Shown here: one piece after another, positions 1 through 61,950 of the stretch
How the letters are laid out: every line of letters starts with the position of its first letter
Position numbering within the stretch: position 1 is the first letter of the stretch
Virus record (IMG/VR): IMGVR_UViG_3300033145_000307
Coordinates: 1-61,950 of that record
Reading direction: 5' to 3' (one strand)
Length of the DNA stretch: 61,950 bases
Origin: a virus
Lineage: Duplodnaviria; Caudoviricetes
Program-made: the position numbers and the translations under genes
The notes under the pieces: generated by a model
What the model saw: only the letters and a program-made list of their open reading frames with translations
Databases searched by the model: none
What the model was told of the DNA's origin: nothing

Positions 1-114
1 AACATTAGAATCGTTTTCGGATTGTACCAACACATACGCTTGCGCTGGCTGATCTTTCTTGAAGTAAAATCCGGTTAAAATATTATCATATACATCCCCT
101 GAAAGATTTGAGAT
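1..114. repeat. Terminal direct repeat, left copy (circularisation overlap)
   Basis: Bases 1-114 identical to 61837-61950; implies a 61,836-bp circular or circularly permuted unit. Confidence 0.97.
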
Positions 115-951
115 TGTGCCATCCCACTCTCCACCACCGGCGGCACCATCATAGGAAATCATCCCAAATATGTACTGAAAATCTTGCTTCTCGGTCAGGG
201 TAACAATTAAGGTGTCTACAAGGGTTTCCCGAACGCTGTTTGAATAAATAAAGGCGTATAGAGTTCCATAAGTGCCAACCGATTCAGTGCGTCTAACCGT
301 AACATAATAAGCAGTGTTTATGGTCAGGCCGATAGACGTATCTTCTGTATCGGCGGCACCATTAGTTTCCCTTAATATTAAAGTCTCGCTTACATATCGT
401 ACCGATAAATGATCTAAGTCGTTGTCTGCTAATCCGAACAATCCATGCCCGTTTGCAGGATCGTCATTGGAGATTGCCCACAAACCGCAGATTCCATTGG
501 TTGACACAGTGGCCTTGAACTCAAATTGATGCTCAAAATCGCCGTCAAAATTAGCTGCCCCCTCGTCTTTGTGAACATACACATCCTCATCGGTATCCAG
601 GTCAGAAACCGTAATCGTGTGCGCCGTTATCGAAACCCTGTCCCCCCCAATATCAACCTCAGTAAAATCGGTGTAATCATAATCGGAATAAAACGGAACA
701 GTATTAATCTTGGAAGTTCCGGCAACCCCAATGAGAGACTTGTCCGTGTACCGCATGTTCTCAATATCGGCAAAGGCGTTTTCGTCAAGCAAGAGTGGGT
801 CGTCATTCGGCTGCCATGATCCAGTAAAAGGCATCTCATATCTGAGAAGATCAGGCCTTCCCCCTGCTTGGTATTGTTGCCCCCAAACAGGCACAATACA
901 GGCACACACCAGAAAGAGCGTTAAGAGTATTGATAATAATTTATGTTTCAT
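1..951 (-). CDS. N-terminal part of tail nozzle/head-closure protein (continues across the junction into 59629-61950); signal peptide
   Basis: Manual translation: stop-free from ATG 951 (MKHKLLSILLTLFLVCACIVPVWG-QQYQ...) to base 1, in frame with the 59629 ORF. Full product about 1052 aa. Early motif 'PFTGSWQPNDDPLLLDENAFADIENM' resembles podophage nozzle N-termini. Confidence 0.8.
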   Translation of the reverse strand, partial: MKHKLLSILLTLFLVCACIVPVWGQQYQAGGRPDLLRYEMPFTGSWQPNDDPLLLDENAFADIENMRYTDKSLIGVAGTSKINTVPFYSDYDYTDFTEVDIGGDRVSITAHTITVSDLDTDEDVYVHKDEGAANFDGDFEHQFEFKATVSTNGICGLWAISNDDPANGHGLFGLADNDLDHLSVRYVSETLILRETNGAADTEDTSIGLTINTAYYVTVRRTESVGTYGTLYAFIYSNSVRETLVDTLIVTLTEKQDFQYIFGMISYDGAAGGGEWDGTISNLSGDVYDNILTGFYFKKDQPAQAYVLVQSENDSNV

Positions 952-962
952 TCTTCGCCTTA

Positions 963-1202
963 TTAGGGTGTCACGGTACACAAAATATCGTCTTCCAGAA
1001 CCACCATGTATTCTTTGCCGTTAAATGTGATTACTGTAGCTTCTGGTTCAGGGACAAACACCAAGGTTCCCACAGAACAATGCGCCACATCAGGTCCAAT
1101 CTTGACAACCTTCCCCTTCCTATACCCCTGTATTCTTTGGCTTTGAAGTTCTGGCGGATTGATTGCCAGCAATACTCTTTGTCCCATTAAGGTAACATTC
1201 AT
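963..1202 (-). CDS. groES: GroES/Cpn10-like co-chaperonin (short)
   Basis: 'LMGQRVLL', 'GKVVKIGP', 'VGTLVFV', 'ITFNGKEYMVVLEDDILC' match the Cpn10 pattern. Confidence 0.8.
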   Translation of the reverse strand: MNVTLMGQRVLLAINPPELQSQRIQGYRKGKVVKIGPDVAHCSVGTLVFVPEPEATVITFNGKEYMVVLEDDILCTVTP

Positions 1203-1918
1203 TATTCTACCTCAACAGGGGCTTCAGACTCACCACGAGCCCTATCAAGTTCCTGTTGGTATATCGCCATGTATATTTTATACAAATCCATCCTCGTATC
1301 CTTCGCCCATCCCTGCGCCACAATATAATAAACCAGGGCCTTGTCATACTGTGCCGGAACAAGCACGTCGCCATTATAGGCAACGGTTGCTGGTCGATCT
1401 ATCACGTATATGTCAACATCATTACCCGCTGCTGTGGCATCGGGAGAAGGGTACACAATTATGTCATTCTCCCACATTGTCCAATATACGGGCTCTCCCT
1501 CTGCATCAGGGTCTTGAGAAGAAGCGTATCCCAGACTTTCAAAAAAACCTGCCATGCTTCCTTCTGTCAGGAATTTAACATCATCATAAAGGACATATTT
1601 AACCACAATGAAGGGGTCTGCAAGGGGATAGTGCGTCTGACTTTCAACCAATGTTTCAGCCTCAACATCCTCAAGGCAATGCGACCTTGAAACAACGTCA
1701 AGAGTGCCGTCATTACACCATTGGAGCATTTCTGTGTCAGACCAGATACTTTGCTGCGTACCGCCATAAGTTGTCGGGTCGTGCAGATACCTTCTCGCCT
1801 GGTCTACTATGACGCTGGCATCGGTGCTTGAAGTAGTTTGATTGCCAGCAAAAGCAATGCCAATCCCTATGCCGATACTTAGACAGATTGCGAGCATGAA
1901 TATTATTAGTCGTTTCAT
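1202..1918 (-). CDS. Head-tail adaptor-like protein with signal peptide
   Basis: Likely start ATG 1918 (MKRLIIFMLAICLSIGIGIGIAFA-G). Adaptor-like motifs 'IVDQARRYLHD..WSDTEMLQWCNDG' and 'VPAQYDKALVYY'. Confidence 0.65.
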   Translation of the reverse strand: MKRLIIFMLAICLSIGIGIGIAFAGNQTTSSTDASVIVDQARRYLHDPTTYGGTQQSIWSDTEMLQWCNDGTLDVVSRSHCLEDVEAETLVESQTHYPLADPFIVVKYVLYDDVKFLTEGSMAGFFESLGYASSQDPDAEGEPVYWTMWENDIIVYPSPDATAAGNDVDIYVIDRPATVAYNGDVLVPAQYDKALVYYIVAQGWAKDTRMDLYKIYMAIYQQELDRARGESEAPVEVE

Positions 1919-1928
1919 GTTGGTTCCT

Positions 1929-2270
1929 TTATCTTGGCTTCCACGGCATTGATACAGCCGTTCTGTACTTAACAACGATCTCTACATCTCCAGCACACGT
2001 CACATATACACATAGTCCCGTTGAACATTTGTCTGGACTTTCTGCGGTATAGCCACTAAGTCCTTTATAATCAGCCTCATAAGAAGCGTTTGGCACAATC
2101 ACATCGCCAGAATTATCAACTCCATCGTACACATTAAAGGACGGGTCGTTGACTGCATCGGTTCGCAACAAAATGCGATACAGATAACATTCTCCGGTAT
2201 AAATCAGAATCTTCTTATTGCTTGGTGCTGATTCTGAGATACGATAAGTTACTACATAGGTATCAGGCAT
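1929..2270 (-). CDS. Putative virion-associated beta-rich protein
   Basis: 113-aa ORF in tail operon with co-oriented neighbours. Confidence 0.55.
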   Translation of the reverse strand: MPDTYVVTYRISESAPSNKKILIYTGECYLYRILLRTDAVNDPSFNVYDGVDNSGDVIVPNASYEADYKGLSGYTAESPDKCSTGLCVYVTCAGDVEIVVKYRTAVSMPWKPR

Positions 2271-2761
2271 TTAATAGCCCTCCAAAGGTCTACACAATAG
2301 ATGTATCCAAGATAACCCCACGCTGAGATAGCCACAGCAATAGCAAGTGCGAGTTCTCTGCATTTTTTTGTTTTGAGAAGCGCGGCATGTTCAAGTCGTA
2401 ATTGTGCATAGTCTTTCTTTGCCGTCGTCAATTTGTTTTTGAGCGTTGCCTTGGAAATGTTGAGCTCGGCAATAATCTCCTTGCTATGCTCAAAGACCTC
2501 AATATCTTCCTCAAACTGTTTTGATTCGTTGGCATAACTTTTGGCAATAGCAAACACTTCTCTTGCAATGTCTATGTTGTCAATAACCCTGTCATCCTTC
2601 ATGGTAAGCTGTTTTGAGTGCCATTCTGCTATCCTGCCATAGAATTCTTCAGCCGCTTTTTTTATCTGGGGCGGTGTCACATCAAAGGGCCTACGCTCAA
2701 CCAATAGCGGAAGAGATTTGTGCCTATCCTCAAAGAATTGAATCGTGTTTTTATTTAACAT
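2252..2761 (-). CDS. Coiled-coil protein with C-terminal hydrophobic segment
   Basis: 169-aa ORF; charged helical middle; hydrophobic 'LALAIAVAISAWGYLGYIY'. Confidence 0.6.
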   Translation of the reverse strand: MLNKNTIQFFEDRHKSLPLLVERRPFDVTPPQIKKAAEEFYGRIAEWHSKQLTMKDDRVIDNIDIAREVFAIAKSYANESKQFEEDIEVFEHSKEIIAELNISKATLKNKLTTAKKDYAQLRLEHAALLKTKKCRELALAIAVAISAWGYLGYIYCVDLWRAIKCLIPM

Positions 2762-2958
2762 CCCGAAACTCCTATCAATAACAACCTGTTTGCTTGTTTA
2801 GGTATTGCCCCAGCATAGAGCTTGTTGCTATATAGCCATGATATATGCGCCCTGTCCTGTGAGGAAGAAATAGCCCCATCGGGAATCGGGCCAACTCGCT
2901 TTCCCTTTCTGCCCTTTCTGATCGATCTGCGTCTTTCTTCACTATCTCCAAAAGCCAT
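2755..2958 (-). CDS. Small hypothetical protein
   Basis: 67-aa ORF with AAGGAG RBS, in operon. Confidence 0.6.
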   Translation of the reverse strand: MAFGDSEERRRSIRKGRKGKRVGPIPDGAISSSQDRAHISWLYSNKLYAGAIPKQANRLLLIGVSGC

Positions 2959-2968
2959 GATTTACTCC

Positions 2969-4765
2969 TTAATCTACTGCGCCCAATTCTCCATAAGTTG
3001 TAGTCCCAGCAGCATCAGACAAATCGGATTCAGTAATAATAGTCCCAGCATCATTTGATATTCTATATTCGGATGCTGTAGTCTCGTTCTTGTTTCTCAA
3101 GTCCATATAGTGAAGCATCATGGCATCAGCGATTGAAGGTTCTGCCAATGGTGCGCCTGCCGATAATTCTGTCAGCGTATCAGTATAAAGCACGTCCACG
3201 ACCTCGGCATTGATTTGATCTACATCAATTCTTGCATCGTCATTTAAAGTTCCCCCAAACCCACCTGACACGTTATCAACCTTCTCCGTGTTTCCATTAA
3301 TCCCAATTGTTCCTCCATCATCACAAGAAACATCAATTGTTACTTTGCCTGTACCTTGAACCGTGAACTTGCTACCGGAAGCCATCGTCTTAACTTTAAT
3401 GCCACCGCTCCACTCTCTAAGCCCTACAGTTGCAGCAACGTCATTAAAATCAATTTCTGGCGGGGAGCCGCCCGAACCAGCAGCAAAACAGTTATTAAAA
3501 ATATACGTTTCTGCTGCCGAGATAGTTATAGTTCCAGTGCAACCAGTGCTATAAAGATTTGACTTTCCTAAAGTTGCTGTTCCTATAGTACACTCATGAA
3601 AATGGATTTCTCCTGATCCGGCAGTTCCAATTCCTGAAATATGGGCCTCAGAAATATGAGCATTTTCAAACGATTGCCCACCAAGCGCTAAAGTATATTC
3701 AAAGCCCTCAAATGTAAAGTTGGCACAACTGGCATCCATAGTCAGTGATGAGCCATTTACAACATGAAACTTGTCAATATTCAGATTTGCCGAAAGGGTC
3801 TTGGCCGCAGCCCATGTACTTACCGGATTCGTGGATACTCCGTCTATTCCCGAAACAGTATTGGTGTTGCTTGCATTTGTATTTATCCAAATCGCACCAA
3901 ACGCGTAATCCCCCGTGCCTTGTGAAAACGACACAAAGATTTGATCAATATATAATGTTGCAGTGGATAGTGTAAAAGCTCCATCGGTGAATCTAATTCT
4001 TACCTTACCTAAATTAGCTCCAGTTCCAACCATTGTTGTCATTAAAGTGAATGAATTGACTTCATTAGTTGTACTTACCTTGCCTGCAATAGTTCCTATT
4101 TGCACCCATCCAGGAGCAACCCAATCATATCCGTGAATTTCAAGATCGTCATTGTTTCCGGTTAAAGCACCTGTAACAACTACAGAAGCGGGAGTTCCGC
4201 CACCAATTAAAAACTCATAATATAAATCCATCTCGGCAGTATCGTCCGTGTGGGTATGTTTTGTCCCATTTAAAGCAACGGTATCGGTATAGGTATTGGC
4301 CGATTGTGTGCCGGTGGTTAGAGTGTAGCTTGATGCTGGCCTGTTAACCGCCGCGCCTACATTGGCAATGTTAGAAAGTTGTGCTTGTGTAGAAGGGGCT
4401 GAGTCGTCAACGTACCCCACACCATTAAATGTATTTCTAAGGTTTTCGATGGATTCATCCGTTGTCCCTGGAATATAGCGTTCAGGGTCGGATAGCGTAG
4501 CTCCACCATCAACAAGATAGACATATTCCTTGGCATCAACAGCGGCACTAAAATCATACTTGTACCATCCAGTCGCCAGTTCTGTCATAGCTCCATCGTC
4601 AATATCAAGAGAGCCGTCCGCTACATCGGTGATATCAACAGTCGGGCTGAGTCCTGTCTTTGCCGCCCCAGCTTCCGAGAAATACGTCTTTATCATCACG
4701 GCGTTTGCGGCTGTAGTAAAAACCAACATGGCTAAACATATAAATGAAATGGCTTTTCTCATCAT
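2969..4765 (-). CDS. Putative tail fibre/spike protein with signal peptide
   Basis: 598 aa, Thr/Gly/Asp-rich, beta-helix-like middle; N-terminus MRKAISFICLAMLVFTTAANA-V (n/h/AxA regions). Confidence 0.65.
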   Translation of the reverse strand: MMRKAISFICLAMLVFTTAANAVMIKTYFSEAGAAKTGLSPTVDITDVADGSLDIDDGAMTELATGWYKYDFSAAVDAKEYVYLVDGGATLSDPERYIPGTTDESIENLRNTFNGVGYVDDSAPSTQAQLSNIANVGAAVNRPASSYTLTTGTQSANTYTDTVALNGTKHTHTDDTAEMDLYYEFLIGGGTPASVVVTGALTGNNDDLEIHGYDWVAPGWVQIGTIAGKVSTTNEVNSFTLMTTMVGTGANLGKVRIRFTDGAFTLSTATLYIDQIFVSFSQGTGDYAFGAIWINTNASNTNTVSGIDGVSTNPVSTWAAAKTLSANLNIDKFHVVNGSSLTMDASCANFTFEGFEYTLALGGQSFENAHISEAHISGIGTAGSGEIHFHECTIGTATLGKSNLYSTGCTGTITISAAETYIFNNCFAAGSGGSPPEIDFNDVAATVGLREWSGGIKVKTMASGSKFTVQGTGKVTIDVSCDDGGTIGINGNTEKVDNVSGGFGGTLNDDARIDVDQINAEVVDVLYTDTLTELSAGAPLAEPSIADAMMLHYMDLRNKNETTASEYRISNDAGTIITESDLSDAAGTTTYGELGAVD

Positions 4766-5454
4766 AATTCAACGGCCTCCGCCGATTCTACTTTAAGCTC
4801 TCCGGTATAAACAATCGCAACCTGTTCTTGAGGGGTTCCCGACATTGCATAGTTTCCGTCCGCATCCAAGGATATGAATATCGGATCGCCTGGAATCGTA
4901 ACTGGCTTCGTGCCGATTACATTTCCCTCTTCATCGTAAACATCTTCTTCCCGATATGTTGTGGCTGTCACGGCCTGGATTCCGGTTATCCCGGATGTCT
5001 CAGGGTCAATCGTGCTGACTAAAGCCCTTTCCGGCAGAATCGTGACATTTCCCAATGGAACTATCTGACCTGTTGGCTCTGTAACCAATTCAACATACTT
5101 ACAGACAACATATTCAAGAAGCGTGGTCGCAATCGGCTTTACTTTGCCGTCTACCGAATGCTTCACATCCCGCTCATGCCTCAGTTCCGCCTCGCCCCTG
5201 AAAGTCCGCTGGTTAATCATATCAACCTCGCCGGTGGGATAATATGTATAAGCGTCTGTTCGCTTTGACACCACAATTCCGTTCGGGTCTCGTGTTTCCT
5301 CCGTCCAGAAGATCGGGCGGTTGGAGCCGTCCCTGATTATCGTAATCTCGCTGGTTTCCGTTGGGGATGATTTCACGCCTTCCAGGAGTCCTTCGTCCCA
5401 CAGGATCTTTGCGATTTCTTCAGGGGTTTGTTTTTCCGTGTCGATTATTGGCAT
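4762..5454 (-). CDS. Hypothetical tail-region protein
   Basis: ATG 5454 overlaps upstream TAA (TAATG); acidic, beta-rich. Confidence 0.65.
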   Translation of the reverse strand: MPIIDTEKQTPEEIAKILWDEGLLEGVKSSPTETSEITIIRDGSNRPIFWTEETRDPNGIVVSKRTDAYTYYPTGEVDMINQRTFRGEAELRHERDVKHSVDGKVKPIATTLLEYVVCKYVELVTEPTGQIVPLGNVTILPERALVSTIDPETSGITGIQAVTATTYREEDVYDEEGNVIGTKPVTIPGDPIFISLDADGNYAMSGTPQEQVAIVYTGELKVESAEAVEL

Positions 5455-6791
5455 TATACTCCCCCCCTGCAAAGACGGCAATAGTGTTTTGTTGTGCTTT
5501 TTGTTGTATTAACAACGCTCCCTGTCTCACTAAAACTTATTACTTTTGCAAGTCCAGTTGATGATTTTCTCGTTGTACTTACCCAATGATAAGCACTTGG
5601 AGTAGACGGAAAGGCTGTCTGATCAACAAGAGGTTGACCAACCCCTTCATCCATTAAGCTTGCCAGTTCCGTCCTATTCGCCACCCGCCAATCCGTATAT
5701 CCGCCAAGACTATTAGCGTTCGCCTGATCCCTAAGATCAAAGATCAGGTCGTCAACCGTAACCACGCTAACCGTATCCCCTGCCGCCTCGTCCACGATTG
5801 TAGTCTCGCTGATCGTGAGCTTTGCCGCCGTGGTGATGCTGACGGTTCCGGTTATGTTATTGTCCGTGCTGCCGGATACGGTGATCTTTCTTCCCACGCA
5901 ACAGGCTCCGGTGTCGAACTCTGCGGCTGCGGATAGGATTTCTCCGGCGGTTACTTCTTTGAGTGAAAGGTTGTCAACATAAGATTCACCTGAGGGACTA
6001 GTGGTTATAAATCTTATACGCTCATTTTCGCCTTCAGCAGTAAAATAATAAACTTTTGAAACATAACTTGCATTAGTAAGATTTTCTTCTAATGTTTCCT
6101 TTGTAAGTCCATCACCAGCGTCTCTTATTACAATTTGCCAAGTGCCTGATATAACTTTAAAGTCTAAAGTTAGTTTATACGTTTTCCCCGTCCCAATAGT
6201 TAAAGCGTCAACGGCTGAAAGCATACCATTATATATAGCGCCAGATACAACCCTAAAATGATGAGTTCCAACATTGGGATCAGTATTAACAGAGGTTACA
6301 GTGCCACCAGAAGGATCAGCAGCCCATCCTGTTGTGGCATCTGTCTCGTTGCTATTAGGATCAGAAGCCGCATTTGCGCTGGTATGAAGTTCGCTTCCCA
6401 AAACAGTCGCAAACGAAATATCCGTCTTGTTCTCAAGCGTCCACTGTTCCCAAAACAACTTCCCGTCAGCCGCAGGGCCGATGTCAGCAGTCGGAACATA
6501 CCGCGCCCACATAATGCCGGTTCGATTGTCCCAGACAGCTTCGTTGGACAGGGCGTGGGTCTTGCCGTTGATTACGATATTAGTCGTGCCGGAATGATTG
6601 CCAGCCGTCAGGACGGTGTAATTCCTCGGCATCCCTTTTTCCAGATCGCCGTCGTCGCCGGATGCGTAGCTTGTGGTCTGGCCGGTTTCTAATAGTCGAG
6701 AAGCCACACGATGCTGTGATTCAGCAAATCCCGTAGAAGCTATCAGAGAAATGCACAGTATCGCTAACCAAGTTTTTAAAGCGGTTCTCAT
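5454..6791 (-). CDS. DUF1566 (Lcl C-terminal/C-type-lectin-like) protein with inserted carbohydrate-binding-like domain; signal peptide; putative receptor-binding protein
   Basis: 'TGQTTSYASGDDG', 'DNRTGIMW', 'LGGYTDWRVANRTELASL', 'YHWVST', 'YCRLCRG' are DUF1566 motifs; N-terminus MRTALKTWLAILCISLIASTGFA-E. Confidence 0.75.
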   Translation of the reverse strand: MRTALKTWLAILCISLIASTGFAESQHRVASRLLETGQTTSYASGDDGDLEKGMPRNYTVLTAGNHSGTTNIVINGKTHALSNEAVWDNRTGIMWARYVPTADIGPAADGKLFWEQWTLENKTDISFATVLGSELHTSANAASDPNSNETDATTGWAADPSGGTVTSVNTDPNVGTHHFRVVSGAIYNGMLSAVDALTIGTGKTYKLTLDFKVISGTWQIVIRDAGDGLTKETLEENLTNASYVSKVYYFTAEGENERIRFITTSPSGESYVDNLSLKEVTAGEILSAAAEFDTGACCVGRKITVSGSTDNNITGTVSITTAAKLTISETTIVDEAAGDTVSVVTVDDLIFDLRDQANANSLGGYTDWRVANRTELASLMDEGVGQPLVDQTAFPSTPSAYHWVSTTRKSSTGLAKVISFSETGSVVNTTKSTTKHYCRLCRGGV

Positions 6792-6836
6792 TAAAATTAT
6801 TTCCCCTTCGTTGCTGGTTTCGTTAGCACCATTTTC

Positions 6837-7295
6837 CTACCTCGATTGAATCAGATATAAAATAATCGTCCCACTCTTAGTGTCACCGGCGTTTGCTACA
6901 ACCGGAGTCAAGGCCTTTCCCACTAACGACATATACCCCCCGTCTGTCGTAAACAGGCTCCGATAGGTTCTTGCGTATGTTAGCGATGTGTCGGTTCCGT
7001 TTTGCAGATTCGCCCCAAATCCATCCAAAAGATCAAGGCTGTCAGAATCTATAAGCGTCACATCGTGGGCATCAGACGGATATGTTGTAGCGACATTGAA
7101 CTCAACGGCATATGGTATCCCAGATACCGTATGGCTCCCCACTCCCGATACATCCCCAGAAGCATCAGATATCCAGGTCCATGTCACTTTTAAAATTCCA
7201 TAGTCTCCATCCGAAGTAACGGTACAAATTCCAGCGGCGTAGGCATTAAAAGACAGTCCAAAAAGTAGCAACACAATAAGGATTAATCGTTTCAT
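6837..7295 (-). CDS. Putative virion protein with signal peptide
   Basis: MKRLILIVLLLFGLSFNAYA-AG; beta-sandwich-like composition. Confidence 0.65.
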   Translation of the reverse strand: MKRLILIVLLLFGLSFNAYAAGICTVTSDGDYGILKVTWTWISDASGDVSGVGSHTVSGIPYAVEFNVATTYPSDAHDVTLIDSDSLDLLDGFGANLQNGTDTSLTYARTYRSLFTTDGGYMSLVGKALTPVVANAGDTKSGTIILYLIQSR

Positions 7296-7304
7296 TCTAT
7301 TCTC

Positions 7305-8144
7305 CTAAGAAATTACATAGTTCATTTCGTCCGGCAAATTAACAGGCTCGGACGATGCTAAAAGACTCGTTTCTATCTGTGAATTAACCAACCCCCAAAT
7401 ATTCTTCTGAAAGGCCAAAGACTGTTGTTTGTCGGCAAATCCCTTGGCATCAGGTCTTGGCAACCTCATAAGCTGAATTACTCCAAACGCAACCAGCCCC
7501 TCATGATATTCTGCCGGAATATCGCCTATTGCATCGGGCGCACCAACATAATCTACAATAATGTCGTAAGTATAATCGGGGTCATCAACAACAATGTTTT
7601 TCTTTCTCGGATACCACCTTGTGTCATTGGATTGTGTAGACTCGGATAGAGCAATTTTAGTGATTTCAGGCATTGTATCCGGCTCCAAGTATGCCTTGCC
7701 TCCCGATGTGTACGCAGCGTTGCCCGTTGACCCGTTCAGCGTGTAATTATCATCATCTACCACAGTGATTTTGAAGGTTCCGTTTGCATCCGTATTTCCA
7801 CCAATGTCGTGATGAACCACAATGTTGTCAGTAGAAAATCCGTGATCTACGGACTGAATGTTTATCGGGCCAGCGTTTGTCGCATCCGTTACATCGTTGG
7901 CATTGTCCTCCAGGTCCCACACTTTCAAGACAGTTTGACAGTCGGAAGGCCATGAGAATATATGAGTAGTTGATGTAAGAGATATTCGTTTAGTGAAAAA
8001 AGAGGAATCAATCTCTTTTATTTTGAGCCCCAAAACGGTTACACCCCGAAGGATAACAACACCAATCTGCGTATCGCTTACAGTTCTTGTTTTCGGCTCT
8101 CTGATAGCTCGGCGTATTGCGATCACAATTTCTGCGGTGGTCAT
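7305..8144 (-). CDS. Head-tail adaptor-like protein with inserted small beta domain (E1-FCCH-like)
   Basis: 'AEIVIAIRRAIREP...SDTQI', 'IPAEYHEGLV'; insert 'VTDATNAGPINIQSVDHGFSTDN...GNTDANG'. No signal peptide. Confidence 0.65.
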   Translation of the reverse strand: MTTAEIVIAIRRAIREPKTRTVSDTQIGVVILRGVTVLGLKIKEIDSSFFTKRISLTSTTHIFSWPSDCQTVLKVWDLEDNANDVTDATNAGPINIQSVDHGFSTDNIVVHHDIGGNTDANGTFKITVVDDDNYTLNGSTGNAAYTSGGKAYLEPDTMPEITKIALSESTQSNDTRWYPRKKNIVVDDPDYTYDIIVDYVGAPDAIGDIPAEYHEGLVAFGVIQLMRLPRPDAKGFADKQQSLAFQKNIWGLVNSQIETSLLASSEPVNLPDEMNYVIS

Positions 8145-8147
8145 TGG

Positions 8148-8876
8148 TTAATCCTCATGATAAGTTACGGGCTTTTGATAAAATGGTTTCCCGTCCGTGT
8201 AGTTCAAATAAGTCATGTCTCCATGAGAAGCGGCCCAACGAACCCAAATATTGACAAGTTGCGCTCTCCGATATTTGCCGGGAATGGCATAATAATCGTG
8301 TTGTACAAACGATTCGTTCAAGCGCTCTTCCAATCTTTCCTGTTCTGGCGTAACAACCCATTTGTCACTTGGCCCAAATCCGAATCCGATCGGGGGTGGC
8401 AGTTCATATTCTGTGCAAGCCCTCTTGAGAATTACTGAAACATCAGGCGAAATACATTTTGAAACTTCTTCTCTAACGGCCCGATAACATTCTCTACCTT
8501 CCTCAAGCCCGGTATTGTAAAAATAGCCCCCATAAAGACCATCTACCCACTCCCTGCCTTCAATTCCGCATTTGCTTGGCCTGTCCATGCACTGTTGCAG
8601 CCTATAAAGTTCAAACAGTTGGTCTAAATTCTTAGGTCGAACCACCACTTTATAGCAGTTATGACAAGGACTTGGAATGATCCCATAACAAGGGAACCAA
8701 ACTCCATGCCACATATAACACTTATGCCACGGCACTCCTTTGTGAAGAATAAAATCCTCCGTGAATCTAACATGCCCTGCAAAGTCTATTTTTTCCTCAC
8801 CCTCGGTCAAAAATAACTTACCCTGACGCAAAGGTTCTCGAATGGGTGTCAGAATATCCATTTCTGTAAGATTCAC
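8148..8876 (-). CDS. Cys/aromatic-rich hypothetical protein
   Basis: 242-aa ORF (GTG start, GGGAGGGG RBS); 'CHNCYKVVVRP', 'KCGIE', 'KRACTEYE'. Confidence 0.65.
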   Translation of the reverse strand: MNLTEMDILTPIREPLRQGKLFLTEGEEKIDFAGHVRFTEDFILHKGVPWHKCYMWHGVWFPCYGIIPSPCHNCYKVVVRPKNLDQLFELYRLQQCMDRPSKCGIEGREWVDGLYGGYFYNTGLEEGRECYRAVREEVSKCISPDVSVILKRACTEYELPPPIGFGFGPSDKWVVTPEQERLEERLNESFVQHDYYAIPGKYRRAQLVNIWVRWAASHGDMTYLNYTDGKPFYQKPVTYHED

Positions 8877-8936
8877 AATCCCCTCCCTTGTGTAGTTCTC
8901 AGGGTGGTGTTACCCACCCCTCAAACCAGTTATGAA

Positions 8937-9311
8937 TTAAGAAAAATCGTCTACTGTACGGGCGTACGGATCGAGTTCAATGTCTACGTGAATTGAACTT
9001 CCAGTTCCCGGAGTAGCGATTGCACTCGCCTGGACCTTGATCTGTCCACCGGACGGTATCACGGTGTTTCCAGTGCTGGCATTTTCAGCCCACGTAGCAG
9101 CAGCTCCCGCCGCCATTGCTGCGCCAAAGGTTGCCGTACCCAATGTAGTCCCGCTATAGGAAATCGTTAAAACATCGTCATTCCCGAAATCCATGTGCGC
9201 TCTCGCCCTAACATCCGCAATCGTACACCGGAATGGAGCCGTACAGTAATAGTCTACAGTCCCACTTGATTTCCCAAGGACTTCCATAGATATAATGTTG
9301 TCTGTAATCAT
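8937..9311 (-). CDS. Putative capsid decoration/cement protein, paralog 2
   Basis: 124 aa, downstream of capsid gene; about 80/124 identical to 9342-9716 (manual count). Confidence 0.6.
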   Translation of the reverse strand: MITDNIISMEVLGKSSGTVDYYCTAPFRCTIADVRARAHMDFGNDDVLTISYSGTTLGTATFGAAMAAGAAATWAENASTGNTVIPSGGQIKVQASAIATPGTGSSIHVDIELDPYARTVDDFS

Positions 9312-9341
9312 AGTTCCTCTCTTCTATTCAGACCCTAAAGA

Positions 9342-9716
9342 TTATGCAAAATTGTCATCGGTTAAAGCACCGGGGTCAAGTTCAATATCCACATGGATTG
9401 TACTGCCCGTCCCAACAGCCGTAAACTGAGATGCGGTTACTTTAATAGCCCCGCCTACTGGAATAACAGTATTTCCCGAACTCGCATCCTCCGTCCATGT
9501 TCCCGCAGCGCCAGCCGAAACGGATGCTCCAAAAGCAACAACTCCAAGCGTGGTACTTCCATACGCAAGCGTGATAGTTTCAGAGTCTCCGGGATCAACA
9601 TGGCACCTTGATCGAACCGTTCCAATCGTGCATCTATATGGAACGGTGCAATAATAATCCACGGTTCCGCTTGATTTTCCAAGCAGTTCCATAGAAATTA
9701 CATTTCCTGTAATCAT
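9342..9716 (-). CDS. Putative capsid decoration/cement protein, paralog 1
   Basis: 124 aa, immediately after major capsid gene; Gly/Ala/Thr-rich. Confidence 0.6.
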   Translation of the reverse strand: MITGNVISMELLGKSSGTVDYYCTVPYRCTIGTVRSRCHVDPGDSETITLAYGSTTLGVVAFGASVSAGAAGTWTEDASSGNTVIPVGGAIKVTASQFTAVGTGSTIHVDIELDPGALTDDNFA

Positions 9717-9788
9717 GATAAATTCCTCTCTTTCTATTCTGTCTTAGACATTAGGAGGGTTGCCCCTCCCGTTATCTAATTGTCGTGT

Positions 9789-10760
9789 TTATGAAGGTTC
9801 GCTCAGGGTCGTATGTCGCACATGAGCTTTCCTGTGCATACAAACAAGCTGACCAATCCAACGGGTATTGGCTACCCACAGATCGGGTTGCTCTTTGTCA
9901 TACTCCCACTTTGGCACCGTGAACTTGTAATCCTTGTGGGTCTTCATCTTCAGATAACGAAGATTCAGCCCGTCACAATACCCAGAGGTTTGTTTGTCAT
10001 CAGATACAACCGGAGCCCCACCGAAAAGAACGTTGTCAAATCCGGCATTTACCAAATCAACGTCAGAATATCTCGCCTGTACTTGAAGAGTTCTCTCAAA
10101 TCCATCCTTCAGGGTATCAGTCGTAATATAAAGATTCGGTTTGTCAGATTTATTCTGTCCGATATTCGGGGATCTTCGCATTGCCTGAAGCACCTTAAAC
10201 GAAATTGCCTCGGATGTGGTAGTCACATTAGCCGCCCACTCAGACATGTCATCTTCAGCGATTGAGCCGTATGCCGTTGCAGTTACAGTGCTAAACAGAT
10301 TGCCAAGCCCAAGGATTGAATTGCTGTCAGCAGCGGAAGAATAAATATCAGTTCCCATCTTGTCTCTTGCGGTCTTCTGAATGTTCTTCACCTTGCTTTG
10401 TGCAATATCAACCTTGGCTGCATCCCCTTCAACCTGAACATGATCGTTAAGATCAAGTGCGTTTGAAGAATAAATCCCTGCCCATCTGAATCGTGCAGCA
10501 TTTAGGATGGTTTTCTTGCTCTGTGCAACTTTGGTTGTGTTTCCATATGAACCACTATTTGAGTTTGCATACTCAAGTATAGCTTTGATCTTTTCTCCGC
10601 CATCGACGATTTCATTAGGCTGAACCATGTTGGCTTCCATGCCACCCTTACCCATCAATTTCCAAATCAGTACATTATCTTTGAAATAGATGTCTTCAGG
10701 GATAGCATTTTCGTAATAATCGTCTGTTATGGCTTGTGCTTCACTAAGCGTTAAGGCCAT
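9789..10760 (-). CDS. Major capsid protein (HK97 fold)
   Basis: 323 aa after portal and scaffold; 'DGGEKI', 'GLGNL', 'PNLYITT', 'AGFDNVLFGGAPVVSD' typical of podophage capsid proteins. Confidence 0.85.
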   Translation of the reverse strand: MALTLSEAQAITDDYYENAIPEDIYFKDNVLIWKLMGKGGMEANMVQPNEIVDGGEKIKAILEYANSNSGSYGNTTKVAQSKKTILNAARFRWAGIYSSNALDLNDHVQVEGDAAKVDIAQSKVKNIQKTARDKMGTDIYSSAADSNSILGLGNLFSTVTATAYGSIAEDDMSEWAANVTTTSEAISFKVLQAMRRSPNIGQNKSDKPNLYITTDTLKDGFERTLQVQARYSDVDLVNAGFDNVLFGGAPVVSDDKQTSGYCDGLNLRYLKMKTHKDYKFTVPKWEYDKEQPDLWVANTRWIGQLVCMHRKAHVRHTTLSEPS

Positions 10761-10793
10761 GATATTACTATCCTTTCTTATCCGTTAGCCTTG

Positions 10794-11579
10794 CTATTCC
10801 GCTCTTAATCTCTCAAGGGCCGCAAGGCCACTTTGTTTTGTTTCAAGATCTGTTAATGGTTTATTTGATTTATTTACTTGGCGTATCGCTCCCCCTGGTT
10901 TTGTCAAAACCTTTTCAGAGGCGGCTACACCTTTCTCGGCCTTTGCAAGATCGGCCTTTCCTTTCTCATATGCCTGTGTCGCTCTGAGTTCGTAATAAGC
11001 GCTGAAGTCGTCGTGCAGCGGATTTTGTCGTTTAATTCCTTCCAACGCCCCACTTTCCTGAAGTGCCATAAAATCGGGATTGTCCTTGAAGAATTGCTCT
11101 CGGACAGTTGCCCCATCACGTTCGGAAAGTGTTTTTTGAAACTCCTTTGTTGCCAAGCCCAAGGTCTCATCTCTGGTTTGCTGAACTGCGTTTGCTAACC
11201 TTGCATCATTGGCTTCTTGCAACATTCGGAGTCCTTCGGCCATACCAAGGGTTCCATCTTCGATTTCCCGATAGATGTTTTCAGCCGGAGTCGCATTGGC
11301 TGATTTAATTGCATCAATGGTAGTTTGCATCCCAGCCATTTGTTCAAGCATGGCTTCTTTGTCCTGGCGCAATGTGCCAACCTCATTGGTATGCTGACCA
11401 TGAACTTTTTTCAGGTTCGCCAATTCGGTCTCCATCTTTGCAACTTTCTCTTGTGCGCCTTTCAACTCTTCCGCTGACACAGTATTCTCGGCTGCTTTGG
11501 ATTCTTCGCTTTTCCCCTCGTCTACTTTGGGGGGCATTGATCCTGCCGGAATTGTCTCTTGCTTTTTTTCTTCTGCCAT
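10794..11579 (-). CDS. Capsid scaffolding protein
   Basis: Charged helical protein directly upstream of capsid gene; ATG 11579 with GAGGAGG RBS. Confidence 0.7.
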   Translation of the reverse strand: MAEEKKQETIPAGSMPPKVDEGKSEESKAAENTVSAEELKGAQEKVAKMETELANLKKVHGQHTNEVGTLRQDKEAMLEQMAGMQTTIDAIKSANATPAENIYREIEDGTLGMAEGLRMLQEANDARLANAVQQTRDETLGLATKEFQKTLSERDGATVREQFFKDNPDFMALQESGALEGIKRQNPLHDDFSAYYELRATQAYEKGKADLAKAEKGVAASEKVLTKPGGAIRQVNKSNKPLTDLETKQSGLAALERLRAE

Positions 11580-11661
11580 TTTGTGCCTCCTCAGGGCCGC
11601 CAACAGATTGTCCGATTAAGGGTCTGTATCTGTGGTTATCCCTCGTCCTAAGTGTTAAAAT

Positions 11662-11706
11662 AAAAATGCCCGACAAAACTCGAATTTTTTGAGTTTCACC
11701 GGGCAT
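11662..11706 (-). terminator. Intrinsic terminator after the portal block
   Basis: ATGCCCG/CGGGCAT and AAACTC/GAGTTT stems, then a U tract on the minus strand. Confidence 0.6.
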
Positions 11707-11751
11707 CAAAGTAACGCTGACAATCAGCGTCTAATCAGTAACCGTATATGT

Positions 11752-11910
11752 TTATTCTTTAGCTTTTAATTTCCCCTCCGTCCGAACCTTGCAATCCCCA
11801 ATACCACCTTGAGCCATGTTAATTTCAAACTCGATCTTGCCAGTGGTTTTGGCTTTTCGTTCAGCTTTAAGATGTTTAATTATAAGCTTTATGCACTCGT
11901 CAAAGGTCAT
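11752..11910 (-). CDS. Small hypothetical protein (52 aa, not in ORF track)
   Basis: Manual translation MTFDECIKLIIKHLKAERKAKTTGKIEFEINMAQGGIG...; ATGA overlap with upstream gene. Confidence 0.55.
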   Translation of the reverse strand: MTFDECIKLIIKHLKAERKAKTTGKIEFEINMAQGGIGDCKVRTEGKLKAKE

Positions 11911-12194
11911 CCCGTTGCCACCAAATTATGTTCCTTGATATACCGCTTCAAATCCGTCCGTGTCTCAATCGGCCTTTCAGTTCCGGCCCGAACATTGTCC
12001 GTGTCCTGCAATGCACCCCTCACGGCATCGTCAAGCCAAGTTGGTTCATCCCTTTGGATACCACCACACCTGCCAAGTTTCTTGGCCTTTTCCCCACACT
12101 TGGAACATTTGCAAGTCTTTGGAAACTTTGTCATTGGATAGATTCTTTCATCTATGTTTTTACATGTTTGACATTCATATTCATAAAGTGCCAA
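11907..12194 (-). CDS. FmdB-like zinc-ribbon protein
   Basis: TTG start after portal stop; 'MALYEYECQTC...CSKCG'. Confidence 0.7.
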   Translation of the reverse strand: MALYEYECQTCKNIDERIYPMTKFPKTCKCSKCGEKAKKLGRCGGIQRDEPTWLDDAVRGALQDTDNVRAGTERPIETRTDLKRYIKEHNLVATG

Positions 12195-12195
12195 G

Positions 12196-14181
12196 CTATT
12201 CCTCCTTCCTCTCAACATTTTGTGGTGGTTTTCCTCCCTGTGCTTCTCTCGGATTACCAGCAGACACCTTCTGCGTTCCAGCCCCCTCCTGCGGTCTATT
12301 CCCCGGCCCTCCTTGTGGCTCTAATAAATACTGTCTCAATGCTAAAGCGTCTTCTTCCTGCATGCCTGCTGCGATAAGGATTTGCAGGGCCTGGTCCAAT
12401 TGCCCCTCTCCGGCCCTTTCAATAATTTGTTTCCACCCAGGGAATCCAGTATGCTCAAGGAGAGCTTGTCTATCTATCGCCCCTAATTGATAATATTTCT
12501 CAGCTTGTGCCGCCACCTGAAGGCTTGTCTTTGGCATCGTACTGCCGGACTCGACCACATAATTAAATTTTCGACCTACAAGATTGACTCCAATTATGCC
12601 CTTCGTTTCGCCCTCAACCTCTAAAGTCTCGTACTTTATGCCAAAGTTTTGAGTAAAGGATATATTGCATTTCCCCCTGAACTCTATCAGATTATCAACC
12701 ATCTCAATCTTATGCTGTATCAGGACAGCGTTTCGCTCTTGTAAAGCCACGATTGCAGAAGCCGCAACAACACCCTTTGGCCCAACCCCCCTGTCAGCAT
12801 CTTCAATCTGATAAACTCGATCAAAGAAGTTAATAAACATATCAAGAATAGTGAAAAAGTTAGCCGGAAGATTCGGAACAGTCTCAAATCTAATAAATTG
12901 GGAGGCTTGAACATTGGTCGGCATTAAAACAAGATTTGGCTTGTTGTTTATCATCTCCCGTGTAATACCACAATTCTTTGGAATAATAAGCGGCGGGAAC
13001 ATTGCTCTTGCAGCCCAGGCTCCGACCTTGCTAATTAATTCATCAATTTTATAATTGAGATCCCCAACTTGCTCTGCTGCCGAAAATCCCCAAATATTTG
13101 TGGTGTCTTCATAACTGTTTACTTTTGTGAACGGGAAATGATCGTACAAGTAAGAATATTGAGTTGCTTCGGGTGGTAATTCGGGGTTAATGTTCGGATT
13201 GGGCTTGTCGTCTAAGACAATCGGTTGCTTGATATTTTTATCTTTTGTCTTGCTACCGCTTCCCGTGAGAGTAATTACCCTAATCCCCCCCGGATATTTC
13301 GGAACCTCTATTTCTTTAATAAGGATATCTCCGGTTTCTTCGTCCACCAGAGGTTCGCCTGTTTCTTCATCCAAAATTGGTTCGTCAACTTTCTCTGTTG
13401 AATAGTCCCGAATCCAAATCTCAATAACAAGCGTTCTGCCCTGTCTGATATCAAAAGATTTCTTCCCTGATTGCTCAACCTTGTTATACGTTCCATCATA
13501 CCTTGCCGCCCCTTCCCGTGAAGCCGAAGGAATTGGCTTTTTTTCTTCTCTTTCTTCGCCTAACAAACTATAAACATCGTCAGGTTCTACCCCTGAGACA
13601 TTAAACATTTTCTCAACGGCTTCCACCAATTCAGGATAGCCATGACAAATATACGGACAATCTAAAGAAATGTCTTCCCAATTTCCAGGTGCAGGGAAAA
13701 AGGCGTATGGGTCTACAATGGAAATGTCGCCCCTTTGCTTTTTGAAGTCATAATACGCCTTTTCAATGGTAATCCCATATTGTTCCATTGCAAGAACGCT
13801 GATGCCAAGTTTTTGTTTCTGGCTCGTGTCTTTCCACCATTTTCTATTCTTGGCGGTTAAGAGGTTCGCTGAACCATCATCGTCCCCATCAAGGTCAACT
13901 ACTTCGGCAATAGGATTACGTGCCGTGACGTTCGCCTTTGTGCGTTCTACGTTGGCAAAGAACAGGTTAATCGTAACCTTGCTTTGGTCCTTCTTGCTTT
14001 TGTCCTTTTGCCAATGATCGCCACGATACAGCTTATAGTTTTCCATCCATCGTTCAGGAAGCATCAGGCGGTCTCGTTCGTCACGGGCAAGATCGAAAAG
14101 ATTCCACATAAAAGGGCCTACGTCTTTATGCCCTTCAGGTGGGAGATTAACCAAGTTCCATTTATCGCTTATGTTAGGCAT
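12196..14181 (-). CDS. Portal protein
   Basis: 661 aa between terminase and scaffold; 'INLFFANVE..KANVTARNP', 'VDPYAFFP', 'IWGFSAAEQV', 'AASAIVALQE'. Confidence 0.85.
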   Translation of the reverse strand: MPNISDKWNLVNLPPEGHKDVGPFMWNLFDLARDERDRLMLPERWMENYKLYRGDHWQKDKSKKDQSKVTINLFFANVERTKANVTARNPIAEVVDLDGDDDGSANLLTAKNRKWWKDTSQKQKLGISVLAMEQYGITIEKAYYDFKKQRGDISIVDPYAFFPAPGNWEDISLDCPYICHGYPELVEAVEKMFNVSGVEPDDVYSLLGEEREEKKPIPSASREGAARYDGTYNKVEQSGKKSFDIRQGRTLVIEIWIRDYSTEKVDEPILDEETGEPLVDEETGDILIKEIEVPKYPGGIRVITLTGSGSKTKDKNIKQPIVLDDKPNPNINPELPPEATQYSYLYDHFPFTKVNSYEDTTNIWGFSAAEQVGDLNYKIDELISKVGAWAARAMFPPLIIPKNCGITREMINNKPNLVLMPTNVQASQFIRFETVPNLPANFFTILDMFINFFDRVYQIEDADRGVGPKGVVAASAIVALQERNAVLIQHKIEMVDNLIEFRGKCNISFTQNFGIKYETLEVEGETKGIIGVNLVGRKFNYVVESGSTMPKTSLQVAAQAEKYYQLGAIDRQALLEHTGFPGWKQIIERAGEGQLDQALQILIAAGMQEEDALALRQYLLEPQGGPGNRPQEGAGTQKVSAGNPREAQGGKPPQNVERKEE

Positions 14182-14431
14182 GTTGTCCCATTTTTTCTAC
14201 AAGCAATTTTAATCTGTCGGCCATTTCTTGTGGGCCTCGCAAACTATCCTCTCCGAACCATTCAATAAAATGCGCATGTTTTAGACCATCAAAAGTACCG
14301 TCACAATAATCCGCGATAATTTGATCTATTCCTTCGCTAACTTCCTTCATTTTTTCGGGTACTAAAATTTTCTCAAGACAAGCGCTTACGTCTGCTGCGT
14401 CTGCTTCAATGTTTGGTAAATCTATTCCCAT
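14174..14431 (-). CDS. Hypothetical protein
   Basis: 85-aa ORF with RBS, overlapping portal start. Confidence 0.55.
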   Translation of the reverse strand: MGIDLPNIEADAADVSACLEKILVPEKMKEVSEGIDQIIADYCDGTFDGLKHAHFIEWFGEDSLRGPQEMADRLKLLVEKMGQHA

Positions 14432-14451
14432 TATTCCCCCTCTTTTTCCAA

Positions 14452-14793
14452 TTAGACAATCCCCCGAACTACGGGAACGCCCTGTATGAGAACGTTGTGC
14501 ATCCCGGCATCAGCCAACTTCTTGTTTTTATATCTATGGGTCTGCTTTACTGAGGCTTCAATTCGATCAAAAAGCTCTGGTCGCATTTGCACAATTTTTA
14601 ATTTTTTGGCCCTAATTTCTCTGGCTAATTTTGGCCAAGTTGGTGCATTTGAAACCGGAAGCCGATTCTCTCCTGCTTTATGGCCATGTGGGTCGTTTTT
14701 AAATCCAACGCTCAAAGTCTTTCCAATAGTTCCCAACGACATTACTCCAACACCCGCAATACCCAGCGTTTTTAAAAACAATCTTCTTGACAT
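14452..14793 (-). CDS. Tat-signal protein carrying a major-capsid-like C-terminal segment
   Basis: MSRRLFLKTLGIAGVGVMSLG matches the twin-arginine consensus; C-terminal segment aligns without gaps to the capsid protein (15/36 identities). Confidence 0.7.
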   Translation of the reverse strand: MSRRLFLKTLGIAGVGVMSLGTIGKTLSVGFKNDPHGHKAGENRLPVSNAPTWPKLAREIRAKKLKIVQMRPELFDRIEASVKQTHRYKNKKLADAGMHNVLIQGVPVVRGIV

Positions 14794-14810
14794 GCCCCCC
14801 TTGTCCCTCA

Positions 14811-15176
14811 TCACTTCCCTCCCTTTTCACATTTCTTCCGATGGTTAAACAGCGCAATCGGATAATCAAACTCGGCGCCACATCCGCACACATACTTTTT
14901 CTTCTTGGGCTTTGGCTTTTCCTCAACATCCTCTATTTTGCCATTAAACCGATAGTTGCCGTCACACATAAAATTGCCACAGCACGGGTACTGAACCGCA
15001 TAGCCTTCGATACTATCCGTAATACTGTCTTGGTGTACGCCACAGAAGCCTTGTCCTTCGTCCCGATATTGCTTTTTCAGCCTGAACATGGCAGCGTTTA
15101 TGGTCTTGTCCGGATCAAAGGCATCTGTTGTTTTCAGCCAACTTTGGGTGCAATGTGGGCATATTACGTCAGGCAT
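14811..15176 (-). CDS. Zn-finger hypothetical protein
   Basis: CPHC, PCCG and CGCG...H...C motifs. Confidence 0.6.
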   Translation of the reverse strand: MPDVICPHCTQSWLKTTDAFDPDKTINAAMFRLKKQYRDEGQGFCGVHQDSITDSIEGYAVQYPCCGNFMCDGNYRFNGKIEDVEEKPKPKKKKYVCGCGAEFDYPIALFNHRKKCEKGGK

Positions 15177-15465
15177 TAGAATCTCCCTCTTTGATATTCG
15201 TCATTCCCTCGTTGGCTTGCATCTTAAACCGACTATTGAACCGCCCCACAATACTTGGAAGTTTCGGTTCTTCTCCTGGCTCAGTCTTGTCTGCAAACTC
15301 ATCCTCAAGGTTGAACGCCTCGCCCTTGGGTTCTTTCAGGGCAAACATTGATTCATAGGGTTCCCTTTTGGTCTTAAACACCACGAAAGCCCCTAAAGCA
15401 AAAGCTGAAAGTGTCGCAAGCCACCCGAATATCATTCCCCACACGAACCATTGCATTGATTGCAT
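15169..15465 (-). CDS. Membrane-anchored hypothetical protein
   Basis: N-terminal hydrophobic helix followed by KTKR. Confidence 0.6.
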   Translation of the reverse strand: MQSMQWFVWGMIFGWLATLSAFALGAFVVFKTKREPYESMFALKEPKGEAFNLEDEFADKTEPGEEPKLPSIVGRFNSRFKMQANEGMTNIKEGDSNA

Positions 15466-15475
15466 TGTTCTCTCC

Positions 15476-15805
15476 TCAATTCATCCCAACTCCAGGCAAC
15501 ACAAGATTGCTCATAAGTTTGAAATAAGTTTTATACAGGTCACCCTTTTCGTCTACAACTTGTACGCTCAAAGCATGACCCATGTTGATATCCACATAAT
15601 TGCGATAATTCTTGTTCTGCTCAACCTTTGCTAATTGAATCTGTGTACTTCCATTTTGTTGCGGTAGATACCTAACTACACAGGTGTTTTCTAACCGAAG
15701 CCAAGCGTCTCCCAAATAATGTTTAAAGGCTTCATCCTTGGCTTGCTTACCTAAAAACTCATACTTTGGTGTTACAACATGCAAAACTTTTGACATAATT
15801 CCCAT
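15476..15805 (-). CDS. Hypothetical protein
   Basis: 109-aa co-oriented ORF. Confidence 0.5.
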   Translation of the reverse strand: MGIMSKVLHVVTPKYEFLGKQAKDEAFKHYLGDAWLRLENTCVVRYLPQQNGSTQIQLAKVEQNKNYRNYVDINMGHALSVQVVDEKGDLYKTYFKLMSNLVLPGVGMN

Positions 15806-15885
15806 CCTTTTGTATTGCCGGAGAAATCACCCGCCCCGGCATCGGGGGGCGCAAAGGAGGGGGGAAAAGCGCCCAGAGGTTAAAT

Positions 15886-16119
15886 CTATTTTATGATTTT
15901 TTGCATCCAAAATTTACCAGTTTCCTGATTAAAGCGTCCAATGTACTCAGTTATTGGTGGTGGCGAGGGCGCTTCTTTAATTTGTGGCTCTGGCAAGCTG
16001 TTCGTAAACGCCATCACTCCATAAGCCAGTGGGACGGAGAGCAATCCGCCAACAATAAGCCCTATCACAATCTGATTCTTAATTACAGGACTCGTTACAT
16101 AATCCAACAGTTTTCCCAT
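15886..16119 (-). CDS. Small single-pass membrane protein
   Basis: One TM segment, Pro-rich linker; GGAGGGG RBS. Confidence 0.55.
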   Translation of the reverse strand: MGKLLDYVTSPVIKNQIVIGLIVGGLLSVPLAYGVMAFTNSLPEPQIKEAPSPPPITEYIGRFNQETGKFWMQKIIK

Positions 16120-17242
16120 GTTTTCCCCCTCCTAACATTGCCAACCAAGTTATAGCAAGCAACCCATTGACAGCGTTCATTCTAAACATTGAATTTGTCG
16201 AACAACAAAGCACGATAACGATTAAAGCCGTAAACTGTATGGCGTTCTTTCTGGTAAACTTCCATACAAAATTCCCCAAATATCCACTTACAATTACAGC
16301 AAAGCCTACGCCCATCTCTATTAATCCATTTACAAATGTATTATGCAGTCGGGTCCAGGTTCCATAATGTCCGGGCAATAAATGGATATTTGCTTCAACT
16401 AATTTTCGACTGATTGCTTCCCAATGGCCCAAACCACACCCCCACTTCCAATGAGGCAGGTATATTTTAAAGGCGTTTTTCCATACAATCCATCTATCGC
16501 TGGCATGTGGGAAATCAATAAATAGCCAGAATAGCCCAAACAAGATAATAGAGGGGACAATGACCCAATAATGTCCTAACACACAAGCATAAAAGATTGC
16601 GCCTATTGTCGTAGCTAATACGCCATTAAAAGAGGATGTCATTGCCAATCCAAAGAAAACCATAGGAAGACAATACCAAAGCTTGATATCTTTGATAGTG
16701 ACATAAGCCCTTCCTCGAAATCGCAAAACACAAGAAGTCGGCAAAGAATATATTGTACGGTCCCTTAAAAATGCCGGAAAACACAAAGCAAACAACGCTG
16801 ACCCCTCATTGGGGTTAAACATCAATCCACACACGTCCCCTGAGAACAGAGATGGTATCTTAAAATATTGAATAAACGTAGCCATAAAATGAGCAAAGGC
16901 AATTACGCATATAACATCCATCAATACTTTTTCATTCCCAAAAGAATGTATAAAAAAGTACCATCCAAGCCCGAAAAGCACACATTTCAAAGTAGCTTGC
17001 GATTCAACTGTAACCACAGGAACAACATGCGAAACAACTGCTAACAACATAAACAGCGCTACCCATTTATTGATTCCCCAAAGAACTGCAAAAAACACAA
17101 TCAGGACCCCCACTTGAAATAAGCCAAGAACAAAATCGCGCCCTTTTCCCATTTCAAGTGGAAGCCTGGTAATAGCAACCATAAACAGCATAATCGCTAT
17201 CGCGGGTGCTATAAATTTACATTGTTGAGTTACAGGTTCCAT
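16079..17242 (-). CDS. O-antigen ligase / O-oligosaccharyltransferase (Wzy_C) family polytopic membrane protein
   Basis: About 10 hydrophobic segments; 'GLMFNPN', 'DRWIVWKNAFKI', 'WGCGLGHW', 'RLHNTFVNGLIEMGVG' match the Wzy_C signature (R..W, G.G.G, H-N...E.G). Confidence 0.75.
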   Translation of the reverse strand: MEPVTQQCKFIAPAIAIMLFMVAITRLPLEMGKGRDFVLGLFQVGVLIVFFAVLWGINKWVALFMLLAVVSHVVPVVTVESQATLKCVLFGLGWYFFIHSFGNEKVLMDVICVIAFAHFMATFIQYFKIPSLFSGDVCGLMFNPNEGSALFALCFPAFLRDRTIYSLPTSCVLRFRGRAYVTIKDIKLWYCLPMVFFGLAMTSSFNGVLATTIGAIFYACVLGHYWVIVPSIILFGLFWLFIDFPHASDRWIVWKNAFKIYLPHWKWGCGLGHWEAISRKLVEANIHLLPGHYGTWTRLHNTFVNGLIEMGVGFAVIVSGYLGNFVWKFTRKNAIQFTALIVIVLCCSTNSMFRMNAVNGLLAITWLAMLGGGKHGKTVGLCNESCN

Positions 17243-17960
17243 GCGTTCCCTTTAACTTTAAATTAGCAGACTCATGGCTCGTAGCATTAAAAATATCTAC
17301 CGTTACCCACGTTCCTGCGATGCAAGCTGTTTCACCAGTTGCATTAAGTGTCAAAGTTAAAACTTCGTTGGATACGTCAGGGTTGCTGGCTGAACCCATC
17401 AATACTTCTGATTGTTCAATTGCTGTAGCATCAAATGCTACTCCGTCATTGTTGACCCATATTCTCCAGTCCAATGCCCCAGCAATCCCAACATCTGTGT
17501 CGGAAGAAACTAAGCAATAAATTGTCAAGCCACTTACATAAGTGCTTGGGAGCCTAAATGTAGCCTGGATTGCTCCGGTCTCACCACTATTATCCCACGT
17601 AATGCTCGGAATATTGTCATCATCACCAATATCGGGAGCGGTATTTTCGTCAATATCGTCACCACCATCAACTGCCCAACCAGCCATCGGGAGGTAGATC
17701 TCGCGGATTACGTCAGCGATTTCAGTTGCGCTGATAAGCCCGGATCCAAAGGCAGCTGCATCGAAATACGCTTTAATGCTCTGTTGAGTGGCTAACCCTT
17801 CGTCGTCGTCACTCCCCATAGCGTCTTCATCATAAATGTCATACGTTGCAAGCCCACCACCTACAGTAACAGCCTTGTCGGCTTCCGCCGCACCCATCAC
17901 AAAAGCCGGGGCCAAGGCCAGCATTAAAGCCAAAAACATCCCTAACAATCTTTTCTTCAT
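17217..17960 (-). CDS. Acidic exported/virion protein with signal peptide
   Basis: MKKRLLGMFLALMLALAPAFVMG-AA; AGGAGG RBS; 'LATQQSIKAYFD' motif resembles phage fibre proteins. Confidence 0.65.
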   Translation of the reverse strand: MKKRLLGMFLALMLALAPAFVMGAAEADKAVTVGGGLATYDIYDEDAMGSDDDEGLATQQSIKAYFDAAAFGSGLISATEIADVIREIYLPMAGWAVDGGDDIDENTAPDIGDDDNIPSITWDNSGETGAIQATFRLPSTYVSGLTIYCLVSSDTDVGIAGALDWRIWVNNDGVAFDATAIEQSEVLMGSASNPDVSNEVLTLTLNATGETACIAGTWVTVDIFNATSHESANLKLKGTHGTCNSTM

Positions 17961-17990
17961 GTCCGTTTTCCTCCTAAAGAGTTAATGTTG

Positions 17991-19553
17991 TTAATCTTCC
18001 AAATTAAAGGCTTGATCGCTCTCGCCTTGACCTGTTACGTTTAGCCAATCTATTTCGGCTTGTGATAATCCTTTTTTTGGTTCATCTAACAATACGGGAG
18101 CGGCGAATGTTAACGCCAGCGCATCCGCTAAATCAGGAGAAGCCAATCCCCTGCTTTTCATATCTTTTTTCTTTTCAAGCTGTAATCTACTTTTGCCGTC
18201 AAATCCGTATTCTACACCGATTAAGTCGCTTTTAAGTTCTTCTTCGTCTGGGATTGAACCACCAGCACCTAACCAATCTTTCATTAATTGCCACATTTCA
18301 GCCCGTAAATTCACAAATTCATTGGCTTTTGTAGCTCTTTCTCCGGCATTAACCTCATAAATAATATCAAACCCTAATTGTCTTAGTCGGTCACAAACAC
18401 CGGCACCAATCCCAACAGAATCCACAAATACTGTCTTGGGCTTCCACTCCTTTATCTGGCCTGCAATATGCCCGGAGAACTCCATTGTATCAATTTCACG
18501 GTATGTCAATATTTTATGGGTCTGTAACCCTTGCCGAACATAAATAACGCTCTGGTCGTCACCAAATCGTGCTACATCAACGCCCATAAGGACCGGAGCC
18601 CACCCCCAAACATCTCGTAACTGATCATATCGTTTAGTAACGGCACCATCTACAACGTCCTCACCAATAAACTGAGTTGTGGCAGCTTTCGGGAATTTCC
18701 CCAACACCCTGATTCGTACAAAGTCGCTGTCATCGCCATAATCATCAATCCACGCTTGAAGTTGTATTTGATTGGCTTTCTTGGCAGTTCGTGAATCAAT
18801 CGCTCTTCCTGACCATCTATGCCTAAATTTCCCCCAACATTCCTTGAATCGGCCTGTATTCCGTGTTGGATTACCGAAAACAACCCAAATTGCTCCAGGG
18901 GTTGTCATTGCACCCTCTGTGGTTTCCCAAATTATATCCGGGATGTCAGAGGCTTCATCAAAGATCATCAAGACGTGTTTTTCGTGAGTGCCGGCAAACG
19001 ATTCAGGACGATCCTTTGACCACGGAATTGCAGAAGCAAACCAGGTTTCTCGATCATCCTTCTTGTATAGTTTTGTAGCTGTCCATTCAAAAACAGCCTT
19101 GTTCTTTGCCAGCTTGTGCCACTTTGCAAGTTCACGCCAAGTTTTTGTCTCAAGTTGATTCTTGGTGTTGGCGGTTACAACTATCTGTGGATGTTCTCTT
19201 GTGGTGATAAACCAGTATATAATCCAAGCAATTAGAGTAGTTTTTCCAATGCCGTGGCCTGACCTTACAGCCTCCCGAATTGCCTCGTTTAAATGCCCTT
19301 CTTCTTGTCTTTTTGTGGCTTCTCCAAGTTCTTTTAATATTTCGGCCTGCCAAACATCCGGGCCTTCCTCGTCCCTTAGAATCCCCTCTCCCCAACAAAA
19401 GACATATTCAACAAACCCCAAAGGATCATGGAAGAACTTATCATATTCCTTTTCCGCCAAATACCCCTCAACCACCGCAGCATCCATCTTCGGCGCAAAC
19501 AGTTCCGCCATCTTGTCGATGTCCGGTAGGGCTATGTTGGGTTGTGGTGTCAT
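17991..19553 (-). CDS. terL: Terminase large subunit
   Basis: Walker A 'RSGHGIGKT', Walker B 'LMIFDEAS', 'FGNPTR', nuclease 'GVDVARFGDD' and 'SPDLADALAL'. Confidence 0.95.
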   Translation of the reverse strand: MTPQPNIALPDIDKMAELFAPKMDAAVVEGYLAEKEYDKFFHDPLGFVEYVFCWGEGILRDEEGPDVWQAEILKELGEATKRQEEGHLNEAIREAVRSGHGIGKTTLIAWIIYWFITTREHPQIVVTANTKNQLETKTWRELAKWHKLAKNKAVFEWTATKLYKKDDRETWFASAIPWSKDRPESFAGTHEKHVLMIFDEASDIPDIIWETTEGAMTTPGAIWVVFGNPTRNTGRFKECWGKFRHRWSGRAIDSRTAKKANQIQLQAWIDDYGDDSDFVRIRVLGKFPKAATTQFIGEDVVDGAVTKRYDQLRDVWGWAPVLMGVDVARFGDDQSVIYVRQGLQTHKILTYREIDTMEFSGHIAGQIKEWKPKTVFVDSVGIGAGVCDRLRQLGFDIIYEVNAGERATKANEFVNLRAEMWQLMKDWLGAGGSIPDEEELKSDLIGVEYGFDGKSRLQLEKKKDMKSRGLASPDLADALALTFAAPVLLDEPKKGLSQAEIDWLNVTGQGESDQAFNLED

Positions 19554-19784
19554 TTAGTCAAAACATCCATTCAAGACCTCTTTGGTTATACATTCAACAT
19601 ATATGTGCCTTAGATGTTCTTCTAATTCGCTGTATGTCTTAAAAACAAACCGTTCCGATGCCCGTGAAACAACAAAGCCGTTGGCTGCTTGAATGATATT
19701 AAGCCCTGATTGGGGGGCTTGTTGTGGGCCATAATCAACACTCTTTTCTTCTTTAATGTCATTTTTCTCCATCATCCCCTCCAT
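19554..19784 (-). CDS. Small hypothetical protein
   Basis: ORF between sigma and terminase genes; 'IIQAANGFVV...FVFKT'. Confidence 0.55.
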   Translation of the reverse strand: MEGMMEKNDIKEEKSVDYGPQQAPQSGLNIIQAANGFVVSRASERFVFKTYSELEEHLRHIYVECITKEVLNGCFD

Positions 19785-20495
19785 CTAATCCTTATATCGA
19801 CCATTCAGCCGTTTTCCTAAAGTTTCGCAAGCCCTTGTAAGTATTTGGGAGCTTCTTGACTCGGTTATCTCGAAGAACTCCCCGATCTCTTTCAGCGTAT
19901 GTTCCTCCCAGAAATATAGCCATACCATCGTTTGCGTACGTTCCGGAAGAGTGCCGATTGCGCCTTGTAGCTCTTGATTGCGCTCTTTCTCGTCCAATAG
20001 AGAGTGCGGTGTTTCTTCATCGATAAACGCATCAATATAACTCACTTCGTCTGATTGTTCTGGGCCGTCCTCGGTATTAAATAAAACATGGTTATCAAAA
20101 CTAAGGGTCTGCCTTCCCTGTATTTTTACCTGAAGCTCATAAAATTCATCAAGCTCAAGCCCCATTTCTTCAGCTACTTCGTGAGCCTCAACGGGCCTTT
20201 TCAGTCTTTCGGTGGCATCAGAGATAGCCTGCTTGACCCGCTTTATCCGTTTCCTGGTTAACCGTGAAACCCCGTCACCGTCCCGTAATTCGTCAAGGAT
20301 CGCCCCCTTGATTCGATGACGAGCAAAGTTCTTGAGTGAGACCTTGGCCTTTGGATTATAGCTTTCTGTTGCATCTAACGCCCCCAACCACCCGGCCTGT
20401 AATAAATCATCAAGAAGAACATTGGGCGGTGTCTTGGCGTAATATTGACTTGCCAGGGATTCTACTGTTGGCTGTAGGGTTAGGGGGTCTAGCAT
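19785..20495 (-). CDS. fliA: RNA polymerase sigma factor, FliA/WhiG (sigma-28) family
   Basis: 'DDLLQAGWLGALDA', 'FARHRIKGAILDELR.GD.VSR', region 4 'LYFWEEHTLKEIGEFFEITESRSSQI'. Confidence 0.85.
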   Translation of the reverse strand: MLDPLTLQPTVESLASQYYAKTPPNVLLDDLLQAGWLGALDATESYNPKAKVSLKNFARHRIKGAILDELRDGDGVSRLTRKRIKRVKQAISDATERLKRPVEAHEVAEEMGLELDEFYELQVKIQGRQTLSFDNHVLFNTEDGPEQSDEVSYIDAFIDEETPHSLLDEKERNQELQGAIGTLPERTQTMVWLYFWEEHTLKEIGEFFEITESRSSQILTRACETLGKRLNGRYKD

Positions 20496-20512
20496 GTTAC
20501 TCCATTAAAAAA

Positions 20513-20942
20513 TTAGACGGGCGGTATCTCAATTATAAAGTTTTAGGTAATTCCTCTGTCCGTGCCTTTTTGGCAATTTTCACAAGCTCGTTCTGAATAA
20601 TCGCATCTTTGATTGCATCCCATGTTTTTCGGCAAAACTTACCATCGGGGAGATCTCTGCCCCGTGTCCAATCTTCACCGGCTCGTGGAGTTCTATTTGA
20701 CATGATGCACCCCAAGTAGTCTCCTTTGAATACAATATTGTACCGATGATGATGTGTATAAATAGTTACTTGCGTTCTCGTCATTTCGAGTTGGCCCGTT
20801 TGGTTTTTGTCCAAATTAGAAGTAATTTCACAATGGTCATGAATCTTACCCCAAGGGCAAATTTCCTTTAACCATTCAAGCAATTGTTCCTTTCTTTCTT
20901 CATGTTCCATTTCTATTCTCCTTTTTTATACCGCCCGTCTAA
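20513..20942. repeat. Perfect 15-bp inverted repeat flanking gene 20533-20910
   Basis: TTAGACGGGCGGTAT at 20513-20527 and ATACCGCCCGTCTAA at 20928-20942. Confidence 0.9.
20533..20910 (-). CDS. Hypothetical protein
   Basis: 125 aa with AAGGAG RBS; 'YLGC...RAGEDWTRGRDLPDG'. Confidence 0.7.
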   Translation of the reverse strand: MEHEERKEQLLEWLKEICPWGKIHDHCEITSNLDKNQTGQLEMTRTQVTIYTHHHRYNIVFKGDYLGCIMSNRTPRAGEDWTRGRDLPDGKFCRKTWDAIKDAIIQNELVKIAKKARTEELPKTL

Positions 20943-20960
20943 AAGCGGATTGTTCCTCCA

Positions 20961-21000
20961 AAAAGAAAAAGGGCTCCCCCAGGCTGGTACCAGGAAGCCC
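20961..21000 (-). terminator. Intrinsic terminator
   Basis: Minus-strand GGGCTTCCT...GGGGAGCCC followed by TTTTTCTTTT. Confidence 0.6.
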
Positions 21001-21115
21001 CTTTTGTTAAGTAGCCGTCGCTACAGTGTTAGATTGTGTTGTTAAAACGCTTGTCCTATCATCCACCCTATTGCAAAGAAAACAATAAACAACATTAGGC
21101 CCTTACCAAAAGCCA

Positions 21116-21373
21116 TCAATATCCCCCCGGAGGCATTGCCTCTAAGATAGCCTTTTCGTCTTTAGAAAGTCCGAGTGTTGGTGATTCTAATTCCTCCACC
21201 AACTTCAAGCGTTGCCTGTTTAAAGATTCCAAAGCCCTCACTTTTTCATAGTCGTCATGTTTTTTGTCTTCGTGGATTGTCTTTATATGTTCATCACAAA
21301 GGACTATTAAATATTGTATATTTTCCTTTATCACGTTCCCTCCCTCACAAAATCCTCTTGGCTCAGACAGCAA
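21116..21373 (-). CDS. Hypothetical protein
   Basis: Co-oriented ORF; start uncertain. Confidence 0.45.
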   Translation of the reverse strand: MLSEPRGFCEGGNVIKENIQYLIVLCDEHIKTIHEDKKHDDYEKVRALESLNRQRLKLVEELESPTLGLSKDEKAILEAMPPGGY

Positions 21374-21621
21374 TAGTGATCAACTGGCTTTATAATCGGG
21401 ATCGTGCCTTTTCCCTTGCAGACAGGACAGGAATGGCTACTGTCAGTGCCGCCATCTACCCACTCAGACACATCTCCAGTTATCCACGGAGGCCTTTCTA
21501 CGACACCGTAACCATTACAAACTGGACACTTTTGGACTTGACAAGTTTTGTCCTCCTGCCCGTCCCGATAAACAACATCAACCATCTTCAACAGCGTGTT
21601 CATAAAGCCTGAGTATGGCAT
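21331..21621 (-). CDS. DnaJ-type zinc-finger small protein
   Basis: Two CxxCxGxG motifs (CPVCNGYG, CPVCKGKG). Confidence 0.6.
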   Translation of the reverse strand: MPYSGFMNTLLKMVDVVYRDGQEDKTCQVQKCPVCNGYGVVERPPWITGDVSEWVDGGTDSSHSCPVCKGKGTIPIIKPVDHYCCLSQEDFVREGT

Positions 21622-21686
21622 TGCTCCCGACTTATACGCCCTTGCCGCTTTCTCGATTGCGTTTATTGCTGTTTACTTGGGGGTTG

Positions 21687-21881
21687 TCATAATTGATTAT
21701 CCTTCGTACAAAGCCGATCAATATAAAAACTAACTGAACTACAATTTTTTTTAGTGCATCCCTCTCCACTACCAAAAGAAAGCGAAAAGTTTTCTTTTCT
21801 GTTGTGAACAATGATGTCTACTTCCGCGTCTTGGTTGTAGTCACCCAATTGATTTATTAGTTCTCGAACCTTCCAGCCCAT
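21687..21881 (-). CDS. Hypothetical protein
   Basis: 'WKVRELINQLGDYNQDAEV' is a common small phage protein start; RBS present. Confidence 0.55.
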   Translation of the reverse strand: MGWKVRELINQLGDYNQDAEVDIIVHNRKENFSLSFGSGEGCTKKNCSSVSFYIDRLCTKDNQL

Positions 21882-22505
21882 GTTCCTCTCCTATTCGTCA
21901 TTCGGATCAACTATCATGTCCATATCCACCTCCAAACCCAAACCACCAGAAACCCCATACCCACAACGACCATGCCGGTTATTATGCCTAATGCTCTGGC
22001 TTTGGCCGGGGTCATTTGCAGAGCTGTCCCCATAAGCAACTATTCATATCGCAATCCCGTTGTATTTCTGCCGCCAACAACATATATCGCACCAAATCTT
22101 CTCGCTCTTCTTTGGGATACTTTCTCCCCGCACAATCACAGTTCGGAACTGCCTTTTGTATTCGATTTCTTGTTATAATCGGTAGGTCTTCCACCATTTC
22201 ACCCTCCATCTTTCGGCTTCCGCCACATCAACCACGGCAGCGCAAAGCGGTTCTCTTTGGCTCTGGCGGTCAGTTGTGTATGCGCTTCTATTTTTAGTCT
22301 TTTGACATGTTTTTTAGCTGGATGTCCACAAAAAGGACAGGACTCCCCCTCTTGCAAATAATCAAGATCCCCTATCCCACAGTTTTTACATCTCACCTCC
22401 ATACCGGCGCACCCGCAAGCCACGATACACCCACGATAGCAGCACAGAACAGGATGCAGATGATAACCATCACTGCACCGTTGGTTGGCCTGGTTGGCAT
22501 GTTGT

Positions 22506-22763
22506 TCATCGCCTCTTTGGCTTGTATAGCTCTTGTTGGATACGTTCAATGCGATGAAACAATAAAATTGCTATTTCAGCAGCACCAAAACCGCTCCGTT
22601 CTCCAATCTGATCAAGGCTTTGCTGTGTCCCAAAACAAGCGGAATATTCCTTATATGCTTCTTCCGCAACTATCCTTGGCAAGTCTTTGGTGGGTTGCAA
22701 CGGAAAAACCTGACATTCTTTATTATAGTCCCTCCACTGTCCGTTCGTACACATAAACCTCAT
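22506..22763 (-). CDS. Hypothetical protein
   Basis: True start likely ATG 22763 (GGGAGG RBS); the longer ORF call overlaps the tRNAs. Confidence 0.55.
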   Translation of the reverse strand: MRFMCTNGQWRDYNKECQVFPLQPTKDLPRIVAEEAYKEYSACFGTQQSLDQIGERSGFGAAEIAILLFHRIERIQQELYKPKRR

Positions 22764-22857
22764 GTCTTCCTCCCTCTCTGTCTTGTCTTTCCCCATTTCA
22801 CTTCTCCAACAATTACCGCTGGTTAGTTGGGTGTTGCCACAGCACCGTAAGAATTCA

Positions 22858-22930
22858 AAGGGGCAAGAGGATTTGAACCTCTGAATAACCGGGTCAAAGC
22901 CGGTTGCGTTTACCACTTCGCCACACCCCG
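22858..22930 (-). tRNA. tRNA-Gln(UUG), atypical acceptor stem, no encoded CCA
   Basis: Cloverleaf: anticodon arm ACCGG-CTTTGAC-CCGGT, T arm AGAGG-TTCAAAT-CCTCT, D loop with GG. Confidence 0.8.
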
Positions 22931-22938
22931 CATCATTT

Positions 22939-23015
22939 TGGTCCTGATGGCAAGATTCGAACTTGCAAATACTCGGTCCCAAGCCGAGTGGCATACCAGA
23001 TTAGCCCACACCAGG
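22939..23015 (-). tRNA. tRNA-Pro(UGG) with encoded CCA
   Basis: CCTGGTG/CATCAGG acceptor, CTCGG-CTTGGGA-CCGAG, GCAAG-TTCGAAT-CTTGC, A73-CCA. Confidence 0.92.
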
Positions 23016-23214
23016 ACTTACCTGGGTGATAATGGTTTGTTGTCGTTCATCCCCTATCTTCCTCTTCTCTTAATTCCATATCAGCACCACTCCTCTTCCT
23101 CCGATCCCGATACGTCCGGGTGTCTTGGCACCTTTTACAAGTACACCGAGACTTTCGGTGGGTAATCCCCTTGGTTGTGCTTCCCCTTATTTGCTTCTTT
23201 CTGGTTCGGCTCAT

Positions 23215-23442
23215 TTAGTGCCACCATCCCCAACGACAACCATGCTCCCAGATAAAAAGCTGGTCAATTAGGATATAAAGCGCTAAACCGCCCAACATAA
23301 TTACACAAAGAGAGAGGTTGATCATAATAATCTTATTGTATTTTTCCTCCTCTTTGATAAGGGCGGACATTTCTTTATTAAATTCTTTTGCCTTCACGCT
23401 CCCCTCCTTCTGTGTCATTTGTTTGACGGTGTTAATCCTCAA
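23215..23442 (-). CDS. Small membrane protein
   Basis: One TM segment; start probably internal GTG after GGAGGGG. Confidence 0.5.
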   Translation of the reverse strand: MRINTVKQMTQKEGSVKAKEFNKEMSALIKEEEKYNKIIMINLSLCVIMLGGLALYILIDQLFIWEHGCRWGWWH

Positions 23443-23551
23443 ACAGTTCTTTTAGGTAATAAATTAAGCCTTCAAGGTCTTTAAAAACATTGGTTTCGGT
23501 TTCCGTTGACACGACAAACCCATTCTTTGCCTCAGTGATTACTATTTTCAC
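23432..23551 (-). CDS. 39-aa protein, paralog of 19554-19784 (not in ORF track)
   Basis: Manual translation MKIVITEAKNGFVVSTETETNVFKDLEGLIYYLKELFED; GGGGGA RBS. Confidence 0.5.
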   Translation of the reverse strand: MKIVITEAKNGFVVSTETETNVFKDLEGLIYYLKELFED

Positions 23552-23706
23552 CTATCCCCCCTAAAAGTCATCAAAATCTACATAATATCTGTTATCAGAC
23601 CTTGCTTCTTGTATGCTTACCACTTGATAAGCTCTTGTAATAACATGCGATACGCTCGCTTAATCCTCGCAAACCAGTTAAAACAGTACATTCCCTTGTA
23701 ACCCCT

Positions 23707-24141
23707 TCATGTTATTTTCTTCTGCCCCTGACCCTTCAGTTCTGCCACCTTGGACATCACAAGCATGAAGTATTCTTCACCAAAGATCAATTTGATTGCC
23801 TCCAACAGTTCAGGGGGAATCCCGATCTCAATTTGCTGTTTCTCGCTCCAACCCTCAAATCTCTGATATGCCAGCTTTGCAGCCGTGCTGTCACCCTTCG
23901 CAGCCTGTTTTAACACGCCCACGTCCGCCTTTGATAGGTGTGGGCTGTATTTCTTGCGCCTCATGTCAAGGGCTTCTGCCTCTATTTCGCTGAGTTCGTC
24001 AGGTGTAAAGCTCTGGTAAATGGTCTCCCCTCTTGCATATCCCAATATCTGCAAAGACATCTGTTCCCGATTTAAAAACTCCTTTTCTGGGTTTCCAAGC
24101 CATTCTAAAAGTTTAGCTTTATTTCTAATTTTAACAGCCAT
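23707..24141 (-). CDS. Possible terminase small subunit / helical DNA-binding protein
   Basis: ATG 24141; 'VLKQAAKGDSTAAKLAYQRFEGWSEKQQIEI' resembles TerS C-termini, but the gene is 4 kb from terL. Confidence 0.45.
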   Translation of the reverse strand: MAVKIRNKAKLLEWLGNPEKEFLNREQMSLQILGYARGETIYQSFTPDELSEIEAEALDMRRKKYSPHLSKADVGVLKQAAKGDSTAAKLAYQRFEGWSEKQQIEIGIPPELLEAIKLIFGEEYFMLVMSKVAELKGQGQKKIT

Positions 24142-24174
24142 ATTTAATATTCTTTGTCTTTTCTTTAAAATCCT

Positions 24175-24252
24175 CAGGTAAAGAAAGTAGACTGAACAGG
24201 TAAAGAATAGTGTACTGAAACAGGTGTTTTCAGGTAAAGAAAGTAGACTGAA
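24175..24252. repeat. Iteron-like direct repeats (candidate origin or operator array)
   Basis: CAGGTAAAGAAAGTAGACTGAA at 24175-24196 and 24231-24252; variant at 24197-24219; partial CAGGT at 24221. Confidence 0.85.
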
Positions 24253-24320
24253 GCCCTCTCGCAAATGCACTGTTTACGCTGTTTCATTTTGTCCCTATAA
24301 TATAATAGGCCTGCGCCTAT

Positions 24321-24632
24321 TCAAAATACCTTTAGTCTATATAAACTTTTATGTTTACTTCCTGTTGTGCCTTGAAAGTTCCCCTGCTTTATAACCTCTA
24401 TGAAATTATTATTAACCAATTCTTTAATGGCCTTAGAGAATGTTGGTTTTGAGATTCCCAAATTTGTGAGTTGACTATATGGACACTCAATAGTATTTGT
24501 GCCACTTTTGGGGATACGAGTTTTATATTTAAATCGAACGTGCCTTAAAAATATCTGATACACCCATCTGGCACTAAATGAGAGTTTTGCAAGTTTTATA
24601 AATAAATCATCTGGTATTGTTAAAAATCCCAA
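24321..24632 (-). CDS. Winged-helix DNA-binding protein (replication-initiator-like)
   Basis: TTG start; 'PYSQL..LGISKPTFSKAIKELVNNNFIEV..QG...LYRL'. Confidence 0.7.
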   Translation of the reverse strand: MGFLTIPDDLFIKLAKLSFSARWVYQIFLRHVRFKYKTRIPKSGTNTIECPYSQLTNLGISKPTFSKAIKELVNNNFIEVIKQGNFQGTTGSKHKSLYRLKVF

Positions 24633-24665
24633 GTGCGTCTCCCATAACGCTCCCGGTAAATGTTA

Positions 24666-24719
24666 CCAAGGGAGGCCGGATCAGGAAGTCCGGTTTTCGG
24701 TAGCTAACCTATCCCTTGG
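24666..24719 (-). promoter_or_regulatory. Three-way-junction RNA structure in the leader of the wHTH gene
   Basis: CCAAGGGA/TCCCTTGG closing stem; GGT/ACC and CCGGA/TCCGG inner hairpins. Confidence 0.55.
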
Positions 24720-24770
24720 CTTGTACTTGTTGCTTAGGCTGTTTGTTCGACCAGTCTAAACGACAAACTG

Positions 24771-25088
24771 TTAATTAACTTCTATCTCTTCATGGCAGAA
24801 CGGGCAACAATTGCCATTATTCCACCACGATCTCAGTCTTGCTATAGTTCCGCAGTTCTTACACGTCCTTGGATTGTTTAAAATTAAATGTGTTGGTGTA
24901 TTGTCTGGTGATACAATATCGCTTAGTTGTTGAGGTGAGGCTTTGGTTCGCTTGTTCTTGAGTTGCCTAACGCGCCTCCAAACGGTCATTGGCGATACAC
25001 GACAGGCTTTCGCCGTTTTGATTGGTGACATGCCCGAGATAAGACACGCTTTGATTTCGTTGTCTTTGTGTACCCCAAGATGTTGCAT
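24771..25088 (-). CDS. HTH plus zinc-ribbon regulator (probably leaderless)
   Basis: HTH 'GMSPIKTAKACRVSPMTVWRRVR'; CKNC...CPFC; ATG 25088 just downstream of a -10 box. Confidence 0.6.
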   Translation of the reverse strand: MQHLGVHKDNEIKACLISGMSPIKTAKACRVSPMTVWRRVRQLKNKRTKASPQQLSDIVSPDNTPTHLILNNPRTCKNCGTIARLRSWWNNGNCCPFCHEEIEVN

Positions 25089-25096
25089 GTTAAAAT

Positions 25097-25126
25097 ATAT
25101 TACACACACTCTATAGAAACTGTCAA
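25097..25126 (-). promoter_or_regulatory. sigma70-like promoter
   Basis: TTGACA-18-TAATAT. Confidence 0.5.
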
Positions 25127-25175
25127 GATTTATTATTTGCCTCATAGGTAACGGTGGGTGCCAGATAGTCAACTG

Positions 25176-25216
25176 ATTATGCAAACCCTACCGCCTTGTG
25201 TCAACTTTCTGACACA
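25176..25216 (-). promoter_or_regulatory. sigma70-like promoter overlapped by an operator-like palindrome
   Basis: TTGACA(25204-25199)-17-CATAAT(25181-25176); TGTGTCA-N6-TGACACA at 25197-25216. Confidence 0.65.
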
Positions 25217-25378
25217 CATAATTACATATAATTACCAGTAACATGAAAATAAATATATTGTGCTAAATTGGTATGTTGTGGCTTGTTGTAAAACATTCAA
25301 AATAACGTGGCACGAATATTCCCCTTTATATATAGTAAAGGGTTTACATTATAACAAACAGCAAGGGAGGGAATTATT

Positions 25379-25609
25379 ATGATTACCAATACAAAACAGT
25401 TTTCTATAACAGGCATTTGCAAGAACGACATAATTGATAATTTTGCAGAAACACGCCGGGCAGATCAAGTCAAAGCTAAAGTGGACAAAATGACTGGTCA
25501 GGACATGATTCGCCTGGCAAGCATGTTGGAAGATGCGTATGTTGACCAGTTGCTTTGGGATAGCTTAACGGCTATCTTTGAAGAGCATTTTTTAAAACAG
25601 GAAGTGTAG
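25379..25609 (+). CDS. Hypothetical protein (first gene of plus-strand island)
   Basis: GGGAGGG RBS, 76 aa. Confidence 0.65.
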   Translation: MITNTKQFSITGICKNDIIDNFAETRRADQVKAKVDKMTGQDMIRLASMLEDAYVDQLLWDSLTAIFEEHFLKQEV

Positions 25610-25729
25610 GAGACCAACCAATGCCAAGACAACCACCAACAACAGAAGAACTCCGGAAGCTCCTGAAAGAGCTTGAGGCGGAGGTTAAGCTTTATAACTT
25701 ACTGTATGCAGACAAGGGAGGGAATAATC

Positions 25730-26398
25730 ATGGAAGCCAAATTAACCCTAAATGATGTCATTATAGAGATCACTCGCCGGTGCAATCTACAATGTGAACA
25801 TTGCTTAAGGGGGAATGCTCAAAATATTGATATAAACACAAAGTTCATTGACGCTTTATTTGAACGGGTTGGCTATATCGGCTCACTTACAATCACAGGA
25901 GGGGAACCAGGACTAAGGCCAAAGCTAATTAATTACATTGTTGAGAGCGCCAAAGCCCACAATGTCGATATTGGTAGTTTTTATCTTGCAACAAACGGGA
26001 CACAGGCTTCTGATGATTTCATTTTAGCCCTCATTAAATTGTATTTGTATTGTTCAGACAATGAGACAACACAAGTTGAGATTTCAAACGATCAATATCA
26101 CGACAATAATGAAGAAGCAACGAGAAGGCTACAAGCCCTTGCTTTTGTTAACTATAAACAAGGAGATATTCTTGACAAATTTGTAATAGCAGAGGGTCGC
26201 GCTAAAGACTTTGGAGAAAACTATAAAACAGATTATGGTTTTGAAATCGATGAAGATTATATTGAGGGCACGGTATATTTAAATGCCTTGGGGAAAATTA
26301 TATCTGATTGTGACTGGAGTTATGAAAACCAAAGCGATCATTTTGTGTGTAATGTTAATAAATTGGCCTTAGATAAGCTTGAAAAATATACACCTTAA
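25730..26398 (+). CDS. Radical SAM protein
   Basis: 'EITRRCNLQCEHC' (CxxxCxxC), 'TGGEP', 'TNG'; ATG 25730 with RBS. Confidence 0.9.
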   Translation: MEAKLTLNDVIIEITRRCNLQCEHCLRGNAQNIDINTKFIDALFERVGYIGSLTITGGEPGLRPKLINYIVESAKAHNVDIGSFYLATNGTQASDDFILALIKLYLYCSDNETTQVEISNDQYHDNNEEATRRLQALAFVNYKQGDILDKFVIAEGRAKDFGENYKTDYGFEIDEDYIEGTVYLNALGKIISDCDWSYENQSDHFVCNVNKLALDKLEKYTP

Positions 26399-26411
26399 GG
26401 GGGAAACAACC

Positions 26412-26624
26412 ATGTATAATGCGCTAAGAATTGTTGAGGCAGAATCGGTAGAAGATTATCTTGATCGATATTACAAAAAAGATCGTATGACAGACACACT
26501 GTTAGAATCTTACGAAAAAGAGTATAAAGAGAATGGCTATGTTTGTACAAGCCATCACGACAATGTAACGGGGGATTTTATCGCATGGCCGTCATATCCG
26601 AGCAAGACCATAGCAATACCTTAA
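26412..26624 (+). CDS. Hypothetical protein
   Basis: RBS plus ATG 26412. Confidence 0.55.
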   Translation: MYNALRIVEAESVEDYLDRYYKKDRMTDTLLESYEKEYKENGYVCTSHHDNVTGDFIAWPSYPSKTIAIP

Positions 26625-26638
26625 AGGAGGAGGGTGAA

Positions 26639-26806
26639 ATGCCAAGAAAGTTAATTAATCCAGCGTATGAGGCCCCGGAAAATAGTGTTGATCTTTTTGA
26701 TGCTGATCGAAAAAATGAATTTGGAGAAATGTATTGTGTAGCAGTGGCTATACTGCATTCACAAGTCGGTAGATATTGGAAACGTTACTTAAAGGAGGCC
26801 AAATGA
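26639..26806 (+). CDS. Hypothetical protein
   Basis: AAGGAGG RBS plus ATG 26639. Confidence 0.55.
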   Translation: MPRKLINPAYEAPENSVDLFDADRKNEFGEMYCVAVAILHSQVGRYWKRYLKEAK

Positions 26807-27012
26807 CAATCTCAAAGACAGCATTAGGTAAAATCGCTCCGTTGTACTACGCAGGTCGATGCGATATCACCACGAAGGATCTTGAGTTGCTTCGTAGCAC
26901 GAAACAGTACGCAGACTACAAGAAAGCTAACGGTATCTTGCAAGCCGTGGAGTATACGCTTGCCAAGATTATTATTGACTTGGATGACGGATTGTTGGGG
27001 GGTGGGGAATGA
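26803..27012 (+). CDS. Hypothetical protein
   Basis: AAGGAGG RBS; ATGA overlap. Confidence 0.55.
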   Translation: MTISKTALGKIAPLYYAGRCDITTKDLELLRSTKQYADYKKANGILQAVEYTLAKIIIDLDDGLLGGGE

Positions 27013-27373
27013 AAAAGAAAAAGGTAAGTTATTTTGATGATGGAGTAAGAGCTATTGAAAACATGACAGCATCGGGCATCGGAAGGCAGGGACGCAGACA
27101 GCTTGCAGGGCGATTGTTTGGCAAAGGTCATGCGGGATGGCAGAAATACAAAGAGGCTGAGAAAATCCTCAAAAAAGACTGACAAAGGGAGGTGAGCGCC
27201 ATGTTACAAGAAGATCAAGACTTCCTACAGCTTGTTTCAATCGTAACGTCACAGTTTGGCTGTACGATTGACAGCGTTGACGGTAGGACAATCAGCATAA
27301 CCTGTCCTACTAAAGACATTGAAGTTGCTTGCGCTCAGGCTATCGAGGAAATTATTGAAGGGGGTGGTTAATT

Positions 27374-27706
27374 ATGAGTGGAAAATATACACCAGGGCCG
27401 TGGAAAGTTTTTGTGGATGACGATGACGTTGTTGGCATTGAACATAAAGGAGGGGTTGTCTGCTCTACAATGGGAATAATTATTAAGGAAGATGAGGCTG
27501 ACAGTGCCAATCTATTGGCAGACGCGCGATTGATCGCAAAGTCTCCCGTTTTATTTGAAGCTTGCAAGGAGGCAATAGAGGTTCTTGACGATATTATAAA
27601 CGCGGCTGGTAACAATCAACCGTATACCGCAGAGGAATTGAGTGGTTTTGGAATAGAAGCGCTTGATAAACTCCAAGAGGCCATTGCAAACATAGAGGAA
27701 GAATAA
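27374..27706 (+). CDS. Conserved phage hypothetical protein
   Basis: 'KYTPGPW...ADARLIAKSP.L' motif common in phage early genes. Confidence 0.7.
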   Translation: MSGKYTPGPWKVFVDDDDVVGIEHKGGVVCSTMGIIIKEDEADSANLLADARLIAKSPVLFEACKEAIEVLDDIINAAGNNQPYTAEELSGFGIEALDKLQEAIANIEEE

Positions 27707-28024
27707 CCAAGCCCATCAACGGGGCCGACTAAACTTAAAACTACACCACCACAATTCCTGTGACGGACTAAAAGATTCCCTCCCTGCGCTCTCCGCCCCT
27801 GGCTCCGGTGTAGGCCAGTCCTCCAAGTTTCCAAAACTTATAGGAGGTAGTCCAATGACAAAAAAAGAAATTAAACAGCGCATCATTGAAGCCTTTGCAA
27901 CTAAAAGGTGCTATGGTTTTCCGGGCCATGCACAAGAAGAGTGTTGTAATTGTGTTATCGTTGACAAGTGCGCTCGATATGTGAAGCGTACCAAGAAATA
28001 GGCCCTGGTCGGCCCCTAAACGAG

Positions 28025-28065
28025 AAAGCCGGAGACATCAATTATCAGTGTGCCTCCGGCTTTTT
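28025..28065. terminator. Terminator between convergent units (probably bidirectional)
   Basis: AAAGCCGGAG...CTCCGGCTTTTT. Confidence 0.75.
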
Positions 28066-28107
28066 AGGTCAATAGCATGTTATTTCTTTTTCATCGCATC
28101 GCCTCCT

Positions 28108-28524
28108 TCAAAATCCCCACCGTAGCGGACAACCGGCGGCCTTCCAATCTTTCACTATTTCCTGAATATCGAACAAAATCTGATAACTAACGTATTTTAT
28201 TTTGTTTTTAAAAATGCCCGTATATTCTCGATTTAATACTGGCTCTTGGTATTTCGTAAAAAACAATGGGGGGATCTCCACAAAAACAGCGTTTCTCCCT
28301 GCAAACATGGCTATTTCTCTTGCATCCCCTTCGGGCAACACCACCGTTAACAGGTGCCTATCTAACGGACATCCCGTGAATCCATATATTACACCTAACG
28401 GTAAGTTTGGTTGTTTTAATTCTTCCCTAATGTAATCAACCATATCAAGCCCAACTTCCCCTGGCGGTTCTTCCATGATAGAATCTGTGTATTTTGGTGT
28501 TCTAAAGTTTATTTTAAATTCCAC
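28108..28524 (-). CDS. Hypothetical protein
   Basis: GTG start, AGGAGGGAG RBS. Confidence 0.6.
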   Translation of the reverse strand: MEFKINFRTPKYTDSIMEEPPGEVGLDMVDYIREELKQPNLPLGVIYGFTGCPLDRHLLTVVLPEGDAREIAMFAGRNAVFVEIPPLFFTKYQEPVLNREYTGIFKNKIKYVSYQILFDIQEIVKDWKAAGCPLRWGF

Positions 28525-28535
28525 AACTCCCTCCT

Positions 28536-29132
28536 TTATTTCTTCTTTACAGGTTTCTTGGTTTTCACCTTCTTGTCGGTAGCCTTTAAAAAATTAACCG
28601 CGACAGCCTCAAGCTCCTTGAGCTTGGCCGCCATGTCTTGCTTGCTGAGATACAAGGTCACGTCTTCTTTGTTGGTCCACTCTGTTTCATCGTATGTCCA
28701 GAATACCTGTATAAAGCCATCTTCACTCACGGTGGCCATGGTGCGGCCCATGCGGTTTTTATACTCTACTTTCACCTTGTCGCCCACTTCATCAACAATT
28801 TTTATGTCTTGCTTTTCCCCATCTCGCACAACAAATCCATCACATTCCGACTTTTCTTCATTGGATGTTTGCTTTTTTATCGCCATAGCCACATATTCAT
28901 CCATTTGACAGACCGTTACAAGGGCCTGTGTATTCCCTTGGGGGTGCAACCGTTTGTTTAAAAATCCAATTCCGTTGGTTATGGTTATCATCAAAACAAA
29001 CAAAACCACACAAAACCCCGGAATAAGCTTTCTCCTTTTGTCCTTGCTTTTTGTAAGCTGTTGAATAGTAAAGATCCCAGAAAACAACAACATCGCCCAA
29101 AGCGCTATAAGCCCTAACGTAATCCAAAACAT
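28536..29132 (-). CDS. Two-TM membrane protein
   Basis: Two N-terminal hydrophobic helices; GGAGGG RBS. Confidence 0.65.
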   Translation of the reverse strand: MFWITLGLIALWAMLLFSGIFTIQQLTKSKDKRRKLIPGFCVVLFVLMITITNGIGFLNKRLHPQGNTQALVTVCQMDEYVAMAIKKQTSNEEKSECDGFVVRDGEKQDIKIVDEVGDKVKVEYKNRMGRTMATVSEDGFIQVFWTYDETEWTNKEDVTLYLSKQDMAAKLKELEAVAVNFLKATDKKVKTKKPVKKK

Positions 29133-29716
29133 AACAATTCCCTCCTTCTTTCATTCTTGTTTTAACGGGCCAAATAGCCACGCTGTTGAATTACCTTGCT
29201 ACCCCCTTGGTTCTACTCCGTTGTGGCAACCTGCTCACGATTTAGCCCGTCTCACCCCGTCTCACAAGTTTCATTAATCCCCTCAAGCTCGCCCTTCAGC
29301 TTTTCCAGCCCAAGGATGCGACTTTCAAGCCTCTCAATTTCTTCCTCGTGAAGGGCGATACTTTTCTCAAGGCTTTTGATGTGGGCTTGTGCGACCTCTT
29401 TCTTTTCTGGCAATGGTGGTGGTTGGGTTGGTTGCCGATCTTCTGTTTTTATCCAATTCATAGCACCCTCCTACAGCCGGGGAAGTGCCCCTGCATGATC
29501 CGCGTGACTACATCCGTTTGAGATGTGTCAATCTTCCATTGACGAGGTAGCCGGGACGAAAAAAAATAGCACCCGTCCATTTGTTCCTCCCACATGGGAC
29601 AGTTCACGCACTCAGTGTTGGCGCATAGTTCCTTTAGCTCTGACAGCTTATAGTCTTTTAGTTTCATTAGATATCCCCCCTTAATTTTAATTCGTGCGGT
29701 TGAGTTAAGTTTTGTT

Positions 29717-29905
29717 TTAATCGCATGCAACACGAAGGGCATAGTTAAGTTGCTCAACCAATGTCTTGTCTGTAGCATCGGGTAGTTTGCAATATGCGCC
29801 CCCTGGTCTTTCCAGTGAAACCCACGCTGCTCCATTCTCCATATCAAGGCTTAGCGTCCATCCTTCTGGCAATTCCCTACAGATTTTATTAATTATTTTT
29901 TCCAC
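29717..29905 (-). CDS. Hypothetical protein
   Basis: GGAGG RBS, 62 aa. Confidence 0.55.
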   Translation of the reverse strand: MEKIINKICRELPEGWTLSLDMENGAAWVSLERPGGAYCKLPDATDKTLVEQLNYALRVACD

Positions 29906-29939
29906 GCTTCCTCCTTAACTATATAGAATTGTTGCATTA

Positions 29940-30257
29940 TCAAAATGGAATATCTGGTTCCTTAATCTCCGGCAACTCACTATCGGCAACCGGCGGTAAC
30001 ATATCCTTGCCCTTTAATATTCCAAGAAAATACTCTAAGGTTGCAATCGCTTGTCTCTTGCTGGTTCCAAGTGTTACCTTGACGGGTATAGCCTTGTCTC
30101 TTGGGCGCCTGTCTTTGTCCTGGGGATATGCCCAAGTTGAAAATATTTCCCCACCTTGTCCTTCTTTGGCATCAATCAGGCTATATGTGCCTTGATACTC
30201 ATCCAACTTTGTGCCTTGTGACCACTTTTCTTGTGTTATTATAAAGTTGTCTTGCAT
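29940..30257 (-). CDS. Possible ssDNA-binding protein
   Basis: Acidic C-terminal tail ending DIPF; lies in replication block. Confidence 0.45.
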   Translation of the reverse strand: MQDNFIITQEKWSQGTKLDEYQGTYSLIDAKEGQGGEIFSTWAYPQDKDRRPRDKAIPVKVTLGTSKRQAIATLEYFLGILKGKDMLPPVADSELPEIKEPDIPF

Positions 30258-30724
30258 TGTTTCTCCTCTTGCTTTTTATAACAATTTTTACATAAGCTTT
30301 CAAATGTATGGTTCCACATTTTTCCACCCTTAAACCCAAGAGTTTTACACAAGTCAGCCAATGCCTCTAAACAGGTGTCTCCAAATCCCACCATAGATTC
30401 TTGCAAGTCTATAAAATTTGGTTGCATAGCACACATGGCATCACCATCCAGGCTTAATGTGACACCAAGGGGAGTTGCATAATGTTCCGCATCTTTATCG
30501 TTGCAACCCCACAACGCAGCCAATTCTTTCACCCTTTCCATGTTGGCTCCAAGCGAAAGCCCCTCAACAACAATTCTCCAAGCTCCAGCCCTATCCGTAG
30601 AGTCAAATGGCCATAAGGCTTTTGCAAAACTACTTTCTCTAATGTCCGCCGCTATTCCCGGCAAGTTCCTTTTATAAATCAAACTCCCATTTACGTGTAG
30701 ATAATACCAGCCTTCGATTGACAT
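30239..30724 (-). CDS. Hypothetical protein
   Basis: 161 aa with RBS. Confidence 0.65.
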   Translation of the reverse strand: MSIEGWYYLHVNGSLIYKRNLPGIAADIRESSFAKALWPFDSTDRAGAWRIVVEGLSLGANMERVKELAALWGCNDKDAEHYATPLGVTLSLDGDAMCAMQPNFIDLQESMVGFGDTCLEALADLCKTLGFKGGKMWNHTFESLCKNCYKKQEEKQCKTTL

Positions 30725-30738
30725 CTCCGCCCCCTCCT

Positions 30739-31305
30739 TTAAAGTGTTTTATCAAGTTCCGCAATCCGCTTCTCAAGCTCTTCCTGTGATATCTTCTTGT
30801 TCATACACATTAATGTCAGTTTCATCTTCTGCCTGTGATTCGGGTCTGGCTGTTCCTGTCCTGCTGTCGGTGGCTTAAACTCTGACAAACACTTAGCGCC
30901 ATCGGGCTTGTTGGTCTTATATACGTCCTCCCACCCCTCTGCATTAAGCCATGTTGCCGGATGGGGAACATATGCGCCGCCGTCTTTCCTCCAATCCTCT
31001 GAAGCCTTGGCCTCGATTATCTTGGCAAGGATTGTTTTTAATAGTTGATCTGACGGCTTTATCCTTAACCACGCTTTTCTGGCTGCCCCCTTTGCCTTCT
31101 TGTTGGGCCATGCCTTCCAGAACATTTCAAACCGCTCAAGCAGGGCTTCTGACGGCTTTGGCTTATGGGCCTTGCGAAGCTTGTATGCTGCCAAGATAGC
31201 CCTTACTGCTAAATCGTGGGCTTGTTGGTAATTAAGAGGGGAAACCCTACCCTCTATCGGCACCAACACTTTGGTTGCCCACTGGCTTGCGGTTTTTTTG
31301 TTCAT
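30739..31305 (-). CDS. Phage replication (replisome organiser-like) protein
   Basis: 'FEMFWKAWPNKKAKGAARKAW' and 'YVPHPATWLNAEGWED'. Confidence 0.7.
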   Translation of the reverse strand: MNKKTASQWATKVLVPIEGRVSPLNYQQAHDLAVRAILAAYKLRKAHKPKPSEALLERFEMFWKAWPNKKAKGAARKAWLRIKPSDQLLKTILAKIIEAKASEDWRKDGGAYVPHPATWLNAEGWEDVYKTNKPDGAKCLSEFKPPTAGQEQPDPNHRQKMKLTLMCMNKKISQEELEKRIAELDKTL

Positions 31306-31311
31306 TAGGGG

Positions 31312-31986
31312 TTATCCAAATAATTTTAGTTGTTGGGTTTCGCGTTCGATTCGTTTCGCTGCTATCTCACAGTATTCTTCTGAAATTTCTATGCCTATCC
31401 ATCTCCGGTTTAGGCGTTCACAGGCTATTGCTGTTGTGCCGGAACCGAGAAAAGGATCAAAAATAATATCGGGATCTATAGAATGCTTTTCTAAAATACG
31501 AACAAACAATCCTACAGGTTTTTGCGTGGGATGAACCCTTTTTTCTTTGCATTTCATGTTCTGCTGAATCATTCCATCCCACAAAAACCGTATAATTCGT
31601 GTAGGGCCATTAAAAGAAGTCCATGCCAACTCCCCATCAGCAAAAGTTCTCTCTGGCGTTACACCACAGCGCTTATCCCATATAAGCCAACACGAGGAGG
31701 GAGAAAGAGGGTCAGCAAAATAATTCCCACCAAAAATTATTTGATTCTTGGAATTTTGAATCATTTGAACAAATGTTTTTTTAGGAGGTCTTGACGTATC
31801 CCAATTAGCAATATCTGTAAATTTGGTATGTAAGATGTGTTTTGTTCTACCAAAACCCTTAACTTCTATTCCAGTCCCATACGGAGGATCGGTCAAAACT
31901 AAATCAACTGGCTCAAGCTCTGGCATAATCTCAAGGCAATCGCCATGATATAGTGTTCCATGTTCTGTCTCAAAATACGGCTTCAT
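31312..31986 (-). CDS. DNA N6-adenine/N4-cytosine methyltransferase (beta class)
   Basis: 'TDPPY', 'HPTQKP', 'DPFLGSGTT', 'GIEI'. Confidence 0.93.
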   Translation of the reverse strand: MKPYFETEHGTLYHGDCLEIMPELEPVDLVLTDPPYGTGIEVKGFGRTKHILHTKFTDIANWDTSRPPKKTFVQMIQNSKNQIIFGGNYFADPLSPSSCWLIWDKRCGVTPERTFADGELAWTSFNGPTRIIRFLWDGMIQQNMKCKEKRVHPTQKPVGLFVRILEKHSIDPDIIFDPFLGSGTTAIACERLNRRWIGIEISEEYCEIAAKRIERETQQLKLFG

Positions 31987-32153
31987 TCCGGCTTCCCCTC
32001 TGGATATTCATAATATTCCATGAGCTTGTCTTGTTTCTTTTCTCTGCATTCAGGACATTTGCAAAACGAATTGACACCACGCTTCTCTGCCAGCTTCTTA
32101 GTACAGATGATATGGTAAGGTACTGAGCCTGGTTGTTTTTTAGATGTCATAAT

Positions 32154-32372
32154 CTACGCCCAAACTGTTGCGATTTCATTTTTCCCTGCGAATTTCTTAG
32201 CCTTCTTTTTGTTCGTAAAGACTGGCATAACCCCAACGACTCCGCTCTCTTTGTCGTTAAAGGTCGAGCTTTGAGCAAAGGGATCTCCGAATGTATCGGT
32301 CAATCCAACCTTCCCCTCCTTGTATATTCCCAGAACTACATAATAGCGTTTTGCTTTTTTACTTTGCTTCAT
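32154..32372 (-). CDS. Hypothetical protein
   Basis: 72-aa co-oriented ORF. Confidence 0.5.
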   Translation of the reverse strand: MKQSKKAKRYYVVLGIYKEGKVGLTDTFGDPFAQSSTFNDKESGVVGVMPVFTNKKKAKKFAGKNEIATVWA

Positions 32373-32386
32373 GTTTACTTCCTTGT

Positions 32387-32893
32387 TTACTTTCCTGATT
32401 GCTTCAGGCCATAATAGAGAATCCCCAAGGCATCAGCCGTTGCAAGCGTTATTTTCAAATAGGGAAAGAGGGCTTGCGCCTTTGCTTTTATCTTATTCTT
32501 TCTTTCCTGTTTTCGCTTGGCAAGAATTTGTTTACGTGATGCGCCCTGTATTTCTTTGGGGATCTTCGGATAATTCGGCTTCCCTATAAATTCGTGCTGC
32601 CATTTGGAGGGCAAAACTTCTATGTACGGTATCCCAAGGGCGATCAAGGCCATTTCAAGGTGTCCACAATGTTTTGCGAACTTAACGGCAGCGGGGCCGC
32701 TATTCCCTGGCATATAGCCTCCGACACGTTCAATGTAACAAAATGGCTCACTCTCTGCATCCCGAATCCCTTTAATTTGATTATAAATATCTGCGGGTGT
32801 TTTTTCCATCTTGCTTGTCCATATATTTAGCCTACCGTTTTTAAATGCCCACGCCAGCCCTCCGGCTTGTCCAGGATCAATTGCGAAGATCAT
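32387..32893 (-). CDS. RuvC-like Holliday junction resolvase
   Basis: 'IFAIDPGQAGGLA', 'YIERV', 'V.PSKWQ', 'ADALGI'. Confidence 0.8.
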   Translation of the reverse strand: MIFAIDPGQAGGLAWAFKNGRLNIWTSKMEKTPADIYNQIKGIRDAESEPFCYIERVGGYMPGNSGPAAVKFAKHCGHLEMALIALGIPYIEVLPSKWQHEFIGKPNYPKIPKEIQGASRKQILAKRKQERKNKIKAKAQALFPYLKITLATADALGILYYGLKQSGK

Positions 32894-33327
32894 TATTGTC
32901 CCTCCATTCTCTCTTAATTTCATGCCAGTCATTCCGCGAGCATACAAACGTCACCCGAACCATATCGTCTGTCATATTGACTAATGGCTTGCTCCTAAAG
33001 GTTTCTTCTTTGAGTATCTTTATTTCGTACGTCATTTCTTCTCCTTCAGGTAACTTCCCTTGTTTTGCATCCACCACGCAATAGCCTCAAGGTCTTTTGC
33101 TGAAAACTTGCCATTTAAAACAGCATGCCTGTCTCCCTTCTTCCACGACAAGTACCAACGGAGAGCATATAGGTTCCCATGCTCATCTATTTCGTCTCGT
33201 AAGGCTGAGTTGGCTAATTCTTCATTCATTTCTTCCCCTTCTTCTTTTTCTTCTTGAGGCGATAGGGGTCATTCTTGTACGGATCGTTTTTGTAGGGGTC
33301 TTTGGGCATTGGTTAAGCATCCTTTAA

Positions 33328-33570
33328 CTATACAAAAAATTCATACCCGCAACTTACACAACTTTCGATTAGTCTTTTTAGTGTTTCGTGGTGTCCGGTA
33401 GCTCCACTAAAACCGCCGACTCGTAAAATCCATCCATCAGTCTCTTTTGTGATCATTCCAGCAAGTTTTCCATCCTGCTTGGCAAATATCGGTGCATGTT
33501 CCAAGTTGCTTCCCACCACCTTGGACAAGTGGATTGTTCCCGTTTCTTCGGTCATAATAATTTTTCTCAT
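33328..33570 (-). CDS. Hypothetical protein
   Basis: GGAGGG RBS, 80 aa. Confidence 0.55.
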   Translation of the reverse strand: MRKIIMTEETGTIHLSKVVGSNLEHAPIFAKQDGKLAGMITKETDGWILRVGGFSGATGHHETLKRLIESCVSCGYEFFV

Positions 33571-33772
33571 AATTCCCTCCTTTACCCCTCAATCAGTCTC
33601 TTCAGTACCCTCAAGCAATTCTTGCACTTGGGGGCTGCTGGATCGTCAACATTCAGACAATTCCGAACTGGAAGAATAGTTCCACAAACAGTGAAAATGT
33701 CAAAAAAATCTCTCCGACATTCTACATGCCTCCTCTTCTTGCTGCCCTCTGGTCTGGTCGTTACCCATTCCA

Positions 33773-34033
33773 TTATTCCCCCACCTTCCCCGCCACAAGA
33801 TCAATCGCATCCTGCACGGTCTTGACCTTCTCGGCGTCTTCGTCTGGAATTTCAATGTCAAAGTCTTCTTCGGCGGCCATGATTAGCTCGACCATATCCA
33901 AAGAATCAAGGCCCAAGTCATCTACAAGGCGATCTTCAGGCTTAATTTCCTTTGTGGTCATCCGTGGCTCCCACATATTTATCTGCTCTACGATTATCTT
34001 TTTAACCTTCTGCTCTATCTGTTGTCTGTTCAT
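33773..34033 (-). CDS. acpP: Acyl carrier protein
   Basis: '[41 protein letters not shown]', with the phosphopantetheine Ser in DSL. Confidence 0.92.
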
Positions 34034-34208
34034 GGTTTCAACAGCTCCTTTACGGCTTTTGCAAACTCGTCAACTTCTTTAGGGACTTCAAAGGTAAAAC
34101 ACTCTGATGTAATTTCAACTTGCGGAGCTGTACCATCGTCTACTCTATCAGCATCCATCCAGCCCTCTTTGCTTTTGTCTGTGAATCTAATCTGTGTTGT
34201 TGTTGTTT

Positions 34209-34631
34209 TCATGCTTTCCCCTGACAAAGAGCTGTTTGCAAATCTTTAATCGCATAGCATTGCTGGCTTTCTGTTTTAAAGCCATAAGCAAGACAACCAA
34301 AACGGATATCATCGTCCGTTTCTCCGTGGACAAAAGATTCATTTTCGTCGTTAATGTCTGTTACAATATATCCTTGCGGAATAAAATCGTACCATTCCCC
34401 AGGATATAGCCAATGGTTCTTTTCCCATTCTTGCAGTCCGATAGCCTTAAGTGTTTCGGGCGGTAATGCTTTAAGCATGTCAAACCATTTCTCTCCACCC
34501 TCGGGGATTACTGGTTCAATCCCATTTATGCGTTCAAACTGAGGAGTTCTGATTGAAACAGGGCCAATTCCTTTTAAAAAACTTGCTAATTGATCTATTG
34601 ACATTATTTGTGTTTTTTTATCTATTTTCAT
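34209..34631 (-). CDS. Hypothetical protein
   Basis: 'LWLYPGEWYDFIP..G', 'DDDIRFGCLAYG'; conserved-looking phage protein. Confidence 0.65.
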   Translation of the reverse strand: MKIDKKTQIMSIDQLASFLKGIGPVSIRTPQFERINGIEPVIPEGGEKWFDMLKALPPETLKAIGLQEWEKNHWLYPGEWYDFIPQGYIVTDINDENESFVHGETDDDIRFGCLAYGFKTESQQCYAIKDLQTALCQGKA

Positions 34632-35278
34632 TGTTCCCTTCCTTTACTCCGATATTTTAGTGGTGGCCAGATGATCTTCAATCATCTGTATCTTATCTTC
34701 CAGGGTCATTATTTCGGGCTTCTGGGCTATGCACTCAGGGAGGCGGCGGTACGGCATTCCATGAAGTGTTTTGTAATTAAACAATGCACAAGATTTTTTC
34801 CAAATACAAAAACAAGTTAAACAATACTTACCCTCGCTCGGTATTTGATTCATAGCTTTACCTCAATCTCTTCTGCCGTTTTTCGGAGGTTAGCCGCATA
34901 TTTGTTTAAATATTCAGCCAATTGCCTGGCATGGTTAAGAATGAAATTTTCATATTTCCTTGCAATGTCACAAGTACATCCATATACTATTTCTTGGTTG
35001 CCTATTTCTATTGTGCCAATAGCACAGTCCGTTTCAACATAGTGGTTGGGATCGTCTTTAGCTTTTTGTTGTAATTTTTTTAATTCACCTTCTTCCCAAT
35101 CCCAAATGTTGTAGCTATCAAAACGGGTAATGCCACATTCACAGTGCGAATACATCCCCCACAGTGGGAATCAAAAACACTACTAAACAATTCTGAACAT
35201 TGTTCACTCATCCTCTCCCCCCAAACAGCCGGAACCACTCTTCGGCGATCAGCATTAATAGGAATTTTATGCGAATGA

Positions 35279-35584
35279 TCATTTTGTTGTTCTTCTCCCG
35301 TGCATTTCTTCAATCGATCGGACAAAAGCTCTCGTTTTGCCTCCTTGAGCATCACCAAATTCAAAGTATCCATATTTGTCATTCAGGATTTCGATTTGCT
35401 CATCGGTTAACGGTTCCCCTATGGGTAAGTATTGCTTAATAATGTTAGAAATGTTCCTAACATTAGGAAATGGTGCGTCATCATGATCTGGTTGCATGTC
35501 GTAAAGCGACAAAAGCTCTTTTGCCACCGCTTCGATGGGTTTTAATTCTTTGCTCGTCTTCATCCCTCTTCTCCTTTGAGTCAT
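35279..35584 (-). CDS. Hypothetical protein
   Basis: Co-oriented ORF. Confidence 0.5.
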   Translation of the reverse strand: MTQRRRGMKTSKELKPIEAVAKELLSLYDMQPDHDDAPFPNVRNISNIIKQYLPIGEPLTDEQIEILNDKYGYFEFGDAQGGKTRAFVRSIEEMHGRRTTK

Positions 35585-35624
35585 TTTATGCTTACCTTGC
35601 TATTGGTTTTTAATAATAATGCAC

Positions 35625-35735
35625 TCAGCTATCTATTTGGTGGCTCCGGCTTGCAAATGCGCTTGGGGCGTGGGGTTCTGTTCCCAATACTATTAATCTG
35701 CCAAACTGCTGGCCTTTCATTTCTATTTTTTTCAT
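35625..35735 (-). pseudogene. Truncated remnant of an HNH/AP2-type homing endonuclease N-terminus
   Basis: MKKIEMKGQQFGRLIVL resembles the 'DLTGQRFGRLTV' start; stops after 36 aa. Confidence 0.45.
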
Positions 35736-35742
35736 TATCCAC

Positions 35743-36654
35743 TCATGTTTTTTCGGGGAATCTTGCCAAACATTCTTCGTCCTTTAATAACTCACATCGT
35801 TCGTATTGGCACACAGCCAAGGTCTTCGCTTCGTTGTCAGTGGGACATTTGACAACACCCAAGGGCTTGACCTCTCCTTCGTCCCCTTCCTTCTTGGAGC
35901 CGAGTTTTTTGTCGAGACTCGTTTCTTGTGGCAACTCTTTGATTGGGATGTCTATAATGTCGATGTCTTGACTTATTCCAACATCTGCTCTGTCATCATA
36001 GCCCGATGCTTTTAGAAGTTCCGGACTTTTTGGAATACGCTTGGCAAGCCTACGGATAGCTGTCTTTACCCACATTGACCAAGAATCATCGGTGTTCCAA
36101 GGCGAATCCTTTTTGTTCTTTGCAGCGGACTTGTTCTTTGCGGCCGTTGCGATTCTTTTGTCCACTACCTCAAAATCATACCCGCCATTTTTAAAGTGCG
36201 CTACTGCATAGGCGTAAACCAATTCCCCCACATTAGCTTCTTTTGTTGGTACATGATACAGCTTTGGAGTTAGTCCATAAGCATAATCAAAGGCATCGCT
36301 TTCATAAACAGGATGTGCGCTGAAATTTGTGACCCTGTCAGAGCGATAGGCTAAGTCCATATAGCCCTGGTAGCCGATGATTAGCTGTGCCTCCCTCCCG
36401 AATGGTATCAGGTGCGCCAGCCCCAATGGCCCCCCAATTTCGAGGCCAAGCATGGAGGCCTCAAGGATGGCGTTCAAAAGTGAGTGTTGGGTACAGTCTG
36501 CCAACTTCGGTGTTCGGGCAATCGCCATGTAGGCAATCCGGCACATGCGTTCTGGTGTAAGATGCTTCGGCAAGACGCTCTGAATGGCCTTGATGTTTTG
36601 GGTTAGTAGTGCCTGCACTGTGCTTTGCTGTCGTACTGTTAGTTCGTTTGACAT
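35743..36654 (-). CDS. recT: RecT-family single-strand annealing protein
   Basis: 'LPKHLTPERM.RIA', 'LGLE..GPLG.AHLIPF', 'QLIIGYQG..DLAYRS', 'M..KTAIRRLAK..PKS'. Confidence 0.93.
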   Translation of the reverse strand: MSNELTVRQQSTVQALLTQNIKAIQSVLPKHLTPERMCRIAYMAIARTPKLADCTQHSLLNAILEASMLGLEIGGPLGLAHLIPFGREAQLIIGYQGYMDLAYRSDRVTNFSAHPVYESDAFDYAYGLTPKLYHVPTKEANVGELVYAYAVAHFKNGGYDFEVVDKRIATAAKNKSAAKNKKDSPWNTDDSWSMWVKTAIRRLAKRIPKSPELLKASGYDDRADVGISQDIDIIDIPIKELPQETSLDKKLGSKKEGDEGEVKPLGVVKCPTDNEAKTLAVCQYERCELLKDEECLARFPEKT

Positions 36655-36854
36655 GTTTCCTCCTTGTGGTCGGGCTTTTGCGTTTGTTTATAAGACCATT
36701 CAATTAAATCCAAAACCGTATTAGTGGTTCGGATTCCTCCGTGCATTACTGCGTCTGCAAAAAGCTCGTCTAAGTGCTTATGTAAAACAACGTGCCTTTC
36801 GTGATGTGTTTCTTCTTCCACGCTTCCCTCCTTTAATCTGTCCATCCAATACAC
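36639..36854 (-). CDS. Hypothetical protein
   Basis: 'HVVLHKHLDELFAD...LIEWS'; start probably internal GTG. Confidence 0.5.
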   Translation of the reverse strand: MYWMDRLKEGSVEEETHHERHVVLHKHLDELFADAVMHGGIRTTNTVLDLIEWSYKQTQKPDHKEETCQTN

Positions 36855-37025
36855 AAACCAGATGGATCTGCAATAGCTTCTGGTTCTGGATTGTCAGGAT
36901 GACCACAACGATCCCTTTCGTCATCATGGTAACCACAATTCCCACACGAACATCCCTGTTTTCCCAAGTTTTTCATTGTAATATAATCGCTATCCTCACA
37001 AACATGTCCCACCTTATACCCTCCT

Positions 37026-37901
37026 TTAATTGTTAAACCAAAGTTTCACGTACTCTGCATCAAGCCAGCCCTTAGGTGGTCTTCCAGCATCATTCCATTT
37101 TACGAAATTTTGACAGAGCTTCCAATATGCGTCCTCTGCAAGCATCCTACTTTTCTCTTCAATCGGGAACGGTTTTGCAAGCCAAGGCTCTTCCTTGGAG
37201 GCCACCATAAAGACCATCGGCTCTGTTGGCCCATGTATGGTTTCTGCTCCTTCGTGATAATGGATGTCCTGTACCCACAACCGACTTTTTAGCGCCGTCC
37301 TGAAGTTTGAGAAAGAAGCGTATAGCTTGAGATCGAATATATAATTGATGTCGTCAGTCTGTATAAAAACATCATGCAGGGCTTTCTTCTTGATGCCTTC
37401 TCGCTCCCATTCAACACATTTCTGGAATTCTGCAACTTTCAATATTTCTTCAAATGGATGCCCCAAGACCTCGCAACGGAGCATGTTATTCACGGCCCGT
37501 CCCAGCATGTCCGAATCCTTCTTGCCGATTGGAATCTTGCCGGGGTGAAGAAGGCACTGGTCGAGATAGGCATGTTTCGTTGAATGTGTTTTGCTACGCA
37601 CTGGACCATCATCATTCTTTTTCGGCTTGTTGTAAACGAACTTACTCTCAAGGTCTTCGCCATCCTCTACCCACTTCGGCAATTCTTTAGGCATATCGCC
37701 ATCAACATCGCACTCAAAGAACCTCTCTTTAAACAGGCCCGTACCTTTAACTCTGTCCTCGATCAATCTCTCAAAGGCTTTTCCTTGCTCAAGATACGGT
37801 GAAGGCTCCAAGGTCATAAGCGCGTGGTCTTGGCTCTCGTAAAAACGTGAGAGGTTGGTGGATGTTAGGCCGGGGAGCTTGGCGTACTCGGAGTATTTCA
37901 T
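37026..37901 (-). CDS. RecE/ExoVIII-like (DUF3799) PD-(D/E)XK exonuclease
   Basis: 'YAKLPGLTSTNL', 'KKALHD', 'DLK', 'Q..HY', 'FMVASKEEP'; near recT. Confidence 0.75.
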   Translation of the reverse strand: MKYSEYAKLPGLTSTNLSRFYESQDHALMTLEPSPYLEQGKAFERLIEDRVKGTGLFKERFFECDVDGDMPKELPKWVEDGEDLESKFVYNKPKKNDDGPVRSKTHSTKHAYLDQCLLHPGKIPIGKKDSDMLGRAVNNMLRCEVLGHPFEEILKVAEFQKCVEWEREGIKKKALHDVFIQTDDINYIFDLKLYASFSNFRTALKSRLWVQDIHYHEGAETIHGPTEPMVFMVASKEEPWLAKPFPIEEKSRMLAEDAYWKLCQNFVKWNDAGRPPKGWLDAEYVKLWFNN

Positions 37902-38460
37902 AATATTATTTCCCTTACCAGTTCATCATTGTTGTTTAGAAAATGAGCAAATTCCCCGCTTTCAAGTAATATACATTGATATTGCGTTTCTTTTTTATGG
38001 GGCCAAACACTATTATAGTAGTATTCAGACTTCACAGCCCTAACACCATTCGTTGTTTCAAAAACAGCCCCCCTTCGTAAATCTCTTAGTTTTATATATT
38101 CGCTCATTTCTTCACCCGACCCTTCTCAATCACAAACACGCCGATATTCTCTGGCACTTGCGAAGGGCGTTCTCCAACGATGGTAGCAAGAATAGTCTTC
38201 TGCTCATCCTTGGCTTTCTGCACGTAGTTGAAAATAGACCTCCCATTCCAAGAAATCCGAATCCGAACTCGGTGCGCTGGTTGCTTGCCGTACTTTTCAT
38301 CGTATGCGTCATTGCTCGTATTATGAAATTCCGGTATCTGTGTCATGGGCTATTTCTCCCTTAAAACATCTTCTCAATCAACCGACACGCCCCGTACAGG
38401 CCGCAAAAGGCCCACGCTACGAGGACTACCATTAATGATGCTACGTTGCTATTCGTTTTA

Positions 38461-38685
38461 TCATGGACAGTCTCCTTGCGCCTTATCTTGCATTTCATTG
38501 TGTGGGTTAATACTGGGATTAGTCACGGCTCCATTGTTGCGAATGTCAGCCCATGACCACATTTCAGCACCATCTACATGCAGAGAGAATTGAATTTCTC
38601 CTTTTGGCAATTCAGGGTGGTTTGTGGTTCTCAATATTTCTTGGACCTTATTAGATATTTCTCTTTTTTGTCTTACTGAAAACAT
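38461..38685 (-). CDS. Hypothetical protein
   Basis: GGAGGG RBS, 74 aa. Confidence 0.6.
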   Translation of the reverse strand: MFSVRQKREISNKVQEILRTTNHPELPKGEIQFSLHVDGAEMWSWADIRNNGAVTNPSINPHNEMQDKAQGDCP

Positions 38686-38925
38686 TTTGTTCCCTCCTTA
38701 TCTCCGTTTTGGAACCCTGCCGTCACTTCTTTGTCGCTTCCCAACTATTAAATAGCTGACCACCGTTGCGTCAGAATACACATCGGTGGCTACGGACTTT
38801 AGCTCTTTCGTACTGTTCATTCCCATTCTAACCAACTGAGCAATGTCTCTTGCGGTTTCGGCCTCAAGAGAAATCTCAAAACAATGTTTATATTCATTAA
38901 GTTTTGCCTTCACGTTTTCCCTCCC

Positions 38926-39144
38926 TTAATCATGCACACAAATTAGTTTATACTTACACGGCTGATCGCAATAATTTTCAGCCTTCCCAAAACAATCAAA
39001 ATTTCCTGCCCTACGCTGCTTCATCCGTATCAGTGGTATCAAATGTATTCTTGCACAATCGGTACAAAACCCGTCACTGTAGCCTTCAACCCTTGGATTG
39101 CCTTCACCTTTTGTTTTTCCACAAACAATACACCTGAATTTCAC
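38926..39144 (-). CDS. Cys-rich small protein
   Basis: CIVC, CTDC, 'GNFDCFGKA..YCDQ.C.Y...C'. Confidence 0.6.
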   Translation of the reverse strand: MKFRCIVCGKTKGEGNPRVEGYSDGFCTDCARIHLIPLIRMKQRRAGNFDCFGKAENYCDQPCKYKLICVHD

Positions 39145-39165
39145 AATACCCCCCTGTTCAGAAGG

Positions 39166-39792
39166 TCATTTGCACAATACCTTAAAGATTTCGTCTTGGA
39201 TTCTGGGCCAATCGGTGATGAATAGCTTGGCTATCTGCACAGACAATTCATAATCCCCACTATACCTTGATGTATAAGCAACCCCCTTAACCTTCTCGGC
39301 TTCGAGTTCGTCATCCCTGGTTAATCGCCTATTGGTATGGTATGATCGTTGGTTTTGATTGAGACAGTTATACTCAACGGTGATTTGTGTCCCGTTTGAC
39401 CAAACATGAACCATATCTTCAAAGGAAGTGTCCCAAACGATAGATGGAGAAATTTCTACATTGTTTCGTAAGTCCATGTATCTATCAAAACAATACCGAA
39501 CGACAGCATCCTCTGCCAACGAATACTTCTCAGGCACAGCCGGAATGGCCTCGGTCTTGGTTAGGGGAACTTCAGTGGCTTCAAAAAGCGCCCAGTTTTG
39601 CATAGCAGAACCACTGTGTTTGTTGATATATTCTACAGCGTCTTTTTTTGATTTAAACAATTCCGCTCCAACCCTGGGACTACCCCCTATAAAAATGGAT
39701 TCGGTTTCCCATGTAAGAATGTAAGAGGTTTCTGCCCCTGCAACGGAAGCCACCAGTAAAAATGCCAATGCGATTAAGATTGTTCTTTTCAT
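39166..39792 (-). CDS. Exported protein with signal peptide
   Basis: MKRTILIALAFLLVASVAGA-E. Confidence 0.7.
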   Translation of the reverse strand: MKRTILIALAFLLVASVAGAETSYILTWETESIFIGGSPRVGAELFKSKKDAVEYINKHSGSAMQNWALFEATEVPLTKTEAIPAVPEKYSLAEDAVVRYCFDRYMDLRNNVEISPSIVWDTSFEDMVHVWSNGTQITVEYNCLNQNQRSYHTNRRLTRDDELEAEKVKGVAYTSRYSGDYELSVQIAKLFITDWPRIQDEIFKVLCK

Positions 39793-39813
39793 GATTCCTC
39801 TCCTTGGGGTTAT

Positions 39814-40227
39814 CTACAAATAAAAATGCTGTTCACAATGAGGACAAAAAATCTTGTCACCAGTTTGGGGCAAATCTTTTTTAACAGCCATGCCGTCCTG
39901 AATTATCAACTCCCACCTATCGTCAAGATCCTCGCCTTGGGCTAACAATTTTCCCTTAATCCCAAATTCAGGCATATCTTTTCGCATGTTTGTAATAATT
40001 AAATTCACCACTTCAACCATACCATGCGTTTTTTCAGCACCATTCCACCGAAGCCCTGTAAAATCTGATAACAATTCGAGATCAACATAATATAGTTTTA
40101 ATGATTGACCCCATTCTGGGTGATCTCTACAGTCTTCACCCAAAAACGACTGCACCCGCGCAAGTTGACTGGCAGATAGTTCCTTGGTAAATTTTAATTC
40201 TCCGTTAAAGTCTGTACTATATCCCAT
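39814..40227 (-). CDS. Conserved phage hypothetical protein
   Basis: 'MGYSTDFNGEL', 'WNGAEK', 'QGEDLDDRW'. Confidence 0.7.
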   Translation of the reverse strand: MGYSTDFNGELKFTKELSASQLARVQSFLGEDCRDHPEWGQSLKLYYVDLELLSDFTGLRWNGAEKTHGMVEVVNLIITNMRKDMPEFGIKGKLLAQGEDLDDRWELIIQDGMAVKKDLPQTGDKIFCPHCEQHFYL

Positions 40228-40271
40228 CGTTCTTCTCCTTTTAAAATTCCACAACAATCAAGCAGAAGGTT

Positions 40272-41126
40272 TTATATTCCCTCCCAAACAACCCCTCCGG
40301 GGTCACCTGTCAAAAACAGTTCCCGCCCATCATCAAAAATTCTATAACCCTCAAGCTCTGACATCTCCATTCCAACAAAGCACCGTTCAAAGACAACTTC
40401 GCCCTGCTCAAGATCATATTCGTACAGCGCCCATCCATTAGCCGGTTCTGCGTTGCCAACGAGCCACAAGACACCTCTTTCCCATGAATATGACTGAACG
40501 TACCCAGGGACATCATAAGTTGCTACCATCACCCCATCGTCCAGCGTAGAATTAGAACCTGCTAATGCCTTGGGATTGTATAGCCTGAGTTGGTTCCCAT
40601 CAGGTCTGGTATAATCCCCGGTTGCCAAGCAAGTTACACCATTAAGCTCAATATATTCAGCACGCATGAATTGAATGGCATGAGGATCGGGAATGACATT
40701 AATAATAGCGTTGTCAAGATTGCCTTCTGCTTTAAATATGCCCCAATCAAAGACATACCATTCCTGGTTCCCGGCAAGGAGCGATGGATATCCTTCTTTA
40801 ACTGCCAAGGCTGTCGGATGTGCCAACAAAGGAACACCGTTTACATATAACGATCCTTCCCAAACTACATTCACCTCTTCGTCTATCTCGATCACCTTTG
40901 CCGTACTAATCTGAGATTCAGAGCTTAAAAGGTACAAAGACCCGTCTATTCTTTCCGCAGACTGGCCTATTAATCCTGGAAAGTTAAATCTTGTGACCGC
41001 AAGGCTTTCGCATTCGTATTCAGCTTGTGTTTCAGGGGGAATTATCTGTGGCTGTGTGTCGCGTGGAGTGTTGCTTCCGCAGCCAGCGAGGGCGAGTAAG
41101 ATTAGTATGGTGGCGAGTTGTTTCAT
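40272..41126 (-). CDS. Lipoprotein, beta-propeller-like
   Basis: Lipobox MKQLATILILLALAG-C. Confidence 0.75.
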   Translation of the reverse strand: MKQLATILILLALAGCGSNTPRDTQPQIIPPETQAEYECESLAVTRFNFPGLIGQSAERIDGSLYLLSSESQISTAKVIEIDEEVNVVWEGSLYVNGVPLLAHPTALAVKEGYPSLLAGNQEWYVFDWGIFKAEGNLDNAIINVIPDPHAIQFMRAEYIELNGVTCLATGDYTRPDGNQLRLYNPKALAGSNSTLDDGVMVATYDVPGYVQSYSWERGVLWLVGNAEPANGWALYEYDLEQGEVVFERCFVGMEMSELEGYRIFDDGRELFLTGDPGGVVWEGI

Positions 41127-41128
41127 GG

Positions 41129-41401
41129 CTACCTGTTTTTTATGAATTGATCGCGGTAATCAATTACTGGAGTAAAATCATGTTTAATAACATAAATATT
41201 AGCACACCGTCCTTTTGTTTTTCTTGCAAACCCCCGTGCCAAGTTCCAAGCTAGTTCTTCGTCTTTAATTAACTTTTCTCCTGCGTGTTTATCGGGAAAA
41301 TGGTCAGATCGCAACAAACCATCTTCTATCCATTCAAAGCTTACCATGAACCCTGATGGTTCGGCCCCATTTATAATCTTAAACGCTTCTGCAATTTTCA
41401 C
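41129..41401 (-). CDS. Hypothetical protein
   Basis: GTG start, GGAGGGAG RBS. Confidence 0.6.
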   Translation of the reverse strand: MKIAEAFKIINGAEPSGFMVSFEWIEDGLLRSDHFPDKHAGEKLIKDEELAWNLARGFARKTKGRCANIYVIKHDFTPVIDYRDQFIKNR

Positions 41402-41405
41402 AACT

Positions 41406-41676
41406 CCCTCCCTTTAGATGTGTGGGGGTTAGTAGGCTTGTGGTTGTGGCGAAATTATCAACCCTTCAGCCTGCTAACCTTGACGTTGACCTTTAGTGCC
41501 GGATCACAATTTTGATCGTCATCTAAAATAGTCTGAACAGCGATACTTTCAACATTCAATCCTGTAGTTTCTCTAAAGTCATCCAAAGCATTTTCGATGA
41601 CATTTTCAACAGCATAAATAGCTTTTCTCTGTGATTTTATATCCATTGTAATTCCCTCCTTTTAGATGTGTGGGGG
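41406..41676. repeat. 23-bp direct repeat (22/23 identical) flanking gene 41458-41646
   Basis: CCCTCC(C/T)TTTAGATGTGTGGGGG at 41406-41428 and 41654-41676. Confidence 0.85.
41458..41646 (-). CDS. Hypothetical protein
   Basis: 62 aa, AAGGAGG RBS. Confidence 0.6.
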   Translation of the reverse strand: MDIKSQRKAIYAVENVIENALDDFRETTGLNVESIAVQTILDDDQNCDPALKVNVKVSRLKG

Positions 41677-41743
41677 CTGTTGGGGTATCGCTCTGCTGCG
41701 TGTTCCAGGGTGATTAACCCATCCCCGGTAGCCCCACACACAT
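41666..41743 (-). ncRNA. Candidate structured RNA (three-way junction on a long stem)
   Basis: GGGGCT/AGCCCC outer stem, GGGG/CCCC, GGGT-TAATC-ACCC and CGC-AGCAGA-GCG. Confidence 0.45.
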
Positions 41744-41796
41744 TGTCCTTGTTCGTCTAAGACCAGCCAAGGACGGCATTTTGGGGGAGGTAACTA

Positions 41797-42123
41797 TTAT
41801 AAAATTTTATTAAGCAAGGATTCTTCAAAAACTGACAGCACTGGCCGATAAATGCTTTTGCCGCCAATGTTCCCCAGGGTTTCATTTATAAAAGCATTTG
41901 TTCTGGGAATGTCTCTTAAAATAGGCATCGTGGACACTTTTCTTTTCAGTGCCTTTCTCGCCCTTCCCTCCGCAATGTGTCGTCCCTTTTTCTTCATAAA
42001 AGAATCAAGTTCTGAACAAATCGCTACACCCCTTGCCCATTCTTTTTCGTTTTCTATGAGGCACACGGTTCCGATTGGCTTGCCTTCCGAGGTTGCATAG
42101 TAAAACTTCTTATTTTCTTCCAT
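41797..42123 (-). CDS. Hypothetical protein
   Basis: 'ARGVAICSELDSF.KKKGRHIAEGRA' is a common phage motif. Confidence 0.65.
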   Translation of the reverse strand: MEENKKFYYATSEGKPIGTVCLIENEKEWARGVAICSELDSFMKKKGRHIAEGRARKALKRKVSTMPILRDIPRTNAFINETLGNIGGKSIYRPVLSVFEESLLNKIL

Positions 42124-42342
42124 CCTTCCCCTCCCTCTCTTTTTGCTGTAAAAATTCCGCGTACTCTTTTGCGTCTTTTATGTCGAAAAATCCCGCCACA
42201 TTTCTATCTCCTGCAATTTCCACGTAGATATTGTTTGCCATTTCGGCATGATCAATAAAAATATACACCTCTCCGTCGGTGGGCGCATTATCAGCAAATT
42301 CAGTCATGTTGTTATAGATTTTCATTCTTCTCTTTTTCTTCT

Positions 42343-42741
42343 CTAATAGGTTTCTTCATTAAACAAGCTCCACCATTCGTTACATTCTTCCGTAAAATTA
42401 AAAGAAGAAATCGCTGGCACGGGGATTTCCTTTTGACGCAATGTTGCCAAAATACATGCCGGACAACCTTCGGTGGCTTCCCGCAGTTCTCCCATTTTTT
42501 CTTCTACCTCACCAACATTGGTCAGTGTTAAAATATCATCATTCTCAATTATATTTGGGTTTGGCAAAATAACCAACAAATCGGACATTTCCCGTTGTTC
42601 TAAATTACGCATTGCACACATTCGACAAGCCCTGTTCGGGTTCATGGTACATGCTTTTTCATGCCTTGAAATTGAGGCGGCAGAGCAATTGGCTTTTTTG
42701 CAATGTTCACAATAATACCTATTCACCCTCTTGGTTATCAT
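42343..42741 (-). CDS. Zn-binding hypothetical protein
   Basis: 'YCEHCKK...HEKAC..NPNRACRMC', 'CPAC'. Confidence 0.65.
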   Translation of the reverse strand: MITKRVNRYYCEHCKKANCSAASISRHEKACTMNPNRACRMCAMRNLEQREMSDLLVILPNPNIIENDDILTLTNVGEVEEKMGELREATEGCPACILATLRQKEIPVPAISSFNFTEECNEWWSLFNEETY

Positions 42742-42928
42742 TGCCCCTCTCTTTTTCTTCTTTGACGAATCGGGTTAATAGAACCGCCGCTGCGCCCCTG
42801 CACTTTGATTTGCCTGACAAATAGTTGGTTATTGTGTCCTCGGTCACTCCAAGGCGAAAGGCCGCTTCCACTGTTGACCAGCCCAATGTTTTAAGGGCTT
42901 GTTGTACTTCTCGCGGTTTTAGTTCCAT
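42719..42928 (-). CDS. XRE-type HTH regulator
   Basis: 'LGWSTVEAAFRLGVTEDTITNYLSG'. Confidence 0.75.
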   Translation of the reverse strand: MELKPREVQQALKTLGWSTVEAAFRLGVTEDTITNYLSGKSKCRGAAAVLLTRFVKEEKERGNDNQEGE

Positions 42929-42940
42929 ATTGGTTCCTTT

Positions 42941-43510
42941 TTATCTATGTCTTTTACACAATTCCTTACACCATGAATCTTGCCAATCGGTGCGCCGTCC
43001 GTACTTTCTGTGCAATGTTGTCATTTCTGATAGGTTGTCAGCACAAATATCGTCCCAAATATCATGCCATATACAATCATAGCGCACTCCCTTGGGTGGC
43101 TTCCACTCAAGGGCATCGGCGTGAATGATAGACAGGCGCTTGTCGTTAGTAAACGTGGGGGCTACAAGACTAATTACATCTTGCGATTTTTCAATAACAG
43201 TGATATTTTTTACTTCTGGTTTCTTAAGAAGGGCGACCAATACCACTCCCAACCCAAGCCCATTAATTAATATATTGCCCTTGGCCTTATAGATAAAAAA
43301 TCGGCAGTCAGAAATTTCCATCGGAGTATTAGACATTATGGTTGCGCCGCCCCGTTTAAGCCTTTTATATGTTCCGGGAGCAATGGATCGTGTGCTAAAG
43401 CTAAACATAGCCCTCATGTTTGCAAGGTCAGCATCTTCTTTTGATACCTCAAAGGTTTCAACTGACCAACCTCCCGATTTCCCATCTGGCACATTAACAT
43501 CTATATTCAT
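42941..43510 (-). CDS. Class I SAM-dependent methyltransferase (spermidine-synthase-like)
   Basis: 'GNILINGLGLG', 'ITVIEKSQDVI', 'IIHADA', 'YDCIWHDIW'. Confidence 0.75.
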   Translation of the reverse strand: MNIDVNVPDGKSGGWSVETFEVSKEDADLANMRAMFSFSTRSIAPGTYKRLKRGGATIMSNTPMEISDCRFFIYKAKGNILINGLGLGVVLVALLKKPEVKNITVIEKSQDVISLVAPTFTNDKRLSIIHADALEWKPPKGVRYDCIWHDIWDDICADNLSEMTTLHRKYGRRTDWQDSWCKELCKRHR

Positions 43511-43731
43511 AAAGCCCTCCTTATTGTTAAACACAAGATAAGCTACCCCAACCCAAATAGCAACCCCAATACAACCCGATTTCAGCCATTCTCAGGAAGT
43601 CTTCGCTAATTCTTCCCGAAAACCTCATCCCGAAGTATTAAATCACCCATTTTATCGATTTGTGCATAATATATGAGCAACAAGCTTGGTTGTCGTGCAT
43701 AAGGCTGGAAATATTAATTACAAGACTCCCC

Positions 43732-43761
43732 TTGACAACACCCACGTTCTGTGCCTACTAT
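43732..43761 (+). promoter_or_regulatory. sigma70-like promoter of second plus-strand island
   Basis: TTGACA-18-TACTAT. Confidence 0.5.
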
Positions 43762-43922
43762 ATTGTAACAGCTCAACTGAGTATTGAGCATTTTTGATTT
43801 CCTTATGTTAAAAGGCTGTTGCGGCCTAACTCCAGGCGAAAACCCTTTTTTCTGATCGGAGCCTCCTGGGGGCAATGCAACCCGATCAGAAGATTGGGTT
43901 TTTGTGTTTTGGGGGAGTGTGT

Positions 43923-44582
43923 ATGCTAAACAAACAAGGACAAGACAAGATTGATTGGACAGATTGGTCGGCAAATCCAATAAGCGGTTGCCTCCACGGT
44001 TGCGATTATTGTTACATGCACCGAATGGAAAAGCGGTTTCCTGGGATTATGAAACCAGCATTTCATCCTCACCGCTTAGATGATCTCAAGAAGCTCAAGA
44101 AGCCTTCTAAAATATTCGTAGGATCATCGGGCGACATGTGGGGTGCATGGGTGCCTGACGAATGGATTGAGGCCGTTCTTGATGTGGTTCGGCATTGCCC
44201 ACAACATATTTTTCAGTTCCTTACTAAGAACCCGGTGCGCTATGGTGATTTCCCTCCACTTCCTAATGCTTGGTATGGCACAACGGTTGATGGCACCAAG
44301 CGTACCAAAAACAACATTTCATTGTTGGTTCAGGGCATACAACCATGTTCGGCAATTCGGTTTGTGTCGTTTGAGCCCTTGCTTGCCCCAGTTGTACCCG
44401 ATCTTTTTGGTATTTCATGGGCGATTGTAGGAGCAAATTCAAACCACGGAGCCAAGAAACCACCCGATAGGTGGGCCAATCAGATTATTGACAATGCCCA
44501 CTATTGGGATTGTGCTGTATGGGTCAAAGATAATTATAAATATAATGAGCGAATTAAAGAATTTCCAAAAGAAGGTTCTTAA
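43923..44582 (+). CDS. Gp37/Gp68 (DUF5131) radical-SAM-like protein
   Basis: 'KIDWTDWSANPISGCLHGCDYCY', 'FQFLTKNP', 'RFVSFEPLL'. Confidence 0.88.
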   Translation: MLNKQGQDKIDWTDWSANPISGCLHGCDYCYMHRMEKRFPGIMKPAFHPHRLDDLKKLKKPSKIFVGSSGDMWGAWVPDEWIEAVLDVVRHCPQHIFQFLTKNPVRYGDFPPLPNAWYGTTVDGTKRTKNNISLLVQGIQPCSAIRFVSFEPLLAPVVPDLFGISWAIVGANSNHGAKKPPDRWANQIIDNAHYWDCAVWVKDNYKYNERIKEFPKEGS

Positions 44583-44604
44583 TTAGGTTCCATACTGCGT
44601 AAGC

Positions 44605-44890
44605 GGGGGCATATATGTATTCACCCATTACTATTTTATTAACAATGATGCGGCTTTTTGGTAGACGAAGCCCGAATGTGGTCGTGCAGCCTGTGACACA
44701 AGATAAGGGACTCTAATTCCCGCACGGCCCTGCTGGATAAAATATCGGGGTAAACACCGCCTCGTGGTTATTAAACGCATCTAACCAAGAAATTCACAGG
44801 AAATCGGCTGGAAACGCGAACCGTCTACCTGTAGGTGTCTCCAAAATGGTAGTAGTTCCAATTTAGGAAATTCCACCAACGCTTCACAGG
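44605..44890 (+). ncRNA. Candidate multi-pseudoknot structured RNA
   Basis: About 300-nt intergenic region with at least seven complementary segment pairs, several non-nested. Confidence 0.45.
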
Positions 44891-44914
44891 GGCATATGAT
44901 TAAAAGGAGGGGGA

Positions 44915-45082
44915 ATGAAAACCAAGAAAGACATCGAAAACGCCTTAGATAAGTTGCCACCAACGGGTGAAACTAAATATCCTGCAATGACTTATGAACA
45001 AGGAGCTGAAGAGGCCCTACTTTGGACGCTTGATGAGCCAGAGACATTAGGATGGATGAAAGATTGGACACATGAAGAATGA
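44915..45082 (+). CDS. Small hypothetical protein (55 aa, not in ORF track)
   Basis: AAGGAGG RBS; MKTKKDIENALDKLPPTGETKYPAMTYEQGAEEALLW... Confidence 0.6.
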   Translation: MKTKKDIENALDKLPPTGETKYPAMTYEQGAEEALLWTLDEPETLGWMKDWTHEE

Positions 45083-45341
45083 GGAGCTACCATGAAAAGG
45101 GCAGCCCTATGTGTTTACGGTCAGGTAGCGATAAAGGGGAATCGAATAATAACACCAGAGGAAATGTTTATTAGAAATGAGGACATTTATCTTTAGGAGG
45201 GAATTGTGAAAACAAGAAAGGCAATAAAGGAATGCGCAATATGGTTGGCCTATTGTTTAAAAATAGGATGGCCCAAAGACACATTAGATGGATTAGAAAA
45301 AACATGGTGGGAATATCACAAGCCAAACGGAGAATTAATCC

Positions 45342-45587
45342 CTAATCCACCCCACTAAAAACCTCATACTCTTCGTAAATCTCCGCAAGCTTTGTCGCAA
45401 ACTCAAGCTCAATACTCTTGTCCGGTGTATCAATAAAAATTTCTTCAGTGGTGGGACTGACAGAGAACGGAACGTGATATTTAGCGCATAGCTCAGAAAC
45501 AGCGGTGAGTAGGTTCTTTTCAACTTCCTCTGCGCTGGGTAGTTCTTCTCTTAGTTCAGGGGGAGTAAACATAAATAGAGGGTTCAT
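45342..45587 (-). CDS. Hypothetical protein
   Basis: 81 aa, end of late operon. Confidence 0.55.
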   Translation of the reverse strand: MNPLFMFTPPELREELPSAEEVEKNLLTAVSELCAKYHVPFSVSPTTEEIFIDTPDKSIELEFATKLAEIYEEYEVFSGVD

Positions 45588-45591
45588 ATCC

Positions 45592-45984
45592 TCACTCCTT
45601 ATTACCAGTAATCTCCTCGTAAGTGCTTAAAACCTTAAAGCGATGAAAATATCCCCAAGCCCATCGGACCACCCAGTATTTTATGTATCTCCGCCAATAT
45701 GGATTGCCCCTTGATGCCATAAGCTCAAGATAGACATCGGCAGCTATCTTTTTAGAAACAACAGGCACAGAGTCTTTCCGGCAGAGGTAGTCGTGGATAC
45801 ACCCCCCCCTCTTTGATGTGTTCGCACACAAAGCATAAACAATGGGGATGCGCGGGACCGACTCAAGGTCGAAGACAAAGCCTTCCGGAACTTCTATTAC
45901 TTCATCAATAACCATACTTGCAAATCTAAATGGTTCTGTCAGCTTCACGAACTTATTGTCTATCGCTTGGTAGACTAATCTCAT
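45592..45984 (-). CDS. DUF1353 domain protein
   Basis: 'IEVPEGFVFDLESVPR', 'IHDYL', 'ADVYLELM', 'YWVVR'. Confidence 0.8.
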   Translation of the reverse strand: MRLVYQAIDNKFVKLTEPFRFASMVIDEVIEVPEGFVFDLESVPRIPIVYALCANTSKRGGCIHDYLCRKDSVPVVSKKIAADVYLELMASRGNPYWRRYIKYWVVRWAWGYFHRFKVLSTYEEITGNKE

Positions 45985-45988
45985 TATT

Positions 45989-46456
45989 TTATCCCCCTAT
46001 CTTCTCTTTGATCTGGCCGTGATATCTAACGCTCGGCAAAGACGCATGAATGAATCTTGCCCTTCCGTTATGTTTCCGGTATAATATCAGTTGACCTGTC
46101 GCATGGGGCAAATTGAACTTTATCCAATTAAAGACATGCTCGGTTGCAATTCTGTCCACGCTTCCGTCCTCTGCCTCCACATAAAAATCAACCGCCATTG
46201 TTCGGAGATGGTCGGAATCTGTTGACCCAGGGATTAAACTATTGAGCCTAATGTTTCTACTCCACGAAGTAGCAATTATGGGTTTTTTGATATAATTACG
46301 TGCTGGCTGAAGAACCGTATATATCATAATGGCTACAAGTTGTTCTTCTCTCCAATCAAGATGGATATCAGCAGCCACTTCTGGATGATCGGCAGATACT
46401 ACGGCTTCATGGAACGCGAAATTACTGTGCGGTAGCATTACAGCGTTGCTTTTCAT
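45989..46456 (-). CDS. Endolysin, peptidase M15A-like
   Basis: 'PIIATSWSRNIRLN..IPGS..SDHL..MAVDF' and 'FIHAS' (H, D, H zinc ligands). Confidence 0.75.
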   Translation of the reverse strand: MKSNAVMLPHSNFAFHEAVVSADHPEVAADIHLDWREEQLVAIMIYTVLQPARNYIKKPIIATSWSRNIRLNSLIPGSTDSDHLRTMAVDFYVEAEDGSVDRIATEHVFNWIKFNLPHATGQLILYRKHNGRARFIHASLPSVRYHGQIKEKIGG

Positions 46457-46650
46457 AGTATTCCCTCCTCCCCACAGATTTTCTCCAGCTTCTTTACAAG
46501 CCGCCTGCTCTCAAACAACATGACCGGAATATTTCTTTTTAAAAGCATGGGGTTTCTACAATATCCTGAATAGCACATTCCAATGGTCAGCATTGAATTC
46601 CCAATTTGATGTTTGATTTCATCAGCCTCGTAAGCACGGACATTTTTCAT
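46453..46650 (-). CDS. Hypothetical protein
   Basis: GGAGGG RBS, 65 aa. Confidence 0.5.
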   Translation of the reverse strand: MKNVRAYEADEIKHQIGNSMLTIGMCYSGYCRNPMLLKRNIPVMLFESRRLVKKLEKICGEEGIL

Positions 46651-46660
46651 TGCGCCCTCC

Positions 46661-46849
46661 TTATTTAAAGAAGAACCATTTCCCCATCATTGCAAAAACG
46701 CCACCAACTATGCCGCCTGTAGCTGCAAATCCATTGTGGAGCCACTTGCGCTTTTCAAGCCTAAGAAGACACTCATAAACTATCCCAAGCTTTGCCTGTG
46801 TTGATTCTAATCCGTCAAATTTTTCTTGGCTCATCATTCCGTTCGGCAT
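46661..46849 (-). CDS. Possible holin/small membrane protein
   Basis: 62 aa, C-terminal hydrophobic helix, near endolysin. Confidence 0.4.
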   Translation of the reverse strand: MPNGMMSQEKFDGLESTQAKLGIVYECLLRLEKRKWLHNGFAATGGIVGGVFAMMGKWFFFK

Positions 46850-46852
46850 ACA

Positions 46853-47584
46853 TCACATCCTTACATTCAAAGAAAACACAGTGGTTAGTTCATTGTTTTC
46901 GTCCACATGAGAGATCGATCGGTATTCATCCTCAACCTTCAACTTCAGCCCAACAATATCCGTCAGCGCATATCTCAGGCTTACTTCACCCTTTAAAATA
47001 TAGTCAGAAAATCGCTCGATATTCGGCTGATAAAACCCAACAAAGACAAACCCAAGAAGCTTCCAGTTAAATTTCAGCTTTGGCCTTACAGAACCCCTAA
47101 TAAGCTGCTCAGAGGACTTTTCCTGAAATCGTGTGTAATGAGATAGAAGACCAGCCGATAAGCTACCAGCAACCTTGTCCGTGAACCGTTTTCTCCATTT
47201 CGGGCCACCGCCAATAGAGTTTTCAAATTCCAGACCAATCGCGTCATTATATCCGGCTTCCTCGAAAAACCAGAGGGATAGCCAGTCGTTAATTTCAGGA
47301 TCATATCCACATCGGAGATACCCCTTCTCTTCAGTTCTGGTTTGGTCAACTTTTGCATATCGAAAATTGCCAGAGAAATAGCTTGTGTCTCCGTACAACT
47401 TAAAGGCCGCTGAAAACGCAGACGAATTCGTTGTGCTGGATACCGTTGCCAAGGACATATCAATCTCGGTCTTAAATGTTGGCTCAATCGTAACAAGATA
47501 GGTTTCTGCGTAGCTATTTGTCACACAAAATGTCACTAAAAAGAGTAACGATATTAAGGTGGTGATTGATTTATACTGTTTCAT
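46853..47584 (-). CDS. DUF481/YdiY-like outer-membrane beta-barrel protein
   Basis: Signal peptide (..TNSYA-E); amphipathic strands; 'GGGPKW', 'FYQPNIERFSDY', 'LKLKVEDEY'. Confidence 0.7.
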   Translation of the reverse strand: MKQYKSITTLISLLFLVTFCVTNSYAETYLVTIEPTFKTEIDMSLATVSSTTNSSAFSAAFKLYGDTSYFSGNFRYAKVDQTRTEEKGYLRCGYDPEINDWLSLWFFEEAGYNDAIGLEFENSIGGGPKWRKRFTDKVAGSLSAGLLSHYTRFQEKSSEQLIRGSVRPKLKFNWKLLGFVFVGFYQPNIERFSDYILKGEVSLRYALTDIVGLKLKVEDEYRSISHVDENNELTTVFSLNVRM

Positions 47585-47594
47585 TTGTCATCCT

Positions 47595-50500
47595 TTATGG
47601 CGACCATGTACTAAGGGGAAGATTCCACGGTGTAAACACCCTCTGCGATTGATAACATCCGATATTATATGGTGGCCTGACATGCCTACCCCTCAGGTCT
47701 ACGGTATCTGTCGGCGTGGTTCCGGCTCCCACACATGGATCGTTCCATTTCAGCCTATAATCTGACGCTGAATAAAAGCTGAAAGTCTGGCTAAATAGAC
47801 AATTCGTATCAGTTAGAGTGCCACCTGCCGTCTCTATCGTGGCCTTGGATTCCGCAAATGCACAGTTTGTGGCAGTCAGGGTTATCCCATTGGCAAGTTC
47901 AACCGTACCAGATACCGCTACATTCGTGGCTGTGGTGGTTGCATCAACATCGAAAGTGCCACCTATCGTGACGTTCTTCACCGTTGCTGTAGCCGTAGCC
48001 ACTTGCAGCGTATCGCCTGTAGGGATAAGACTCATGGTAAGCGTGTCGCCAGTATTCAATACAATCGTGCTACCAAAGATCACCCGTGAGATAGTGTAAT
48101 AATCGCCGAAGGTGAGATCGTTTGTCCAAGCAAGGCCATTGCCATTGATTATAATTTCGTTGCCGCTTGAGCCGTCGTAGGCACTTAAATCAACGGCTCC
48201 TGCTTCTGCTATCGCCGTGGTGTTTTCAAGATTGTCGTTTGCTACCGGATAGCTCCCAGCTGCAAGCCAAGCTGTGTAGGATGTGTGGGTTTCGCCAGTG
48301 CCGATTTCTTTGGGGGTGGTTGAGGGGTAGGGGATTGTGATTACAATGCTTCCCAAATCCGTATCGGGCAAAGTAGCATTAAGCATATTATCGTACGGAT
48401 CAACCATATAGGAATCTGCCTTGAAACATTCCTCGCTTCCGCCATCAGTCTCGGCAGCCGTAAAGCCAGAAGTATCTACCCCAAAGGAAAACGAGGTTGT
48501 GTCTATAACCGTTATCTGATAGCAATTATCCTCAATTTCTGTCATTTCCCCTAATTGATTAAAATACACATAATCATCTGTGCTTAATCCATGTGCGGCT
48601 GCTGTAGTTGCGACTCCTGGGTTTGCTTTTGTTATTGTAGTGATAGCAATGCTTGAACCAAGGCCAAGGTCGAAACTTGAAGTGGCATTGACCTGGAAGT
48701 CTGTCGTTCGTTCTCCTGTCCCGACAATATAGTTCAGCTTTATAATAGTCGTAGCTCCTGAATTATCATAACCGGCATATACCGTTGTCCCCGTGTCGGC
48801 AGTTAGCGGACCGGGCTTGACAGTGAGATCGGGCGTTGAGTCTGTTCCTGGAACTTCAACGGATAGCTCTTCGTCACATATAAGGCAAAGAGGAATAACA
48901 TCCTCGGAGGCTGTATAGGTGATGGATTTATCTGTCACGCAAGTATTTGCACCAGCATCCCACCAGCCCATGTCGGTGATCGTGGGACGGGTTGTATCGG
49001 TTGTAACGGTATTCTCTGGGGCGCCTTCGACGATAAAAGCATTAGGGTCTTTTTGATTATTATAAGTTGCAGTTAACCAATCAGAAGATCGAAGGGCATT
49101 TGAGACACGCATTTCGTCTAAAGCATATGCGTAATAAGTAGAGCCCCATCGAGCTATTTCAAAATTCTGCCCTGTATTTGAAATGTCCTCCGCACTAAAA
49201 CTGGAAATGCTCTCTGTTCCATCTGCACCAAAAGATCCTCCACTATCCGAATAGAAAGTAGCGTTACCATCTCGATCATGTGTTACAGCAACAAAGTGCC
49301 ATGCACTATCATCTAATGCCAACGCATCGTTTGAGTCTGTTGTTAAACGAGTTACATCCCCATCAGCGATAAAACTCTTTAAATCGTCTGTTGTATTATT
49401 ATAAGTAAACTCATATCCTTCAACTCCCGCATTAGTAGCCCCTTTTTCAATAAATGATTTATTTGTATCAGCAGCTATTTTTATCCAACAAGACATTGTC
49501 CAGTCATCAAGGCCCATATCCAAAGATGCACTATTCCCCGCATTTATAAAATCAGCATCACCATTGAAGCCTATAGCCCCACCAATTTGCCCTGTTTCTC
49601 TCGTTGAATCTCCGTCCGCATCTGTTAAGGTTCCATCATTATCATTAGCAGTAGAATCATAATATACTGTTCCGTTCCCTGCATCCGCTTCCTCAAAATT
49701 CCATGCTGCTTGGTGCCCGGCCCAGACAGCCTCAGAGCCATATGCTGCATCTGCCGCTGGCTGACTTTTGCCGGTAGCGTTATAATACACCCAAATGCTT
49801 GTGTCGGATGCCCCTAACACAGAAGGAGTTTTAACGTGTATTTCAACTGTTGGAGTGGCCCCTTGAGAAAAATCAACGATTTCGCAAGCCAGCCTATTTG
49901 ATCCCGCCGAATCAGTAAAAAACCGTAAGTCTCCACCATCTGCTTGTGCTTGATTTGCGGCGTAATCTGCATGGTCGCTATCAATCATTTCCTCTGGTAG
50001 CGTAGCAGCCGTAATCAAAACAGGAAAGCTTGATAGATTCCCAGGAACTTGACCATTTTGAATAACCAATTCACACTTTCTGCTCCAATCGGACGAAGGA
50101 GGAGGACTACCAGAGACAATATACTCATAAGCTCCTTGATCAGCATCGGACCCTTGAGGCCTCACAGTGCCTATTATATCTGTGCTTGGATACCCACTTG
50201 CACTTCCAGCATCTTTTGCTGGAGAGGTATCAGTTAGGGAAAAATCATCATTCTCTAAATCAGTAAAATTATTTGCTGCACAAGCATTTTCCAGATTATT
50301 AGTCTCTGTGCAATCGCCAGTAGTACAATCTACATACTCGTCGCCAGGACTACAGATAATATTATCCCTTAAAATCCCTGTACTTCCGTCCCACCCTCCT
50401 ACGTAAATGCCATCACTGTTTGTGTTTGATATAGTATTCTGATAAAGAGTTCCTACAACCCCTGACCCCAAGACTGACATACCATAACGCCCTTGACCGT

Positions 50501-51407
50501 TCATATCTACAACATTATTATAGGCATACGGCTCCGCTACAAGGGCATCATAGCGAACAAATACAATTCCATCGCCCCTTCCACCTTCTTGGGGGTCTGT
50601 AATAATACATTTATTGTTATACACTTCCCCAAAGAATGGACTATCACATACAATACCAGCCGCGTGCCCAAGCTCCTGCACATACCCAAAGTTTTCAACA
50701 AGATTATCATGGATACTATTAGTTCCATAAATAGCCATTCTCAACTGTATTCCATCCCACCCAATTCTGTTCAAAATATTATTATAAATTTCAAAATCCT
50801 CAAGAAATAAATCCTCAGTCCCCCCGAGGTACATACCCTCATGGCCTATATCAAGCAAATAGCAATCATGTATCTTCCAACCAGTTATTGTCCCACCAGT
50901 ACCTACCTCAACCCTTACATTGATTGCAGTATAGGTTGTATTGTCTACCTGAACATGATGTACCTCTACATAACTTGCATCTTCACGTGGCCCACCAGAC
51001 CTAATACCTCCCCCAGACGTAGAACCAGTAAGACGTATCCCATAAGTCTCACCACCAGAGTTTGTATCCCCATCAATTATCAAATGTTCACAGTCAACTA
51101 TATACATACTGCTATTCACAGTACCGCTTATCACTGCCTGACTACCAGAAACATTACGAATTATGATTGGATTTGCAAGTGTTCCAAACAGGTCTGTCAA
51201 ATACAAACTATCGGTGCCAGAGGGAAACTCTATGACATCACCAGGTTGACAAGTACCATCACAGAATGTGTCTCCATCAACAGTGGTATCCCCATCATCG
51301 TCCCAAGTTACCGTGTACGTTCCTGCACTTGCCACCGAAGCCATCAGGCACAGGCAAAGGGCTACAATGGTGGCTGTTAGTATTTTGGTTTTTCGGGTGT
51401 ATCTCAT
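47595..51407 (-). CDS. Large multidomain tailspike/adhesin: signal peptide, right-handed beta-helix, DUF2341, LamG-like, E1-FCCH-like
   Basis: MRYTRKTKILTATIVALCLCLMASVASA-G; 'DFSLTDTSPAKDAG...DQGAYEY'; 'GGDLRFFTD...IWVYY'; 'WTMSCWIK...WHFVAVT...LDEMRVSN'; 'ITKANPGV...AHGL'. Confidence 0.75.
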   Translation of the reverse strand: MRYTRKTKILTATIVALCLCLMASVASAGTYTVTWDDDGDTTVDGDTFCDGTCQPGDVIEFPSGTDSLYLTDLFGTLANPIIIRNVSGSQAVISGTVNSSMYIVDCEHLIIDGDTNSGGETYGIRLTGSTSGGGIRSGGPREDASYVEVHHVQVDNTTYTAINVRVEVGTGGTITGWKIHDCYLLDIGHEGMYLGGTEDLFLEDFEIYNNILNRIGWDGIQLRMAIYGTNSIHDNLVENFGYVQELGHAAGIVCDSPFFGEVYNNKCIITDPQEGGRGDGIVFVRYDALVAEPYAYNNVVDMNGQGRYGMSVLGSGVVGTLYQNTISNTNSDGIYVGGWDGSTGILRDNIICSPGDEYVDCTTGDCTETNNLENACAANNFTDLENDDFSLTDTSPAKDAGSASGYPSTDIIGTVRPQGSDADQGAYEYIVSGSPPPSSDWSRKCELVIQNGQVPGNLSSFPVLITAATLPEEMIDSDHADYAANQAQADGGDLRFFTDSAGSNRLACEIVDFSQGATPTVEIHVKTPSVLGASDTSIWVYYNATGKSQPAADAAYGSEAVWAGHQAAWNFEEADAGNGTVYYDSTANDNDGTLTDADGDSTRETGQIGGAIGFNGDADFINAGNSASLDMGLDDWTMSCWIKIAADTNKSFIEKGATNAGVEGYEFTYNNTTDDLKSFIADGDVTRLTTDSNDALALDDSAWHFVAVTHDRDGNATFYSDSGGSFGADGTESISSFSAEDISNTGQNFEIARWGSTYYAYALDEMRVSNALRSSDWLTATYNNQKDPNAFIVEGAPENTVTTDTTRPTITDMGWWDAGANTCVTDKSITYTASEDVIPLCLICDEELSVEVPGTDSTPDLTVKPGPLTADTGTTVYAGYDNSGATTIIKLNYIVGTGERTTDFQVNATSSFDLGLGSSIAITTITKANPGVATTAAAHGLSTDDYVYFNQLGEMTEIEDNCYQITVIDTTSFSFGVDTSGFTAAETDGGSEECFKADSYMVDPYDNMLNATLPDTDLGSIVITIPYPSTTPKEIGTGETHTSYTAWLAAGSYPVANDNLENTTAIAEAGAVDLSAYDGSSGNEIIINGNGLAWTNDLTFGDYYTISRVIFGSTIVLNTGDTLTMSLIPTGDTLQVATATATVKNVTIGGTFDVDATTTATNVAVSGTVELANGITLTATNCAFAESKATIETAGGTLTDTNCLFSQTFSFYSASDYRLKWNDPCVGAGTTPTDTVDLRGRHVRPPYNIGCYQSQRVFTPWNLPLSTWSP

Positions 51408-51411
51408 TTGG

Positions 51412-54400
51412 TTATTCCTTCAAAAACTTTTTAATCGTTTCCGTTCTTTTCTTTTCCAACTGTAAAATCCGTTTAGTGTTGGCCGGAGTTTCTTCTTTGC
51501 TTTTTAAGCGATTGATTCTTTTCCTAAGTTTATTAAGCTTACCTTGGAGCCTGTTTATTTTTCTTAATTCACTCAATTCTTCTTTGTATTTAACCCTAAA
51601 TTCAGACTTGTTTTGAGATATTGCCAACTTATCTTTTGTTTTATTTAATTTAGCTTTTCTCTTTCTAAACCGCCTATCCCACAAATCTTCTCGCTTTAAA
51701 GAACCCCTACCGAAATGCCAATAAGCAAGCTTGCCTATCAACGGAACAGACCCCAATACCTCTAAGCCCTTTTCATCGCCAGCAGTTATTATGTCCTTGC
51801 CAGCCGCATCAACAAATTTAACCGGAAACAATATTTGTCGTGTCAGGGCAGATCCAACCCCCTCGGTTCTTGCTTTCCACGTAACAAACTTGGAAACTCC
51901 CATGAGTCTCAGAAAATTATCAACCATTCTGTCGCTGAAATCTGTTTTTCTTCCGAGTATCCAGTCTTTCAGTTCGTCAGCCCCGGCATTTGCAAGAACA
52001 AAAAACGATGCAAGCCGGATAAAGTTTTTCATTCCTTCAATCTTCTCAGCCCTATCTCCCTTTTTGATCTTGTTGTATGCTTCGTTTCTAAACGCATCAA
52101 ACTGTTTCAGTGTAAATGTCTTGAGCATATAGAACAATCGCCCATTGCCACCCTCAAGATACTTTTGAGGCATTTCAGATAATGCTACAGGCTGAAAATC
52201 AAGAAGTCGGCTGTAGACAAGAAGTTTTACATTGTCTGTTATTTCGTTGTTTACAAGATCATCAATAACGCTATCGGTTTCAGCCTCAAATATTGGATGC
52301 AATTTCTTTTTAAGTTGCGCTGGATTCTTTCGGGCTTGATCTTGATATTTCTCATGGGCCGTATTGAGCAGGGCTTCTTTCCCGATGGAATCTATCTTCT
52401 CCAACCCAACGGCCTTAAACACCCAAGACACCGCATTGCCCAATGTGCCAGAATCCGCAAACTCTTGAGCAATACGCTCAACGCCAACATCTTCCTTGGT
52501 AATCCTTGATTTGCCCTTGGCAGACCTGTAGGCATATTTTAAAGTTCGGATAAGACCGCCCTCATAAGCAGCCCATGCAAGATCGCCAATTTGAGTTAAT
52601 GCCGATACCGGAGAACCCATTGTGTCGATATAAGAGAGGTTCTTATATGCCTGCAAAACCCCCTTCATGCCACGTTCATGAAATCTTGCGTTTAGAATCT
52701 CATTAACTATCCGTTCATCTTTTGCGCCTATTTCTTCGTTGGCAATAAGCTCCGAAACATAAGTGCCTATATTGTCTGTATAATCACGCTGTAAAGCGTA
52801 CCTTTCAATATAGGCCGTGTATTCTTTTTCAAGCCCAAACCACGTATTCCATTTTTGTTGGAGCTTTTCTCGCTCTTTTGCGGAGATATCGCCACGCATT
52901 TTCTTCTTTAACTCTCGCATTAACGACTGTGCATTGTGTAATCTTCTCCGCATTTCAGCTACTTTTTTAGGAATCTTGCCGAAAAACCGCCTTGCTTCAA
53001 TGCCCTTTCTCATACTGTGCATGTGGTACATTAAAGCGGCATCTGAATCCATATAATATTTATTGAGATAAGCCGGAATCTTCTTTAGTTTACGGGTTTT
53101 TGTTGCGCTTATTCCTCCAAGCCCTGTTCGGCCTCCGATAATCATGTTGGATATAATGTCGGCCTTCATGTCGGGTGTCATTTCAGCTATTGAAATCCCA
53201 AGCTCAACCGCACGCTCTTGTATTCTTCGTGAATATATAGGCCATTCCTCGGCCTTGCCTATTGCAGTTAAAAAGCCTCTTGAGTCCTTTAAAATCCTTG
53301 GGGCGTATTCTTCAATTTCGCCAATTTCCAAGCCAACATCTATGGCTTCTTTTCTGAGGCCATCAAGAACCTTGCGATATGCCATGTATTCTTTTTGCAT
53401 AGCATACTTGGTAATTAACGATTCAAGCTTTCCAAGATCTGAATTTTTCCTTGCAAGATCCCAATCGGCATAATCTGCCCTACTCATTTTCTTGGCTTTC
53501 TTGAGAAGTGGCAGAACAGCCTTGGTGTTAGCCGCAAATCGTTTGTTAATATCAAAATCAAGCCTCCGCAACTTATACTTTAATTTTGGGCTGATATTCC
53601 CAAGCCTTGTGGAGATTGCCCCCAAAAATTTGTCTACACCCTCTGCGATCTCTGACTTGACCCTACGAGCATTAGTCGCCACTGCTAACTTTATATTTCG
53701 AGCATCTTTTCTGTTTGCTGTATATTCTGCTTCCGTTGTTGGTGCGGGTCGCTCCTTCTTTTTAATCACCGCCAACACTTTCTGTACGCCAACGCTCGGT
53801 TTCTTGACAGCAGGCTTAACAACTGGCTTTTCCTTGGGCTTAACCTCTACTTTCGGTGGCTTTGCCTTGCCTTCTATAGTGATAGCCCCACGCTCGCTTT
53901 TTAGTGCCTTCTTGGCCATCCGAAACACTCTCTCCATTGCACGCCTGATTTTCTCCCAAACATCAGACAGAACGGACTTCATCTGCTTGGCAAACTTGGT
54001 ATAGGTATCATGGCCTTGATTGATTACGTCCTTGCCGACAATTACCAAATCTTCAAGGACTGCTGGGCCTTCTTTGGATTTCAGGGAGAAGGAACCACGT
54101 TGTTCTTTTAGCTTGGATTTTAGGCGGGTTTTGGCATCCGAGACAGGTTCCGTCTTGACAACCTTTGTCTCCCCCGGCCAAACATCAATATCATCCTTCT
54201 CAAGCAATACCTTCTTGCCATTCGGAAGCGTGACTTCGATCTTGCCGAACTTCTTACCTTTCCGTGTGATCTCACGGGCTGTTATAATCGGTCTCCATTG
54301 GCCTTTTACCCATGCACGTCCGGGCTTTGGTTTTTCAGTGGCGGTAACGGTTTCTTTGGCACTTGGGGCCTCCTTTGGTTTTAGATCTGGATATTCTGCG

Positions 54401-57396
54401 AGGACTTCTTTGGGGACTGGCTTGCCTTCGGAGAGAGCTTTTTGGACAATAGCCCTGTGTGGCTTGTCTTTAATTTCAACATTTACCTTTAACGGTTTGC
54501 CAAGGATTTTACCTGCATACCATCGATGATATCCATCATCAACCTTAAATTTTCCATCCTCAAAAATAACATCTATTGGTTCAGACAAGTCTATGGTTTT
54601 GGCCCATTTGTTTTTACTTAAACCACTCTCACGTTGCTCCCTAACAACATCGTTATAGTCATCTTTCCACTTAATATTAAGTTTTTCTGGAGATAATGTT
54701 GTTATGTCTTCTCTTGCAAAGCCAAAAGCTGCACGATCTGTTTCTTCTATGCTCATCTCAGCATATTCACGACTTCTTGCCGTCATCTTCCAAGGCTCTT
54801 TCGCCTTCTCAGCAACAGGGGCGTTCTTGGATTCAGGCTTGACCTTTCTTGCTTCTCGCTTTTCAATAACCCGTTGCTTGGCCTTGGCTTGTTCAGAAAT
54901 TCGGGTAATGTCTGTTTTTGACGTTTTGTATCCTTCCGGTGTTACCCATCCGCTGTCAAGCACATCCACCGGATCAACCTTGGCCTTTTCCATCATTTGA
55001 ACATGCGTGGATAGCCCCCTATCAAACAAAACTGTCTTGTCTTTTAATTGGAGAGCAGGCCAATTTGTATCTGTTGGCAGCGTTGTTTTGCCCTTTATAA
55101 AAGTTTCAGGCTTAACCGCTACTTCTCCCTCTGGAAGTACAGCCGCACTCTCAACCTCTTTATAAATCTTCTCATATTCAGCCAGAATAGGCTTGAGCTT
55201 GGCCCTACGTTCTTCCTTTGGCATCCCCTGTGCATCAAGATCGGCCTTCAACCTTGCCATCATCTTCGAGGGATTCATCCAATCCTCAAGAGCCTTCAAT
55301 CCATGTTCTTCTACAATCCCCTCAAGTTCTTTCTTGACCCCCTTATTCCCTTCAAGAACACGCTGTTTAATCTGACCCATGCTTTCGTCATTGACCATTG
55401 TAGCATCTTTAATCTTTGATGCAGGGGTATCGGATGTAGGTTTGGGCTGATAGCCACCCCTCTGCACACTTCCAATTATCGGAAGCGTATCAAATTCATC
55501 AACCTTTATAGTCTGGCCGTCTTTAAGTATAAAATTCCCTTCTGTATCGCGTCCTACAACTTCATAGGTGTCTGGCTCTCCTGTAACACCGGATTCAACC
55601 TTATCGCCACGTCTAAGGTTCAAATCTCCTACCCTTTTAGAAATTCCAACCGTTTCCATTTCAGCAACAGCAGCTTTTTCTCCTTCTTCTTCAGACTTTT
55701 TTACATCTCGTTCAACAAGATATTCTTGAATTTCGGGAGCATATTGCTTTCTACCTTCTTCGGTTTTGAGTAGTTCAATAAGATCATCACCACCCTCTAT
55801 GTCATAGCCCTCGGCCTTAAGGCTTGCAGCTAAATCATCAACAGGAACACCTTTCTTTTGGCGAATTACCCGTTTCAGGTCGGGATATTGACGCATTTCA
55901 GAGACATTATATTCTGGCCCAAGTTTTACTCCACCCCCCTTTAAAATCCGGGAAACTAAATTTTGTGGTCCTGTCAGCTTTGGTTCCTTTATAGCCTCTT
56001 GCATTTTTCTGAACTTCTCAGCTTCCATTGCCTCACGCTCAACCGCTTCGGCTTCTTGGATACGTTCAGGGGATACAGTTTCAACCATCTCAGCACCAGA
56101 AGGCCCGAATTCTTCCCGTGCAAGTTCTTCCCGCATCTTGGCCCTTGCAGTCTCAGTAGCAGCGGCCTCATAGACTTCTGGCTTTACCGCTGGTTCAGCC
56201 CGTTCAATCAAAGCCTGAATTTCATCCACAAGGCCCATTTCCTGAATCTCAGGAGTTGCGATAGCCTCTTGTAAGTCAGCAACGGAAAGTTCGCCAGATT
56301 CAAGGCCGGTTCTTATGTTGTCGAGCATGGTTTGTTTTTGGGTGATCATGTCAGTTGCTACTTGTGCTTCTTGTTCGGGAGTGATCTCTGCTTGAGGTTG
56401 TCCTGTAAATATATTAAACCCTGTACCCATTGCAAACCCAACCAGAGTACCAGTTGCCCCCGCTTCTGGAACATTTTCCAATAAAGGCTTATCAAGGGCG
56501 GCATTAAGCCAAACCTGTTCTTGCATTGACTGCGGTAGTTCTTCAAAAAGCCCCTCTGAGAGACCCCCCCCGATGATTCTTTTCATAATGCCAACGCTCG
56601 TAACATTACTTCCGCCAGCCAAGAATGTATCTACGTCTACTATTCCTAATTTTTGAGCAACTCGGCCACCGACAAGGGCAAAAACTCCTGTGCCAAAACC
56701 AGATGCAACAGGGATTAATGACTCTTTAATGGTTAAAAGGCCATCTGGTGTTTGTTGTCTAATTTCTTCAGCCGCTCCGCCAGCACTGACGAGACCTTCG
56801 CCGATTGCTCCCGCTACTAATGGAGATGACACCACACCTTTTGCCAACAAGGCCCTTGCTCCCGCTGCACCACCTAACATTAAGGGTGCTGATTCGACTA
56901 CAGCATGACCAATGGTACTTGGGTGTTGCAGCATGGCCTTTCCCTTGCCGATAAAACCCCTTGCCCTTCCAACTTCTTCAGTTGCAGCTTTTTGTGCTGG
57001 AGAATAATATTGTCCCAAAAATTCTTTTGTTGCTTCTGGGTCATAACCTAAAGATTCAAGCGCCTTTCCAACATGTCCCAACGTAGGAATATCAGCCAAC
57101 CCCACCGCCGCTTCCCCAAGCCCAACCACACCCCTGCCAGCTGATATAGCAACGTCTTTTAATGTCCCCCCAACTGTCCTGCCTGGAACCTCTTCGGGCG
57201 ACGGGACTCTTAAATTAGTATTGACAAAATTAGCAACAGTACTCCGTTGTTCAGCTTCAGGCAGACCACGAAACTCATCGTCACCATATTCATCGGCAAA
57301 ATAATCGCCTACGACTTGCTGTTGTCTCTGCGGTGATAATTGCTGAAACTCAGAATCTTGCAGCCAACCTTGAACATTTTCATCAAATTCGGGCAT
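51412..57396 (-). CDS. Large internal virion/DNA-ejection (polyvalent) protein with ParB-like insert
   Basis: 1994 aa; Gly/Ala hydrophobic N-terminal region, 'EGLFEELPQSMQEQ'; 'PIDV...KVDDGYHRW'; helical C-terminus with 'YMLKTF'. Confidence 0.7.
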   Translation of the reverse strand: MPEFDENVQGWLQDSEFQQLSPQRQQQVVGDYFADEYGDDEFRGLPEAEQRSTVANFVNTNLRVPSPEEVPGRTVGGTLKDVAISAGRGVVGLGEAAVGLADIPTLGHVGKALESLGYDPEATKEFLGQYYSPAQKAATEEVGRARGFIGKGKAMLQHPSTIGHAVVESAPLMLGGAAGARALLAKGVVSSPLVAGAIGEGLVSAGGAAEEIRQQTPDGLLTIKESLIPVASGFGTGVFALVGGRVAQKLGIVDVDTFLAGGSNVTSVGIMKRIIGGGLSEGLFEELPQSMQEQVWLNAALDKPLLENVPEAGATGTLVGFAMGTGFNIFTGQPQAEITPEQEAQVATDMITQKQTMLDNIRTGLESGELSVADLQEAIATPEIQEMGLVDEIQALIERAEPAVKPEVYEAAATETARAKMREELAREEFGPSGAEMVETVSPERIQEAEAVEREAMEAEKFRKMQEAIKEPKLTGPQNLVSRILKGGGVKLGPEYNVSEMRQYPDLKRVIRQKKGVPVDDLAASLKAEGYDIEGGDDLIELLKTEEGRKQYAPEIQEYLVERDVKKSEEEGEKAAVAEMETVGISKRVGDLNLRRGDKVESGVTGEPDTYEVVGRDTEGNFILKDGQTIKVDEFDTLPIIGSVQRGGYQPKPTSDTPASKIKDATMVNDESMGQIKQRVLEGNKGVKKELEGIVEEHGLKALEDWMNPSKMMARLKADLDAQGMPKEERRAKLKPILAEYEKIYKEVESAAVLPEGEVAVKPETFIKGKTTLPTDTNWPALQLKDKTVLFDRGLSTHVQMMEKAKVDPVDVLDSGWVTPEGYKTSKTDITRISEQAKAKQRVIEKREARKVKPESKNAPVAEKAKEPWKMTARSREYAEMSIEETDRAAFGFAREDITTLSPEKLNIKWKDDYNDVVREQRESGLSKNKWAKTIDLSEPIDVIFEDGKFKVDDGYHRWYAGKILGKPLKVNVEIKDKPHRAIVQKALSEGKPVPKEVLAEYPDLKPKEAPSAKETVTATEKPKPGRAWVKGQWRPIITAREITRKGKKFGKIEVTLPNGKKVLLEKDDIDVWPGETKVVKTEPVSDAKTRLKSKLKEQRGSFSLKSKEGPAVLEDLVIVGKDVINQGHDTYTKFAKQMKSVLSDVWEKIRRAMERVFRMAKKALKSERGAITIEGKAKPPKVEVKPKEKPVVKPAVKKPSVGVQKVLAVIKKKERPAPTTEAEYTANRKDARNIKLAVATNARRVKSEIAEGVDKFLGAISTRLGNISPKLKYKLRRLDFDINKRFAANTKAVLPLLKKAKKMSRADYADWDLARKNSDLGKLESLITKYAMQKEYMAYRKVLDGLRKEAIDVGLEIGEIEEYAPRILKDSRGFLTAIGKAEEWPIYSRRIQERAVELGISIAEMTPDMKADIISNMIIGGRTGLGGISATKTRKLKKIPAYLNKYYMDSDAALMYHMHSMRKGIEARRFFGKIPKKVAEMRRRLHNAQSLMRELKKKMRGDISAKEREKLQQKWNTWFGLEKEYTAYIERYALQRDYTDNIGTYVSELIANEEIGAKDERIVNEILNARFHERGMKGVLQAYKNLSYIDTMGSPVSALTQIGDLAWAAYEGGLIRTLKYAYRSAKGKSRITKEDVGVERIAQEFADSGTLGNAVSWVFKAVGLEKIDSIGKEALLNTAHEKYQDQARKNPAQLKKKLHPIFEAETDSVIDDLVNNEITDNVKLLVYSRLLDFQPVALSEMPQKYLEGGNGRLFYMLKTFTLKQFDAFRNEAYNKIKKGDRAEKIEGMKNFIRLASFFVLANAGADELKDWILGRKTDFSDRMVDNFLRLMGVSKFVTWKARTEGVGSALTRQILFPVKFVDAAGKDIITAGDEKGLEVLGSVPLIGKLAYWHFGRGSLKREDLWDRRFRKRKAKLNKTKDKLAISQNKSEFRVKYKEELSELRKINRLQGKLNKLRKRINRLKSKEETPANTKRILQLEKKRTETIKKFLKE

Positions 57397-57397
57397 A

Positions 57398-58165
57398 TTA
57401 GAATTCTCCGCCTGCTCCGCCTGTATAATAGTCTTTCCAGTTTTTTAATTTGGTGGTACGTTTTTTCACAGGAACCCTTGGGGGCAATATCTCTTGCTCC
57501 ATCGCAAACTCTTCCAAAGTAGTTGCCTCTGTTTCTCCATCATATTTGGCTTGCCTAAAATCTTTGCTCAGATTGCGTCTTTGAGTCGGAGATAAATCGG
57601 CAATGGTTTTGGGTCGGATGGGAAGTTTTTCGGTTACGCCCTTCAATGGCCCCTTAAAGCCAAGCGCCATCTTTTTCCCTTTGGTTGTAATCCCAAAGTA
57701 ATTTCCATCCTTATCTTGCTCAATGGCATGCAATTTTGGAGACAGTTCTTTAATCAGTTCAAAATTATTCATCAACATTCTATTAGTAGTCTTGATGGTT
57801 GCAGTTCCACTTTCATTGATTTGCGTTCTATCTCCTGGCAACCGTTCAATAAGCTCCCTTGTTGCATCCTCGCCAATTATATCTCCTAATACATCAAAAT
57901 CCACTTCAGCATTAAGCCAGCCCTGCTTTTTTTCCTCCTCAGAAACTTGGATGTTGAGCAATTTCATCTTTTGTCCATGTTCTTCGGTTTCCATCCCAAG
58001 GCGTTCTTTCTGCATCCCAAGCCCTGTCATACGAGCCTCATGGCCTAACTGCATGGTTTCTCTCTGAAGTCCTGCCTGTGCCCTTCTTGACAAGCCACGC
58101 TCAAGAGTTCCACTTATTCGTCCAAGTTCTTCTCGTACTGGTCTATACGGATCACCATATGGCAT
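57398..58165 (-). CDS. Putative internal virion/ejection protein
   Basis: Position between nozzle and giant protein; helical. Confidence 0.55.
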   Translation of the reverse strand: MPYGDPYRPVREELGRISGTLERGLSRRAQAGLQRETMQLGHEARMTGLGMQKERLGMETEEHGQKMKLLNIQVSEEEKKQGWLNAEVDFDVLGDIIGEDATRELIERLPGDRTQINESGTATIKTTNRMLMNNFELIKELSPKLHAIEQDKDGNYFGITTKGKKMALGFKGPLKGVTEKLPIRPKTIADLSPTQRRNLSKDFRQAKYDGETEATTLEEFAMEQEILPPRVPVKKRTTKLKNWKDYYTGGAGGEF

Positions 58166-58180
58166 TAGAATATCTCCTTA

Positions 58181-59203
58181 TTAGAAGCCAAGTTTGTCGC
58201 CCCAGTCTTTAATTTTGTCCCTAATTCTTCGGGCTTCTCTTTTGGCTTTATCTCTAACCCTTCTTGCTTCGTCAGCAGCTTTGCCAGCCGTTCTTTTTGC
58301 TTCAGCGGCTACTTTATCGGCTTGTAGCTTATCAGCAATTCTTTTTGCCTCTCTTGCTACCGACTCGGTTTGTCCGCCTACGAGACCGACACCGGCACCC
58401 GTTGCAATTCCAGGAATTACTCCGGGAACGCCACCTGCGAACATACCATATCCAGCACCAAACTGTGCGCCCCTGGCTCCATGTCGAACCGCCGGAATAT
58501 CACTTCTTCTTGACCGATAAAATTCCCTTCTGATTCTTGGAGCTTCAGACTCAAGAACTCCAACTGCGGCTCCCGTTGCAGCACCAACGCCTGTGCCTAT
58601 GCCTGGAACGACAGAGCCGATTGCAGCCCCTTGTGCGCCCCTGGTTAAAGCCAACTCGCCAGTCTTCCATTCTTTTTTCCCACCAACTTCTCTCTCTGCC
58701 AATTCCAAGGCTTTTCTTTTTGTATAGGCTTGGTGTAGGGCTTCAATTCCAGCAACCGTTGCCCCTGCCCCTGCGTATCCAGCAAATCCTGGTCCTGCCG
58801 AAACCGCCGGTCCAGGTGCGGCCCCTCCAGCGGCAGGGGTTAGTCCAGTTCTTGCAAGATCGGCGGTTCCTGCCGCACCGGGCAAAAATTCCTTTATTGC
58901 CAAAGCCCCCTGAACACCAAGAGATCCACCTGCTATTTGGGTGGCAAGCTCTCCCTGTTTCATGGCTTCTTCTGCCTGTTCCGCTGACAACTCCTGCCCT
59001 TCTTCTGCAAGCGTCAAGCCCTCTTCTTGGGTGGCAAGCTCACGTTCTCGCAACCCCTTTTCTCTTTCTGCCGCTTGATATGCTCTCAACCCTGGAATAT
59101 AGGATTCAATATATTCTCGCATCATCCGTCTATAATCAGGCCGCCTGCCCGTCATTCCAGAAACTTGTCTCCCCATTCGTGGTGGTACATATCCAAATGG
59201 CAT
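58181..59203 (-). CDS. Putative ejection (pilot) protein
   Basis: Glycine-zipper segments 'GAAIGSVVPGIGTGVGAATGAAVG' and basic 11-residue helical repeats. Confidence 0.6.
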   Translation of the reverse strand: MPFGYVPPRMGRQVSGMTGRRPDYRRMMREYIESYIPGLRAYQAAEREKGLRERELATQEEGLTLAEEGQELSAEQAEEAMKQGELATQIAGGSLGVQGALAIKEFLPGAAGTADLARTGLTPAAGGAAPGPAVSAGPGFAGYAGAGATVAGIEALHQAYTKRKALELAEREVGGKKEWKTGELALTRGAQGAAIGSVVPGIGTGVGAATGAAVGVLESEAPRIRREFYRSRRSDIPAVRHGARGAQFGAGYGMFAGGVPGVIPGIATGAGVGLVGGQTESVAREAKRIADKLQADKVAAEAKRTAGKAADEARRVRDKAKREARRIRDKIKDWGDKLGF

Positions 59204-59204
59204 T

Positions 59205-59618
59205 TTATTCGCTCCTCATTCCTTTAATTTCGGCTATATATTGTTGCATAAGCTGTCTGTCTCTTTTCGCTGTCTCCTGTTCCTGCCAGCCCTGAAGGCC
59301 GGATAGTGCTACGTTCGCAACACCAAGACCAGTAGCCCACGGAGCAAGTTGCTTGCCCTTCTCAAGTTGCTTTCTGCCAATATCCAAGGCCCCACGTTTT
59401 AAGCCAAGAGATCGCTTCCGAAGACCAAGCCCTCTTTCAGCCAAGCCCTGTTCCATTTCTCCGACTTGCCCTCTTACCTCTGCCGAAACTCTTGGAGTAA
59501 TGTAAGACCGCATAGCCCCTGATACGTCCATGTCAGCAGGACTTCTTCCTGTTGCTATGGCCTTCTGTTGCGCTGGCCTCCATACGTCAAGCATGAATCG
59601 TTTAAAGTGATCTGCCAT
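59205..59618 (-). CDS. Putative ejection protein
   Basis: Small helical protein after the nozzle gene. Confidence 0.5.
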   Translation of the reverse strand: MADHFKRFMLDVWRPAQQKAIATGRSPADMDVSGAMRSYITPRVSAEVRGQVGEMEQGLAERGLGLRKRSLGLKRGALDIGRKQLEKGKQLAPWATGLGVANVALSGLQGWQEQETAKRDRQLMQQYIAEIKGMRSE

Positions 59619-59628
59619 AATTTTCTCC

Positions 59629-61950
59629 TTAGTGCCTACTGCCGATTGTTACTCCGACACGTTCTATGCCATAAAGCAAGCCAAAGGCTATGGGTTCAAA
59701 TCCATCAGTTTTATCATCCGTCGTACATTCAAACTTGAATTGATGACTCAGGCCCAACTTGTCCGGCACTTGAATGTGAGAACTATATCTATATCCCGTA
59801 GAATACATTGGAACATCTGTGAGAGTTGTCCATGTTTCGTTGCCGTCTGAACGATGCTTGACCGTAACAGAATCACTATCGCCCGTATTTTTTGCCTCAC
59901 ATATTAACTGTAAGTATCTTACCCTTGTGATGTCCCACATGGACTTGGTAAGCCACAGGTCTTTGAGCGTAACAGACTGCGCTATTGCTGTCCCATCATA
60001 TGTCGTTCCATTCTCGTTTCGTCTGATATAGCCATCGGAAAACCCAAGATAGGTATATTGCGCCCCATCCGTGTCCTCTACCATGAAAGCGCACTGAGGA
60101 TATGAAGGCGGGACTTTCTTAAACCATTTCTTGCGTAACAGGTCATATGCCAGCCAGACATTGTTCGTTGTCTGACCAGAACCAGATGGGATTAAAAGGT
60201 TATACTCCTTGAGCAACGGGTCAAAAAATCCAACCGATACATCTATTGCAGCATAATTGACACACCTGCTATCGTTCGGGTCAAAGTAAACCTCCATTCC
60301 TTCAATCGGGGCCAAGATAGATCCGTCTGAGATCATAGGCCCAGAGTAGGATAACCACATCGCAATATTTCTACGGAACTCTGCCTCAGTTTCGTACCCA
60401 ATCTCGCATGTTGCCATCGTAAATGGAGCGCAACAACCAATGGTATCGGAAAGTTGATTCTTGGCAAATGCCCCCTCGCCCGATACCGCATATCCGCTTA
60501 ATGCCCATGTTTCAGAATTTTTACAAAGAATCGCAAAATTATAAATTGAACTGCCAAAGCGATTGTATAATCCAATACCAGCAATTAACGCTTCGGCACT
60601 TCCAAAGTTCAGGGTAGTAGAGTCGCTACCATTATATACATCCGGTAAATCAGCCGCACTGACAAGCACGGATTCTGGGAAACCGTCACGATTGCACAGC
60701 AAGACCCTGTTCTGGAAATTTACAGCGAATTGATGGGCTGGAACCTTTGGCGGAGCCGCAATCCCTGTTATAGAATAAACCTCAACTTCAGCATCTAATG
60801 TTTGGTCAAATGAAAGATAATAATAATAAAATTCACCCCCACCATTCATGCCTTGAGAAAACTCAGTTCCACGGGTAGGCGGAGTAAAGGAAATTACCCC
60901 ATTTATTGCAAAGCTGATTGCCCCCGTACTTGTTCCGTCACTTTTCCCAGATACAGCAACCCACGAATCACCGTCCCAATACTTGACAGTAAGCGTAGTT
61001 GAGGCAGTCGTATTGTTCTTCCCAGTAACAAATGTAATACCGAACCCTTGCTGTGGTTCAACAAATCCCAATAAAATATAATCCGAGGATGTTTGGCTAT
61101 CAAAAACAGCCACGGTAGTCGTAACGGGGTCGTTTACTTCAATGGTATAGTCTGTATATACCGTGCTTAAGGATTTTTTACAGGCGGCTACTGGATCGTC
61201 TTCTTCTGACCAAACATTTTTAATGGTCTGGAAAGGGGCATCTACCGTAACATACGAAATTGTAGCAGTTCCAGCGGACAACACAAACCGATACCAATAA
61301 TAAATTCGACCCTCCAAATGTTTCGGTTCAGACGTTGCTTCGGTAGAAGCCCATGTGATTGTTCCAGTCTGAGCAAGTGAGATTCCGCCAGAGGCCGTAT
61401 TGTCAGTTTCGGTCAAGGCAGACCACGCACTTCCTGTCCATTCGTCAAACTGAATATTGGAGGCGGTATCGTTTGCAGTTTTTACATATATTTTAACTCC
61501 TTGAAGGGGACGAACTGAACCAATTACCCCATAAAGATACGGAGTCCCGATGCTTGCAACTTCTTCGCTGGTATCAAGGGTATTTTGAATCTGGTCAGTA
61601 AAGTCTCTTTTGTCTGTTACTGCTTCTGCAACTGCGGCAGTTGAAAGCAAAAACGCAGCACATCGGTGTTCCTTTCCGCCCCAAATTAATGATTCTTCTC
61701 CATTACAATAAATTACATTGCCTTGGGGAGCGGAAGAAAAACGGCCTTGCGTTACAGTCGTTGGGTCAGTATAAAGAACAGTATCATTAAAATTGCCTTG
61801 ATCGGGAATAGCGGTTTCGTTATAAAAAATCACAGAAACATTAGAATCGTTTTCGGATTGTACCAACACATACGCTTGCGCTGGCTGATCTTTCTTGAAG
61901 TAAAATCCGGTTAAAATATTATCATATACATCCCCTGAAAGATTTGAGAT
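59629..61950 (-). CDS. C-terminal part of tail nozzle/head-closure protein (starts at 951 across the junction)
   Basis: Propeller-like motifs 'FQNRVLL', 'IGCCAP', 'LAYDL..KKW', 'YLGFSDGYI'; precedes ejection genes. Confidence 0.75.
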   Translation of the reverse strand: MSNLSGDVYDNILTGFYFKKDQPAQAYVLVQSENDSNVSVIFYNETAIPDQGNFNDTVLYTDPTTVTQGRFSSAPQGNVIYCNGEESLIWGGKEHRCAAFLLSTAAVAEAVTDKRDFTDQIQNTLDTSEEVASIGTPYLYGVIGSVRPLQGVKIYVKTANDTASNIQFDEWTGSAWSALTETDNTASGGISLAQTGTITWASTEATSEPKHLEGRIYYWYRFVLSAGTATISYVTVDAPFQTIKNVWSEEDDPVAACKKSLSTVYTDYTIEVNDPVTTTVAVFDSQTSSDYILLGFVEPQQGFGITFVTGKNNTTASTTLTVKYWDGDSWVAVSGKSDGTSTGAISFAINGVISFTPPTRGTEFSQGMNGGGEFYYYYLSFDQTLDAEVEVYSITGIAAPPKVPAHQFAVNFQNRVLLCNRDGFPESVLVSAADLPDVYNGSDSTTLNFGSAEALIAGIGLYNRFGSSIYNFAILCKNSETWALSGYAVSGEGAFAKNQLSDTIGCCAPFTMATCEIGYETEAEFRRNIAMWLSYSGPMISDGSILAPIEGMEVYFDPNDSRCVNYAAIDVSVGFFDPLLKEYNLLIPSGSGQTTNNVWLAYDLLRKKWFKKVPPSYPQCAFMVEDTDGAQYTYLGFSDGYIRRNENGTTYDGTAIAQSVTLKDLWLTKSMWDITRVRYLQLICEAKNTGDSDSVTVKHRSDGNETWTTLTDVPMYSTGYRYSSHIQVPDKLGLSHQFKFECTTDDKTDGFEPIAFGLLYGIERVGVTIGSRH
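61837..61950. repeat. Terminal direct repeat, right copy
   Basis: Identical to 1-114. Confidence 0.97.

Follow-up and report, generated by a model that had tools for sequence, protein, structure and literature searches.

The window, i.e., the whole stretch of 61,950 nucleotides that was analyzed, comprises the complete circular genome (61.8 kb) of an uncultivated, short-tailed podophage. A 114-bp terminal repeat is present at the ends of the record, with positions 61837-61950 duplicating positions 1-114, and therefore the nozzle gene spans the circular junction. Its N-terminal part of 317 codons (1..951, minus strand) begins at ATG 951 with a signal-like sequence ending in ...VPVWG↓QQ (the arrow marks the predicted cleavage site), and its C-terminal part of 773 codons (59629..61950, minus strand) has a beta-propeller nozzle fold; read from 951 to 1 and then from 61836 to 59629, the gene encodes 1052 aa. 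The initial annotation had placed a nozzle at ATG 951. The predicted fold bears out this identity, while the open reading frame as noted there was incomplete, being cut by the record ends. The AF2 model (pLDDT 93.5, pTM 0.89) was compared with the PDB using Foldseek and matched A4 9k09_U (6.5e-15), SU10 7z4b_DW (8.5e-13), P22 8eap_D (3.3e-9), and T7 9jyz_P (5.2e-7), and the best 14 matches were, judged by their titles, all podophage tail or portal-tail entries (E-values from 6.5e-15 to 5.2e-7). By its modeled structure, the 1052-aa protein is a podophage nozzle with a beta-propeller-centered fold. No Pfam or PHROG match to the nozzle was found, a PDB profile search gave a chance-level match only, and a tblastn search of GenBank phages matched 0 of 50,697 records; the predicted kinship to described families is visible at the fold level only. 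The nozzle family itself comprises 1252 representatives at E<=1e-3.

Immediately upstream of the nozzle gene lies a gene for a 238-aa protein of the SU10_adaptor type (1202..1918, minus strand; phrog_399, 6.8e-13), which has a signal-like N-terminus (...IAFA↓GNQTTSST). This gene order (1918-1202, then 951 in the window) was found in all 34 loci that contain both genes, and in the relatives the two genes share 4 nt at the adaptor stop and the nozzle start. The 238-aa protein itself had no direct Pfam match even at E<=1. Its homologues P0003 (59% identity) and P0016 (42%) matched PF24175 with 68.1 and 69.6 bits at a cut-off of 27 (E-values 1.9e-18 and 6.4e-19) from model position 1-3, and the model begins directly after the hydrophobic segment of the homologues. 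In addition, the family profile (A1) matched 8jov_2 at 1e-9 and 9d83_B ('Head to tail adaptor Gp50') at 2.8e-4. On the basis of the homologues, the PHROG, and the profile, the protein is assigned to the SU10-type adaptor family, in agreement with the adaptor-like identity that had been proposed for the protein starting at 1918. A second adaptor-fold protein of 279 aa (7305..8144, minus strand; AF2 pLDDT 72.6) has no signal and contains an inserted E1_FCCH-like barrel. Foldseek matched it to VP1 8zkk_B, A4 9k09_d, SU10 7z47_A/B, PhiM1 8vb4_M, and T7 gp11 7box_N. Its orthologues are also devoid of a signal and are kept directly upstream of signal-bearing tail genes in the relatives.

The tail gene block, on the minus strand, contains three further signal-bearing proteins of 598 aa (2969..4765), 445 aa (5454..6791), and 152 aa (6837..7295). 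The 445-aa protein has a C-terminal Lcl_C (DUF1566) domain (PF07603, 1e-16), and the signals of the 598-aa and 152-aa proteins were read from their N-termini. The 598-aa protein had been labeled a fibre, a label that found no backing, as no Pfam, PHROG, or PDB match was obtained and the nearest Atlas clusters were viral hypothetical proteins. The head block (8148..14181, minus strand) is free of signals and encodes a 237-aa protein, two 124-aa paralogues, the major capsid protein (MCP; 9789-10760, minus strand; phrog_9953, 4.2e-21), a scaffold-like protein, and a portal-sized protein of 661 aa; the searches gave no family match for the latter two, the labels of which are based on size and position. 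A 247-aa signal-bearing protein (17217..17960, minus strand) has a weak match to phrog_24210 'tail fiber' (3.9e-4), and its conserved part starts at residue 27. Its homologue in the genome G004 has no signal and begins where residue 27 of the window protein aligns, and the homologue in G002 carries a signal. Four signal-free ORFs of 1994, 255, 340, and 137 aa (51412..59618, minus strand) were regarded as candidate internal (ejection) proteins by their podophage-like position; the largest matched phrog_30335 of unknown function at 1.5e-53. Behind them lies the gene for a 1270-aa signal-bearing beta-helix protein (47595..51407, minus strand), for which E1_FCCH scored above the cut-off (2.7e-8) and Beta_helix and DUF2341 scored below theirs. 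A search with residues 1-500 retrieved 19 proteins including the query, a group of beta-helix proteins of which 15 were flagged as signal-bearing. The signal and the beta-helix relatives of the spike annotated at 51407 were thus found, but the spike identity was not secured; as the N-terminal relatives are mostly signal-bearing proteins, the protein may be a spike or equally a free secreted enzyme.

For the detection of signals, all ORFs of at least 100 aa were scanned with our own rule set, which is not a trained predictor and asks for a basic n-region, an uncharged hydrophobic core of 9-20 residues, and small residues at -3/-1 within about the first 35 residues, so that the -3/-1 pattern of the flagged signals is partly imposed by the filter itself. 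In the window 13 of 65 ORFs were flagged, i.e., ten credible cases, one multi-pass membrane protein, and two doubtful cases (14486-14848 on the plus strand and 42941-43321). A twin-arginine-like SRRLFLK motif was observed in the ORF 14814-14452. The ten credible cases are the ORFs at 39792, 41126, and 47584 and the seven minus-strand starts named in the initial annotation (951, 1918, 4765, 6791, 7295, 17960, and 51407), all of which indeed have K/R, an uncharged hydrophobic run, and a small-x-small motif. The claimed absence of signals from head and internal parts also held, as TerL, the 661-aa, scaffold-like, and major capsid proteins, the 124-aa pair, the 237-aa and 279-aa proteins, and the 137-, 340-, 255-, and 1994-aa proteins were unflagged. 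With the same script 1 of 32 proteins was flagged in T7 (a spanin) and 2 of 44 in P22 (GtrC and a spanin), i.e., known membrane proteins only, and the tail proteins of both phages were unflagged; among the relatives, the signal-less locus L032 yielded 0 of 18 and the complete genome G004 0 of 56. That wrong start codons or chance hydrophobic N-termini produced the pattern is very improbable, even though the ORF calls and the filter were self-made and two flags were doubtful. Shine-Dalgarno-like motifs, the clear form of which argues against a Bacteroidota host for this phage, precede the seven signal-including ATGs, the search for better-supported downstream starts revealed no conserved in-frame start that would follow the leader and precede the conserved mature sequence, the flag rates of the controls were low, and the leaders are kept across homologues.

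In the relatives, 20 of 21 adaptor homologues have the hydrophobic segment, and 48 signal-bearing nozzles are found among the best 150 family representatives. The leader is kept across homologues with 30-76% identity, whereby its sequence is free and its properties are fixed, and the median predicted length is 21 residues. The mature adaptor begins with G/S-Q-(Q/T)-T-S-S-T almost without variation; signal-less orthologues begin at the predicted mature N-terminus, and the L032 adaptor begins exactly there (MASQQTSST). The signals of the adaptor and nozzle genes are evolutionarily coupled: both were present or both were absent in 34 of 34 loci with both genes, with L031 counted as signal-bearing once its gene had proved to be frameshifted. 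In a phylogeny of 25 non-redundant nozzles, three changes of the nozzle state coincided with three changes of the adaptor state on the same branches, and L058 (no signals) was sister to L051/L056 (both signal-bearing) with 100% SH-aLRT. At least seven changes of the signal state were found on a tree of 93 nozzle rows. The 247-aa family follows the same coupling. Fibres that are encoded behind the nozzle and share an N-terminal G.T.LTGGTSGCLDAI.G motif had a hydrophobic leader in 13 of 13 matches from signal-bearing loci (read by eye, three of them also flagged by the scan), and the L032 fibre with this module has no leader. In eight loci (G001, G002, G003, L003, L025, L049, L051, and L060) the adaptor, the nozzle, and the genes directly behind the nozzle were flagged, and the head genes, the 279-aa-type adaptor, and the post-tail internal proteins were unflagged, with three isolated exceptions that all lie upstream of the tail block (L046/G003 8193, L025 7804, and L060 4698). 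The systematic split between signal-bearing and signal-free parts thus recurs in related genomes. Signal-less relatives with homologous tails exist (L032/G005, L058, and L013/L021), which show that the homologous tail fold does not require export.

Several further ORFs of the window look exported and are regarded as accessory: a 243-aa protein of the DUF481 outer-membrane-barrel family with a signal, which is not considered a tail part (46853..47584, minus strand; PF04338, 7.2e-13), and two ORFs with signal flags, of 208 aa (39166-39792, minus strand) and of 284 aa with a lipobox-like LAGC↓G (40272-41126, minus strand). Most signal-bearing ORFs might be secreted accessory morons, e.g., depolymerases, lectins, or envelope modifiers, with no special assembly route. 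The DUF481, lipobox, and 208-aa proteins, and perhaps the 1270-aa, DUF1566, and 598/152-aa proteins, are at most putative virion parts, and the N-terminal relatives of the 1270-aa protein are mostly signal-bearing and stem from a variety of contigs, including one with the name Paenibacillus. However, the adaptor-family protein and the nozzle are single-copy core tail genes and both bear signals, and this explanation, which we consider improbable, accounts neither for them nor for the fibres with the shared tail-type N-terminal module.

The N-termini in the window fit the Sec/signal peptidase I pattern by the rule-based scan and by sequence reading, and the signals look like those of signal peptidase I substrates. 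Two traits lie outside the scan filter. First, 18 of the 48 nozzle signals have Q at +1; the nozzle site of the window reads VWG↓QQ, and the remaining window signals do not expose Q. The exposure of Gln at +1 by signal peptidase I is described for Bacteroidetes as the Q-rule in PMC5837995. Second, the mature sequences carry a net charge of -0.58 over their initial 18 residues, compared to +0.43 at the beginning of 91 signal-less homologues (p=0.002). The cysteine content gave no clear compartment signal, because the trends were opposed in the nozzle family (0.70 Cys per 100 aa in signal-bearing vs. 1.09 in signal-less members, p=2e-6) and within the window (1.29 in signal-bearing tail proteins vs. 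0.83 in head proteins). These traits bear on two other explanations, to both of which we give a low probability. The proteins might remain in the cytoplasm and the leader might be a removable pro-peptide or a docking helix, which, e.g., delays oligomerization or attaches to a chaperone or to the cytoplasmic side of the membrane. Tail proteins that form large oligomers seem ill-suited to Sec transport, no studied tailed phage is known to assemble outside the cytoplasm, prohead proteases strip N-terminal pro-peptides in other phages, and PMC10367356 suggests pro-peptide removal for capsid proteins with predicted signals. Against this explanation, a basic region, a hydrophobic core, and A-x-A are the exact Sec/signal peptidase I recognition pattern, the same leader type is found on the outer-membrane barrel and the lipobox protein in the same genomes, Q at +1 and the reduced positive charge of the early mature region are export-linked traits, and family searches detected no protease gene in the window. 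Alternatively, Sec/SRP-targeted segments could act mainly as uncleaved or slowly cleaved membrane tethers, and the distal tail parts, instead of drifting freely in the periplasm, would gather on the periplasmic side of the inner membrane, where heads would collect them at lysis. In several cases the segment in the window is long and strongly hydrophobic (1.6-2.07 Kyte-Doolittle in 19-residue windows), the adaptor could be cleaved at either of two points (AFA↓G or AG[SN]↓Q), and the spanins that the scan picked up in T7 and P22 are tethered likewise. Cleaved signals, however, agree better with the typical A-x-A↓Q endings and with a median of 21 residues, and the start of signal-less relatives at the predicted mature residue is expected with leader removal.

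The signals on the outer tail, as opposed to the signal-free head and internal parts, suggest extracytoplasmic tail assembly, which would set this phage apart from every tailed phage studied. It is somewhat more probable than not that the N-termini are genuine Sec/signal peptidase I signals, with the distal tail produced outside the cytoplasm and attached to filled heads at the breach of the inner membrane. From the observed signals, identities, conservation, and coupling, we infer that the tail proteins are translocated and cleaved, and where and when they would join the heads, as follows. Sec-type signals would be present on the whole distal tail module, i.e., the SU10-type adaptor-like ring protein, the nozzle, and the fibre or appendage proteins, and the capsid, the portal, the internal (ejection) proteins, and the signal-free 279-aa adaptor would be made, assembled, and filled with DNA in the cytoplasm. 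The distal tail proteins would be translocated, trimmed to the N-terminus at which signal-less relatives begin, and would fold or pre-assemble outside the cytoplasm, and heads and tails would meet only at lysis, once the inner membrane opens. The model demands that filled heads stay sealed until lysis and that the halves meet efficiently during lysis, which counts against it. The endolysin-like M15 peptidase of the window carries no signal and no holin was identified adjoining it, and therefore the membrane-breaching step could not be assigned to a gene.

On the scale of the podophage group, it is conceivable, at somewhat less than even chances, that the whole distal tail was repeatedly switched between a cytoplasmic and an exported state, the latter implying two-compartment morphogenesis with joining at the membrane breach. 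DNA-filled heads would wait inside the cell, capped by the cytoplasmic adaptor, and extracytoplasmic tails could gain modifications such as pyroglutamate capping. The tails of the window phage might also be glycosylated by a candidate enzyme of its own, a 387-aa membrane protein (16079-17242). This protein had no hmmscan match, and its score against PF04932 was below the cut-off (E 0.0043, 11.5 bits, cut-off 31.7). In the Atlas, it had a feature score of 0.98, 27 of the 30 listed matches were in the set of the Wzy_C superfamily, which covers O-antigen ligases, Wzy, and PglL-type O-oligosaccharyltransferases, and TM scores of 0.67-0.70 to O-antigen-ligase and PglL clusters were obtained, so that a Wzy_C/PglL-type enzyme is a lead only. 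If the exported-tail model is true, tailed-phage morphogenesis can be split over two cell compartments. We know of no tailed phage that assembles through exported tail parts, and a literature search from several angles found no description of a tailed phage with an exported distal tail.

The window phage has the adaptor and nozzle folds in common with canonical podophage tails (T7 gp11/gp12, P22 gp4/gp10, SU10, and cyanophage A4 gp32/gp31), and it shares the gene order portal - scaffold - capsid - adaptor - nozzle - internal proteins - fibre, with the 1270-aa gene at the position of T7 gp17. For A4, a dodecameric adaptor and a hexameric beta-propeller nozzle are described in PMC12002296. Canonical podophage tail proteins start without a leader, whereas the adaptor-like ring protein and the nozzle of the window phage, as well as the fibres of its relatives, carry signal-type leaders; the solved 8jov_2 chain aligns from its own residue 5 to position 33 of the adaptor profile. 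Also unlike canonical podophages, the window phage has two adaptor-fold proteins, one with and one without a leader. In the Ff filamentous phages, the virion proteins pIII and pVIII have signal peptides and are inserted or exported by host machinery, and the particle is completed at the envelope. However, these phages belong to a different realm, have no capsid, portal, or packaging motor, and are extruded as whole particles, while here only the distal tail would be exported. Spanins and SAR endolysins are likewise made late, have N-terminal signals or anchors, and stay outside the cytoplasm until the holin fires, but they do not form part of the virion. In Porphyromonas gingivalis, prophage ORFs have Q-rule-type signals with signal peptidase I sites that expose Gln, as in 18 of 48 nozzles here, and in PMC10367356 they are of unknown function and are read as host-surface modifiers. 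The putative exported distal tail module would represent a departure from the described podophage tails.

The window carries a direct terminal repeat of 114 bp (1-114 = 61837-61950), and as the repeat encloses the whole IMG/VR record, a circular genome of 61,836 bp was deduced. Nearly all genes lie on the minus strand. Family searches identified the large terminase TerL (17991-19553; phrog_2, 5.4e-46), the major head protein MCP (9789-10760; phrog_9953, 4.2e-21), a sigma-70 protein, RecT, an M15 peptidase, and DUF1353 and DUF5131 proteins; in addition, tRNA-Gln and tRNA-Pro are present. The late genes follow the order terminase, 661-aa portal-sized protein, scaffold-like protein, capsid, small paralogues, tail genes, four large signal-free ORFs and a 1270-aa protein, as in T7-type podophages. 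The portal, scaffold and "ejection" ORFs had no family match and were named solely from size and position. The same lack of a family match was found for two adjoining 124-aa paralogues behind the capsid gene (8937-9311 and 9342-9716, minus strand), which the initial annotation had called decoration proteins; the complete relative genome G004 and the relative G005 each hold a single copy. Upstream of the portal-sized gene lies a small ORF (14452-14814, minus strand) with a twin-arginine-type start, MSRRLFLKTLG..., and a non-homologous small ORF of the relative G001/L035 (975-1256), MNRRIFLKKLG..., has a comparable location.

Seven ORFs had been proposed to begin with Sec-type signals. A rule-based filter with four criteria was applied, i.e., net positive charge ahead of a hydrophobic core, a core made up of 9-20 uncharged residues at a mean Kyte-Doolittle hydropathy of >=1.9, small residues at -3/-1, and no proline at +1. 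With translation and this filter it was verified that all seven starts (951, 1918, 4765, 6791, 7295, 17960 and 51407) are present and open as described. The filter flagged 13 of the 65 window ORFs of at least 100 aa, and 10 flags were credible. Besides the seven named ORFs these comprise proteins of 208 aa and of 284 aa, the latter with a lipobox-like LAGC, and a DUF481 outer-membrane-barrel-family protein (46853-47584; PF04338, 7.2e-13). The remaining three were one multi-pass membrane protein and two doubtful cases. The head and internal genes, which had been described as leaderless, were indeed unflagged, and so were the replication genes. The same script flagged 1/32 ORFs of T7 and 2/44 of P22, all of them known membrane proteins (spanins, GtrC), 0/18 ORFs of the related locus L032 and 0/56 of G004. 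The confirmed starts together with the low control rates showed that the leader pattern is real and far above the filter background. Shine-Dalgarno-like motifs are located 6-10 nt ahead of the signal-including ATGs, and relatives have a 4-nt overlap between the adaptor stop codon and the nozzle start codon, which supports the signal-including starts. With these observations on one side and the two doubtful flags on the other, an artefactual origin of the leaders was regarded as extremely improbable. The signal-bearing DUF481 gene adjoins the 45592-46456 region, and directly downstream of this gene lie two small ORFs, the endolysin-like M15 peptidase gene and the DUF1353 gene.

The 238-aa protein (1202-1918) matched phrog_399 (6.8e-13). 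It had no direct Pfam match itself, but homologues matched Pfam SU10_adaptor at 1.9e-18 and 6.4e-19, beginning at model position 1-3, i.e., directly behind the hydrophobic leader. A 14-sequence profile of the family matched two phage tail proteins of known structure. The first, at 1e-9, is the "virion associated protein" of entry 8jov, which is present there in 12 copies and was aligned from residue 5 onward; the second, at 2.8e-4, is the "Head to tail adaptor Gp50" of entry 9d83. Comparison with GenBank phages gave only weak matches of 22-24% identity to Arthrobacter/Microbacterium minor-tail or tail-tube genes. The protein from 951 (1052 aa, spanning the record junction) was recognized by fold search alone; every sequence method failed. 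Pfam and PHROG searches gave no match, a 15-sequence profile yielded only a chance-level match to HALT-1 in the PDB, and tblastn against 50,697 GenBank phage records was negative; going by the latter search, the family appears to have no cultured member. Among cluster representatives, 1252 relatives of the C-terminal part (773 aa) were found. The fold was predicted with a pLDDT of 93.5 (93-row alignment), and the 14 best Foldseek matches in the PDB were all podophage tail complexes (cyanophage A4, 6.5e-15; SU10, 8.5e-13; P22 gp10-gp26, 3.3e-9; T7, 5.2e-7; others included Pa223, VP1, Pan3, Sf6, LME-1 and E1004). Judged by its predicted fold, the protein is the nozzle, as the initial annotation had guessed.

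A second adaptor without a leader had also been postulated. It corresponds to the unflagged 279-aa protein (7305-8144), the model of which has a lower confidence (pLDDT 72.6) and matches adaptor-sized chains of the same podophage complexes, T7 gp11 included. From the two assignments it follows that the phage would have two adaptor-fold proteins, one with and one without a leader. A profile-profile comparison of the two families was not significant (probability 3.6%), and it is only the fold, predicted for the 279-aa protein, that suggests their kinship. A small E1_FCCH-like barrel is present both in the 279-aa protein, where it forms an insert (residues 99-151, E 4.8e-4, under the cut-off) and in the 1270-aa protein (47595-51407; residues 930-989, 2.7e-8, over the cut-off). 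Among the named carriers, the view that they are tail parts thus held for the adaptor family and the nozzle, while the roles of the 598-, 445-, 152-, 247- and 1270-aa proteins stay unassigned. The 445-aa protein matched Lcl_C (1e-16), and PDB sequence searches with the 1270-, 598- and 247-aa proteins gave no useful match. In the group defined by residues 1-500 of the 1270-aa protein, 15 of 19 members (query included) were flagged as signal-bearing, on varied contigs; the protein could be either a spike or an enzyme secreted in free form. That the carriers are only accessory secreted proteins holds for some ORFs; as a full account, next to a leader-bearing adaptor and nozzle, it is quite unlikely.

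Conservation of the leaders was analyzed in relatives. A leader of variable sequence was found in 20 of 21 adaptor homologues from a 5.8-billion-protein set, followed by a mature start that hardly varies, A-x-A/G-[SN]-Q-[TQ]-T-S-S-T. For the nozzle, 48 of the 150 best representatives were flagged, and the other 102 begin a few residues ahead of a conserved ...G.W.P..DP..IG..N...L.N.RY block. Fibre-like genes behind the nozzle have a common N-terminal module, G.T.LTGGTSGCLDAI.G, and all 13 matches of this family from signal-bearing loci have a leader (judged by eye, three also flagged by the filter); in the signal-less locus L032 the fibre-like protein begins directly at the module. Likewise, the G004 homologue of the 247-aa protein begins where residue 27 of the window protein aligns. 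The partition was repeated in three complete genomes (G001, G002 and G003), four loci (L003, L025, L049 and L051) and one MAG contig (L060). Flags fell on the adaptor-like gene(s), the nozzle and the one to three genes that follow, while head genes, the 279-aa-type adaptor and internal proteins were unflagged; three isolated ORFs, all upstream of the tail genes (L046/G003, 8193; L025, 7804; L060, 4698), were the exceptions. In these genomes and contigs, orthologues keep leaders on the same subset, as would be expected from the initial annotation. Tandem signal-bearing adaptor-like paralogues, two or three in number, occur in L030/L031, L034/L035, L036-L039, L040, L051 and L003, and some are long fusions with the adaptor-like domain C-terminal to 250-420 extra residues (624 aa in L038, 455 aa in L040).

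For a comparison of leader states, related viral contigs were gathered around capsid and adaptor genes. In every one of the 34 loci with both genes, the nozzle and the adaptor beside it had the same leader state. L031 deviates only at first sight: its leader is in frame, and the reading frame shifts behind it. Within 1400-1640 the signal-bearing start and the remainder of the nozzle are in different frames, and about 18 conserved codons are absent in comparison with L030, owing either to a frameshift or to faulty assembly. A nozzle tree was built from 24 loci and the window after near-duplicates and leaders had been removed. Three nozzle state changes coincided with three adaptor state changes, and the signal-less L058 was sister to the signal-bearing L051/L056 with 100% SH-aLRT support. 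A sign test on the coupling, with two pairs on well-supported branches (p=0.5), was unable to reach significance because independent pairs are so few. A FastTree phylogeny of the window and 92 of the 150 nozzle representatives (58, mostly longer proteins, were left out) showed at least 7 changes of leader state. Close pairs with and without leaders exist (L051/L056 versus L058; the window clade versus L032). In G005 the tail genes are homologous and carry no leaders. G004 (L066-L069) shares the head block with window positions 8148-14181 (identities of 65% for MCP, 47% for the portal-sized protein and 40% for a 237-aa protein), whereas neither the nozzle nor the two adaptor-fold proteins had a detectable homologue there; its tail is unrelated, and the contrast between head and tail is due to module exchange.

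Traits beyond the filter were also of the export type. The predicted nozzle leaders have a median length of 21 residues. The first 18 mature residues have a charge of -0.58, versus +0.43 at the N-termini of 91 signal-less homologues (p=0.002). Sec export is intolerant of positive charge directly behind the signal, and the low early-mature positive charge fits this intolerance. Of the 48 nozzle leaders, 18 have Gln at +1, in keeping with the Bacteroidetes Q-rule, by which signal peptidase I substrates expose this residue (PMC5837995). Beside these traits, tethering at the membrane instead of free periplasmic assembly seems unlikely. Disulfide formation was dropped as a reason for export, as cysteine counts were contradictory between comparisons and gave no usable compartment signal.

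Taken together, the leaders are most economically explained, with modest confidence, as functional Sec/SPI signals of a lineage in which the distal tail is made outside the cytoplasm; all beyond the existence and co-variation of the leaders is what we infer. Parts needed inside the capsid (internal proteins) or acting on it in the cytoplasm (portal, first adaptor) lack leaders, every part distal to these bears one, and the trait is turned on or off for the whole distal module at once. With a distal tail made outside, joining would have to be delayed until the inner membrane is opened at lysis. Three observations count against export. First, signal-less relatives exist, so the tail can be built without it. 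Second, neither holin nor spanin was recognized around the signal-less M15 peptidase in the window, and the lack of a recognized holin weighs here. Third, no published precedent was found: in the literature, with subscription journals thinly covered, signal peptides were nowhere described for adaptor or nozzle proteins. In the accessible part of PMC10367356 only signal-bearing prophage genes of unknown function are reported, and signals on capsid proteins are read as protease targets. It is rather improbable that the leader acts within the cytoplasm in some way other than export; the export-type traits speak against it.

A 387-aa multi-pass membrane protein (16079-17242, minus strand) is encoded between the signal-bearing 247-aa ORF and the portal region. 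It grouped with O-antigen ligase / Wzy_C / PglL O-oligosaccharyltransferase families (Atlas feature score 0.98, TM 0.67-0.70; Pfam Wzy_C E 0.0043, under the cut-off). Based on these structural matches it could serve O-antigen conversion or, speculatively, glycosylate exported tail proteins in the periplasm. No counterpart was found in G001-G004, four complete signal-bearing or related genomes, and therefore the enzyme is no general reason for export; the idea that export serves phage-encoded Wzy_C/PglL-like glycosylation was rejected as a general rule.

BK063671.1 (L061), the best GenBank relative of TerL, was rejected as a guide to the host, as its T7-type tail is unrelated. The terminase of this otherwise unrelated phage is 61% identical to that of the window. 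Its last four genes in a row (38538-43783; 768, 241, 526 and 209 aa) have signal-like N-termini and are closely preceded by a further small flagged ORF (133 aa); the gp11/gp12-type tail genes are without such N-termini. Signal-bearing distal genes may thus be spread wider than the window lineage. A scan of MAG genome contigs for a host gave only two matches, both phage contigs, labelled Deltaproteobacteria and Woesearchaeota. AGGAG-type ribosome-binding sites are clear ahead of most late window genes; such sites are unusual for Bacteroidota phages. The nozzle signal of the window nevertheless exposes Gln, as in the Bacteroidetes Q-rule.

To our knowledge, the textbook view of tailed-phage morphogenesis is wholly cytoplasmic, and two-compartment assembly, if true, would be a new mode of it. 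If a widespread lineage exports its tail, heads could be filled in one place and joined to tails in another, tail and receptor-binding proteins would be open to periplasmic modification, and cytoplasmic defence sensors would be blind to these proteins. Signal-peptide predictions would then be unfit for excluding ORFs of metagenomic phages from virion annotation. The parts are of known kinds, i.e., podophage adaptor, nozzle, fibres and Sec signals; as far as the literature search reaches, their combination is new, and so is a leader pattern that is lineage-wide, module-wide and repeatedly switched.

Follow-up and report, generated by a model that had tools for sequence, protein, structure and literature searches.

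A singleton phage mini-protein that combines a Tat-type leader with a piece related to the major capsid protein

Tat (twin-arginine) leaders present the motif S/T-R-R-x-F-L-K, followed by an uncharged and weakly hydrophobic stretch of about 12-20 residues and by a polar c-region that often contains a basic residue. Phage accessory genes of the 'moron' type are found in variable slots of structural operons. Capsid proteins are reportedly recognised by bacterial defences, as in the case of the Gol region of T4 gp23 with Lit, and in that of CapRel. The gene described herein encodes a mini-protein that resembles each of these systems in one respect and departs from it in another. As in Gol/Lit and CapRel, a short conserved piece of a major capsid protein would be the biologically relevant unit; in those systems, however, the piece lies within the full capsid protein and triggers the defence, whereas here it belongs to a separate gene with an export-type leader. 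Like the 'moron'-type genes, the mini-protein gene is a lineage-specific insert between conserved genes and is absent in relatives, but it differs from them in lacking promoter-like or terminator-like sites above the level of shuffled sequence, in looking translationally coupled, and in being composed in part of material from one of the phage family's structural genes. In contrast to the Tat substrates, its passenger is a fragment of a cytoplasmic virion protein and not an enzyme or a cofactor protein, and its export is a prediction.

The window, by which we mean the whole stretch of DNA that was analysed, coincides with a complete virus record of IMG/VR that measures 61,950 bases and has 114-base direct terminal repeats, a GC content of 44%, and two tRNA genes. 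Nearly all genes of the record are located on the minus strand, and no tyrosine integrase was found in its 61,950 bases. The initial annotation had drawn attention to a minus-strand ORF of 113 aa at 14452-14793, and the sequence indeed reads as it was given there. The frame is open from GTG 14814, and besides this codon and ATG 14793, the latter of which leads to the 113-aa form, it offers ATG 14811, from which a gene of 119 aa (14452..14811, minus strand, with the stop at 14452-14454) can be read. We regard ATG 14811 as the likelier start, since a Shine-Dalgarno-like GGGAGGG (14817..14823, minus strand) stands 5 nt upstream of it, since it overlaps the stop codon TGA (14811-14813) of the upstream gene by a single base, and since the same form is present in the protein collection. 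This overlap between stop and start suggests that translation of the mini-protein gene is coupled to that of the upstream gene. In the region 13800-15600, promoter-like and terminator-like sites were no more numerous than in shuffled sequence; given this and the coupled start, the mini-protein is probably made together with the late structural proteins.

The predicted product is a very basic protein of 13 kDa with a pI of about 11. The codon-usage log-odds of its frame amounted to +0.163 per codon, with values of -0.15 to -0.50 in the other five frames, and the score was positive in both halves of the gene and comparable to those of the conserved small neighbours (+0.07 to +0.18). The GC content of the gene equals that of the genome, with no GC anomaly, so that the gene does not look like a fresh import. 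These properties bear on the possibility, which we consider rather unlikely, that the gene is a functionless young ORF, namely one that illegitimate recombination left behind in a variable slot and that is open by happenstance. Such an origin would hardly be expected to yield 119 open codons of which both halves score like real neighbours with all other frames negative, nor a Shine-Dalgarno-like site in front of a coupled start, and the genome-like GC content, as that of a gene not freshly imported, likewise speaks against it.

The N-terminal 30 residues (14722..14811, minus strand) make up the putative Tat-type leader, which consists of an n-region MRDKGGM, the motif SRRLFLK at residues 8-14 of the 119-aa form (14770-14790), and 16 uncharged, G/T/S-rich residues, TLGIAGVGVMSLGTIG, followed by K. 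The N-terminal match to S-R-R-x-F-L-K that had been claimed is therefore present as SRRLFLK, in agreement with the S/T-R-R-x-F-L-K consensus and near the N-terminus. In a six-frame translation of the window, the looser pattern [ST]RRxF[LIVM] occurred three times, and the copy of the mini-protein was the sole one that heads an ORF with an uncharged stretch behind it. The heptapeptide MSRRLFL near 38204 (38130-38312, minus strand) was dismissed as a chance occurrence, as it lies in an alternative frame of an 80-aa gene and is written with different codons.

Like the Tat signal peptides described by TIGR01409 and PF10518, the mini-protein displays the full consensus, a short basic n-region, an uncharged stretch of 16 residues, and a basic residue thereafter. 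Unlike them, it reached 14.6 bits with TIGR01409 (residues 8-23, E 0.033), which is below the cut-off of 16.7 bits, returned no family at E <= 10 in a Pfam scan, including TAT_signal (PF10518), and carries no A-x-A site. As for the latter, the initial annotation had noted its absence and had considered that the protein may stay membrane-anchored. No A-x-A was found within residues 1-60, but the leader offers the small-residue cleavage candidates SLG/T, TIG/K, and SVG/F, and since cleavage at SLG/T or SVG/F is possible, the missing A-x-A does not show membrane anchoring. Feature matches of the ESM Atlas to Tat-signal clusters gave a score of 0.89, which serves as a lead only. By its sequence features, the N-terminus of the mini-protein probably represents a twin-arginine leader, though it stays under the cut-off of the curated profile. 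The chance appearance of a full Tat consensus followed by a fitting uncharged stretch was estimated to be very unlikely, which is a further argument against a functionless ORF.

The mini-protein's leader is similar in style to Tat leaders encoded in a Desulfobacterium MAG that includes a related phage contig, in which 15 Tat-signal (TIGR01409) matches over the cut-off were counted, some of them with leaders of the same style. Desulfobacterium is a possible host, a point that we give as context only, the binning of phage contigs being unreliable.

In IMG/VR, the pattern MSRRxFLKxxG gave 65 matches (loci L033-L097, e.g., L072:3980-4783 and L045:7091-7672), each with an uncharged stretch after it. 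For 63 of them, no stop codon interrupts the frame over the preceding 60 or more codons, and the motif often comes after a conserved GGR(I/V)GF.EGG. The motif MSRRxFLK(L/I/G)xGG(L)A..P(V/I)VGK(F)FK, which is widespread in IMG/VR, is thus either embedded in larger proteins, whose lengths range from about 500 to more than 2400 aa, or the mark of a nested start; its interior position was confirmed for three records. A search of viral databases for further proteins joining a Tat signal to a capsid fragment had been proposed at the outset; with MSRRxFLKxxG in IMG/VR it brought up none, as 0 of the 34 shorter products carrying the pattern matched a capsid PHROG. Nor did any of the 34 match a PHROG of known function. 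TIGR01409 was matched by four of them, and weak matches elsewhere in their own locus were seen for two of 50.

Following the core of the leader, residues 24-66 (14614..14742, minus strand), which comprise the leader end and a linker, bear a weak likeness to one FG-GAP_2 repeat, which we take as a lead only. Besides the mini-protein itself, a HMMER scan of 1.84 billion representatives returned 14 large proteins, each of them matched to residues ~20-67 in 4-8 separate stretches. The E-values are inflated, because 4-8 near-identical repeats are summed per protein; the match region overlaps the leader. All eight of the large matches that were scanned proved to be FG-GAP_2 repeat proteins, whose single repeats are 27-32% identical to the mini-protein. 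A profile of 107 FG-GAP_2 repeats scored 13.8 bits, a value that 10,000 shuffled versions of the first 68 residues did not reach (10.1 at most), in a region that again overlaps the leader; the Pfam FG-GAP_2 model (PF14312) found no match in the mini-protein. The window's 1994-aa protein was rejected as the source of the N-terminal half of the mini-protein, its alignment being gapped and the pairwise E being 0.016.

Residues 69-116 (14464..14607, minus strand) constitute the putative capsid-derived piece, the counterpart of which lies at capsid positions 205/206-252/253. The major capsid gene of the window (9789..10760, minus strand) encodes 323 aa, in which residues 206-253 are the counterpart of the piece, and its product was identified by a match to the major head protein family phrog_9953 (E 4.2e-21) and by 146.3 bits with NF033394, capsid_maj_Podo (cut-off 80), over positions 1-310. 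Two tandem genes for 124-aa paralogues that are 64.5% identical (8937-9311 and 9342-9716, minus strand) are located directly downstream of the capsid gene.

The ungapped alignment on which the capsid relationship had originally been based turned out to be exact (15/36 identical, P0001 74-109 versus capsid 217-252, 30.0 bits), and the homologous stretch is longer than the 36 residues first quoted, extending over 47-48 residues. Taken alone, the pairwise match appears borderline: searched against the window's 549 six-frame ORFs, it had an E of 0.001, which corresponds to about 0.5 expected in an all-against-all comparison, and the pair of mini-protein and capsid was absent from the all-against-all comparison of the window at E < 1e-3. 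This weakness after counting all window pairs (E 0.001 per query) would suit the view that the likeness to the capsid arose by chance, or exists at the level of a motif, and is not the outcome of common descent, as would the lack of any significant DNA-level likeness between the mini-protein gene and any capsid gene, and the result of a word-seeded search with residues 60-119 against longer proteins, in which none of 19 candidates was matched at E <= 10.

The comparisons with capsid profiles point the other way. Related loci were fetched by means of the capsid protein, 19 from IMG/VR (61-73% identity) and four from genome bins (46-63%). A profile of 18 clade capsids placed residues 69-115 of the mini-protein on positions 205-251 without gaps over 47 columns (22.6-22.8 bits), and when this profile was run against all 549 ORFs of the window, the mini-protein was found with an E of 1e-6 and the next ORF reached 4.6 bits. 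Shuffled controls and HHalign had been named as checks of the alignment, and it withstood both: 10,000 shuffles attained a maximum of 9.7 bits, compared with 22.8 for the mini-protein, and hhalign gave a probability of 89.9 and an E of 1.7e-6 over 48 columns (profile 205-252, equal to capsid residues 206-253). A six-frame search of the record with a 9-row capsid alignment identified exactly two places, namely the capsid gene and 14467-14607 (E 2.4e-6). Control profiles built for five families of the clade (portal, scaffold, 103-aa gene, 98-aa membrane protein, and zinc-finger gene) gave at best 9.0 bits (E 0.055), and none of the five had a second match in the window.

Among the NCBIfam models, capsid_maj_Podo was the top match for the mini-protein (E 0.0019), with residues 64-115 on positions 190-241 of 311, at 17.5 bits over 52/311 positions and hence far under the cut-off of 80. 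The mini-protein resembles members of capsid_maj_Podo (NF033394; PHROG 9953) in this alignable stretch, in which nine of the 13 clade-invariant residues are kept, and differs from them in that it covers only about one sixth of the capsid protein, lacks all other parts of the capsid, and is strongly basic where the capsids are neutral or acidic. In tblastn searches with the mini-protein, the capsid gene was matched in the same register in 17 of the 19 IMG/VR loci (E 1e-5 to 0.02), the remaining two having only capsid residues 260-323 present, and in all four of the genome loci, where the best match was that in L023 (18/36 identical, E 1.2e-6). An ESM Atlas model of residues 37-119, which is of low confidence (pLDDT 0.55), had four capsid clusters as its nearest neighbours (TM by query 0.61-0.68). 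Sequence searches of the PDB with the capsid profile and with the mini-protein yielded nothing useful.

With the clade HMM, hhalign, and NCBIfam agreeing on one ungapped register (residues 64/69-115/116), with nothing comparable emerging from the shuffles and from the five control profiles, with capsids matched in all 21 loci that hold that part, and with capsids as the structure-based neighbours of the low-confidence Atlas model, a mere chance resemblance is very unlikely. Residues 69-116 evidently have their ancestry in a conserved part of a major capsid protein of the capsid_maj_Podo type, and the interpretation that the mini-protein is chimeric, with a Tat-type leader joined to a piece derived from the capsid, is supported.

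Regarding the origin of the piece, the initial annotation had spoken of the phage's own capsid protein. Compared with 13 distinct capsid versions, the piece is identical at 13-19 of 48 positions, with 16/48 for the phage's own capsid and 19/48 for that of L023, and is thus no closer to the former than to the capsids of relatives; the source of the piece would accordingly be sought in the capsid family, and is not demonstrably the phage's own gene. A recent self-duplication of the capsid gene was ruled out on the grounds that DNA-level likeness is lacking and that the phage's own capsid is no closer than those of relatives. A decayed whole capsid gene was ruled out as well, since no capsid-like sequence was present in the other frames of 13900-15400. 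The piece is one element of the capsid family, in a copy that is either old or fast-changing.

That element is small. The earlier designation as a 'mini-capsid domain' could not be upheld, as the homology spans about 48 of 323 residues and hence a sub-piece, not a whole fold unit, with an NCBIfam score of 17.5 against a cut-off of 80. In the capsid protein, the counterpart element is situated 65-110 residues after a long helix (residues 113-142) and ~70 residues before the C-terminus, the helix being taken from an AlphaFold2 capsid model that was built on 9 aligned sequences and has a mean pLDDT of only 32. From general knowledge of the fold and from its position in the chain, we take the element to correspond to the A-domain of HK97-fold proteins. 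Nine of the 13 columns that are invariant among the 13 distinct capsids are kept by the piece, namely K207, L217, D219, E222, R230, A239, G240, N243, and V252. Such preferential retention of invariant capsid residues is another feature not expected of a functionless ORF.

In other respects the piece has departed markedly from its relatives. Among themselves, the capsids are identical at 24-45 of the 48 positions (median 32), and the net charge of the piece is +7, compared with -4 to +2 for its capsid counterparts. This divergence beyond that of any capsid pair (13-19/48 versus 24-45/48), together with the charge moved to +7, favours a further alternative, which we hold to be somewhat improbable, in which the mini-protein would be an exported or membrane-anchored accessory protein and the captured capsid DNA would have served as raw material, since remodelled into a basic, envelope-acting domain without recognition of the capsid. 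The retained invariant residues could in that case merely hold a local helix-strand fold. The entry of other phages, the timing of lysis, or the cell surface may be named as examples of what such a protein would act on. No family match points to an envelope activity, however; the distance of 31 kb to the endolysin gene indicates that the mini-protein gene is not part of a lysis cassette, and the failure to find a tyrosine integrase makes prophage exclusion unlikely.

In gene order, the mini-protein gene is placed between the large terminase (17991-19553) and the portal (12196-14181). Its slot is bordered upstream by a conserved zinc-finger-like gene with CxxC pairs (14811..15176, minus strand) and downstream by the portal gene (12196..14181, minus strand), which shows 45-61% identity to the portals of relatives in tblastn. 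Within these borders, the window contains the mini-protein gene and an 85-aa ORFan (14174..14431, minus strand), which share the lineage-specific insert and occupy 629 bases in total. The ORFan has a codon score of +0.319; the protein collection returned only the ORFan itself, and no match was found in the 23 related loci. The zinc-finger and portal genes abut in six of the nine viral loci that show both. In the other three, which are near-identical (L012:4050-4344, L014, and L016), the slot is filled with ORFs of 56 aa and 61 aa, the latter lysine- and glycine-rich, that are unrelated to anything in the window. The 85-aa ORFan was examined as a relative of the 56-aa slot ORF of L012 and found not to be related. 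Small orphan genes seem to have a hot spot at this position between the zinc-finger and portal genes. The mini-protein gene is an accessory gene, specific to its lineage, within the late structural operon.

The stretch between terminase and portal at 15169-17960 (minus strand) carries cargo directed to the envelope. It encodes an acidic protein of 247 aa with a Sec-type signal and a weak match to a tail-fibre PHROG, the N-terminal 70 residues of which are conserved in L002, L017, and L022 (56-68% identity), as well as a polytopic membrane protein of 387 aa without a family, a membrane protein of 77 aa, and a membrane protein of 98 aa that is conserved in relatives. In L004 (record G002, 61,688 bases, complete), the terminal repeat lies less than 500 bases upstream of the portal gene, a position that corresponds to the region holding the variable slot and the membrane-protein cargo in the window. 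A sigma-factor-like gene (19785-20495, minus strand; phrog_351, E 1.7e-25) adjoins the terminase, and an endolysin-like gene (45989-46456, minus strand; phrog_894, E 2.5e-11) is located 31 kb from the mini-protein gene. The occurrence of a Sec-signal protein, the 387-aa polytopic protein, and two small membrane proteins between terminase and portal implies that envelope-directed cargo is usual there, and this again would be in line with a protein acting on the envelope.

No relative of the mini-protein turned up in about 15 billion proteins, so that it stands as a singleton. A search of 5.8 billion clusters returned only the mini-protein, no relative beyond itself was found among INPHARED phages and IMG/VR, and scans of JGI metagenomes with the mini-protein and with the portal revealed no relative. 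A mini-protein-like ORF was present in none of the 23 related loci, and the records of four relatives, one of them complete, contained neither a match to the Tat model nor a second capsid match. The statement of the initial annotation that no equivalent had been described is in keeping with full-text literature searches, in which no combination of a Tat leader with a phage capsid fragment was found among the papers listed. This isolation speaks for a functionless ORF: the mini-protein is without relatives in all collections searched, the slot is empty in six of nine viral loci and holds unrelated small ORFs in the other three, the neighbouring 85-aa ORF is an orphan likewise, and the capsid piece is not an autonomous domain.

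Our best guess, which we put forward tentatively and with more doubt than confidence, is that the mini-protein is a membrane-directed mimic of a conserved capsid element. This reading is favoured because invariant and partly charged capsid residues are preferentially retained, and because the gene is probably co-expressed with the capsid gene. According to the mimic model, the mini-protein gene would be expressed along with the capsid gene by translational coupling, and the leader would take the product to the inner membrane or to the Tat machinery, either as an uncleaved signal-anchor or with cleavage at an atypical site. The capsid piece, still having the invariant residues of the element, would then act as a mimic by occupying a partner whose usual target is this part of the capsid protein. 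That partner would most likely be a capsid-sensing host factor, with capsid subunits of the phage itself or of a co-infecting phage as the alternative; in either case, the mini-protein would hold its partner at the membrane.

The main difficulty for the mimic model is one of topology, as true Tat export would remove the piece from the compartment that contains the capsid protein and the known sensors. This difficulty would be avoided if binding preceded export, or if the leader only anchored the mini-protein. Furthermore, a mimic of the capsid could activate a sensor rather than block it. The model is also weakened by the facts that the mini-protein is a singleton, that such an ORF is missing from all 23 related loci, that its TIGR01409 score is below the cut-off and Pfam TAT_signal is not matched, that the piece amounts to a fragment, short of a fold unit, with an Atlas model of low confidence, and that the MSRRxFLKxxG pattern brought up no second protein of this design in IMG/VR.

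In a broader proposal, to which we assign a distinctly low probability, the mini-protein would be one case of a widespread phage strategy in which short conserved pieces of proteins sensed by bacterial immunity, here the capsid protein, are produced as separate mini-proteins behind a Tat-type leader. The leader would in this broader proposal drag the bound partner to the membrane or out of the cytoplasm, with the result that capsid-sensing defences would be disarmed or the assembly of rival phages disturbed. The version of each lineage would be assembled from that lineage's structural genes, and the absence of sequence relatives would thereby be accounted for.

As the mini-protein is a singleton, the weight of this single instance is limited, and what would count most is an enrichment of such genes, or its absence, across phages. 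If the gene is not functional, the locus documents how orphan ORFs originate in variable slots of phage structural operons. If it is functional, it would provide a clear case of a new gene made of a fragment of a structural gene and a bacterial-type export leader, and would mean that phages can reuse a small conserved element of a head protein as a free-standing, membrane-directed mimic. It would then bear on how phages respond to capsid-sensing defences, or on the competition between co-infecting phages.
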